From Chrysomallon squamiferum (lineage: Eukaryota; Animalia; Mollusca), in NCBI GenBank assembly GCA_012295275.1, contig CM022678.1, forward strand, positions 18,972,001 through 19,036,000: a DNA stretch of 64,000 nucleotides. The letters run 5' to 3'. Made by a program: the position numbers and the translations under genes. Below the pieces are notes generated by a model, which saw nothing but the letters and a program-made list of their open reading frames with translations, had not been told where the DNA came from and did not search any database. Shown in pieces: positions 1 to 64,000 of the stretch; the stretch's first letter is position 1, and each line of letters starts with the position of its first letter.

Positions 1-740
1 TCCGAATATATGTATATGGCTTATTTTTCTATTTCCACGAAAAGTAGTCACGTGTGTTCTGACTTTGTGTAATCACGTTCGAGAAAATTAATAATTAAAT
101 TACGTAGAAAATAAATATATAAAATCAGCATTAAAATATTTATTTCATATCACATTTCTAAATACGTTCATTCATCCAGTATCTAGTTATACAAACCACA
201 TAAATTCGCTGACCGAACGGAAACCTTATATTTCTAATTGCTCTAAAATTACTAATGCGTTTTTTCACTTTGTTTAATTCGTTTTCAAAATAACTAAATT
301 TAGAGGAAAATACTGTTTAAGTTAGCATTAAAAAATATCTTATGAAGAAATTCGTGTTTTATTATTATTATTTTTGTTTGCTGCAAACCGTTTCACGCAG
401 TAAACTTGATATATATCGATGTGTTCGTTGATCCGAATATTTATAATATGTCTCAAATTTCACGAAGGTTATTCCTGTGTGCTTTGACTTTGTTTGATCA
501 CGTTCACAAAAAGTAATAGCCAAGTTACATAGAATATAAATATAAACTTCGCTTTAAATTTTTTATTTGATATCAAACTTGTAAATGTGTTTATTAATCC
601 AGTATCTAGTGTTAACAACCAGATACTTTCACTGAACGAACGTATATCTGATACTTGTATTGGCACGAAAATTACTGATTCTTTGTTTCAGTTTGTTTAA
701 TCATGTTTACTAAAGAACTAGGTTTAAAGTTAGAATTAAA
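1..740. repeat. Diverged tandem duplication (1-330 vs ~432-740) of a dispersed non-coding motif
   Basis: tccgaatat...cacgaa...gactttgt...atcacgttc...aatccagtatctagt appears twice; related copies lie near 42370, 43275, 43405, 49625 and 57275. Confidence 0.7.
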
Positions 741-816
741 ACATACATCTTATCCGCTATCGTTATTTAGTTTCACTTATCTGCAGATCAGCACCCTGCG
801 AAGATAAACACATACT

Positions 817-882
<66 letters not shown>

Positions 883-1843
883 CTATTCGAGATGGTTTAA
901 TGAAAACTATTCGCAGAGAGAGTCAAAAATACGATAAATAAGCAAAGTCTGCCCTGATTTCTACGATACGAAAAAAGTGTAGTCTTCTTTCCTGAATGAA
1001 GAACATAAATCTTAGTAACAATAATCTTATATGTGAATATGTGTGTATGTGTCTCTGTGTGAGAGCCTGTGTGTGTGTTTGACTGTTGTTTTAAGCTGTA
1101 TGTAAGCTTACAAAAAGAAAATGACACGTTGCTAGCTCCTGAATACTGCTCATATCTTTTTCAAAACAGTTTGACACGCTTTATATCCTTTGAAGTGAAG
1201 GAAAACGTGTTTCCATTGTCACCAAGCAACGACAGTAATACACTATGTAACGTGTCCCTTTACAGATAAAAGCAAATAGTTGGAGATTAGTATTAATTAA
1301 TATCGAAATGAAAAAGAAAATGAAAATATTAAATGATATAAAATAAAATAAAATAATATGTCTATATGGAAGTCACTTTTATGTGAAGGGTGAAATCGTT
1401 ATATTATAGTGTGTGTGTGTGTGTGCGTGTGTGTGTATGCTAGTTAATCTGTTTTCCGTATTGTTGTTGTTGTTGTTGTTGTTGTTGTTATTATTATTAT
1501 TATTTTTTTTTATTCTTATTATTATTCTTATTATTCTTATTATTATGATTATGATTATTATGATTATTATTATGATTATTTAATTAGGGAGTTGTGATCA
1601 ATCGAGAAATTAAAGTAATAAATAGCACGATATCAACTAATTCGTTAAATGTTTGACGAGTTTATTATTAATATTTACTTTTGTCTCTCTTTACATTTTA
1701 AAACAGACAAGGTCACTGGTCAAGGTCAATGTTATTTTACTGTAAGATAATTTTAACGAGACCCAGATACATTCCACTTTAAAACAATCTAAAACGGTTG
1801 TTGTTGTTGTTGTTGTTCTTCTTCTTCTTGTTCTTATTATTAA

Positions 1844-1900
<57 letters not shown>

Positions 1901-4900
1901 GATTTTACTGTGAGTAGTACATGCATAGAAACTTAGATAGACCGCACGTTAATCATGTTCATGGTTAAGTTGCAAACAGAGAATTTGAAACCATTGTAGT
2001 TACACTCAGTGTTAAAGAATAGAAAAATGTGATATGGGTAATGAAGATAATGTCTCTAATACTGCCTGGTTTTATCTGTGAAACAGTAGGTCGGATTTAA
2101 TGTTTAATGTCAAACTACACTTCATAATTATTGTTGTTGTTGTTGTTTTTGCTGCTATAATAATAATAATAATAATAAGAAGAAGAAGAAGAAGAAGAAT
2201 AAGAATAATAATAATAATAAGAAGAAGAAGAACAAAACGGTGAAAGAAAGAAAGATAGAAAAACAGAAGCAGGGACTAAGTATCAACTCTTTTAATGACT
2301 TATGTGCACTGACGCAAGATTTAATATTTTGATACATATTGTAAATTACATGCAGACATTTACCATTTATATCATTCTTAATTAATTTCCCCTAAAGTCC
2401 GATTCTCCACACTCAATCAAAAAGTTTTGCTCAAATATATGATCATATACTGTAAATTCATGGTCATTTGTATAATAATTCTTCCTAAATCCTAATGATT
2501 GAACGTCAGAGAGTATGTCATTAGTTTCACGATACAACTTTAGTCTATTATTTAACACAGCTGTAAAGAGTTTCCCGAGCCAAGTGAGTAATGTAATTGA
2601 TCTATAATTTACTGCATTATTTTTAAGATCACTTTGTTTTTCTTTTTTTTTCTTTTAAATTGGCTTCATTATACTAACAATGAGTAGAGGACGACACCCT
2701 TTTCAAACACAAAATATAAAAGTTGCACATATTCATGTATCATGCAATTAAAAGTTTGGTTGACATATTCATTAATTATATTCCATTAACCCAAAATTTT
2801 GTTGTCTTGATATTTGTAACAAATGTAAATATTTTACATTCGAAAGTACGGCTATTTAGTAAATTATTACTTTCTAAATCTGCGGTAAATTTTTGTTATG
2901 GAGTCTATCATAACTGATGTTTACGTAAGGAAAATATTGGTGCAGTGATTCTAAAGGAGGTAGATTGCAGTCCTAAAACGTTCGAATGCTTCATTTTGTT
3001 TTCCAGATTTGTCTTCTTAAAAAATGTAATATTACATTCTTGTACTGTTTCCTGGTATTTATAAGTCGTTGTTTGTTTTCTTATGTTTTCCTATTGTTAA
3101 AATGTTCTGGCTTCTGTGCATTTTTTTCTGAATGATCTGCATGCCAACCAAACCATGTCATTTTTACATGCTTAGCGGTGGATTTGCTTCGAGCTTATCG
3201 AAATGTGCTTACCGTGATGTTTAGGAATAAGTTACTGATCTTGTTCACCGTGGGGTTAAAAAATATTAAAAATTATTCACCTATCTAAATCAGAAATAAT
3301 AGTCGTGATAGTTTCTTTGTTTACATTATATTTGTCATCGACATTATTTTTCCATTTTCGGAATTTCAGTTCAGTTTCATCAGTGCCGTCTACTTGTTGT
3401 TTCGTTTTTAAACCTAAAAAAGGAAATTATAACTGGACTATCAGTATCTCAATAAAAAAGTTCAAAATCAACAACTTCAGAGTTTAAGTTTTAGTCTAAT
3501 ACATGCAGGAAGCGACGTAGTTTATACATGTATTTGGTCTACCAATATCCTGAATTTTTCTTTGAGAAATTCCGAAATTTAGCACGTTGTTTGGCTCGTT
3601 CATAAACTAAATAATTCGTCTAAAACTTCTATCATGTTATTTGTTTCAGTATCACACATTGTTTAATCAGGAGTATCTGAGTATTGGCGTTATATTCTGT
3701 AAACTGTCTATTAAATTTGTTTTACAGCATAACAAAAGTTAAAATTACTTCACCGTTTTGGTGATATATAACCAAGCATATGCCGCTTGATTTAACACGT
3801 GATTTTTCCACACACACACAGGCACACACACACACACACACAGAGACGCACATATATGTATATACTTCTGATATTTCCAGCTTTTTCACTTTCATCAAAT
3901 TTTATTTCTCCTAAACACAAAATATCATACTGATTAAAACAGTTTAAAACCTCTCGTGCATCTAAAAATCCAATATTTACAGTTAGAAGTGTTTACTCTT
4001 TGTAACCGAGATTGTTCAATACTCAGTCTCTTCGTTTTGACTGGCGCTAGTGTCGATCCTCGGACTGTCCTAGGCCATAGTGAGGAGTAAATGCGCGCAC
4101 GCGCTTTTGCATTTACAATTTGTGACTGTGCATGTTCGGTGCGATGTTTCTTTCTTATGAAAATATTTACATATTTAATTTGTTCTTCAAGAAATTTATC
4201 TGATGCATCTTCTGTATCCTCGTAGTCTGGTTCTAGAATCAGTTTGAAAGTTGTCTCAAATAGATCGTGTCTAAATATGTAAAACATTTTCATACAGATC
4301 TTCATATTAACGTAAGAATTTACGCATTGAAACTACTGCATTTTTCAACAACAAGAAACTCTTCAATCTGGTGACGAGTTAAAAATTATATTATTTATAT
4401 TTAAGAACTCGTTGAAAACAGTTAACAGTAGATGTTAATTTCTTAAATGCTTTGATACAGAGTCTAGCAGTCAGTGTCTATGACTAAACAAAAGCGGAGA
4501 AAAGAGGTGTGACACTTTTTAATATAACCGATAATAACACTTGCGTTTTACAAGAATTGCAGTGGTTAAACTCCTCTTGATAAAGTTAAAATAATAGATT
4601 AAATTTTTATTAAAATGTAGTTTGAGGTATGTATTTGAATTTAAGTTACATTAAATGATTGTTGTGTATACATGTTGTTTCTTTTCCTTCTAATGATGTT
4701 TATTTCATGTTTTTCATTCAAAGCACGATATTATTATCTATTATACATCGTTGTCGTAGTCGAATCCGCCGTCACCATTCTGTATCTTTTAGACTTCGTA
4801 CTGAAACAAGTTTTCAGAAATATGATATACTTAGAACATTCAGTGACGTCAGAGGGTAACAAGAACAAAACACTGCATTCAAATAAACGGGTGACCTAGA

Positions 4901-5003
4901 ACGAACTGCAGTTAGAAGTACATAGAGAAGTTGAAACATAAGGAATCTGCGAGTTAGTCTTGTGACATTTATTCACATTTATTCAATTGTAAAAGGAGAT
5001 AAA

Positions 5004-5057
<54 letters not shown>

Positions 5058-5361
5058 TAAATGAATAAATAAATAATAAAATAGATAAATAAATAAAATA
5101 AGGTGAAGTCGGATGAAACATTTTAAAATAAAACTGTTTATGATAGTTAAAATAACGTATTCAAGAGTACATCAAAATCTCTTCGTTTTATAATTCTACG
5201 AAGCGATATTACATAAAATAGTTTATGCTTCTGACATTGTCACAAGGTAACCAGAGAAATACTGTTTTGAAATAATCATATGACCTGGAACGAACTGCAC
5301 TCAGAAGTATATAGACAAGATTAAACTTGACATATCTGCTTGTTGGTCCAGAGTTTTACTA

Positions 5362-5957
5362 TGTATGTATGTATGTATGTATGTATGTATGTATGTATGT
5401 ATGTATGTGCCGGTGTATATATACATACATATATAATATATTTATCTAACTGAATGAATATCTGTGTATGTATTTGTCTGTCCGTTTGTGTTAGTGTGTC
5501 TGTCTGTGTGTTTGAGTGTTCGTTGATGTATGTGGATGTGATGAGCGTTTGTGTGCGTGTGTGTTTGTGTGTGTATTTGTATGTGCATGCTTTTGTGTGT
5601 TTGTATCTGTGTGTGTCTGTGATTCTGTCTGTCTCTGTTTGTGTGCGTCAGTGTGTGTATGTGTCTGTCTGTCTGTTTGCCAGTGTGTCTGTGTGTTTAT
5701 ATCTGTGTGTGTGCGTTTGTATGTTTCTGTGTGTCTGTGTCTATATGTGTTTGGGAGTTTGTGTGCGTGTTTGCATGTGTGTTTGTGTGTATCTGTGTGT
5801 ATGTCCTTGTTTGTGCATGTTTTTGTATGTGTGTTTGTTTTTCTATGTGTTTGAGTGTATATGTCTTTGTGTATGCATATAACTGTCTGTGTGTGTGTGT
5901 GTGTGGGGGGGGTGTCGTGGAAACCAGATTCCTCGACACACACACACACACACACAC
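5362..5957. repeat. (TATG)n and degenerate (TG)-rich low-complexity tract
   Basis: Directly visible; explains the overlapping Cys/Val and His/Thr ORFs. Confidence 0.9.
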
Positions 5958-7367
5958 TCGGATGTGGGGAAATCTGGGCTAAATGATGAACAAAATCACA
6001 ATATTTCAACTTTCTGCTATTTCCAACTTAACACCTTACCTCTAAATACTATTAAATTATTGCGAGGCTACTGTACAATGACAGTAACCCTGTTGATTTT
6101 AGGGTTAATATTTGCATTCACGATTTCTACCACATTTGCGTTTTGCCCAGAGTCAATGAAATAAAGGTTAAACAGAACACACACACACGCACACACACAC
6201 ACCTCTCTATTTATGTAAGTAAATCACTTAGATATTTGTGCTACCCGGAATATTAATAATTCTAAGAAGCGATATTATATAAAAAATTAGAGCAATCAGT
6301 CTGATTACGTGATGACGTCACGACTTCAGCTGAGAAGTGCTACAGTTGTCAAATGTTTTGTAACTGTTCCTCTCAAACTTTGTTTTGTGTAACGAAAAGT
6401 CGCTCTAAAGAAAGAAATAATAATTTGGAAGTATAAGGAATTTTACTAGACAATATCTGTTCTTATTGAAACAGACAAGTTCACTTTAAAGTGGAAGAGA
6501 CACAATTGTGTATACTGGTAAAACACAAAAAGTAAATGTATTATGATATTCAGTGTTAAAATTAAATAAATTTAATCTGAACTGGCACATAATTTAACTG
6601 AAGAATAAATAAATAAAGAAATAATGAAAGAAATAATGAATTGTTCAACGTTTAATTGGATGAAATATTATAAAATAAAATCATGTTTACGAGTTAGTAT
6701 ACTCAAGAGTACTGAATGAAGGTTAAACGTTTTGTGATTTAGAAATAAAATTAAATAATTAAATAAACAATGTCTGCCCTGATTTCTCTGACACGAAAAC
6801 AGAGTGGTCTTACAACATAAATCTTAATAATAATAATATTTAAGTGTGTGCAATTTTAAGTTATATTTTAGGTTACTATAAGAAAATTATATATTAGTCC
6901 TGAATGCTGCTCATATCTTTTTGTGCAAGTATACAAACCAGTTTGACAAATGTTATACTTACAACTTATGTAAAACGTGTTTACACTATCACCAAGCAAC
7001 CAGACTAACACACTACGTGCAAACCAGTCACGTGTCGTCTTACAAAAACCTGACGTGTCTGAGCGGACTATTCATAGAGCGAGCAGAAGGTGTAGAATTC
7101 CTGACAATTCGTTAGTTGAAAAGATTCCAATGTTATTTCGATTTCTACTACAGGTAGGCAAACCTTTTACTACACTGTTGATTGTTTGTTTATTCATACT
7201 ATAAAATGATTTTATTTTATTTTATTTTATTTCATTTATTTATGTTTTGTTTAATTTGCGGCGAACCCGGACTGTAACATAAGAGACTCTGCTCATGTTT
7301 GCGGTTTCATTTTAAAATAATACTCAGATCAACAATTATGAACTTATAAAACCGCATTATAAGTAAG

Positions 7368-7402
<35 letters not shown>

Positions 7403-7497
7403 GGATTTATTTATTATATTATCTTTTATATTATGTTTTTAATTGAATAATAAAAAGTCGAAATATATCTTTGTATAAACACAAATATAAGTATTAC

Positions 7498-7568
<71 letters not shown>

Positions 7569-8283
7569 AATAAATAAGTAAATAAGCAGCATCTACGTAT
7601 ATGTTGTTCAGTTATAAAGCAGCCGAAAGAGGAATGAATATCTTCGGAACATCTGCTTATATATACATAAAATAAAAATAAAAATAACAGGTTTCGTCAA
7701 ATGTTAATGCTGATGGAAATTAGTCTATTTAGGAAATTACAAAACGTGTTGAATAATTATGATTAACCAAAGAAAATAGTTTCAATATAACATAGTTTTG
7801 TGATATGAACTTTATTACTTACGTTTTCGTTTTTTTTCTTTGTTTCTTTGTCTGTTAGTGTTTTTCCCTTTCTTTTTCTTTTTTTCTTTTCTTTTCTTGT
7901 TTTCTTTCTTTCTTTCTTTCTCTTTTATACTTTTTTTTTTTTTTTGATCTGTTAATTTGGAATTTATTTTTTTCACAAGGTCATGAAACATTCGCACTGT
8001 TAAATATTTCGACTTCATTAAATGAAAATTTAATTATTTATTAAATTCCATCTCGACGATAAATCAAATCGACAGATAAATACTACGATACAAATAAGTG
8101 TGTAAATGTTTGACAATGTTTTTATTATTAAAACTTAATGACAAAATCAACGAGGTCTCCATTACTTTTCGGTGAGATCATTGTCACGTGACCTAAACAT
8201 TTGAAATACTTAATGTGAGTTTTGTCACGTAGACACGAGTAAGCAAAGAAAAAACTATTTCTTTTCAAGTGATTATTATTTTT

Positions 8284-8339
<56 letters not shown>

Positions 8340-8698
8340 AATTTAAATAAATTAATGATTCAATGAAGAGTTTTGAAACTGGAAATGTTTTTGTCTTTGA
8401 AATAATTAGTTTATTATAATTATGTGTTTATTTTATGTGATATTGAAATACTTTTAAATGACATCGCACAGAAAAATGTTATGAGTATGTCAGTAATTAT
8501 AATGAATATATATTTTCTGCACTTCTGTAAAACATTCATCTTCTTCTTCTTCTTCTTATTGTTGTTGTTGTGTTATTATATTATAATAAACTGAATTATG
8601 TGATACTGGTACACATATTTTAACGTTTTCAGTTTCGGTCAATTCAACAGTCAAAAAATCAAGAAGAATTGCGCTGCTAACAACAACAGCAAACAGCA

Positions 8699-8742
<44 letters not shown>

Positions 8743-8826
8743 GCAAAAGATAGACGAACATATTGCTTGTGTTCAGAATGTGTAATAATTTTTTTATTAT
8801 TCATTTATTTTCCTATTTATTCATTA

Positions 8827-8875
<49 letters not shown>

Positions 8876-8927
8876 ACAAATACTAATTATAATACTCAGA
8901 AAGCATTTAAATAATTTCCCCCCCCCC

Positions 8928-9789
8928 CAGTGTCTGTATTTTGAAATTTATCACCAGGAGTGAGCCCTCGGACACATGCATACATTTTTTTTATTTGTCA
9001 CCCGCACCCCAGTAATAATGTAGGCCTGAATCAGTTGAAAATTGCCCTTTCCCCAGCTCGGCACAGATACATTTTTGTTCAAAGGAGCATGCAATGTTCG
9101 CCACACTAAACAGTAATATTTTCCGCTTCCAGTGCACTTTTTGTTTTTGTTCAGATTCAAGTCTGTGTTTCTTAATTTTTTTACGAAGAATTATGCACTT
9201 TCACGTGACAAGCCTCTGTACCTGTTGAAAATACACATGGTTTCGTTCCTGACTTCCAGCATTAAAAAAAGGGCTAAAATTAATCTCACATGAGAGAGCG
9301 TAGACTTCACTTCAAAATGAAATTTTCCTCTCATAAATTTTCCTTTCTACAAAAAAATTCCCGATCATGGATAATTCCCGAAAGGAACAATTTCTATGCT
9401 TTCTAAAAAACACGGAAATTATTCTGGCAATATCACGTGGAAAATATGTCATTCGTTGGTCAGAAATGAACTTGGACATGGAAGAATGTCCTCACTAAGC
9501 AAGCGGATGGGAATAGATTGTTAAGGAACGTATAAGAGTCATAATGGAATGAAGCGTTGCCTGAAGTTTTTTATTTCTCTTTTATTATTATTGTTATTTT
9601 GTTTATCTCCTCTTGTTAAAAAATCCTAACGGTTTTTGTTCGAGGAATTTGATATTATCAGTTTCAGGTGAGGTAATTTGTGATCGGTGTGTTGATAATT
9701 TTAATCAGTTTTAGTTTGACTTGAACATTAGTTTGTTTTGGGTGTATATGTCAGTTGATTCTACTAAGTAATTGCATACATTTTCATCA

Positions 9790-9828
<39 letters not shown>

Positions 9829-9902
9829 CAACAAAAATTCAAAGAAAAAAGAGAAAAAAAATCAGGGAGCTAGTAGGTCCTGCTCCCGAAGTAAATACAC
9901 TG
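8928..9902. mobile_element. Possible decayed non-autonomous DNA transposon
   Basis: Left end cagtgtctgtattt and right end aaatacactg are imperfectly inverted, with GC-richer subterminal blocks; no target duplication seen. Confidence 0.3.
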
Positions 9903-10013
9903 TACCCGAAATAAGCGGATGCTTAGAACAACCTGCCCCATTATCACGAATAATTTGGGTCTTAGTAAAGTGAATTATTGTTATTTATAGATAATTGTAA
10001 TTTGACGAAAGGA

Positions 10014-10016
<3 letters not shown>

Positions 10017-10074
<58 letters not shown>

Positions 10075-10076
10075 AA
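10017..10076. repeat. (GAAA)n microsatellite
   Basis: Directly visible. Confidence 0.95.
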
Positions 10077-10984
10077 ATAAATAAATATTAATATGAAAGC
10101 TTTCAAGATAAAATGTGTAAGTTAACCTTTTTGTTTGCTTTCAGTGTCGTGTTCAGTATGGCAATAATTAATGTTAAGCCTCATGTTAGCTGCGAAATAT
10201 AAATGAATACATAAATAAATAAGTAAGGAAAGAAAGAAAGAAATAAAGAAGGAAGGAAAGAATTAGACACAACTTAAATTACTTAGTCATTTATAGATTA
10301 GATGACAAAAATATTAAATTAGTGTTTGTTTGTTTGTCTACTTTCAAACTTAAGCATAAGAGATCAGTCACGTGATTCTTATCCATGATATAGGTAGAAA
10401 ATTACAAGAGTACATCAAAAAAGAATTCCAAACAGAATGAAATCAAATAATTAAAAAATAAATAAATAAAAATGAAAAAATAAATAAATAAAAATAAAAA
10501 TAATAAATAAATAAATTAAAAAGTATAACTAATTAACTAACTAACTAAATAAATAAATAAATAAATAAATAACTAAATAATGAAACGTGAAATGTAGAGT
10601 TGGATGAAATGTTATAAAATAAAATTGTCGGTTAGTGTATTTTACCAGCAACGTATTCGAGATGTCTAAGCGGATGATTTACATAGCGTGGAGATTATAT
10701 TGAAGATAATATTATTCACACTGCCGGGTTTTTTCTGAAACAGTAGGTGAGATTTCAAAGTGTGATTTCACCCTTATTATTATTATTATTTTTATTAATA
10801 CTATTGTTATTACTATCATTATTAAAAATTGTTACTGTGTACTGCCCAGCCAAGTTGATTACAATCTCACATCGCTGATATTTTTCTATGATTCCATGCT
10901 TTAATTCAGTGGACGTCAACCGCTTTTTTTTTTACTGAAACATTTAGAACATCATCAACCATAACTACTGTGCGAATAAAGAGA

Positions 10985-12265
10985 CAAGGTTCGTACGTGT
11001 TTTCGAAAGCCTTGGAAAGTTTTGGTAATTCCTCATTGTGTTTTCCAAGACATTAAAGTTTAGGAAAATCACGTTTTGTTACCTTGGCTATGGTAAAGTT
11101 ATGGAAAATTATGTCCTTGCCGTAAATAAAATGTAAGAGAAACTGGTTTGTTACACCGATATTTAGCCCAGACCCAGAGCCACGTTTTCGCCAGTATAAT
11201 GAAATGCCGTTATAGCCTGGCCAACGAAAATGGTTCCGTTTTAGCCAGATCCGGAAAGAATAACTCAGGCTATCTGCGCTTGCGCCGGAGATGCGTTTTG
11301 CTAAAAACAGCTGTATTTCGTTTTCGGTATTCCAGTTTTTAAAATCTGTTTAATTATCAATAGTAGGTGATACTTGTTACATACTTCTATCAGACTGGCA
11401 GAGTATTTTTGTTGTGATAGCGCTAAGTAGTCAGTGTAATTGATTACAACACTGATACGTGTATATCGCTGCATTGTCGTACTTCTGGTATAGCGACAAT
11501 CAGCTGTTCCAACCAGCTCAGGTTTCTAAACGCAGTGACACATGCTACTTACAGAAGTGGTTTATACATAATTTGAAACTGAAATTCATGTATAAAGCGC
11601 ACCGTTATATAAACCGCTCTCTCCGATATTTTTCATTTTAGGTTTAGAGTTTAGAGCATTGAATAGATGGGGAAATGTCTTAATGTACTCAGTGCGTTGA
11701 TATTATTGGGAATAAAAATCTCAGCCTGGTGGTCAGAGCAACAAGAAATGTGCGGATATCTGCAGCCAATCATGATCCCTCGTTGGCGGCTGCCTGGACA
11801 ACTGGCAACAAAGACATGTGACCATGTATTGTACGTCTACGTTGTGTTTAAGCCCAGAGTAAAACAAAAGTGAGATAATTTACCTTATCCTAGACTTTTT
11901 AATGAAATCAGTAGAAAATCGCATGAAATTATTATTTTTATTTATTTGTGAGTGTGTGTGTGTGTGGGTATGTGTGTGTGTGTCTGTCCGTGTGTGTGTC
12001 CTGTTATAGTATACGGATTTTTTATTTTGTTACTCAGATCATAAATTGTGAAATAATAAAACTGAAAGAAGTCCAACTGATAATTCAGATCACAAACCCA
12101 TAAGGAGTAGGATTTATGGCATTTTAAAGGTATGAGTTATTACTTGAATTCGAAGAAAGGAACACGACAACTTTCGGAAATGATTTTGGAAATTTGGATT
12201 TGGGGTCTGTGGAAAGTTTTGAAAAAGTTATGGAAATTTTGACAGACGAAGGTATACGAACCCCG
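10985..12265. mobile_element. Non-autonomous hAT-like DNA element (~1.28 kb)
   Basis: Imperfect terminal inverted repeats caaggttcgtac (10985-10996) and atacgaaccccg (12254-12265); subterminal ggaaagtttt/aaagttatggaaa motifs at both ends; flanks taaagaga and aagagaga match at 6 of 8 positions, like a decayed 8-bp target duplication. Confidence 0.62.
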
Positions 12266-12379
12266 AAGAGAGAAACATAATTTTTGTAGGCTTTATTTTT
12301 TTTAAACTATCTATAATACGGGGAGAGGGGAGATAGTTATTGTTCCAAGATTAAATTTTGTTTACCAGTATATATATAT

Positions 12380-12775
12380 ATAGGCACGCTGATATGTTAC
12401 TACATGTTGTTTACCTAATCGGAAGTTTTCATCTGTTAACCACAATTTCCGGTCCTGATCGCAATCCGATTTATATTTTACGTGACTGAAACGGAATCAT
12501 GTAATTTAAAATGCCGGCATGTTGTTAAGTGATGTATCTGAATGTAAAAAAAAAAAAACTCTTAAGAAACTGTTAATGTACATTCTTTTTTATTCGGATT
12601 AAAGATATAGTTCCTTGGATTTTTTACATTCTTCTTCTCCTTTATGTGCGATAAGTTTTCTTTGTTTTTGGTAATGGGAATTAGTCTAATAAAAAATGGC
12701 GCGGGCAGTGATAAACAAACTGCATTGTAACCTTTTGCGATTCAATACCAGTTTATTAAATGAAATTCTCGTAAG
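12380..12775 (+). promoter_or_regulatory. Possible promoter/first exon of the STAND-ankyrin gene
   Basis: Locally CpG-richer, with ETS-like cggaag/ttccgg, YY1-like aaaatggcg and a possible gtaagg donor at 12771. Weak motif evidence only. Confidence 0.22.
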
Positions 12776-13674
12776 GTTTAAGAGATTAAATTTAAAAATA
12801 ATTTCGCTGTAGAAACCTTCCATCCTACATCTCTGATTATCAATTTATGATCAGTCTCTGAAACTATGGTCTATCTATGAATTACGATTCAGCAGTCAGT
12901 ATTTTAATAAAAAGTAAATTTCATGTAAATAATAAAACCACGTTAAAATTTATTTATTGTGTTTTCTGATGTTTTGAAATAAATAGTGTCCGTTACATAA
13001 TTATATGGATATATATAATATAGATATCCATGCATACATGTAGACGTGTACACATATGTATGTAAGTAAACTTAATGTTTTTAATCTTGTATCAATGGAG
13101 GCTAAGACTGTATGAAAAGGTTTACCAGAATGTTTGTTTTGTCTGTTAAATTTATCAGACATGTAGGATATAACGTTGCAGACACATTAACCTTTTCAAA
13201 TAATATTTGGCTTTCTTCTCCAGACATTTATGTGCTGTTAGAAAGAATTCATCCTGTTCTTTCTTACAAACAGACAGCAATACCATTGGTTGGCTTAATC
13301 TGTTGTTGTAAAAGTGAAGAAGATAATTAACTAATTACTAAAGAAAATGCTTTGCTCATTAAATTATTATTCTAGAGTTATTTCACTTATAAGTTTTGTT
13401 TCTGTATGTCCTTGTTCCTTCTCTCTGTATTCTATAAGTACTTGAATGGTACTTTGAATATAGACGCATGTATCCAATGTCTATTCAAGTCTGACATAAA
13501 TAGGTTTTATACCAGTCATTTTAGTTGAACCACAGCAGTAAACTTAATTAGTGAAATAGAATGATCTTATAAATTGTGACTGTTCATATATATATATATA
13601 TATTTTAAGGTTATAATGAATCTCTCTCTCCACACATATACAACACATACGCACACACACAGACACGTACAGAT

Positions 13675-13681
<7 letters not shown>

Positions 13682-13763
<82 letters not shown>
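13682..13763. repeat. (CA)n(TA)n microsatellite
   Basis: Directly visible. Confidence 0.95.
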
Positions 13764-14889
13764 GGGAATAACTGGTTACTGATAAAATATGTCTATTAAG
13801 ACAGTAATCAGTTATTTCTTTTTATGTGCAATCCTAAATAAAACAAAAATTGGATTTTGTTGTCTTAAAAACCAAAACAAGGTAGTTTTTAAATAACTTG
13901 TATTTCTTCTTATTACTTTTTCGAATGAAAATGTTTTGAAAATGGTATTTTAAGACCTAAACCAGGAGTTAACTACTAAAGAAGTAACTGTGAACACCAT
14001 GAATGCCTGTGAATGTGTGTCTGTAAATACTTAATTTGTCAAAGTAAACACATAATCATGATGAACTGCTATAATTTTAGTCAGTACTTAAAAATACATT
14101 TATGTAGTCATCATATCTTGCCTCTGTTTACTTAGTTAAAGCTCTTTGTAATGCTGACATTGGTGTTCAGCTAATGTTATTGTTATAATAGGTTGAGTCA
14201 TAAAACAAGTTTACTGAGATAATTAATTACTACAAACCTCTATACTAACCCAAAATACCATAGTTCATGCCTGCTCATTAGTCCTACTGACTAGTAAAAC
14301 TATACTCAGTTATAAAAACGTATTTTTTTTTAAATCTTTCATAATCAATTATTAACAAATGAATTAATAATAACATCAATAATTATAATAACAATAATAG
14401 TTTTAGTTTCACACACATGCATTGTCTCAGACAAATTGTAATCCCACATATATGTACATACAATAGATGACTGTTTTAAAACACTACACACAAGAACATT
14501 GCCTTTCTGTATAGTTATTTTGATTTTCTCACTCAACTTCATTTCATTTTCTTGGTATCTAGTAATTTTGATATTCTTCATATCTAAGTATTTGGATTTC
14601 CTCAGTTAAGAGGAGCTTCTGCAAAAAAAACCCAAAATAACTGATGTAGTAACTGTTTAACACATTTTTTATTAACTGAAATTCTGTGTAGTAAAACGCA
14701 AAATAATTCATCCGTGAAACTAAACGTACCAACAATTTTGTTATGCAAAGACTTCCAATACTGTTTTAGAAAAGAAAATGTTTATGGTATACTTTATGTA
14801 TTTTATTTTATTTTCTAAGTGAAAATTGAATCATGTATTAACAGTACATAAAATTTAAAAACCTCTGTTTTCTTTTGTTCTGTTGACAG

Positions 14890-14970
14890 GACTGAACAAT
14901 TGCATGGTCACTGACAGACAACTGGTTTAACATACAACAGCTAAAATCTAAATATGGGTTAAACAGAGTT
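14890..14970 (+). other. Putative 5' UTR exon of the STAND-ankyrin gene (copy 1 of a duplicated exon)
   Basis: Pyrimidine tract ending ttgacag, donor gtaagtaagt; similar to 15619-15698 (gacagacaactggtttaacatac...atgggttaaac). Confidence 0.45.
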
Positions 14971-15618
14971 GTAAGTAAGTAAACATTTTGAGAGTAATGT
15001 ATTCATGTATGTATGTGATTCTGCTGTCAGTTTTATAATAAACAACAACAAACAGAGGTGAGGAGTATTTCAGTAAATTTTTTATCAATGTGAATTTATA
15101 TCTATTTCTGTGGTTAATCCTAAGTTTGTCTCAAAATGACAGCAGAAATTCAGTCAATATTTTATGAAACATTTTAGTTTTCACCTGGATCAGATACAGA
15201 ATGGTTATATAAATCTGTCTACATCCAGTTTTGATTGTCAAACATGAAATCAGCTAATTTTTTCCAGTAAAAACATAGATGGCGATGTATCTCAATAACT
15301 TTTATACACACATCTAATTTTGTAAAAGTTCATGGCTGTTTATTGCATTACATTTGATTCATATAATTTTATCGTGTAAGCTAACCAGATCTGTATATTG
15401 ATAACAAATAAATAAATACAATTTTATTTTAGTATCACATTTAATCTGTTAATAAATTTTGAGTCTTTGAATAATGGTAGTTATAATCATAATGGGTTTA
15501 TTTTTAATATTAGTAACTAAGTAAGTTTTTTTTAAAGAAAATGTATTACTTGGCAATGTTATTTTAAGAAGCAAGATAAATCAGTATGTATGTTTGTATT
15601 GTTCTATTGACATGATAG

Positions 15619-15698
15619 AAGAGTTGTACAGTGACAAACAACTGGTTCAACATACAGCATCTAATGTCTAAAGATGGGTTAAACTGAACTGAAACAAT
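15619..15698 (+). other. Putative 5' UTR exon (copy 2 of a duplicated exon)
   Basis: Paralogous to 14890-14970 with the same gtaagtaagt donor; contains only very short upstream ORFs (e.g. ATG GGT TAA). Confidence 0.4.
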
Positions 15699-16874
15699 GT
15701 AAGTAAGTAAATGTATTTTTTGTTTAAATTATTTACATTTACACACAAATAGAAGCTGAAACACATGCACATAATATACAACTGGAAAAATGTTTAGCAC
15801 TCTGGTATTAGAAGAGGATTTATTATTATTATTATTTTTTGTCGCACATGGAGCTGGAGAGTTCATAAAGTAATTTAAGGAAATTGTTTTAGAGAGAAAA
15901 TGATAATTCTAATCTCTAGATTACTTCTGTAGTTAAAGAGGTCAATGACAAGTAAACATTCAACCTCCAACATCCAACTCATCCCTCCAGTTAAATGTTG
16001 GATTTGTCAAACTTGTCAACTAATGTCATTCCCAGTGCTAAGCTCATTCCACTTCCATTCTATATAAAATGTCTGATGATACCCAAATGTGATCAAGAGG
16101 TTTCAAAACTGGACTCATGTAATTGCAGTGAAACTGATGTCCTGTAGCTTTAATCTGTTGAATGCATTCCTATTTTCTGTTATATTTGTGTTTCTGATGT
16201 CCACCATTGTGCCAAGTTAACACTGAATGATTTAGTGTGCTAGACACTGTAGTTAAAAATATATATGTAATAAGTGAGCATACTGCAGTTAAGAATAAAA
16301 CAAAATACGCAGAAATGATGCACTGACCTGTCACAGTGAAATCATTTGTAAGTGTCATTCAGAAAGATGAAACATCAGTCTGTTGTTAAATATCACAAAG
16401 TTGTAATTACTTTCGACATGTTGTCACTCATATGTATTTACTCCAGGTGTATATTTGTGACATTTCCATTTGTATCATTTATCTCACGTAATTTACTACA
16501 GTGAGAGTATAAATAAAACTATTCTGGTCTATACATTTATTTTGTTTATATAATTTAATGCAAATGAGAAAACTAATAATATAATTTAGTTGTTACTATT
16601 CTGATAAATACTATGTTTATTACATATAACATTTGGGATCATTATTGGAGTTTATTATTAAAACATATTTTGGATGAATTGATTCTAATAAGATGTAAGA
16701 GAAATTAATAACAACAATATTAAGTTTCAACATTAGCACTATTGTGATAATTATGTTTTCTTGACTATTTTTATGTAACAATCTAACATCACTATTTACA
16801 GAATGAGGACTTTTATTAAAACAATTCTCATTTTATTATTTTAAAATACTTTGTCTGAGCTATTTTCATTTCAG

Positions 16875-16902
16875 CAGTGTTCAACAACCGATACGTGAAA
16901 CT
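16875..16902 (+). other. Putative micro-exon upstream of the first coding exon
   Basis: ttttcatttcag acceptor (NAGNAG) and gtaagc donor. Confidence 0.3.
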
Positions 16903-17116
16903 GTAAGCTCTGTCTCTGGGTAGGTGTAAATGAATTTTCACTTACTGTTAATAAGAAAGAGTAGACTGAAGTGGATTTCTTCTTTTGTTATCTGAATATT
17001 CCTAAACATTATTTCTAACATCATATGAATAAAATGAGTTGAATAAAACATTTCTTTTCTTCCTTCTATATTAAAAAACAGTAATTATATTATATTTTTT
17101 TTACAGTTCAGCCAGT

Positions 17117-17306
17117 ATGGATAACAAAAATGAGAGTTCCGAAATTTGGTCTAACATGACAGCTGCTTCTTCCTCTGACAACATGACAACTGGTTCTTCT
17201 GTAGAGAGATGGATAGCTGATTCTGTCTTAAACAGTATACCTGCATGTCTCACTAACATCACAAACACAGAGCATGACTTACAACCACCTGTGTCAAGCA
17301 GTGAAG
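17117..17306 (+). CDS. Predicted first coding exon of the STAND-ankyrin gene (Ser/Thr/Asn-rich, MDNKNESSEIWSN...)
   Basis: Acceptor ttttacag ends 17106, ATG at 17117, donor GAAG|gtaat after 17306; 190 coding nt gives phase 1, compatible with all downstream exons. Confidence 0.65.
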
Positions 17307-17803
17307 GTAATATGCACAGCCTTTTACTATACTGTTTAGTTTTTTGATAGGGATAGTAATATAAATAGGAATATTGATATAAATATTCAAAACTAGTTTT
17401 ACTTTTTTAATAATAGAATATTTCAATATATTGTTTACTCATGGTAAAAAATTACTATTTACATTTGGAACAAAACACTGTTTCAGTATATTGGTTAGTT
17501 CCATCTTAGGCATTAGTACATTCACACTTTATACATTTATTTTGATAATGAATTAGCGATTTAACGTCTTTATGGTCTTTCTATTTCACAGACGAAAAAT
17601 ACACACTAGAATATGTCTAATTACTTAATGACCATTATAATTATTCTTGTATTTACTGTTATACATTTTAATACTGTAAAGTAATATTTATTTCATAGCA
17701 TCTACACATAATCAGTTAAACACATTTTTAACATATATTGTTATATTTAATAATACTTTTAACAAAAAACAGATTGTATTAATACTATATTTTGTCGTTT
17801 CAG

Positions 17804-17830
17804 ATACAAAAAGTTTTAAACATTATGTTC
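17804..17830 (+). CDS. Possible 27-nt micro-exon (DTKSFKHYV)
   Basis: tttgtcgtttcag acceptor, gtgagt donor, phase 1-1 and open. The following intron is only 42 nt, so it may be skipped or alternative. Confidence 0.4.
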
Positions 17831-17872
17831 GTGAGTTGTAAATTTAGAAAATGTATTTACTCTGTTTCATAG

Positions 17873-17959
17873 GTACTCAAATAATGCAACTTTTGCAGAA
17901 GATAGCAAATATGCCTCACTCTGGTAATGTTCAAATGGGAGACCATAACACTATAATAA
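17873..17959 (+). CDS. 87-nt exon encoding a RHIM-like motif (TQIMQLLQKIANMPHSGNVQMGDHNTII)
   Basis: tctgtttcatag acceptor, A|gtaagt donor, phase 1-1, open frame. VQMG core at 17929-17940 followed by DHN, resembling RHIM cores such as VQVGDNN (RIPK3) and IQIGAYN (RIPK1). Confidence 0.7.
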
Positions 17960-18512
17960 GTAAGTTCAAGAATAAAAATGTATATGTTTTGTTTTTTTCT
18001 CTAGATGTTTGTTTGATAACAGAATACACATGTAACATACTCTGGCTAAAGGAGATGTGTCCAGGTTCTGAGATATGAATATATTTTGCATCCATGTGCC
18101 CATCCTTTCCAATATAATCATGTGTAGACCTTGGACATTGACTAAGTTGTAGCAGTTTCTAATACTGAAGTCAACAAATCATCACAAGAAACACGTTTGT
18201 CAAAAATTCATTAGAAATTCATAAGTAGCCTGCAACAGAATACCCAACCAATAACTTCCTGATCTACTCAGGAATTTTATATCATAGAATTAAAATATAT
18301 TCTTATATTGATTACAGCAGGGTCGGAAATATGAAAAAGTATGTGTCCAGATCATAAGAGGCATGATCAGTGACAGATTAAAAACAGCCCGTAGAAGAAA
18401 TACTTAGTAGAAATATCAATGTTACTATCCATCTTAATTTCATATCATGTTTCAGAGTTACAACTTTTCATTACCATCTCATTATGTGCATGTACACTGA
18501 GATGGTACTGTT

Positions 18513-18516
<4 letters not shown>

Positions 18517-18577
<61 letters not shown>

Positions 18578-18581
18578 ACAG

Positions 18582-18670
<89 letters not shown>
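18517..18670. repeat. Compound (TG)n/(AG)n microsatellite
   Basis: Directly visible. Confidence 0.95.
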
Positions 18671-18673
<3 letters not shown>

Positions 18674-18927
18674 ATTTTTTTGTAAACTTGATATATGTTT
18701 TGTCCTGTTTTGGAACTCGTGATCCTACTGGAAGTGAAGTACACAAGTAAACCCGAATTAACAGGCAAGATGACATCACCAAGCTCACTCAGTAATTGTT
18801 TAGAAGTCATTTTACTGCAGTGCTGATCTTCTAGCAACTATATAGCTCAATTCTACCATGACAAAACATCTTATTTTTCATTAAATAAAACACAGAATAA
18901 TGTTCGCCAGAATACGAAGCCCTCTTG

Positions 18928-20370
18928 TCATACGTGACGTGTCTCAACCAATTTCCAATACCTGGTAGGTACCCAGGCAAAATAGAAGATTCGGAATGCA
19001 TTCAACATTGGCAAGTTCTCTGTCAGTACTTCATATACACATAGCCACCGATGTGCAACTCTTTGGGCAGGCATTATGTAGCTTATTCCAAGAATCAAGC
19101 ATACCTCTTCGAATGACTCGCGTATATCTGGGCTCCACTTAAAATCCGTGTTCAAGTCATCTATCAGACCTTCAACTACATGCCCAAAATGGTCACAGAA
19201 TTTCTGAACACTGTTGTGTATGTGATGACAGATATCACCATCAATGTCACACAGATGGGGAGCCTCTTCTCTCAACAGGGTTTCAAATCCGGCATGTTTT
19301 CCTCTCATATAATTTGTAGAATCTGACAAATTGGATATTAGGTTTGTTAGTTTTCATGAAAAAATCCATATGTTTCTGGGCATTCACAACTGTCATGTCG
19401 TCAAACTCGAAGTGTTTGACTACAGCCTCTTGCCGCGACTCGGAGAAGTAGCTAACTAATATAGAGAGCACCGATTTGTTGTTGTTTGAAAAACATTCAT
19501 CCATGTTCGTCCAAAGGAAACTTTGTTTCAGGTCCTTCACTAGCCTCTTGTCAGACAAAGTACCAAGTCTTTCATGCATCTTACAAGAAATAGTGGTGCG
19601 AGGCATGCATGATAGGGCATCCATTGCCTTTTTATCTGTAGAATTTCTTTAGCATATTCTATCATTTTGGGGACCATGCTCAATAGCAGGGAATTCTGAG
19701 TAAATGACAACATACAGGCCTCCAGGTGAGCTTTCCCATCAATTACACTGACCAAAGGTGCAGGCCTCGGCAGCACTGGATTTGAAATTGCCTTCCACTG
19801 CCAGTTTTGGGGAGCACCATATGGAATTGCAGCACTTTCCTGCCGAATGTCAATGTCCATATCACCTTCTTCCATTGTCTGTGTCGCCCTCATGACAACT
19901 GGAATGTGAGGAGTGTCCTGCCTGGCATTTCGAATGTCAATATGCTTCCGTTTTATTGCATGTGCTTTTAGGTGGGCTTTAGCTTGACATTGCACCACAC
20001 ACAAATTACAAAACCAGGCACGTCAATCTTTCTCAAATACTCTCCAAAGCATTCAGGTCAGCAGTTCGGTCAATTATTTTTGTATGCTATCATAAATTGT
20101 CTACTCACAACGGAATTTCAACAAAAAAATCGCGGAAGTTGCCATTCATGCATGTATGCCATTGTTCACAATGGGCACAGATCCCGCGCACTTACCTCTC
20201 ACGAGATCAGTTAAAATATGGCTGCAGCCATGCATTGCCATGGACGCTGCCATGTTGGTTTGAAGATTGAATTGGTGGTTTGTGCAAAACCCGGATTGGT
20301 CGCAAATCTTGACCATATCCAGAAACAAATCGGGCAAATTAAAAATCCGGAAGATACTCATCTATCTATC
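18928..20370 (-). mobile_element. Decayed hAT-superfamily transposase, N-terminal and catalytic part
   Basis: Frameshifted minus-strand ORFs with motifs NMDEC (first catalytic Asp), MSDSTNYMRG (second Asp), DICHHIHN (CxxH-like) and HRWL, typical of hAT transposases. Confidence 0.78.
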
Positions 20371-21530
20371 ATTATTATTATACCTTGATCTATTTTACTA
20401 TAATTATTACTACCATTAATAAAACTACTGCTGTAGTTTTTGGATCACTATTGTTACTTAGTTATTGTTATTGTTCACATTATTATTACAATTATTATTT
20501 GTATTATTATAATTACTTTTATGACTATTATTATTAACGTGTTTGCAAATGATAATAATGACATATATTGGCTTGTTTAATTTATGTTGAATGATCTTAT
20601 TAAAATAATCTATATAAGAATGACAATATTTATAATGTATGTGTATATGTGTCTTTGTATGTATGTTTCTATGTTGTTCAGGTGTGATAGAAGAGTACTA
20701 ATGACTCCTGTGAAATGTATTATGTTATCTACTGAACAGGTAGTGAAAAGAAAACTTTCAGTTTTTATCTTACCAGTTTTAAATGTTTGTTTTCTTGGTA
20801 CATCATTCTTTTCTTTAGTATTATTTTCATAACATTGGGTTTGTCTCCTAATACAAATTTCTACATAGAGATATAGTTACTTTCACGCAGGCCAATGCTG
20901 TTAATGTGGTGAATGATCGTTTAATTTCAACGATGAACAAACTATCGTTCAGCATAGCACAAAATTTGTGAACCTTCATGTGAACAAAAAGTTGTTTGCA
21001 CAATTTATGCACCCTTGGTAGACGTATATATGTATGTATTATGTCTGTGTTCGCATGTGTTGGTCATAGCATTTGGTGGTAAAATACTAATGATTAATGG
21101 GACATGTAGTTCTGTTATCTATTAAATATGTTTCAATTTTTTATTTACTGGTTTCCACAGCTTCATCTTCTGATACAATATTCCTGTTACTAGATAGATT
21201 TTTATCTGTGCTCATATTTACATTATATTCTACCGCTGGTTGTTGCAGCAAACATAGAAAAATTAATCATTTAAATTTACATCCTACAAGTGTTATTTCT
21301 AAAACTGTCTGTATCTACATGTGGACCATACAGTATTAAAAGTGTGTGTGTTTACATATTTCATCAGCTATTGCTAAAGAAAAAAAATCATTATGAATAA
21401 ATTACCTTGTTTGTTGAACAATTGAGATTTGATATTTATTTTCTATTTTTTAAATCACTGTATCATAAATAGATTTTAATTCAAAACAATTCACATGATA
21501 ACATAATCAAAATGACAATCTTTAGAAGTA

Positions 21531-22050
21531 GTGTCTAAAAACAAAGGTGAGAAAAAATGTCTAGATGCAGAGAATAGCATGTTGGAGTCATCTCATTTGC
21601 GAGTAGATCAAGACCTACCACCAGCAGAAGTTGGTGAAAAGCCTGTTCAGTTAGACCATTGGTGGGTTAAAATGATTGGGAGGTATCCCATATTGGCTAA
21701 AGTAGTCAAGGCATATCTAAGCATTTTTGCAGGACTCCATATTGAACAATCATTTAGTCAGATGAATGACATTGTCAACATGAAGTCAAACTGTTTAGAA
21801 ATGTCCACCCACTCTGCAATGCAGATAGCCTGATATGATCTTTCTGCCAGGCATACCACCTCCATCCAGGCATTCCATCGCGATGACACTCTCAGAACTC
21901 CTGTAGACCAGAGTATGGTTTACCACACTAACACTGATAAGCTTGAACAAGCTAAGCTGGAAACTGAACAAAAATCCAAAAGGCTTAAAACCAGTGAACA
22001 GAAATATAGGTGGTAAAACAACCTTGGTGCACAGAGCTGCTAAACAAATA
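21531..22050 (+). mobile_element. hAT transposase C-terminal dimerisation-domain fragment
   Basis: LDHWWVKMIGRYPILAKVVKAYLSIFAGLHIEQSFSQMN matches the hAT C-terminal pattern WW..YP.L....LS......E..FS; stop at 21833. Confidence 0.75.
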
Positions 22051-22247
22051 AAAAAAACACCATTGATTTAAAGAAAAACAACTCATATTTTCCTAATTTT
22101 TTTTTGTCAGGCCATTCTCATCTATGAATGTTAAATATTAACAGTTCCATGAATAAAGTACAGAGTAATTGCACAGATCACTTTAATATATCTTTTACTC
22201 ACCATTAATAATACAAACTTACCTGTTTTATTTTTGTATTATTTCAG

Positions 22248-22280
22248 CAACGAGTGAAAAACGAGCTTCCAATATCAGAG
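22248..22280 (+). CDS. 33-nt linker micro-exon (TTSEKRASNIR)
   Basis: tattatttcag acceptor, AGAG|gtaatt donor, phase 1-1; its last G joins AG at 22575 to give GAG TCT ACC ATG in the frame of the giant ORF. Confidence 0.65.
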
Positions 22281-22574
22281 GTAATTTTTTATTTTTTTCT
22301 CTCTTCTCAGAAATGTTAATTTATAACAAGATAATCATCTTGTTAATTTTACACCATTTAAAACTGTGACATCTTATTATCTTTGCTCAGTTCTAATGAA
22401 CTAAAATTATGACACAAACTATGTATTGTATTTTTGAGAACGCCCCCCCTAGCTATTTTACATCCAATAACCCGTCATATATATGAATAGTAAAATATGC
22501 TCTAAACAATTAATTATACACAATGTTGTTTTTATTTTTGTATTCTTATTTTTATTTTTTTAAATGTTATACAG

Positions 22575-25500
22575 AGTCTACCATGTCAGTGTTCAACTCT
22601 GTTGACGGAAGTGTCTATGTTGAAACAAGAGCAGAGAAAAAAGGTGTAACGCTTTTGAAAAAGCATGGTGTTGTGATTGTAGTAGGATGCCCAGGTTCAG
22701 GAAAGACAACTCTGGCTTTGAGGATGATGAGGCAGATCGGAACTGAAGAAAAAAGAGAATCTTACTTGATCACGGATCGCTATGACTTCAATGACATTCC
22801 TCTATCGAAAAAAAAGAAGTGTGTTGTTCTCATTGATAATATATTTGGTGAGACTAATCTTGTTTTACCTTTTATGGAGTCATGGAAACTGATATTTCAC
22901 AAGATATGGAATCTTGTCCAGAATGATTCTGTGAAATGTATTATTACTTTAAGAAAACAAATATTTTTAGAAAGTGAAATTCATGTAAAGAAATTTGGTC
23001 TGTTTAATGAAAATCATGTTCTTGATCTGCAAAGTGATGACTCTTGTCTGAATTATGATGAAAAGGAAGAAATTCTAAACAAATATCTCAAAGAAAAGGA
23101 TGTTAAAATGGATGAAACTGATAAAAAGACCGTCATTACCAGTTCGTGTACAGAGTTAGGATTCCCTCAGGTGTGTGTGTTTTATGTTAATTCAAGTGAT
23201 GCACAAAATCGAGGAGTTGAGTTTTTCAAGAAACCTATAGAATATCTCAGACAAGAGCTGGAAAAATTGAAAAATAACGAATATTCACAAATCAATTACC
23301 TAGTTCTATTGTTGATCTTGTTCAAACAAGGTAGTCTCAGCATTGATTCACTGGACCCATATGAAAATGGCCCTGACAGTGACATAATGAAATTAATAAG
23401 AAACCTAGAGCTAGCCTGTCTGAAACAAGAAAACCCAGGTCTAAAAGGTATAGAGAAAGCAGCTGATTTAATGTGTGGTACATATTTGAAGTGTTATGAC
23501 AATAAATACACATTTATTCATCAGTCAGTGTTTGAGTGTTTGTTTCTGATGTTTACATCAGAGTTTCCAAGGAAAGCAGCAGAGTTACTAGAAGTGTGTT
23601 CTGTCTCCATGTTGTTAGAATATGTTGTGACACCTGGAGTATCTAACAAAAGTCACATTACAATGACCGTGAGACCTGATTGCTTTGATAGTCTTGCATG
23701 CAAATTTACTGACTTGCTGGCATCTGATGCCAGAAAAATTATTTCACATCCATCTCTGAAAGATGAAGAATTTCTAGATTACCTCATAAAGGAAAAATAC
23801 TTTTATGGTAGGTTGTCTGAAATACTGCATCAGGGAATATATGAAATAGACTATGTCCAATATCTATTTGAAACTAATGGAAATAGATTCAATTATATAT
23901 CTTTTGTAAATGCACACAGTGCTAATGGAATATTTTGCAGGATTTCATGTCTTCTTGACAATGATTCAAAATTTGACTCTAGTTACGAATGGTATTTGAA
24001 AGTTGACGAAAATTACATAGAGTTATCTTCTGTTACCAGTTTGTGTATTGAGTATGGACTAAGAACATTGTCGAAATATTTCACATCAAATCTGTGTAAA
24101 ATGAAACTAACATATGTGAAAAACAAACTTTTGGTTTTTTCTTGTTTGTTTGGTGATGAAGATGTTGTGAGAATGTTGCTAAATTCAGGTGTTATTCCAA
24201 CATTTGATGTATTCTGTGCAGCTGCTGGTTCTAAAAGAGACAGTACTAGCATACTCAGAGAATTATTCAAGTATAAAAAGGTGGTAAACCTGTTTCTGCG
24301 TTCACAGTTGTTATATATTTCTATTTCTTCAGGTAACATGAACATTGCCTGTCTGTTGGCTGAGATGATAAACAATGAGAAACAAAACAATGAAATCAAG
24401 GAAGAAGCTGTCAAACTGTTATTGGTTAGGTTCCTTAGAAAAGTAAAATTTGAGTTACATGACATATTTATTGTGGAATTCGAGACATATTTTGAAAACT
24501 CAAAGACTATTAAAGCTGTTGATGTAAGCCGTCTACTTAAGAAACTGCTTACTATTGACATAATAAACAAAATTAAAGATATTGCTATCATTGCTGCTTG
24601 TCAGAGTACTTCAGGTCTTATAAAAGAAATAGTAAAACTGAAACCTGAGTGTTTAAATGATGAGAATAGAGATAAAGTACTTATAGCAGCAGCAATATGG
24701 GGTTCTCCTGATACAGTAAATTTTGTCATTGAACACAGATGTAAAAATGCAGATGAAAACAACTGGAAGAAAAGTCAAGTATTGAATGTAGCAGTGATGT
24801 TTAACAGTGTAGATGTTGTTCAGTGTCTTCTTGATAAAGGAGCTGATCCAAATATGAATGTATATGTTAACCAGAAACTGATTCAGTTGTTTGAAGAGGA
24901 AGTTATGTCACAAGACTTCCGTGATGTTTTAATAAAAGTGAAACTCAACATTTGTCCCAAAAATGAATTGATTCAAAACGAAGCTAATTTGAAAATGATG
25001 CCTTCAGACTCGCCCCTCCACATTTCGGTTTTGCGTGGTGACTTAGATATAGTAAAACTACTAATAAAGAGAAATGCTGCTGTTAATGCAGTAAACACTG
25101 AGGGAAAAACTCCACTTCATGAAGCTGTAAAAGCAAAGATACACAGAAAGGAAGTAGCTTTGTTGTTACTGGAAAATGGCGCCCATACTGACATAACAGA
25201 TAAACAAAACAATTCAGTATTGCATATAGCATCTCAAATTGACATAGATGTGATGAAAGAAGTAATAAAAAAGAGTGTTGAAATAAATATAATTAACAAT
25301 CAAGGACAAACTCCTCTACTTTTGTCCTTATGCAATAACAGACCTGAAACAACTTTACATTTACTACAGCATGGAGCTGACCCTAATCTAAAAGATAACT
25401 ATAACAATTCTGCTTTACACCTAGCAGCTGAATACGGAAATTTAGAAATTGTGACTGCACTGACTGAAAAAGGTGTTGATGTAAATAGTAAAAACAGCGA

Positions 25501-28500
25501 CGGTATAACTCCTCTTTTTATGGCTGTTCTGTATGAACAAAACAAAGTAATTTGGTATTTACTGGAACACGGAGCTGATCCTAATTTATCAGCCAATGGT
25601 AACAATTCTGTTTTAGACGTAGCAGTTGAACATGGAAATACGGATATTGTTACAGCACTGATTGAAAAAGGTGTTGATGTAAACATAAAAAACAGTAAAA
25701 ATGAAACTCCACTTACTACAGCTATGAAATGTAAAAATTACAAAGTAGTTTTGTGTTTACTGGAACATGGAGCTGATTCTGATTTAACAAACAATGATTC
25801 CTATTCTGTTTTGCACATAGCAGCTGAACATGGAAATACGGATATTGTGACAGCACTCATTGAAAAAGGTTTTGACGTAAATATTAAAAATAGTCGAGGT
25901 GAAACTCCTGTTTTTACGGCTTATAAATATAAACAGAACAAAGTAGTTTTGTATTTACTGGAACATGGAGCTGATCCTAATTTAACAGACAATGCTGGCA
26001 ATTCCATTTTACACCTTGCAGCTGCAAATGCTAATATAGAAGGTGTGAAAGCACAGATTGGAAACGGTGTTGATGTAAATATTAAAAATAGCCGAGGTGA
26101 AACTCCTCTTTTTACAGCTGTTCTGTGTAAACAGAACAAAGTAGTTTTGTATTTACTGGAACATGGAGCTGATCCTAATTTAACAGACAATGATAACAAT
26201 TGTGTTTTACACCTAGCAGCTGAAAATGCTAATACAGAATGTGTGAAGGCACTGATTGAAAAAGGTGTTCATGTAAATGTTAAAAATAGCCGAGGTGAAA
26301 CTCCTCTTTTTAAAGCTGTTCTGTGTGAACCAAACAAATCTATTTTGTCTTTACTGGAACATGGAGCTGATTCTAATTTAACCGACAATGATAACAATTC
26401 TGGTTTAAACATAAAAGTTAAGGATGAAGAAGATGTAGAATTTGCGAGAACACTGACTGAAAAACGTGGTGATGTAAATATTAAAAACACTCCATCTGAA
26501 ATTCCTCTTTTTACACCTTTTCAGTTTAAACTATTGTTCTCTTTATCAACACGTGAATGTTTGCACAAAGTATTTTTTTATTTACTGGAACATGGAGCTG
26601 ATCCTAATTTAACAGACAATCAAAACAGTTCTGTTTTACACTTAGCAACTACATGTGGAGCTATAAAAATTGTGACATCATTGATTGAAAAAGGTTTTGA
26701 TATAAACACTAAAAACAGCCAAGGTGAAACTCCTCTTTTGACAGCTGTTTCATGTCACCAGAACAAAATAGTTTATTATTTGCTAGAACATGGAGCTGAT
26801 CCTAATTTGAGAGACAAATATAACAATTCTATTTTACACTTTGCAGTTGAAAATGCAAATACAGAAATAATGGCATTGATTGAGAAAGATTTTGATGTAA
26901 ATATAAAAAACAGCCGAGGTGAAACTCCTCTTTTTACATCTGTATCGAAGCGTAATGTTTTGAGGTTTCCAGGACACGAACGTTTGAACAAAATAGTTTT
27001 TTATTTACTGGGAAATGGAGCTGATCCTAGTTTAACAGACAATGATAACAATTCTGTTTTACACCTAGCAGCTGCTCGAGGATATGCTGACATTGTAACA
27101 GCACTGGTAAAAATAGGTATTGATGTAAATATTAAAAACACCCGAGGTGAAACTCCTCTTTTTCAATCTCTAATTTACAGTGAACGGGATCCACGTATGA
27201 TCGAAATAATATATAAAGCAGTTTCGGATATGCTGGAACATGCAGATGATCTTAATTTAAAAGACATTCATAACAATTATTTTTTACACTTAGCAGCCAA
27301 AACAGAACATGCTCTATATCTAAGGGCAATGATTGAAAAAAGTGTTGATGTAAATAGTAAAAACAGCCTAGTTATAATTCATTTTTCTGTAGCTGTTACT
27401 GACAGTACACTTGATCCATGCATGAACGATGAAAACTGTAAACCAGTTTTGTATTTATTGGAACATGGAGCTGATCCTAATTTAACATGTGAGGATGACA
27501 GTTCTGTTTTACACTTAGCAGCTATGAATGGAAATACAGAAATTGTGACTGCACTGATTGAAAAAGGTGTTGATGTAAATTGTAAAAACAGCAAAGGTTT
27601 AACTCCTCTTTTTAATGCTGTTCTGCTCAAACAAAACAAAATTATATTGTATTTACTGGAACATGGAGCTGATATTAATTTAACACTTAATGATGACACT
27701 TCTGTTTTACACGTAGCAGCTGCAAATGGAGGTATAGAAATTGTGACTGCACTGATTGAAAAAGGTGTTGATGTAAATTGTAAAACCAGCGAAGGTTTAA
27801 CTCCTCTTTTTTTTGCAGTTTCCAATAAACAGAACAAAGTATGTTTTTATTTACTGGAACATGGAGCTGATCCTAATTTAACACTCAATTATGACATTTC
27901 TCTTTTATACGTGGCAGCTGCAAATGGAGGTATAGAAATTGTGAGTGCATTGATTGAAAAAGGTGTTGATGTAAATAGTAAAACCAGCAACGGTACAACT
28001 CCTCTCTCTGAAGCTGTTCGGTCTGATCAAAACAAAGTTGTTTTGTATTTACTGGAACATGGAGCTGATCCTAATTTAATAGATAATTATGACATTTCTG
28101 TTTTCGACTTAGCAGTTGCAAATGGAAATATAGAAATTGTGAATGCACTGATTGAAAAAGGTGTTGTTGTAAATAGTAAAAACAGCGAAGATACAAATCC
28201 ACTTTTTAATGCTGTTCACTACAAACAGAACAAACTATCTTTTAATTTACTGGAACATAGAGCTGATCTTAATTTAACACTTAATGATGACAGTTCTGAT
28301 TTACACTTAGCAGCTGAATATGGAAATATAAAAATTGTGAGTGCACTGATTGAAAAAGGTGTTGATGTAAATAGTAAAAACAGCAAAGATATAACTCCTC
28401 TTTTTGCAGCTGTTCGGTCTGATCAAAACACAGTTGTTTTGTATTTACTGGAACATGGAGCTGATCCTAATTTAACACTTAATGATGAAAGTTCTGTTTT

Positions 28501-31500
28501 ACACGTAGCAGCTGCACGTGGAAATATAGAAATTGTGACTGCACTGATTGAAAAAGGTGTTGATGTAAATATTAAAAACAGCGAAGGTATAAATCCTCTT
28601 TTTATTGCTGTTTTCTACAAACAGAACAAAATATGTTTTTATTTACTGAAACACGGAGCTGATCCTAATTTAACACTTAATGATGAAATTTCTGTTTTAC
28701 ACGTAGCAGTTGCACGTGGAAATATAGAAATTGTGAGTGCACTGATTGAAAAAGGTGTTGATGTAAATAGTAAAAACATCGAAGGTATAACTCCTCTCTC
28801 TGCAGCTGTTCTGTCTGAACAAAACAAAGTTGTTTGCTATTTACTGGAACATGGAGCTGATCCTAATTTAACACTTAATGATGAAAGTTCTGTTTTACAC
28901 GTAGCAGTTGCACATGGAAATATAGAAATTGTGAGTGCACTGATTGAAAAAGGTGTTGATGTAAATAGTAAAAACAGCAAAGGTGCAACTCCACTTATTG
29001 CAGCTGTTCGGTATCATCAAAACATAGTTGTTTTGTATTTACTGGAACATGGAGCTGATCCTAAGTTAACACTTAATGATGAAAGTTCTGTTTTACACGT
29101 AGCAGTTGCACGTGGAAATATAGAAATTGTGAGTGCACTGATTGAAAAAGGTGTTGATGTAAATAGTAAAAACATCGAAGGTATAACTCCTCTCTCTGCA
29201 GCTGTTGTGTCTGAACAAAACAAAGTTGTTTGCTATTTACTGGAACATGGAGCTGATCCTAATTTAACACTTAATGATGAAAGTTCTGTTTTACACGTAG
29301 CAGTTGCACATGGAAATATAGAAATTGTGAGTGCACTGATTGAAAAAGGTGTTGATGTAAATAGTAAAAACAGCAAAGATACAACTCCACTTATTGCAGC
29401 TGTTCGGTATGATCAAAACATAGTTGTTTTGTATTTACTGGAACATGGAGCTGATCCTAAGTTAACACTTAATGATGAAAGTTCTGTTTTACACGTAGCA
29501 GTTGCACGTGGAAATATAGAAATTGTGAGTGCACTGATTGAAAAAGGTGTTGATGTAAATAGTAAAAACAGCAAAGGTACAACTCCACTTATTGCAGCTG
29601 TTCTGTCTGATCAAAACATAGTTGTTTTGTATTTACTGGAACATGGAGCTGATCCTAAGTTAACACTTAATGATGAAAGTTCTGTTTTACTCGTAGCAGT
29701 TGCACGTGGAAATATAGAAATTGTGAGTGCACTGATTGAAAAAGGTGTTGATGTAAATAGTAAAAACAGCAAAGGTACAACTCCACTTATTGCAGCTGTT
29801 CTGTCTGATCAAAACATAGTTGTTTTGTATTTACTGGAACATGGAGCTGATCCTAAGTTAACACTTAATGATGAAAGTTCTGTTTTACACGTAGCAGTTG
29901 CACGTGGAAATATAGAAATTGTGAGTGCACTGATTGAAAAAGGTGTTGATGTAAATAGTAAAAACAGCAAAGGTACAACTCCACTTATTGCAGCTGTTCG
30001 ACATGATCAAAACATAGTTGTTTTGTATTTATTGGAACATGGAGCTGATCCTAATTTAACAGACAATGATGACAATTCTGCTTTAAACATAGCAGCTGCA
30101 CATGGAAATATAGATGTTGTGACAGCGCTTATTGAAAAAGGTTTTGATGTAAACAGTAAAAAGAGCAAAGGTACAACTCCACTTATTGCAGCTGTTCGGT
30201 CTGATCAAAACAAAGTTGTTTTGTATTTATTGGAACATGGAGCTGATCCTAATTTAACAGACAATGATGACAATTCTACTTTAAACATAGCAGCTGCACA
30301 TGGAAATATAGACGTTGTGACAGCGCTTATTGAAAAAGGTTTTGATGTAAACAGTAAAAACAGCAAAGGTATAACTCCTCTTTCTCATGCTGTTTTCAGC
30401 AAACATAACAATATATGTTTTTATTTACTGGAACATGGAGCTGATCCTAATTTAAAACTTTATGATGACAATTCTATTTTACACATAGCAGCTGCACGTG
30501 GAAATATGGAAATTGTGACTGCACTGATTGAAAAAGGTGTTGATGTAAATAGTAAAAACAGCAAAGGTACAACTCCACTTATTGCAGCTGTTCTGTCTGA
30601 TCAAAACAAAGTTGTTTTGTATTTATTGGAACATGGAGCTGATTCTAACATAACACATAATGATGACAATTCTGTTTTACACATAGAAGCTGCACGTGGA
30701 AATATGGAAATTGTGACTGCACTGATTGAAAAAGGTGTTGATGTAAATATTAAAAACAGCGAAGGCATAACTCCTCTTTTTGCAGCTTCTTTTTGTAAAC
30801 AGGACAAAGTAGTTTTATGTTTGCTGGAACATGGAGCTGATCCTAACTTAACATGCAATGATCACAATTCCGTTTTACACGTAGCATCTGAACATGGATA
30901 CATAGAAATTGTGACAGCACTGATTGAAAAATGTGTTGATGTAAATATTAAAAACAGCGAAGGTGAAACTTCACTTATTGCAGCTGTTTGGTCTGATCAA
31001 AACAAAGTTGTTTTGTATTTATTGGAACATGGAGCTGATCCTAATTTAACAGACAATGATGACAATTCTGTTTTACACGTAGCAGCTGCACATGGAAATA
31101 TAGATGTTGTGACAGCGCTTATTGAAAAAGGTTTTGATGTAAACAGTAAAAACAGCAAAGGTAAAACTCCACTTATTGCAGCTGTTCGGTCTGATCAAAA
31201 CAAAGTTGTTTTCTATTTACTGGAACATGGAGCTGATCCTAATTTAAAACTTTATGATGACAATTCTGTTTTACACATAGCAGCTGCACGTGGAAATATG
31301 GAAATTGTGACTGCACTGATTGAAAAAGGTGTTGATGTAAATAGTAAAAACAGCAAAGGTACAACTCCACTTATTGCAGCTGTTCTGTCTGATCAAAACA
31401 AAGTTGTTTTGTATTTATTGGAACATGGAGCTGATTCTAACATAACACTTAATGATGACAATTCTGTTTTACACATAGAAGCTGCACGTGGAAATATGGA

Positions 31501-33784
31501 AATTGTGACTGCACTGATTGAAAAAGGTGTTGATGTAAATATTAAAAACAGCGAAGGCATAACTCCTCTTTTTGCAGCTTCTTTTTGTAAACAGGACAAA
31601 GTAGTTTTATGTTTGCTGGAACATGGAGCTGATCCTAACTTAACATGCAATGATCACAATTCCGTTTTACACGTAGCATCTCAACATGGATACATAGAAA
31701 TTGTGACAGCACTGATTGAAAAAGGTGTTGATGTAAATAGTAAAAACAGCAAAGGTACAACTCCACTTATTGCAGCTGTTTGGTCTGATCAAAACAAAGT
31801 TGTTTTGTATTTATTGGAACATGGAACTGATCCTAATTTAACAGACAATGATGACAATTCTGCTTTAAACATAGCAGCTGTAACTGGAAATATGGAAATT
31901 GTGACAGCACTGATTGAAAAAGGTGTTCATGTAAATAGTAAAAACAGCGAAGGTATAACTCCTCTTTCTGTAGCTGTTGTGTCTGAACAAAACAAAGTTG
32001 TTTTCTATTTACTGGAACATGGAGCTGATACTAATTTAACTAATGATCGTGACTGTTCTGTTTTACTCTTAGCAGCTGCAATTGGAAATATTGAACTTGT
32101 GACAGCACTGATTGAAAAAGGTGTTGATGTAAATATTAAAAACAGCGAAGGTATAACTCCTCTTTTTGAAGCTGTTCTGTCTGAGCAAAACAAATTTGTT
32201 TTCTATTTACTGGAACATGGAGCTGATCCTAATTTAAAACTTAATGATGACAATTCTGTTTTGCACGTAGCAGCTGCACATGGAAATATAGATGTTGTGA
32301 CAGCGCTTATTGAAAAAGGTGTTGATGTAAATGGTAGAAACAGCGACGGTACAACTCCTCTTTTTGCAGCTCTTTTTAACAGTAAAGTTGATCCATGTCT
32401 AAAGGATGAAAAATGTAAAGTAATTTTGTATTTACTTGAACATGGAGCTGATCCTAATTTAACACGTAATGATGACAATTCTGTTTTACATTTAGCAGCT
32501 GCACGTGGAAATATAGAAATTGTGACTGCACTGATTGGAAAAGGTGTTGATGTAAATAGTAAAAACAGCGAAGGTATAACTCCTCTTTTTGCAGCTTCTT
32601 TTTGTAAACAGGACAAAGTAGTTTTATCTTTGCTGGAACATGGAGCTGATCCTAACTTAACACGCAATGATCACAATTCCGTTTTAAACGTAGCATCTGA
32701 ACATGGAAACATAGAAATTGTGACAGCACTCATTGAAAAATGTGTTGATGTAAATATTAAAAACAGCGAAGGTGAAACTTCACTTTTTACAGCCTCGCTC
32801 TATGGACAGAACAAAGTAGTGTTGTGTTTACTTGAACATGGAGCTGATCCTAATTTAACACGTAATGATGACAATTCTGTTTTACACGTAGCAGCTGCAC
32901 GTGGAAATATAGAAATTGTGACTGCACTGATTGAAAAATGTGTTGATGTAAATAGTAAAAACAGCAAAGGTAGAACTCCTCTTTTTGAAGCTGTTCTGTC
33001 TGAACAAAACAAAGTTGTTTTCTATTTACTGGAACATGGAGCTGATCCTAATTTAAAACTTAATGATGACAATTCTGTTTTACACATATCAGCTGCACAT
33101 GGAAATATAGATGTTGTGACAGCGCTTATTGAAAAAGATGTGTATGTAAATAGTAGAAACAGCGACGGTACAACTCCTCTTTTTGCAGCTCTTTTTAACA
33201 GTAAAGTTGATCCATGTCTAAAGGATGAAAAATGTAAAGTAATTTTGTATTTACTTGAACATGGAGCTGATCCTAATTTAACACGTAATGATGACAATTC
33301 TGTTTTACATTTAGCAGCTGCACGTGGAAATATGGAAATTGTGACTGCACTGATTGAAAAAGGTGTTGATGTAAATATTAAAAACAGCGAAGGTATAACT
33401 CCTCTTTTTGCAGCTTCTTTTTGTAAACAGGACAAAGTAGTTTTATGTTTGCTGGAACATGGAGCTGATCCTAACTTAACATGCAATGATCACAATTCCG
33501 TTTTACACGTAGCATCTAAACATGGATACATAGAAATTGTGACAGCACTGATTGAAAAAGGTGTTGATGTAAATATTAAAAACAGCGAAGGTGAAACTTC
33601 ACTTTTTACAGCCTCGCTCTATGGACAGAACAAAGTAGTGTTGTGTTTACTAGAACATGGAGCTGATCCTAATTTAGCACGTAATGATCATAATTCTGTT
33701 TTATACGTAGCATCTGAACATGGAAACATGGAAATTGTGACTGCACTGATTGAAAAAGGTGTTGATGTAAATAGTAGAAACTAG
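22575..33784 (+). CDS. Main coding exon of a giant STAND (nSTAND3-like) NTPase-ankyrin repeat NLR-like protein
   Basis: Uninterrupted ORF (track 22523..33784, 3753 aa). The first ~17 residues of the track ORF are a T-rich acceptor ending tatacag at 22574. Walker A GCPGSGKT, Walker B CVVLIDNIFG, GxP-like LGFPQVC, winged-helix YTFIHQSVFE, then ankyrin repeats (TPL..A / LLEHGADPN / LIEKGVDVN) to the stop. Confidence 0.93.
22640..23560 (+). other. nSTAND3-like P-loop NTPase with helical and winged-helix region
   Basis: VVIVVGCPGSGKTTLAL (Walker A codons 22685-22708), VVLIDNIFG (~22822-22850), IITLR sensor strand, LGFP and FIHQSVFE. This motif order matches animal nSTAND3-ankyrin proteins; assigned by eye, no HMM run. 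Confidence 0.82.
24770..33784 (+). repeat. Coding ankyrin array, ~42 tandem 198-bp (66-aa, two-ankyrin) units plus several divergent N-terminal repeats
   Basis: gaacatggagctgatcct-type motif recurs at 198-bp spacing (25565, 25763, 25961 ... 33455, 33653), with a few 225/231-bp insertion-bearing units. Confidence 0.95.
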
Positions 33785-34586
33785 GTGAAACTCCTCTTTT
33801 GACAGGTGATGAATATGGAAATATAGAAATTGTGACTGCACTGAGTGAAAAGGGTGTTGATGTAAATATTAAAAACAGCTCTTGTGTTCAGATAATTTTG
33901 TATTTTCTGGATCATTGAGCTGATCCTGATTGAATAGCCAATGATAACAATTCTTTTTTTAAACCTAGCAGCTGAACAAGCAAATATGGAATTGTGATAG
34001 CACTGATTGAAAAAGGTGTTGATGTAAATATTAAAAATAACCATGGTATAACTCCTCTTTTTGCAGCTCTTACTAACAGTAAACTCCCCTTTTTACACCT
34101 TCTTTCTGAAGACATAACAAAGTAGTTTTTATTTAATGGAACATGGAGCTGATCCTAATTTTACACTGAATGATGGTAATTCAATTTTACACATAGCATC
34201 TGAACATGGAAATATAGAAACTGTGACTGCACTCATTGAAAAAGGTGTTGATGTAAATAGTAAAAACAGCAGAGGTGAAATTCCTGTTTTTACAGCTGTT
34301 CTGCATAACCAAAGTAGTTTTGTATTTACTAGAAAATGGAGCTGAACCTAATTTGTCATGCAATGAAAACAATTCGGTTTTACACCTAGCAGCTGAACAG
34401 GGTAATACGGAAATTGTGACAGCACTGATTGAAAAATGTGTTGATGTAAATGTTCTTAATTCCAGTGGTGAAACTGCTCATGATAGAGCTAAGAGTTGCA
34501 GATTTCCTCTTATCGAACAGGATACTTTTTTATATTTACTGGATCATGGTGCTAATATTCTAACAGATCAATACATTTTGATATAA
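33785..34586 (+). pseudogene. Degenerate ankyrin units and original C-terminal cap beyond the stop codon
   Basis: Same repeat continues with deletions, frameshifts and stops; track fragments 34136..34345 and 34275..34586 end in a divergent capping repeat ETAHDRA...LLDHGANILTDQYILI*. Confidence 0.8.
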
Positions 34587-35009
34587 AAAAACTGAACTTT
34601 TCAAGCTACACAGACTCACTTTTTTAAGATTATCTGGTGAGAATATTTCAAAATTAAGCAAAAATTATATTTCAGTATGAATTTGATGTTCATTATAAAC
34701 AGAAAACATGTTTGGAAAAAAATCTTAATTTTCTGCTTCATCCTGAAATACTTCCTCATGTAGCTCTATTTTGAACTGATTCCTTTGTGCTTATTTGTAA
34801 TGTAATTTTATTTAGTGTTAAGTAATATGTACGGTTTTAACTTTTCAGTTCAAAAGCCACAACACATTTTCAAAATAAAATTTGTGAAAAAAGTGCATTG
34901 TGATGAAGAATTAAAGTCAGTGTACGACAATGCCGTCTAGTATGTGGTATATCTAGACACTGTAAATTGTTTCTATTCAGTTAGTAATTACTGCACTGTG
35001 CATCTGCTG

Positions 35010-35540
35010 TTTCTATTCTAATATTGTAGTAATGTATATTCATGTTTTTGTTTCTATACAAATATTGCATTACTATGTTCTGTAGACTGCTGTGTGTATT
35101 GAAATGATGTATTAATGTATGGTGTTGTTTTTGTTTTGTTTTTCTGTCCAGATATTGAATAACCCCTTACTGTGCAGTCTGCTAAATATAGTGTATGGTG
35201 TATTTTTGTTTCCATACAAATATTGTATTAGCATATTGTGTAATTTATTGTAGTTATACAAATACTGTATTAACATATGGTAAAGAGTCTATTGTGGTTA
35301 TTCAAATATTGTATTAATGTGTGGTGTAGGTTTTGTTTCTGTACACATATTGTATTACCATATTGTATCATCTATTCTACCTATTCAAATATTGTATAAT
35401 ATAAGGCATAGTATTCGTTTCTATACAAATTTTGTATAACCATATTGTAGTCTTTTGTGTCTATTAAAATATTGTTACAGCTGTACATTTTTTTTTTGTT
35501 TCTATTGAAATATTTTGTTGTCTATTGTATTTGTACATAA
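35010..35540. repeat. Degenerate ~40-bp tandem repeat in the probable 3' UTR
   Basis: Recurring tttctatacaaatattgtatta core; AATAAA follows at 35591. Confidence 0.6.
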
Positions 35541-35927
35541 GAAGAAAAAATATTGTATGAAATTTTCTCTTGATTTTTAATTGCAATCAAAATAAACTTT
35601 TAATAGTTAATGCATTTGATGCAATTATTTATAGGAATATTTCTGACAAACATGTAATTTAAACATTATTGAACATTTTCTGTACCATTCCTTCGTTTAA
35701 CTTGCACCAGTTACCTCGATTCCCGCCATCCCTTTCACACATTCTGGGGAGACCACTGTGATGACTTGATTATTACATGGGTTCCCATTAGACTGCTCAT
35801 ATGTGAAAATAAATGTTAAAAAATAATACTATAATTAAAGTTATGTTTTACTGTTGAGTGCAAAACCTTTGATATATGTTTTGTATTTTTTTATATATAC
35901 ATATATAAGAAAAGTTTTGTATTACTA

Positions 35928-36285
35928 AATGTTTTACTGTGTTTATACTAAAGTAAAGCTGTATATTAATATCTAGGATTTTATTAGTTTTTCACTTTAT
36001 AAAATAGTTCTTTAATACTAAGTGAATATTTTACTATGTTGATACTGAGTAAACTGGTATTTTCATTTTCACTTTATTTACATTTTTATTTTATAAAATT
36101 ATTATGTTTACTGTGTTTATACTAAGAAAAGCTGTATATTAATGTTGTGTAAAGTTTTTTACTTGCTTTTTAACTTTACAAAATTGTTCTGTAATACTAA
36201 GTGAATGTTTTACTATGTTCATACTGATTATTCTGCTATTTTCATTTTTAGTTTATATACATTTTTGTTTTACAAAATGGTTCTC
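35928..36285. repeat. Two-copy ~176-bp tandem duplication
   Basis: atgttt(t)actgtgtttatactaa...aagctgtatattaat...taatactaagtgaat...ttttcattt occurs twice. Confidence 0.75.
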
Positions 36286-36633
36286 TAGTACTAAATATTC
36301 GTATTATAGTATTATAATTTTAAATATAAGATATTTATAGTGTTCTTTTATAAAATGTTTTTTCCTCATGTTTTTAATAAATAAATTTGAATTTTAAAGT
36401 AAAATGTAATGTTATATATGCATACACACATGTATTTAGTCTGCTTTTTACTGTTACTTTGATTTGTTTTATTGTCATAAAAAAGAGAATATCTGAATTT
36501 TTTCTCTCATTAATCAGGAGATTAGTTGATGTAATGTTTGCATTTTGCTAAATTGTCATTAGAAAATAGAGAATGACAAAATTTGTAAAGCAAATGTAAG
36601 TTTTCATTGTGAATCAATTACTTGTTGGGATGA

Positions 36634-36704
<71 letters not shown>

Positions 36705-36979
36705 GAATTATTTTGAGGAATATATTGGACTTTATAATACGTTGAATTATTATTATTATTTTGTTTGTCTTCATGTTTCTTTTAATTCTTGAAGATATTA
36801 TTCTATGTATAATATGGATTTGCTATTTAACTGTATTTTTTCATTAGGATGTAGTATAGAAAAGTAATTTTATATTTTTTTCATTCCTTTATTATTATTA
36901 TTATTATATGTGAGGTAATTTTAGATTTTTCTTTTAATTTTATTCAATTATTAATGATTTGTTGTTGTTGTTGTTCGTC

Positions 36980-37038
<59 letters not shown>

Positions 37039-37402
37039 GACTACTAATGAATCAAAACAGTTTTATTTGTGTTATAATTTAATGTTGTCTGTTTTACAAT
37101 TACACAAAATAATAATAAAAAGATATTGTATAATTTTTTAACTTTGCTTGTTGTGTCAATGTTATATAAACTATGTATGAAATGTGACAGTTTATGCATA
37201 TTTTTTAGTACACTGATATAAATATATAGTTTAAATATATATCTTTATTAATACTTGGCTGTTACATACAATTAATGTTTTCATACACTTATTTTATCGT
37301 CATACACTGAATAAGAAAAGGAAGAACTATTTCTTTAATATATTTAGGTATATTATTGTTGTTATAGTTATTGTTTATTTGGAATCTGTAAAGTTATTTT
37401 TT

Positions 37403-37497
<95 letters not shown>

Positions 37498-37951
37498 ATT
37501 TTTAACTACTTTTTTTCTTATTTAATTTGTTTGGTAGAAATAATTTATTACCTTTATTTTGTGCATCAACTAATTTTAGATCAAACTTCAGATTACTGTT
37601 TTATAATTAACTGCATCTTTAAATAATGGACTGTCTCCCATTTGTTACAAATCCAACTGTTACACATCTAGTTGTTACATTTGTTACAGATTCAGTTGTT
37701 ACACAGTCGTTGGTATGATTTATTAAGTTAACTCTTATAATATTAGTGTAATAGTCAGTGGTGACCAAGTGTTTTTTCATTTTACTTAGTTATTAAATAC
37801 AAAATTAATAAAGAATAAAAACAATAAAAAAATACATTACTAAATACAATAATAATATTGTTGAGACTAGTGACTGGAAATTAATTAACTTTCCAGTATG
37901 ATCGGTAATCAAACCGCTTTAAATTGCTTTATTTTTTTATTTTTTTTTTCG

Positions 37952-37998
<47 letters not shown>

Positions 37999-39345
37999 TT
38001 TTTTTTTTTTTTTGGACTTCTGATAAATTGTAGTAGAGAACAATTGCGTAATTATTTCATTGCCTTTTTGGGGTAATAGCTGGGAAGATTAGTCTGTTAT
38101 TGTATACTAGATAAAGAGCATTTGATTACCATTCACTCGGTCTGTGTTACTGTTGTAACAAATAGGATGATAACCATAACAGTACCCCTCGATTGTAAAT
38201 GTCCATTAAACTGCTAATGTTTTAAAATAACAATTATTATTAAGATGGACTGTATTGTAAATCCACTGACAATTAACATAATAAATATATTTTATAAGTG
38301 GTAATGACTTTCGTTTTCTCTATTAGATTAAGGAAATTTCCTGTATTGTTCAAGAAAAACACACTGGAATGGAATAACGTATTGCACGAATTCACTAGTG
38401 ATGTAGTTTTACAAACCAATGTATCTAACTCTAATAATGAACTCTTCCATTAAAGGAAATTGTGGAAATGTTATCATAAAACAGAGGCGTAGTTTATTAT
38501 CATAATTTCATCATACAGGGTAATAAATAAATTATTCATATCTATTTTTGTTTTCCTGTCCTTATTTCATGGACATCTTTCTGTTCTTTAGTATGATTCA
38601 GGGTATATTCTCTAGGGTTGGTGTAGAATGTCATAAATGTAATTTTTGTTATGTTTCAGTGAGCACTTTTGTTTTCGGTGTTAGATGGGACAGATGGTTA
38701 TGTGAGAATACTTTGATAAAAATAATCTGACTCTTAAAACAACTTTCACATTTTGTTGTTTCACAACTCAAATTATCAGTTTACTGTAACGTCTTTGTAA
38801 CACTTGTTTTATTAGTCACTGAGGCTGCTCAACATTTTTCCAGGTGAATATTACATTAAAGTTAACACACGTGTCACTCTTGTTTTCTGTTTAAATACCT
38901 AGGAGACGTAAATGTTTGTCATTACAGCGACTACTTCACTGATTATGTTTACCTGTCTTGGTACAAATAAAATGAATGATGAAATAAAATTCTTTAATCA
39001 ATTTTACACACATTTAATCCTCTTGAGTGTGGTGACCTCAGAAACATCGGTTAGGACAAAAGTGGGCGACATTGAGGGCAGTTACACATCAGACACGAGT
39101 GTTTCCTCACAACTACTTTTATTGGCTAGGGTACGGGTAGGGTGAACATTAGCGTTAAACATCTGTTTACCTCAACAGATTTTTTGTCTAAAACTTTAAA
39201 TCTTTTATGATGAATGTTCGGATAAAATTGTTAAAGTTTTTATTTAAAAAAACAAACAAATAAAAATAACTATAACTTAGTTACATTTGTGTGTCTGAAT
39301 ATCAGTATGATTATACACATGTGTACCTGTGTATGTGTGCGTCTG

Positions 39346-39425
<80 letters not shown>

Positions 39426-39899
39426 AAAAAGAAATGTATGTCACTTTATATAATTATTAAAGTATGATTAGGTAAACTGGGACAAAACATTTGTTCTAAT
39501 TTTCAGATTTTGACTGTGTAGATTATTTGACGTCATCATTGAGAAAAAAGGCTCAAGAAACTACAATATAGATTTAGTATTTGTTAATCTGACCCATTCT
39601 AATATTATTTAGGTTATTTCCGTTTTGCACGTAAATGTATGTTTTAACCATAATAACAATAATAGTAGCGATTGTTGTAGTAGTAATAATAGTAATAATA
39701 ATAACAACAGTAATAAACAATAATAATAATAATAGTAATATTAATTATAATAATGATAAAAGCAATAACGATAATAATAATAGTAATAATAATAATAATA
39801 TTAATAACAATAATAATAATAACAGCAGTTATAATTTATTGTAAGAACATCATAAAAATAACAATAATAATTAGTAATTTTAATATAAACTATAAGTAA

Positions 39900-41636
39900 A
39901 GATATACAAATGACAACACTGTTAGTAATGTTAGTATAAAACTATAAGTTATTGAAGATATAAAAACAACAACACTATTGGTAATGTTAGTATAAAATTT
40001 TAAATAAGTGAATATATCAAAACAACACTATTAGTAATGTTATTATAAAACTATAAGTAAGAGATAAAAAAAACACTATTAGTAATGTTCTTAAGTAAAG
40101 ATGTAAAAAACAAAAACACTATAGTAATGTTATTAAATAAAAATATAAAAAGCAACAACACTATTACTAATGTTATTAAGTGAAGATGTAAAACTAATAA
40201 CACTTTTAATAATGTTATTAAGTAAAAATGTAAAAACAATAACACCATTAGTAACGTTTTAAGTAAAAATGTAAAAAACAATAACACTAGTAGTAACGTT
40301 ATTAAGTAAAAATGTAAAACCAATAAAACTAGTAGTCATGTTATTAAGTGAAGATGTAAAAATAATAACACTATTAGTAACGTTATTAAGTAAAAATGTA
40401 AAAGCAATAATAACACTATTAGTAATGTTATTAAGTAAAAATGTAAAAACAATAACGCTATTAGTAATGTTATTAAGTGAAGATGTAAAAAAAGAATAAC
40501 ACTATTAGTAATGTTATTAATTGAAGATGTAGAAAGCAATAACACAGTAATGTTATTAAGTGAAGATGTAAAAAGCAATAACAATATTAGTAATGTTATT
40601 AAGTAAATATGTAAAAAGCAATAAAACTATTAGTAATGTTATTAAGTGAAGATGTAAAAATAATAACACTATTAGTAACGTTATTAAGTAAAAATGTAAA
40701 AGCAATAACACTATTAGTAATGTTATTAAGTAAAGATGTAAAAAGCAATAACGCTATTAGTAATGTTATTAAGTAAAAATGTAAAACCAATAAAACTAGT
40801 AGTCATGTTATTAAGTGAAGATGTAAAAATAATAACACTATTAGTAACGTTATTAAGTAAAAATGTAAAAGCAATAATAACACTATTAGTAATGTTATTA
40901 AGTAAAAATGTAAAAACAATAACGCTATTAGTAATGTTATTAAGTGAAGATGTAAAAAAAGAATAACACTATTAGTAATGTTATTAATTGAAGATGTAGA
41001 AAGCAATAACACAGTAATGTTATTAAGTGAAGATGTAAAAAGCAATAACAATATTAGTAATGTTATTAAGTAAATATGTAAAAAGCAATAAAACTATTAG
41101 TAATGTTATTAAGTGAAGATGTAAAAATAATAACACTATTAGTAACGTTATTAAGTAAAAATGTAAAAGCAATAACACTATTAGTAATGTTATTAAGTAA
41201 AGATGTAAAAAGCAATAACGCTATTAGTAATGTTATTAAGTAAAAATGTAAAAACAATAACACTATTAGTAATGTTATTAAGTGAAGATGTAAAAAGCAA
41301 TAACAATATTAGTAATGTTATTAAGTAAAGATGTATAAAGCAATAACACTATTAGTAATGTTATTAAGTGAAGATGTAAAAGTAACAACACTATTAGTAA
41401 TGTTATTAAGTAAAGATGTAAAAAGCAATAACACTATTAGTAATGTTATTAAGTAAAAATGTAAAAACAGTAACGCTATTAGTAATGTTATTCAGTAAAA
41501 ATGTAAAAACAATAACACTATTAGTAACGTTATTAAGTAAAAATGCAAAAGCAATGACACTATTAGTAATGTTATTAAGTGAAGATGCAAAAATAACAAC
41601 ACTATTAGTAATGTTATTAAGTAAAGATGTAAAAAG
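39900..41636. repeat. Minisatellite, ~38-40-bp unit (aataacactattagtaatgttattaagtRaaRatgtaaaaRc)
   Basis: About 45 tandem units, more degenerate at the left; includes a near-exact 467-bp higher-order duplication (40336-40584 vs 40803-41051 give identical translations). Confidence 0.95.
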
Positions 41637-42678
41637 TTTCCCACTTTAAACATATCGTTGACACCCTCGCCTGTCTGTGGTGATGTCTCAAAGTAGTGGA
41701 AGTGATGAGTGTCTGCCAACATCCTCCCCTCTACCTCCTCTACACTCCTCTTCTTGTCTGTCTGAAAACACAGTTTGTATCTGAATTAGTGTATGTATGT
41801 AGTTCAGGATTTCTGTTGTCTTTTGTACGTCTCATTATACTCTGCACATAGACAATATTCGGGAACGCACTGGCGCAGGAAAACAAAGTCCAATCACGAC
41901 TCACACACCCCGTCAGATGCCGCTGACGAGACTCGAATGTGCTGCAGCATAAAGTAGCAAACATTCGATATGACGATCCACCTTTCATTTCAAACGAATA
42001 AACAGCCTGCCTCCTTCCAAATAACTTATTCATGAGTAGCAATATCATATTTGTAAATGTGTACATACATATAATAAGGACATGCGGTCATTACTGTGTT
42101 TATATTATTGATAATACGATGATATTATAACACTATCTTTTTATAAAACATTGCTTATATGGCTTTTATTGCTGCTGCTGTTATTATTATTATTGTTGTT
42201 GTTATTTTTAGCCGGGATAAATCCCCGTGCAACTCAGAACCCCCCCCCCCCCACATAATTCATAGAAAGAGACGGGTGGACCTTTAGTTGGGGCTGAATA
42301 AGAAAGATACCAACAGTGTATTTAAGTATACACTGTGACCGAATGTTTCTATTATATTTTTCTTTTCTAATTTCATGAAAATATCTAATACATAGATTCA
42401 GTCTTGTTCAGTCACGTTCGCTAAATAGTTAAATTTCGGATAAAATAATATTCAAGCTTGTATTAAAATATCGATCTGATTCAAGAATTGCCTTTTGATA
42501 TATAAGAATTATAATTACAAGGAAGATTTATAAACAATAACAACACACGTTAGATTAAAATTCGTCTTGACTCAGAAAAGGAAAGGTCACATAAATGGAC
42601 GGGAAAAACATTTTTTGGAATCAGTAAAATTTACATGGCGAAAGTTTCACTGAGTAAAAGAAAAGGAAAAAGAAGAAG

Positions 42679-42741
<63 letters not shown>

Positions 42742-43602
42742 GTAATAAATCAGATTGATCTCAGTTTCCAAATAACAATGTTTTACTCAATACTTAAACC
42801 AAGACATAACAGTACCTTGTTACAAAACCTCTTTTGTAGAGGATACAGTGATTATCTCCTTTTACTCACCAGATTCGTGGAATTTACAAAGGAAAGTAGA
42901 AAATAGTGGTTATATAAACTGACAGTTCGTTTCATTATAAGTGACACCAGCGAGAACGTGTAAGTTTGATTTAAATTGGTTGTTACGTTTATATCCTCCA
43001 TTTTCAACTAACAGTTTATTCATTTCAGATAAAATAAAATACTATAAAAAGCTTATTCTATATTGTTAACATCTTCCTGGTGTGTTGTGGTGACCTATTT
43101 CAATGACCTAATTTCACATAGTTTCTGTGTGTGTTTATATATCGGCTGACAGCAGTCACATGTAGCGTGAGAAAAGTAAATAATAATTAAAACTCTCGGG
43201 AACATTAGTGTTATTAGATATAAACTAGAAATATGTGTTAAGTATTGGTTAGGTTGTATTTCAATTCAACACCGATCCAGATATTTAGGTTATTTTTCTA
43301 ATTCCTCAAAAATTAGTCCAGTTTGTTTTCATTTTGTTTAATCACGTTTCAGAAAATTAATAGATAAATTACGAAAAAAAAAGAAAAAAAAATGTTTTCC
43401 TCATTTTTCCAATTCCACGAAAACTAGTAATGCATGGTTTCAGTTTTGTTTATCACGTTCAGTAAATAGATAAATTTGATAGAAAATAAAATTTACGTTT
43501 GCATTAAAATATACATCTAGTTCACTAATTGTTTCTGCAGCTTAAAAGAGTGGTACAAGAAACAGAAAATAAAGAAGGAATAATAATAATAATAATAATA
43601 AT

Positions 43603-43644
<42 letters not shown>

Positions 43645-44750
43645 GCAATAATCCCTTCATCAGTTTGGTTCTGCTTTGCAAATACAAATATTTTCTTTGA
43701 TATTAAACCTACACATAACGTTACCTTATTAGAAAACACTTATCATATATTGTCTACCATGACTGTCACCTCTTGCACAACCTATTTGTGGAATTTAGAA
43801 CAGGAAAGTAGAAAATAGTGCTTTACATAACACTGACGGTTAATTTCGGAGTAAGGAATAACCAGAGAGAACGCTTTAATGCTTTATATGTGACTAATGG
43901 TTTATTCTTTATTTGTCTTAAAGTTATAACTAAGATCAAAGCATTTTATTTTATTTTATTTTTCATTTATTTATTTATTTATTCTTTCTTTACATTTTTA
44001 TTAATTTTATGTTAACTTTTACAACAACAACAACAACAACAACAACAATAATAATAATAAACCTCCATGATCAATTTGATCTCGATTTCTAAATAAGAAT
44101 ATTTTCTTTAAAAGTTAAATCTACACACTACATCAACTTACAATTAAAGATTTCTGTATTTTCTGCTCTTACTGAACGGATTCGTGGCATTTAAAAAGGA
44201 AAGACGAAAACAGTCGTGTATATAATACCGACGGTTCGTTTGAGAGTAAAGAACATCCAGCGAAAAAGTGTCAACTTTCATTTAAGGTTTTGTTATTCAG
44301 ATTGTACGCCTTCATGTCCTTTAAAACCATAACTATAATTCACAAATAGTTTACTAATTATATAAGTGCTATAACTAGAACGAAGAGTAATATACAAATA
44401 CACAAAAAGGAAACTACTCATATATCCAAGGTAATCTTTTGTGGAACTAGTAAGATTTTGATAGCCTAATAAAGTTAGTATTGATTTAAGGGTGAGCAAA
44501 TTTTTATTTTTTCTTCCATTTTTGTTTTCTTTCTTTCTTTTTATTGTTATTATTTTTATTTATTTTTTAAAAATTATTTTATTTTTGTTCATTAATTTTA
44601 AAATCGAGATGCATGCAATTTAGTTGATTATTCTGTGACCGGAACATAGACATAAATGTATGATGTTCAATACACTGGAAAAAAATAAATTACTAAAGTA
44701 TTGTATAACTTTCTTTCAGGATAATAGCTGCGAAGAAACCACACAGAACA

Positions 44751-47244
44751 ATGTCATTAGACGCGGATTTTTCAAGGATAAAAATTGGTGAGAACTACTA
44801 GTTACAATGATAATGAAACAATTGTATTTTGTTGCATTACTGGTTCAGGCGAAACTCTTCTACTCATATTTATACACACGTTATTCTCTCTCACAGGATT
44901 TATATTCAGACATCGGAATAAAAACACAGACATACGCAGACACACACATATTTATACAAAAATGATGGAGAGAGAGACATTCAGTAAATGAAGCATTATG
45001 CGATTTCGAATTTGCAATTTTAAAAGAAAACAATTTCGAACATCTTATCTTTGGAAAGGCACTTTTCCCCCGAAGTTATTCTTTCAGAAATCTGCAATTA
45101 TATAGATTTTATTTTTCAGCTACGGATGATGACATTTCCTTGGAAAAGAGACTGGAATCGTTTCCTCACTCCTTTCATCTCACAGATCTCATGCTCATCA
45201 CTAAACAACGTAGAGAAAAGATACTTTTAAAGTTACAACGAGAACCGGAAGAAAAGAAACAGAGTTTGATGGAAAGAAATCGAGACGTCAATTTTATTTC
45301 CTTCATGCAGTTTTTGATAGGAGATCGAGACAAAGCAATCGAGACAAATTTGAAAGTCTGCCGTCGTGACCCTACTAACATTGTAGCTCGTGCAAATCCT
45401 GTGCGTTTTCTGCTAAAACAGGATAAGCGTTCTGCTGAATCAGAATTAATCGAACTGGAAAATCTGAAAGGAGATTCTTATAGAATGCGTGCTGTAGCTG
45501 AAGCTGAAATTGCTTACAGCTATGCTCGGATATCACCAGCTTCTTATCCAAAGTGTGTGGAGCTGAACAGAAAAGTAAATCAGAAATATCCAGAAGAATA
45601 CGAATGGAAATTTGGAGAGGGTCTTACACTTAGACGAACTGTATCCCTTCAATGCCATTCGTTTCATCCAGGTGTCGATATCGTTGAGTTAGCTGTTAGA
45701 TGCTGGAAAATGCTAGAAGAAGTCGGCAGTAAGGGTTCAGAACCGTTTAATGCGATGGCGTATGCTGAGCTCGGGGAATTCGCGACTCGGTTTGAATTAA
45801 GAAACACACCATTTGATGATGAAATTGTGGTAGAAAGGTTTAAGCAACAAACAACACTGCTTTCGTGCGAGGAATATTTCCAGAAAGCTCTTGATTTAGA
45901 CAAGCAGGACCCTTTTGTACTTGCAAGCTGCGGTAAGCATTTCTTGAACAAAAACCAACTGGATGACGCTCAGACACTGTTAGAAGAGTCATTCAGGATT
46001 CGGCCAACAGGCAATGCTTTTCATCAGTTGGGAAAAGTTCTGCTGAGAAAAGCGAAAAATAAAAGCAACTCGAGAACATTTCAGCGCGCGATTAAGTATC
46101 TAAAACAGTCCGTTGATATAACACACGGCGATAATTACAGTGCTATACTTGACTTGGCTTCTGCTTACATGAATAGAAAATGTTACGAAGACGCTGAAGA
46201 GGTCCTAAACGATAAAATACAAAGAGATGAAATTGAAACCAGTCCGTTCGATCGAATTGCTGCGTTGAAGAAAATGGGTATTATTTGTTTTGAAAAAGGT
46301 AAAAGTCCATTACTTTCTCCAGATGAACAGGCACAGCTGAGAAAAGAAGATATAAACTATAAAATTCTTGCTATAGAAGTTTCTGCGATCGAGGTGCTGT
46401 ATAAATATCGCACTCATTTCAGAACTGTAACTGATTTGCTGAACCAAACGGATGTCCACGTGGACTACAAATACCGCGGCAAGTTAAAGATGTTTACTGT
46501 ATGATCAGTGAATTCGCACCTTCTCTTCCGATTTATGAGAAGATTCAGAACCTAAATCTGGGATCCGAGGACTGGATTGGAATTACAGAGGAATATCTCA
46601 ATCGACAACAATACGAAAAGGCCAGACTTTGTGTAAGTCTGCTGCAGGGTACACAACAAGCTGATGACATTTTTTCTTCTCTCGTCAATCGAGTTTACCT
46701 TAAAACAGCAGAGCAGATCTTATCTAGAGGCGAGTCACCGAGTAGAGCTTGGTCTTGTTTCAGAAGGATTTTTGCGTTTTTTTACAAAACGAAGAAAGAA
46801 GATGAAATAAATGCTGCTGATATCATGATTCTCCACGACAAAGACGACTATAAAATATCTGAGATTTCAAAGAAAATTCAGGAAATTCTGAAATACTATA
46901 CAGGTCTTGAAGTCACTAGGAATGATGAACTTGCCTTTGAAGGAATGGATGATATCTCTTTTTACAAAAGACTGATGCCTCTTATTCGATGTGTTGTTGT
47001 AGTGGTAAATTCCGATACACCAAAAACACACTGCAAATAGTTAATTGATTTGACAATAGCAACTGCTTCCAACAATGAGAAGATGATGATTGTATGCTTG
47101 AAATCAGGAGAGCCTCACCAAGTCACTGAACTGAATAATTTCAAAACAGGAAAAACTAAACCAGACGAAGCAGACGACAAAGCTGCAGTGGACTGGCTGC
47201 TGGAAACTTTTCCACTTCTTGTTAATGCTGACGTCAATTTGTAA
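44751..47244 (+). pseudogene. TTC22/IFIT-like TPR-TIR gene, copy A (two exons, disrupted)
   Basis: Exon 44751-44787 (MSLDADFSRIKI, donor gtgag) splices in frame to 45120. N-terminal LESFPHSFHL, TPR helices, TIR-like C-terminus from ~46816. One-base deletion near 46453 (gatgtcca vs gatggtcca in copy B) and TAG at 47038-47040 where the paralogs have CAG. Confidence 0.8.
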
Positions 47245-47521
47245 ATGTGGTCATTTACTGATCTTAACAATAATTTGAATTGAACTGCATGGATTGTTCG
47301 ACATTCTTAATCAAAGTACTACTACTACTACTACTATTACTATTACTACTACTACAAGAACAACAACAAAAACAATACTAAGAACAACAACAAAAATAAT
47401 AATAATAATAATAATACTCACATGAAGATGATCGGCAACAAAAGCAGTTATGCTAATAATTATATTCTACAAAATGTTTGGGCTGCAAATGTTTTGGGTT
47501 ACTGAATTTTTTCAGTTTTAA

Positions 47522-47577
<56 letters not shown>

Positions 47578-50336
47578 GTATATATATTGACACATATACG
47601 GTCTACAAATTTTAATATATTTTTATAACGTTATTGTAAAAACGATATTTGTGTAATCTAAATATGTAACGTTCATCATGGCTTATTTTGAAATGAAATT
47701 TATGTTTTAATCTGTCTGTCTATATCTATATACAAAGCATGGCTTATTTAAAATATATTTTAGAATTTTAACTGTTTTAATATAATATGATATAATTATA
47801 TATGAATTTTTGATGTATCTTTGTGAATGTTTCTATATCTTTATATTGAGCGTTCGAATTATGCTGTTTTGAATAAAATGGTGTTTTGATTTAAAGTATC
47901 CTTTTTCTGTTTTTATTGTTTTGTCTATAATAATAATAATAATAATTTTTACCTTTTCAACAACAACAACAACAACAACAACAATAATAATATTAATAAA
48001 TTATAATAATAATTGTAATTATAATTATAAAGTTAAAACGAAGAAGAAATAGAAAACAACAACAATAAAATTGACACCAACAAAGACAAGAACGGAAACA
48101 AAAACAATAAAATGTAAGACAATTACTACCAGTATATGATTGACCTGAACAACAGGAAACATAATAAATTGAAAATGAATTGAATTTAAATTTGAACGTT
48201 TCATTTTTTTCATATATAAATTCGTTTCTAATTTGGTGTATAGAAACTATATGAAGGACTAAAAGACTATTGCTGCTACTGCTATTTCTTCTATCACTAC
48301 TCTTCTTATTAACAGTACTGCAGCTGTAACTATTTCTACTACTACTACTAATCGTAACAATGGTTATTAAGTAAACACATGAATATCGTGATTTGTTAAG
48401 TTTACTATCCAGTCCACTTTCAAATCCGGATGATCAGAAAAAAAAAAAAAATACAAATAAAGAAAACGAAAATATATAAATGAACAAATCTAAATAACGG
48501 CAGTACTGATGCAATGAATGAACAATTAATATATTTTAGATAGACGTTTTTTTTGTTTTTTTTATTTTCACTTTTCTTTTGCATTATGGTCTTTCGAATT
48601 TTATAGACAGGAATGCTACATTAAAAAACGAACAAAAAACAAAAATTAATAAAAAAGAGGAAGAAAGAATGAAATACTGAAAAATGAGGAATGGTTTGAT
48701 GGAGTTAATTTGAAAATATATTAGACTTTCGGATTCATTCATTCAGTCTTCCATTTATTCATATATTAAGCTAGTCGTTTATGTTTTCATTAATTCGTTT
48801 ATTCATTCAATTATTCATTCTTTCATTTATTAATTATGTCATTCTTAAGTTGCTTTCTATGATACATTATTTAGAAATGCAGTCAACCTCTCTTTCATGT
48901 CCTTCGTTTTATCTGCGCTCTGTTGTCAGTTTAAAAAAATAATTATTCATTTTACAACAAAACATATTTAGTATTTTAGTACCAGCTGACGTATACTGGC
49001 AAATAAACAAAGGTGTACATTGTACGTGAATACTTCAAGGTGCATAAGACTGGTTTTTATTTTCCGTTCGAGTTTAACTTGCGAGAGACTAAGTGCCACA
49101 TTTAGACATAACGGGACGTAAGCAGTTAAAGGCGTGCAGGCCATGCTTCACGACAGACGAAGTATATTAAAGATGATTAGAAAATACGTTTTAAGAATGC
49201 GCATGCTATTCCTAATGTATCCGCAAAGAAAAACAAAATATATGATGGAAATGATCTCTGGAAACTGAAAGAAGCAAACAGTCGATTTCACCTCTCACGT
49301 GTTTTATTTAATTAATAATAACGAACAAACAGCCTGCCATGTTTCAGATACATTATTTATAAATATATTTTAAGAATGCGCATCCGTTTCATAATGAACA
49401 CGGAAAAGAAAATGATAACGACGAAATACTTCTGGTGGAAATGACGTCTGGAAGATGAAAGCAACAACATGTCGATATTACGACCCTCTGTTTTATTTTC
49501 ATACTAATAACCAACAAACAGCCTGCCTCCTTTCAAGTAACTCATATCATACTTCTAAATGTGTTCATTAACAATGATACTGCTGTAAACAAATTAAACC
49601 AATAATCTGAACGAATCTTTACCTTATTTTTCTAATTTCACGAACATTGTTATGTGTAGTTTCCTCCTTTTTAAAAAATGTTCGCTAAATAGCTAAATTT
49701 GGTAGAAACAAATATGATTATAAAGTTAACATTAAAATATTAATTTCACTCGTGACTAGGTATTATATATACCTACATAAAAACATTAAGCAAACTACAC
49801 AACACATGAAATCAAACTTCTGCTTAGCTGATAAAGGTCAAAATTACAAAATCCGAAAGGAAGTGTGCTTTGAACGAGTAAAATACACACTTTTTCTGAC
49901 ACAATTTGAAATAATCAAAGTCACATATATTGTCTTCTGATCAACGGAATTTAGGATTTTATTGTATGTCGCTTTGTGATTTCAGATTGTTTAAACACGT
50001 ATACCAGATAGCTAAATTTAATAACTACATACAGTTATCACTAAAATATAAATTTGATTCGTGACACATTGTTATAAAAGGATCAAACGATACAACACAT
50101 TCAACAGTCCACTTAGCACATAAGAGAGAAATCTGCGAAATTGGATGACAGATTTGCTGAGAGCCGTAAAAACTGGACAGCCTAAATATAACTGTCCTAG
50201 ATGTTGAATTGAAATTATATTTGTATATATGTATTTATGTATGTATGTATGCAAGTATGTATGTGTGTAATAAAATAAAATATATAAGGTATGTATGATC
50301 TCTTTGCATGACAACAATATAAACATATTCAGGACA

Positions 50337-50377
<41 letters not shown>

Positions 50378-51330
50378 TACATACAGACACAGATATATGT
50401 GTGTGTGTGTGTGAGACTGTGTGTATGCGTATGTATGTGTATGTCTCTGTGTGTGTGTGTGTGTGTGTAAAATAATTCAAAAACAAATAAAAATAAACTT
50501 CGGAAGGCTCACTAAAAGATTGTCTCGATTTTCAAACAAATATATTTTTTAAATTAAAGTATTTTTAATTTTAATATTTAAAGCTACATATATTGAATTC
50601 TGTGAGAAAAACCCAGTATTTTATTGTATTAGCAATTTGATAATAAAATGTGCAGGCATGATAACCTAAGAAGCAAGTACATATTATAAGGAAGTGTTGT
50701 CGTGAACGTGTTTATACTGTTGTCAGGAGACGAGGTCATACACACCTTATATAGATTGTTTATCTACTCTTACTGTGTTGACTGTTCTAATTTCAATAAG
50801 GAACGTAGACACCTGAGTTATATTACTTTGAAAAACTAAAGCTATCATATTTTTTGACTGTTGGTTTGAGAGTAAAGAACATCCAGCGAGAATGTGTAAG
50901 TTTCATTTAGAATATATTATTACCAGAGGAGCGATTTTTTTAAATTTGTTTTTCAATAACTTTAAACAAGAATAAATAAATAAATCAAGTTTTACCGATA
51001 TATTAGACAAAAGTTTGTTTATTATTATAATTATTATTTTTTATTATTTAATTTTTTTAAATTTGAAGGTCATTTCTAATTCTATACTGAATATCGTCTA
51101 CGCTAAACATGCTAAACACTACACAGCTTTGATTCCTGTCATCCAATTTCACAAACATGTTTTTGTTTCTATGCTGTTAAAAATAATAATAAAACAATCT
51201 CTCCTTTTACTAGTATTTTTTTTCTTTTTTTTTTCATTATTCTTATTCATCGCTTTTCCAAGTAGGTGGTTTGAAACAATAATACTAATAATAAAAACAA
51301 CAACAATAATAATACTACTACTACTACTAC

Positions 51331-51367
<37 letters not shown>

Positions 51368-52027
51368 GATGACAGCAAGTAAAAAGTAAATTAGGAAGGC
51401 CTCACGATCAGACTGATCTCGATTTTCACACAAAATATATTTGTTTAAATTTAATATTTTTAATTTTAATATTTAAAGCTACTTATCGAGTTCTGTCAGA
51501 AAACCTCCAATATAGAATTAGTAATTTGATAGTAAAATGGACTATGACCGGGCATGATAACTTACAGAGCACGTAGACATGATAAGGAGGTGTTGTCGTG
51601 AATGTGTTTATATTGTTGTCATGCGACGCGGTTATACATACCTTATAGAGATAGTTTATCTACATTTTCTGGGTAGACTGTTTGAATTTCAACGAGGAAA
51701 GCAGTCACCTGATTTATATAGCATTGAAAAAATAGAGCTATCGTAGTTTTCGACTGTTCGTTTGAGCTTAAGGACCATCAACTGAGAATGTGTAAGTTTG
51801 ATTTAAAATCTGTTATTACGATAAGGAGATATTTTTTGTTTTTATTTTTTTTCAATAACTTTAAGTAATACGTTTTAGTAACTACATTTTTTTTTCGCCG
51901 ACATTTCTTCAGTAACATGCAATTACTTATATTTTATAAGAAAAATCGAACTTCATATTTTTAGAAAGAATATTTTTCTCGGTGAACTTTCCTTCACCAA
52001 CTTAACAACTAACATTTTATTTTTCAG

Positions 52028-54149
52028 CTACGGATGAGGACATTTCCTTCGAAAAGAGATTGGAATCGTTTCCTCACACCTTTCATCTTACAGATCTTAT
52101 GTTCTGTTCAAAACGGCTTAGAGAAAAATTACTTGAAAAGTTTCAAGGAAAACCGAAAGAAGAGAAATCGGGTGACATGGAAGAATGTGAAAATGAAAAG
52201 ATAAGTTACAATCGCACCAACAATTTTGTCTCCTTCCTGCTGTTTGTGCTAGGAGATCGAGACAAGGCAATCGAGATAAATTTAAAAGTCTGTCGTCGAG
52301 ATCCTACTAACATTGTAGCTCGTACAAACCGTGTGCGTTTTCTGTTAAAACAGGATAAGCGTTCTGCTGAATCAGAATTAATTGAACTGGAAAACCTGAA
52401 GGGAGACTTTGACAGAATGCGTGCTGTAGCTGAAGCTGAACTTGCCTATTGCTACTCTGAACTAACACCAGCTTCTTATCCAAAGGCTCTGAAGCTGTAC
52501 AGAAAATTAAATGAGAATTATACTGAAGAATACGAGTGGAAATTTGGTGAGGGTCTAACTCTTAGACGAATTCTGTCCCCTCAAAGCTATTCAATTCAGT
52601 CAGGTATCGATGTGGTAGAATACGCTGTTAGATGCTATGAGCTGCTAGACGAAGTCGTCAGGAAGGGACCTGAACCTCTGAATGCGATGGCGTATGCAGA
52701 GCTTTTGGAATTAGCCAAGCGGCTTGAATCAAAAACAACACCATTTGAAGAGGAAAATGTTGTGGAAAGAATTAAGCAACAAACAAATCTGCTTTCGTGT
52801 GAGAAATATTTCCAGACAGCTCTTGAATTAGACAACAACAGCAGTTTCGTACGGAAAAGGTTAGGCAAATATTTACTAAATGAAAATCAAAAGGATGAGG
52901 CTGAGACAATGTTAGAACAGTCAGTCAGTCGTAATCCGACAGGAAAAGATTTCCATCACCTGGGAAAGGTTCTGCTGAAAAAAGCGATAAAACAAAACAA
53001 CAGCGAAACACTTGAGCGTGCGATTGAAAATCTAAAACAGGCCGTTGAAATGTCACACGGGGAAAATTACCCTGCAGCGCTTGACTTGGCTTCTGCTTAC
53101 CTGAGACAAAACAGCTTCGAAGATGCCGAAAAGGTCTTAAAAGATATAATAGAAAGAGCTGAAAGTGATACCAATCCGTTCTGTTATATTAATGCTTTGA
53201 AAATGAAGAGTAGTATCTGTTGTGAGAAAAATTGGAGACTGAGGGAAGAGGAATTAAACTACAAAATTCTTGCTATAGAAGCTTCTGCCTCAGAAGTGCT
53301 CTACAAATATCACACTCATTTTAGAACGGTGACAGATTTGCTGAACCAAATGGATGGTCCACGTGGTGTACAAATACCGTGGCAAGTTAAAAATGTCTAC
53401 TGTATGATCAGTGAATTCGCCCGTTCTCTTCCGATTTATGAGAAGATTCAAAACCGTAATCTGGGATCACAAGACTGGATTGCAATTACAGAGGAATATC
53501 TCCACCAAGAAAAAAATACGAAAATGCCAGACTGTGTGTAAGTCTGCTGATGGGTACGCAACAAGCTGATTATATTCCTTTTCCTCTCGTCAGTCGAATT
53601 TATCTGAAAACAGCAGAGCACATGTTATCAAGAGGCCTGTCACCGAGTAAAGTTTCGCGATGTTTCAGAAGGATTTTTACGTTATACTACAAAACGAAGA
53701 AAGAAGATGAAATAAACGGTGCTGATATCATGATTATCCATGACAAAGACGATTGTAACTCGTCTGAGATTTCAGTGAAGATTCAGAAAATTCTGGAAGA
53801 CTATACAGGTCTTGAAGTCACGAGGAATGATGAACTTGCCTTTGAAGGAATGGATGATATCTCTTTTTATGAACAACTGATGCCTCTTATTCGCTGCATT
53901 GTTGTAGTTGTTAATTCGGATACCCCAAACACACACTGGAAACAGGTGATTGATTTGGCAATAGCAACTGCTACGAAAAATGAGAAGATGATGATTGTAT
54001 GCTTGAAATCAGGAGAGACTCACCAAGTCACTGAACTCAATGATTTCAAAACAGGAAAAACTCCACCAGACGAAGCAGACGACAAAGCTGCTGTGGACTG
54101 GCTGCTGGAAACTTTTCCACTTCTTGTTAATGCTGACGTCAATTTGTAA
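52028..54149 (+). pseudogene. TTC22/IFIT-like TPR-TIR gene, copy B (single frameshift in an A run)
   Basis: Acceptor ttttcag ends 52027; ORFs 52060..53541 and 53550..54149 are collinear with copies A and D; A7 at 53510-53516 versus A5 in copy D. No homologue of the short ATG exon seen upstream. Could be intact if the indel is a sequencing error. Confidence 0.7.
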
Positions 54150-54940
54150 ATTTGAAAATTTACAGATCTTAACAATAATTTGAATTGAACTTTATGGATT
54201 GTTCAAGTTTATTAATCGAAATAATTGTAATAATAATAATAATCACATGAAGATTAACAACAATAACAATTATGCTAATAATTATATTTATATTCGGATT
54301 TCTTTTCGAAAATGCTTGAACTGGAAATGTTTTTGATTACTGATTTTTTTTAGTTTTAAGAACATGAAACGAAGGTAGGAAAATACGATGCCTTTTAAAA
54401 ACCTAAATACTTATATAGGTGTCCTACAAATATATATATATAGCTTAACATTTTTATCTACGTATACAGGTTGTACAGACGATCTAGTTATATTAATATA
54501 TTTTTCAATAACTTTATGGTTGAAATGAAATTTGTGTTATCTAAATTGTAATATAAGAATCATGGCTTATTTGTAATATAGAATCAATAGAATCAATAAT
54601 AGAAAATAATATAATATAATATAATATTACATAACATAATATAATATATGTTTTTGTGTATCTGTCTGTCTATATCTATATATAAAGTTATTATGCTTGA
54701 ATAAAATGCTGATTTAGAAAATCGTTTTCTGTTTTTATTGTTTTGTGTGTAATTGTGACTCCAGGTTAGCGAATTGTGTTAATGACAACATCTTTGTATG
54801 TGAATAGTTTTTGGTAATTTTGTAATTTAGAGTTGGAAGAGTTAGAAGTCTTATTTTTATGTAAATAGCTTTGTGTGAGGTTACTGTCGTCATGTGAAAT
54901 GTCTACACCAACCTTTTGACCTTTTGAGCTTCAAGTGTTT

Positions 54941-55001
<61 letters not shown>

Positions 55002-55966
55002 GTAATAATAGCAATAATAATATAACGAACGAGAAATAGAAAACAACAACAATAAAATTGACAGCAACAAGGACAAGAACGGCAACAAGAACAATAAAAT
55101 GTAAGACAGTTACTACCATTATATACTGGAATGAACAAAGGAAGAATAATAAGGTGGAAATGCATTTAATTTAAAGCTTTTTTCATATTTAAATTTCATT
55201 CTAAATAATAATTATAAGAATAATAATAATAATAATAAAAGCATTAACAATAACAATAACAATAACAACAAAATTAAAATATATTATTAAAGAAATATAA
55301 AACTTAAGAAAAAACTAATAATAGAAATAGAAATATCTCACGATCAGACTGATCTGGAAAAACCCAGTATTTTATTGTTTTAGCAATTTGATTATAAAAT
55401 GTGCGGGCATGATAACCTAAGAAGCAAGTACATATTATAAGGAGGTGTTGTCGTGAATGTGTTTATACTGTTGTCAGGAGAAGAGGTCATACACACCTTA
55501 CATAGATTGTTTATCTACTCTTACTGTGTTGACTGTTCTAATTTCAATAAGGAAAGAAGACACCTGATTTATATTTAAGTGCGCTATGTTTGCGTCACGT
55601 AGGCTGATAAATGTAAAGAAGGGTACGGAGCTGTTGAGAATATCTGGATACAAACTATACAAACTTTATTTATTTATTTATTTATTATTCATTTTTGTTA
55701 GTGGAAAAAAAAATATATCCTTTTCTTCTTATTAGTTTTTATTTTTTTATTTTTTATAAATGGCTTTTGCAAACGTAAGGTGTCAAATAATAATAATAAT
55801 AATAATAATAATAAGAAGAAGAAGAAGAAGAAGAAGAAGAAAAACTAATGACTCAGAGCAGACAGATTTTTGTTAGGCCTAGAGAAATGTACAATTGAGC
55901 CGTAACATAGAAACTGAGATCTACACAGAAAAAACAAAACTACAGACACACAGACACATTTATATA

Positions 55967-56086
<120 letters not shown>

Positions 56087-56098
56087 GATACTTTTTGT

Positions 56099-56490
56099 AC
56101 ATTGTAGCTCGTGCAAACCGTGTGGGTTTTCTGCAGAAAGAGGACGACCGTTCTGCTGAATCAGAATTAATCGAACTGGAAAACCTGGAGGGAGAACTGG
56201 ACAGAATGCGTGCTGTAGCTGAAGCTGAACTTGGTTACTGCTACGATAAATTATCAACGGCTTCTTATCCAAAGGCTCTCGAGCTGCACAGAAAAGTAAA
56301 TGAAAAATATCCAGAAGAACACTAATGAAAATTTGAAGAAGGTCTAACAGTTAGACGATCTCTGTCCCTTCAAAGCTATTCGTTTCAGTCACGTACCGAT
56401 ATCGTTGAATTCGCTGTTAGATGCTAAGAACTGCTACAGGAAGTCGGCAGTAAGGGACCAGAACCATTAAATACCATCGCTCATTCCGGG
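56099..56490 (+). pseudogene. TTC22/IFIT-like TPR fragment, copy C
   Basis: [31 protein letters not shown]... homologous to the other copies; begins just after a (GA)n tract, has in-frame stops (56323-56328, ~56425) and loses similarity by ~56490. Confidence 0.85.
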
Positions 56491-57538
56491 CTTGGGTCAT
56501 TCTTATGTAATTTTATATCGTATCATTTAACTGAGCGATAGTGACTGGCAGAAATTGCAGCACTAACATTTAGTAAAAAGAATAAATAAATAAATAATAA
56601 TAATAATATAATAAAATAAAATAAATAAACAAGCAAACAAAAAAAAATAATAAAAAAAAAATCAAACAAATCCAAAAAAATCAGTTAGGTGATCGTAGAT
56701 TCTAAATAGACTGCCTAACCAATCAGACACGACTATTTTCCATGGTGATCACGTGACAACGATAATGCAGCAGCCTGGTCACTCGACACTCAGGTCAACT
56801 CGACATGTCGATAATAAAATGACTCCATAAAGACAAGACTGGTCCGCCTCAGTGAAAACAAAGGAAGTAAGACTTTATCAAGTTAAATAAGTAAACACAG
56901 ATAAGACAAGAAATAAATTATGAATTTCTTTACTAGCGTGTTTGAGTTCATTTGACAATAAAACATATTTAGAATTTTAATACCGTGCGACATATACTGG
57001 CAAATAAACAAAGGTGTACAATGTACGTGCATCGTTCATTGTGGATTCGTCTGGAATTTAACTTTTGGGAGAATCATTGCTGCGTTTAGACGTATCTGGA
57101 CCTAAGCAGTTAAGGTCTTGAAAGTCATCGTTGATGTGAAATGAAATACATCTTGATAACGATAACACTTGTTACGGAGAGATGGGTGGACCTTTAGTTT
57201 GGATTCAATAAAAAAACACACACAAAAAAACTTTCAGTTTATACAAGTACAGAGAAACATCCAGTGTTTATCTTATTCTTTTCCTAACTGCACGAAAATT
57301 AGTCATATGTACTTTCAGTTTGTTTTATCACGTTCGCGAAACAGCTAAATCTAATAAGCATATAAAGTTACCATTAAACTATAAATGTACATGGTCAGTG
57401 CATTGATATGCACTATTATAGAAACGTTCAAACGAAAAAACACATTCAAAATTATGCTTGGGATATAAAAAAGAAATTTACAAAATTGGATCCTAACGTT
57501 TGTTGAAACCAGTACAAATTGGATGGCATTAATAATAA

Positions 57539-57588
<50 letters not shown>

Positions 57589-58530
57589 TGAAGATAAAGT
57601 ATAAAGCACATAGATATAACAAGGAGGTGTGGCCATGAATGTGTTTAGATTGTTGTCATGCCGCAACTTCGTAATATTACCTTATTAGGTGACATCCCTT
57701 ATGTAGCTTTCACATCGACTATCTTGTTTTATTGTACCGATTCTTGGAATTTCAAGAAGGAAAGTAGACACCTGATTACATATATATATATATGTATGAA
57801 AAGGTGAAGCTATCATAGTTTTTGACTGTTCGTTTGAGAGTAAGGAACATCCAGCGATAACGTGTAAGTTTGATTTAGCATTTGTTATTACTGTATATTT
57901 AAGTAATATTTAAATCATTACTTGTACATTAAAATATAAAATTCATTCATGAATTATCTAGTGATATATGTAAATTATAACTACCACGAAATGGAATAAC
58001 CAAATACACAAGAACCCGATGACACAACACATTGTAAAATTTCAGCTTAGTTCAGAAATAATAGGAGCACGTAAATCGATGCGAATGTTTACTGAAACCA
58101 GTAGGATTTTGATATCGTAATTAAAATTAAGATTTACAGAAGCCTGGGAGAAAAAATATTTTTATTATTAGTATTATTATATTATTATTTTATTTTTATA
58201 CATTTAAAATGTAGACGCAGGTGATTTCGTTGATTATTCTCTGAAGCAAACAAGAAACAGGAGTGTTCCTGTAAAAAGAAGAAGAAAAAATCCCACTAAC
58301 AACTGTTTAATAAATATTTCTCATACCTTACGGGTCTGTTTACTCGCTATGTTTATTGCATATCTCATTCACCTAATTTCATACACCCGTTTGTCTCTCT
58401 ATGCTCTTATACATAGGCTGATAAAGAAGAGCATATGGAACTGTTAGAAATTAGAAAGTCCCGATTTATTATTTATCTATGTATTTATTTATGTTAAATT
58501 AAAATAAAAATATTTCTCTTTTGGAGTTTT

Positions 58531-58566
58531 TTTCTTCTTCTTCTTCTTCTTCTTCTTCTTCTTCTT

Positions 58567-58659
<93 letters not shown>

Positions 58660-58748
58660 TTAACAGAATTAAAAGAAAAATAAATTATTATTAAGAACAA
58701 TATAATTATTTCTTTCTTATTCTTTAATTTTCCAAGTATATGATTTAA

Positions 58749-58835
<87 letters not shown>

Positions 58836-58878
58836 AAGAAGAAGAAGAAGAAGAAGAAGAAGAAGAAGAAGAAGAAGA
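58531..58878. repeat. Compound microsatellites (TTC)n(TTA)n ... (TAA)n(GAA)n in inverted orientation
   Basis: Directly visible; the two blocks are reverse complements of each other. Confidence 0.85.
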
Positions 58879-58984
58879 TGAAGCACAAGAACAAGAAGTG
58901 ACTGACTTTGGTTAGTCCTAGAGATAAGTACAATGGAGAAGCAAAAAGGAATATTAATCAAATATTTTGTAACTTTATTTTAGG

Positions 58985-61484
58985 ATGATGGCTGGGAAAG
59001 CAGAACAAAGCACAAAATCATTAGGTAAGGATTTTGCAAAGATAAAAATTGGTAAGAAATACTAACTACAATGATAATGAAACATTATGTTACATACCAT
59101 CTTCAGCTGTCACTCTTCTGCTTCTTTTTATAAATACGATATTCAATAAACAAAACATTTTCTGATTTATTAGATTTAACCTTAAAAAAAACAAAAAAAC
59201 AATAAGACTAAAAAAAAAAAAGAAGACAAAAAAAGCAAAATAGACAGACAAACACAAAAAAGAGAAGAAAAATTAGCAGTTCATATTTGTAAGATCACAC
59301 TTTTTTCCATTGGCATTGCTTCGACAACTACTAATTACTTATATTTTACTCTTTAGATGCAGATGATGTCATTCTCTTCGAAAAGAGATTGGAATCGTTT
59401 CCTCACTCCTTTCATCTCACAGATCTCATGTTCTGCTCAAAACAGCGAAGACAAAAAATACTTGAACTATTACAACGAGAACATGAACAAATGAAACGAA
59501 GTTTGATTAACACAAATCCAGACGACAATTTTATTTCTTTCTTTCACTTTTTACTAGGAGATCGAGAAAAGGCAACCAAGATAAATTTAAAAGTCCGTCA
59601 TCGAGACCCTGATAACATTTTAGCTCGTGCAAACCGTGTGCGTTTTCTGTTAAAACAGGATAAGCGTTCTGCTGAATCAGAATTAATCGAACTGGAAAAC
59701 CTGGAAGGAGACCTTGACAGAATGCGTGCTGTAGCTGAAGCTGAACTTGCTTATTGCCACCCTAAAATATCGACAGCTTCTAATACAAAGGCTCTGAAGT
59801 TGTACAGAAAAGTAAATCAGAACTATCCGGAAGAATACGAATGGAAATTTGACGAAGCTCTAACACTTAGACGATCTCTATCTATTCATAGCTATTCAAT
59901 TCAGTCAGGCATCAATATTGTTGAATACGCCGTTAGATGCTGTAAACTGCTACAAGAAGTCGGCAGTAAGGGACCAGAACCACTGAATGCCATGGCGTAT
60001 GCCGAGCTTGGGGATTTAGCAAAACTGTTTGAATTTCGATGGACGCCATTTGAAGATAAAAAGCTGGTAGAAGAGGTGCAACAACAAACTGGACTGCTTT
60101 CGCGTGAGGAATATTTCCAGAAAGCTCTTGATTTAGGCAAAGGACGACGCTTTTATACTTGTAAGGTGCGCTAACCATTTTGTAAACACACAGCAACTGG
60201 ATGAGGCTGAGAAAATGTTAGAAAAGTCAGTTAGTCGTAGGCGAACAACGAAAGCTCTTCATCAGCTGGGAAAGGTTCTGCGGAAAAAAGCAAAACAACG
60301 AAGACAGCACGAGAACATTAGATCGTGCCATTGACTGTCTAAAGGAGGCGGTTCGAATAACGCAAAGCGAAAATTATGCTGCAGTATTAGACTTGGCTTT
60401 AGCTTACATGAGTAAAAAATGCTACGAAGATGCTGAACTTCACTTCAAAATTGTAACAGATACAGCCCGTATTAATACCGAACCATTCACAGAAATTATC
60501 GCATTGAAAAATATGAGTTTTATCTATTTTGATAAAGGTAAAAATTGGAGACTTTCTCCGGAGGAAAAGACTCGGCTGAAGAAACAAGAAATGAATTATA
60601 AAAGTCTTGCTGTAGAAGCTTCTGCGACAGAAGTGCTGTATAAATATCGCACTCATTTCAAAACGGTGACAGATTTGCTGAAGCAAACGAAAGATCTACG
60701 TGGAGTAGATATACCGCGGCAAGTTAAAGATGTTTACTGTATGATCAGTGAATTCGCCCCTTCTCTTCCAATTTATGAGAAGATTCAAAACGGAAATCTG
60801 GGATCACAAGACTGGATTGCAATTACAGAGCAATATCTCAACCAACAAAAATACGAAAATGCCAGACTGTGTGTAAGTCTGCTGATGGGTACGCAACAAG
60901 CTGATCACGTTCCTTCTTCTCTCGTCAATCGAGTTTACTTGAAAACAGCACAGCAGATCTTATCAAGAGGCGAGTCACCGGGTAAAGCTTGGTCTTGTTT
61001 CAGAAGGATGTTTACATTCTATTACAAAACGAAGAAAGAAGATGAAATAAATGGTGCTGACGTCATGATTCTCCATGACAAAGACGACTGGAAAATATCT
61101 CAGATTTCCATAAAAATTCAGGAAATTCTGCAAAATTATACCGGTCTGAAAGTCACAAGAAATTATGAACTTGCCTTTGAAGGAATGAATGAAATCTCTT
61201 TCTATGAACAACTGATGCCTCTTATTCGATGCATTGTCGTAGTTGTTAATTCGGATACGCCAAACACACACTGGAAACAGGTCATTGATTTGGCAATAGC
61301 AGCTCCTACCAAAAATGAGAAGATGATGATTGTATGCTTGAAATCAGGAGAGACTCACCAAGTCACTGAAGTGAATGATTTCAAAACAGGAAAAACTCCA
61401 CCAGACGATGCAGACGACAAAGCTGCAGTGGACTGGCTGCTGGAAACTTTTCCACTTCTTATTAATGCTGACGTCAATTTGTAA
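58985..61484 (+). pseudogene. TTC22/IFIT-like TPR-TIR gene, copy D (two exons, two +1 frameshifts)
   Basis: Exon 58985-59051 (MMAGKAEQSTKSLGKDFAKIKI, donor gtaag) splices in frame to 59357. Single-base insertions relative to copy A near 60140 and 60299; TIR-like end 61056-61484 is open. Confidence 0.78.
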
Positions 61485-61582
61485 ATTTGATTATTTACAA
61501 ATACTAAGTAGAAATTAAAATGAACTGCATGAATTGTAAGCCAGAATAATAACAATCATGTTAATGATGATGATGATAATGA

Positions 61583-61631
<49 letters not shown>

Positions 61632-62255
61632 GCTAATAATAATAATAGTAATAACCACTTGAAGGTAAACAACAACACGAACCAAAAAATTATACAACTA
61701 ATTACAGTTATATTAGGATCCCTTCTTAAAAAGTTCTAGGACTGGAAATGATTTCCGTTACTGAAGAACAAGATAGTAAATGGATGTTACATGTATATAT
61801 ATGTATAGCGTAGAAAAGAAAAATATAGAGGATGTACAGACGGTGTGCAGTTATTTTAATGATTTCTAATAACTTTGTGCTTGAAATGAAATTTTTGTAA
61901 TCTAGACTCAAAAGGATCATAATAATAACACAGCTTTCCTAAAATTTAACATAATATAAAATATATATTACGTGTCTCTCTCTCTATATAAAGTAATTAT
62001 ACTTGAATAAAATGCTGATTTAGAGAATCGTTTTCTGTTGTTATTGCTTTGTGTGTAATTGTGCCTCCAGGTCAGCGAATTGTGTTAATGATAAAATCTT
62101 TGTATGCGAATAGTTTTTGGTAATTTTGTAATTTAGATTTGGCAGTGTAAGCTGTTTTAATTCATTCTATTTTTAAGTAGAGAGCTTTGTGTGAATGTAC
62201 TGTTATCAGGTGAATGTCTACACCGACCTTTTGACCTTTTCATCTTAGTGTCTAT

Positions 62256-62313
<58 letters not shown>

Positions 62314-62960
62314 TAATTGTAATTGTAATGATAAAACGAAAAAGAAATAGAACAACAATAAAAGTGACATCAGGTATGAGAATAACAATAATTAGAACCG
62401 TAAAATGTGGCACTTTTTCTACTGCTACTATTACTACTACTACATCATTGATAATAACAACAACAAGAACAATAATGAGGTAATGAATATAATTTAAATT
62501 TGAAAATTTTTTTTTTTCGTATTTAAAAGCGTTTCTATTTTAAAATACAGAATCAGTATGTAGGACTAAAACACTGCTACAACTACTACTGCTACTACTA
62601 CTCCTACAACTACTTTTTATCCTGTAACTGCTGCAGTTCTACAACTATTTCTGCCACAACTACTGATGATAATAATGGTTGTTACGTAATTAAATAAAAA
62701 TTAGCAGTATCCTGATTTGTTAAGGAATAACAATCCAGTCCACTTTCAAATCCTGATGATCTGAAAAAAATAAAAATAAATAAATAAATAAATAAAATCA
62801 TATAATTGAACGAATCTGAGTATCAGTAGTACTGATGCGATGAATTGACAATAAATAAATATTAGAAAGATCGCTAGATGTAGATCGTCTAATAAACAGA
62901 GAGACGTAGACAAGTTGGTTTTTCTGTCTTTTGTCATCGTTAAACAAAACCACATGAAAA

Positions 62961-63082
<122 letters not shown>

Positions 63083-63618
63083 AAATACGTATTGAAAAAC
63101 ATATACGCCACAGAGACACAAAAGAACACAACTGTAATTCATATTTCTTTAATACACTTACACACTTTTTCCACTTTTGTTTTGCATTTTGGTCTTTCGA
63201 ACTTTCTTGAGAGCCATCCTACATTTAAAAACAAACAAACCACAAAAACGCGATACAATTAACTGAAAATAAAGATGAAAGAGAAGAAGAAAGAATTGAA
63301 GAAAGAATGAAAGACAGAAAAATGAGGAACAGTCTGATAACGATAATTTGAAAATATATTACACTTTCGTATTCATTCATTGACTCAATGTTTCATTTAT
63401 TTATTATTTAATGTATTCGTTAATTAAACCAATCGTTTATTCTTTAATTAGTTCGTTTCTTCATTCAATTATTCATTCTTTCGTTCACTGGTTATATCAT
63501 TCCGCAGAGGCAGTCTATGACATTAGTACTACTTTACTCACCAGAAACAGTCAGCCTCACTTTCAGATTGTTCGTTTTATCTGCGCTGCCTTGACAGTCT
63601 AAAAAGAAGAAAGCAATC

Positions 63619-63670
<52 letters not shown>

Positions 63671-64000
63671 TAATAATAATCGTAATAAGAAACAAAAACA
63701 GCCAAATTAGAGAGCAGTAGCAGCAACAGGACATAGAGTAATAGTTCTCGCAGTAGACTGGTAATGGTACTAGTAATATTAGTAGTAGTAGTGATACTAC
63801 TGGTAGTAGTGGTAGCAGTAGTAATAAGTTAGTTTTATTTTTATTCTAATGATCAACACAGTTCAAACTAATTAACAGCTTTAAACAACATGAAAATTAA
63901 AATTATTCACATAGTAGAAATGATACAGCAGCAACAACAATTGTGAAAAACATAAAATAATGAAAAAAATAACAGTAATAACAATAACAGAGTGACAATA

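Follow-up and report, generated by a model that had tools for sequence, protein, structure and literature searches.

A possible RHIM-like leader peptide on a probable nSTAND3-ankyrin receptor of a mollusc

The window analysed here, by which we mean the whole 64-kb stretch of DNA, carries on its plus strand a gene for a very long protein with an NTPase module and an ankyrin array, preceded by a series of small predicted exons (Table 1). The exon coordinates and GT-AG borders put forward in the original prediction hold, with GT following the first four exons and AG preceding the last four, and it could be confirmed from the sequence that all junctions lie in phase 1 and that the exons join into a single open frame, whose length is 3839 aa without and 3848 aa with the 27-nt exon. 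The exception is 17117, which had wrongly been taken for an exon border; namely, this position is that of an ATG, and the acceptor likely lies at 17107. The last exon alone makes up a stop-to-stop frame of 3756 codons.

Table 1. Features at the locus, with positions counted from the first letter of the window.
Positions	Strand	Feature	Evidence
14890..14970	+	small exon candidate further upstream, likely untranslated; copy of 15609..15698	AG/GT borders; ~76% identical to 15599-15706
15609..15698	+	second copy of this small exon candidate, with approximate start	GTAAGT donor at 15698; blastn similarity
16875..16919	+	candidate small exon	joined to 17107 acceptor: frame open, no Met
17107..17306	+	exon whose first ATG in frame lies at 17117 (190 nt from ATG); Ser/Thr-rich, no Pfam family of note	GC 0.41 vs 0.23 in next intron
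17804..17830	+	27-nt candidate exon, possibly alternative to the 87-nt exon	splice-score rank 5/268; GC 0.19, intron-like
17873..17959	+	87-nt predicted exon: possible amphipathic stretch, then RHIM-like peptide	splice-score rank 1/268
17905..17955	+	segment of RHIM length, from -8 to +8 about the Val at 17929; VQMG core, Asn +6, Ile +8	7/8 literature positions
21540..21830	+	decayed hAT transposon piece within long intron	Dimer_Tnp_hAT E 7e-8
22248..22280	+	33-nt predicted exon, start of conserved pre-NTPase helix	splice-score rank 2/268; homologue-profile rank 3/160
22575..33784	+	last coding exon, 11.2 kb: NTPase module, helical region, ankyrin array, stop	sequence
22616..23092	+	nSTAND3 NTPase (PF20720), product residues 12-170 of last exon	E 5.1e-24; 85 bits vs cut-off 27
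24968..33781	+	array of ankyrin repeats, for the most part in 198-bp units with two repeats each	42 units counted
33785..34590	+	decayed ankyrin repeats after stop, several frame changes and stops, ~0.8 kb	sequence

Two lines of evidence lend the exon model indirect support. A splice score that is crude, custom-made and was devised with the sequence already known puts the 87-nt exon first, the 33-nt exon second and the 27-nt exon fifth among the 268 phase-1 candidates with an open frame in 12000-22600. What is more, homologues share a conserved helix immediately before the NTPase, which the 33-nt exon completes: as the start of this helix it ranks third among 160 GT-ended open stretches and scores -0.4, compared with -11.0 for the unspliced reading, on a profile built from 32 of 77 rows. 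On these grounds, both taken from sequence, we infer that the exons are spliced as modelled. It is doubtful that the 27-nt and 87-nt exons are used together, since the intron between them would measure 42 nt. Furthermore, given the acceptor near 17107 and the small upstream exon candidates, the true N-terminus is not fixed. In particular, the protein could start upstream of 17117, as 16875..16919 joined to the acceptor at 17107 leaves the frame open, with no Met.

The claim that no folded effector precedes the NTPase stood up to a search of 1-22574 with Pfam and with queries derived from the family. Namely, the 63 plus-strand frames of at least 40 aa gave no upstream Pfam match to a death-fold, TIR or caspase domain, and queries for HEPN, Death, DED and caspase domains drawn from the family, run against 351 frames of at least 20 aa, gave no upstream effector match. 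A weak HEPN-like match at 4645-4896 (E 0.005), which the family HEPN profile did not confirm, was treated as due to chance. TPR genes with frameshifts also lie near the locus.

The description of the main body of the protein as an nSTAND3 module with ankyrin repeats is well borne out, both by the nSTAND3 score, which exceeds its Pfam cut-off by a wide margin (85 bits against 27), and by the array itself, whose repeats begin, according to Pfam, at about residue 796 of the last-exon product. The Walker A motif, GCPGSGKT, occupies 22685-22708, and the Asp conserved in the Walker B strand is present as well (invariant homologue columns). In other words, the protein has what one looks for in an nSTAND3 receptor, that is an nSTAND3 module with Walker A and B and C-terminal repeats of the superstructure-forming kind. 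It is not a canonical NLR, which would have a NACHT or NB-ARC domain: its NACHT match stays under the cut-off, at 21.6 bits, and covers the P-loop only. An AlphaFold model of the NTPase region is of low confidence (pLDDT 52.8) and gives weak matches to P-loop/AAA+ folds, and a PDB sequence search with the same region returned nothing below E 0.19, while in a PDB search with an alignment (A1) all 60 matches listed were ankyrin proteins. Decayed repeats continue beyond the stop at 33784, and the array was therefore once longer. The intact frame of 11.2 kb beside this 0.8-kb decayed tail suggests that the coding part is under selection. The gene product is likely an intracellular immune receptor belonging to an expanded mollusc family.

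A search of sequencing runs matched no RNA run and gave one run of unknown kind with 0.37 of the words. Contigs from three RNA-library runs of one study were aligned to 20600-25340, with the segment 22524-22567 skipped. They number 413, 542 and 572 per run and are mostly 80-95% alike, a diversity that points to many paralogues in the source organism. Their summed depth climbs from 0-1.6 in the final bin of the intron to 205-449 in the opening bin of the exon, and in a run of unknown kind it also rises, from 147 to 1405. The 22280/22575 joint is absent among the 15 of 86 contig joints listed, 22524-22567 being outside the coverage. Bearing in mind that RNA libraries can contain DNA, these contigs hint that the family is transcribed.

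The 87-nt exon encodes, as claimed, GNVQMGDHNTII. The pattern [IVL]Q[IVLCMF]GxxN has a single match in the six frames of the 64-kb window, and this match lies inside that top-ranked exon; the expectation is 0.05 per 10.5 kb (300 resamplings). We also applied an 8-position score, drawn from bioRxiv 10.64898/2026.02.19.706818 and PMC4262963, which asks for apolar residues at -8, -6, 0 and +2, for the Q and G of the core, for the Asn and for an apolar residue two places further on, with Met counted as apolar by choice. The peptide has 7 of these 8 RHIM positions. When the 105-residue N-terminus is shuffled, 1 shuffle in 5000 reaches this score; in 151 family proteins (164,593 residues) it is reached at 2 places, and in the six frames of the window (127,996 residues) at 3. 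Among these places in the family and the window, the peptide of the 87-nt exon is the only one with a Q-apolar-G core. These rarity tests overstate the surprise somewhat, because the motif was known when they were designed.

Is the peptide, then, a RHIM, as originally proposed? Its core and C-terminal half are unusually RHIM-like. In particular, Asn(+6), a variable residue and the apolar Ile(+8) follow the core in the manner of the RHIM signature, where Asn and then, two places on, an apolar residue come after the core (PMC4262963). That said, the peptide is not a canonical RHIM and has no Pfam match. The strict tetrad is (V/I)-Q-(V/I/L/C)-G, whose third residue is replaced by Met in VQMG; the first strand of a RHIM is aliphatic at -8 and -6 and free of proline, and here one finds Ala(-8), Met(-6) and Pro(-5). 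According to a mutagenesis study, residues -8, -6, 0 and +2 of the RHIM are essential aliphatics and every proline substitution lowers nucleation (bioRxiv 10.64898/2026.02.19.706818), so that Ala(-8) and Pro(-5) disrupt the first strand on which RHIMs depend. PMC12119088 describes a VQFG variant of the tetrad that works in RIPK3. Of the two Pfam families that the spliced protein had been expected to match, nSTAND3 was found (E 5.1e-24) and RHIM was not: a scan with the 28-aa exon product, a short query run without a positive control, gave 0 families at E<=10. Similarly, Pfam RHIM had no match in 15 selected homologue N-termini or in 18 whole homologues, also without a positive control; a PDB sequence search with the exon peptide gave 0 matches, and an Atlas search with it gave matches of at most 0.79. 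The Met in the core, Ala(-8), Pro(-5) and the missing Pfam match therefore place the peptide outside the canonical RHIM family. It may work like a RHIM through its core and C-terminal strand.

Homologues with nSTAND3 and ankyrin repeats form 970 clusters at E<=0.001, and 19 of the 20 clusters whose source lineage was looked up came from named molluscs; two metagenome scans and a long-protein homologue search found no relative. The nearest named relatives are from the snail Gigantopelta aegis, at 41-44% identity over the NTPase region. In a quick NTPase tree of 72 modules, the window protein clusters with six Gigantopelta proteins (SH-aLRT 99), in which no folded N-terminal domain was recognised and which have short segments that are RHIM-like by eye; the source organism is, by these relationships, probably a gastropod. 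The slot ahead of the NTPase holds a folded effector in 4 of 18 relatives scanned, chosen by eye, and relatives may have a short low-complexity leader there instead. This slot contains a caspase in P0016 (E 2e-50), a Death domain in P0051 (E 7e-7), a DED in P0139 (E 3e-5, under the cut-off) and HEPN_DZIP3 in P0069 (E 4e-24). The presence of death-fold, caspase or HEPN domains at this place in relatives fits a signalling-tag role for the peptide. It should be noted that 75 of 150 homologue records start within 40 residues of the NTPase match, many of them perhaps as incomplete models.

The tag itself is not shared in the form in which the window protein has it. Lack of VQMG in homologues had been named in advance as an observation that would count against the original prediction, and VQMG is indeed absent from the 75 homologues (of 150) with at least 40 residues before the NTPase match, even the nearest homologues being only 41-46% identical in the NTPase. 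The core-plus-Asn pattern occurs in 1 of these 75 N-termini. The 71 homologue N-termini compared all stay below 7 by the 8-position score, so that the window peptide scores highest beside them, and a score of 6, found in 8 of the 71 compared with 4.5 +/- 1.9 in shuffles, is not significantly enriched. Seven Gigantopelta leaders (the six above and P0040) have RHIM-like or related segments, picked by eye, with cores 60, 64, 65, 73, 75, 96 and 162 residues before Walker A, compared with 58 in the window protein; in P0008 the core is VQFG, preceded by L(-8) and V(-6). A profile of these seven, whose training motifs were thus chosen by eye and several of whose held-out matches are close kin, picked out 8 of 64 held-out N-termini and 0 of 64 internal controls at p<=0.05, and 13 of 64 against 1 of 64 at p<=0.1 (rank test p 0.0012), with the bivalve P0108 (VEIG) and P0094 at the head of the held-out matches. 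An earlier run of the profile, with one wrong anchor, had given 7/64 against 4/64. The window motif scores only -0.2 on this Gigantopelta-derived profile. A de novo motif search in the 71 N-termini gave a loose motif rich in Val, Ile, Thr, Asn and Gly, with a log-likelihood of 252 compared with 170-202 in 4 shuffles, a suggestive result given that the shuffles were run with fewer seeds. An Atlas search with residues 84-122 of P0108 produced no usable match. These comparisons of leaders lend weak support to a variable, putatively beta-prone tag in the slot ahead of the NTPase, and do not support a RHIM conserved across the family.

Our preferred reading of the whole, to which we assign a probability of slightly less than one half, is that the VQMG leader is a divergent RHIM-like amyloid tag on an nSTAND3-ankyrin receptor. 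According to this reading, the ankyrin array would hold the NTPase off until a ligand binds, and the NTPase so released would oligomerise, crowding the N-terminal tails; we include these two steps because they are established STAND behaviour and because of Avs5, which bears nSTAND3. The VQMGDHN core would then stack to form a cross-beta seed in which the first strand of a canonical RHIM is probably lacking, and the seed would recruit a separate protein with a compatible motif, be it a RIPK1-like kinase, a caspase or a death-fold adaptor, with NF-kB activation or cell death as the outcome. A mollusc RIPK1-like kinase is a possible type of partner: PMC12119088 describes a zebra mussel RIPK1 that carries a RHIM needed for full NF-kB activation. 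In the 64-kb window there is no second match to the motif and so no neighbouring gene with a matching one, and a search for proteins sharing the motif of P0008 gave no candidate. A wider version of the proposal, which we regard as rather unlikely, is a large, mollusc-wide and fungus-like amyloid repertoire on Avs5-type nSTAND3, in which rapidly diverging RHIM-like or other beta-stacking tags on small exons would be interchangeable with caspase, Death, DED and HEPN domains.

Would the peptide look any different if it had no amyloid function at all? One can accept the gene model and still take the motif for a degenerate or chance look-alike of the RHIM in a fast-evolving, disordered leader, with signalling achieved by other means, such as a helper STAND paralogue with a caspase or death fold, the short helix before the motif or the surface of the NTPase. 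We give this explanation a real chance, if one well short of even. It would account for Ala(-8), Pro(-5) and Met(+2), for the homologues without VQMG, for the profile score of -0.2 and for the lack of overall enrichment by the 8-position score, and paralogues with built-in effectors do exist. What it leaves to coincidence is that such a match is rare, that it sits in the best-scoring small exon, and that its distance to Walker A is that of the RHIM-like segments in the nearest relatives.

An error in the 5' part of the model is, in our judgement, improbable. Here the 87-nt exon would be skipped, for instance with the 27-nt exon used instead, the protein would start later, or a folded effector upstream would have escaped recognition. 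The strong splice signals, the micro-exon that completes the conserved helix and the lack of any effector-like frame in 1-22574 all argue against such an error, even if no junction of the model is found among the RNA contig joints listed, the 27-nt and 87-nt exons are a mere 42 nt apart, the upstream exon candidates leave the frame open, and half of the homologue records (75/150), possibly incomplete models, begin at most 40 residues from the NTPase match. We think it very unlikely that the gene is a dying duplicate in a birth-and-death family, or else a non-immune ankyrin scaffold, with a motif that has no current role. Such a fate would agree with the premature-looking stop and decayed repeat tail, the frameshifted TPR genes nearby and the many paralogue-like contigs, but hardly with an open frame of 11.2 kb and an intact Walker A, nor with the STAND-plus-repeat layout and relatives that have immune effector domains.

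If the preferred reading of the leader as a divergent amyloid tag is correct, the protein joins a number of known systems. Amphioxus has many RHIM proteins, with the RHIM replacing death-fold domains, and one of them, BF82280, has a layout like that of NWD2 (Kajava 2014, PMC4262963). The window protein resembles BF82280 as an animal STAND protein with an N-terminal RHIM or RHIM-like motif where a death-fold domain would be, and differs from it in having nSTAND3 rather than NACHT, in coming from a mollusc rather than a chordate, and in a motif that Pfam misses, whereas that of BF82280 matches the RHIM profile. As BF82280 has already been likened to NWD2, the concept of an animal counterpart of NWD2 is a published one. 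The original prediction of such a counterpart is plausible, its layout being in agreement with the predicted exons, but as a new concept it was preceded by amphioxus BF82280 (PMC4262963).

Fungal NWD2/HET-S and PNT1/HELLP (PP motif) and bacterial BASS3 NLRs have, like the window protein, a short N-terminal motif, a STAND NTPase and C-terminal repeats, and on the predicted exon model the short motif stands, as in NWD2/HET-S, in place of a folded N-terminal effector. The repeats of these fungal and bacterial amyloid NLRs are WD, TPR or ANK, and RHIM, PP and BASS3 share a G-apolar-Q-apolar-G core. Unlike in the window protein, the NTPase there is NACHT or NB-ARC and Gly, instead of Asn, comes before the core; moreover, the matching effector gene is adjacent there, whereas none was found in the 64-kb window, and our case is known from sequence alone. 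Uncharacterised mollusc records from Gigantopelta, Haliotis, scallops, Solemya and unionids have the same nSTAND3 NTPase and ankyrin repeats, the window copy differing in its exceptionally long array. In Avs5, an anti-phage STAND protein of Sir2-nSTAND3-TPR layout, nSTAND3 likewise lies between an N-terminal slot and a repeat sensor, and its function needs nucleotide binding; it differs in being bacterial and in having an enzymatic Sir2 effector and a TPR-type sensor (bioRxiv 10.1101/2025.07.08.663546). With RIPK1, RIPK3, ZBP1, TRIF and the insect cRHIM proteins the peptide shares a VQxG-like core, Asn at +6, an apolar residue at +8 and disordered flanks; unlike the window protein, these are not STAND receptors, and their first strand is aliphatic at -8/-6 and proline-free.

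Full-text literature searches, in a body that leaves out most subscription journals, found no description of a RHIM-like motif on mollusc nSTAND3-ankyrin proteins. In particular, no RHIM-like motif on a mollusc STAND-ankyrin protein appears in the accessible parts of PMC13506858, PMC12881547, PMC7889193, bioRxiv 2020.01.06.895854, PMC8195603, PMC12261475, PMC7885112 and PMC9835746. The literature on nSTAND3, among the matches listed and going by title, deals with bacteria, fungi or a mosquito virus. What may be new here is the different NTPase class, phylum and sensor, and possibly a family-wide set of tags. There is proof of STAND amyloid signalling in fungi and support for it in bacteria, and for animals the literature found holds one sequence observation, from amphioxus. 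In this sense, the locus bears on whether the RHIM is the sole signalling amyloid of animals. If true, a mollusc repertoire would mean that animals have signalling amyloids other than the canonical RHIM, a matter listed as open in PMC7889193. A mollusc family with a tag and folded effectors in one slot also offers peptides that are directly testable in existing nucleation and prion-reporter assays. Finally, a tag encoded by a small exon, as predicted here, is of the kind that open-reading-frame annotation misses.

Ahead of the NTPase, the homologue P0016 from Haliotis rufescens carries a fused caspase (Pfam, E 2e-50), and eight other members of this nSTAND3-ankyrin family, namely P0014, P0024, P0025, P0028, P0029, P0030, P0033 and P0035, which belong to a clade including abalone, have short leaders rich in Val, Ile, Thr, Asn and Gly, the core of which is not RHIM-like. 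It is possible that these leaders are further signalling tags. In another homologue, P0133, the stretch preceding the NTPase appears PARP-like, as judged by eye only.

In the putative receptor gene itself, the duplicated small segments at the 5' side are probably untranslated exons. A 27-nt candidate exon (17804-17830) is separated by only 42 nt from the predicted exon encoding the RHIM-like peptide; were the two used alternatively, the isoform with the 27-nt exon would be without this tag. The long intron that follows harbours two transposase-like remnants, and for the one on the minus strand no Pfam match was found. Finally, the decayed repeats past the stop show that the putative sensor array was shortened recently.

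Features in and around the nSTAND3-ankyrin gene
Feature	Position	Strand	Remarks
Duplicated small exon-like segments	14870-14985 and 15590-15712	+	~76% identical; GTAAGT donor in each
Transposase-like remnant, long intron	18928-20022	-	
Transposase-like remnant, long intron	21540-22000	+	Matches hAT dimerisation domain, E 7e-8
Decayed ankyrin repeats beyond stop	33785-34590	+	
Tandem paralogous TPR-repeat genes (three)	44966-47241, 52006-54149, 59335-61484	+	

Each of the three TPR-repeat genes is split into at least two frames. Their C-terminal part looks TIR-like to us and resembles TTC22, but neither Pfam nor PDB returned a TIR match for these genes. No RHIM-like pattern was found in the three. 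The window also contains an AT-rich minisatellite at 40024-41635, with approximately 38 copies of a 42-bp unit.
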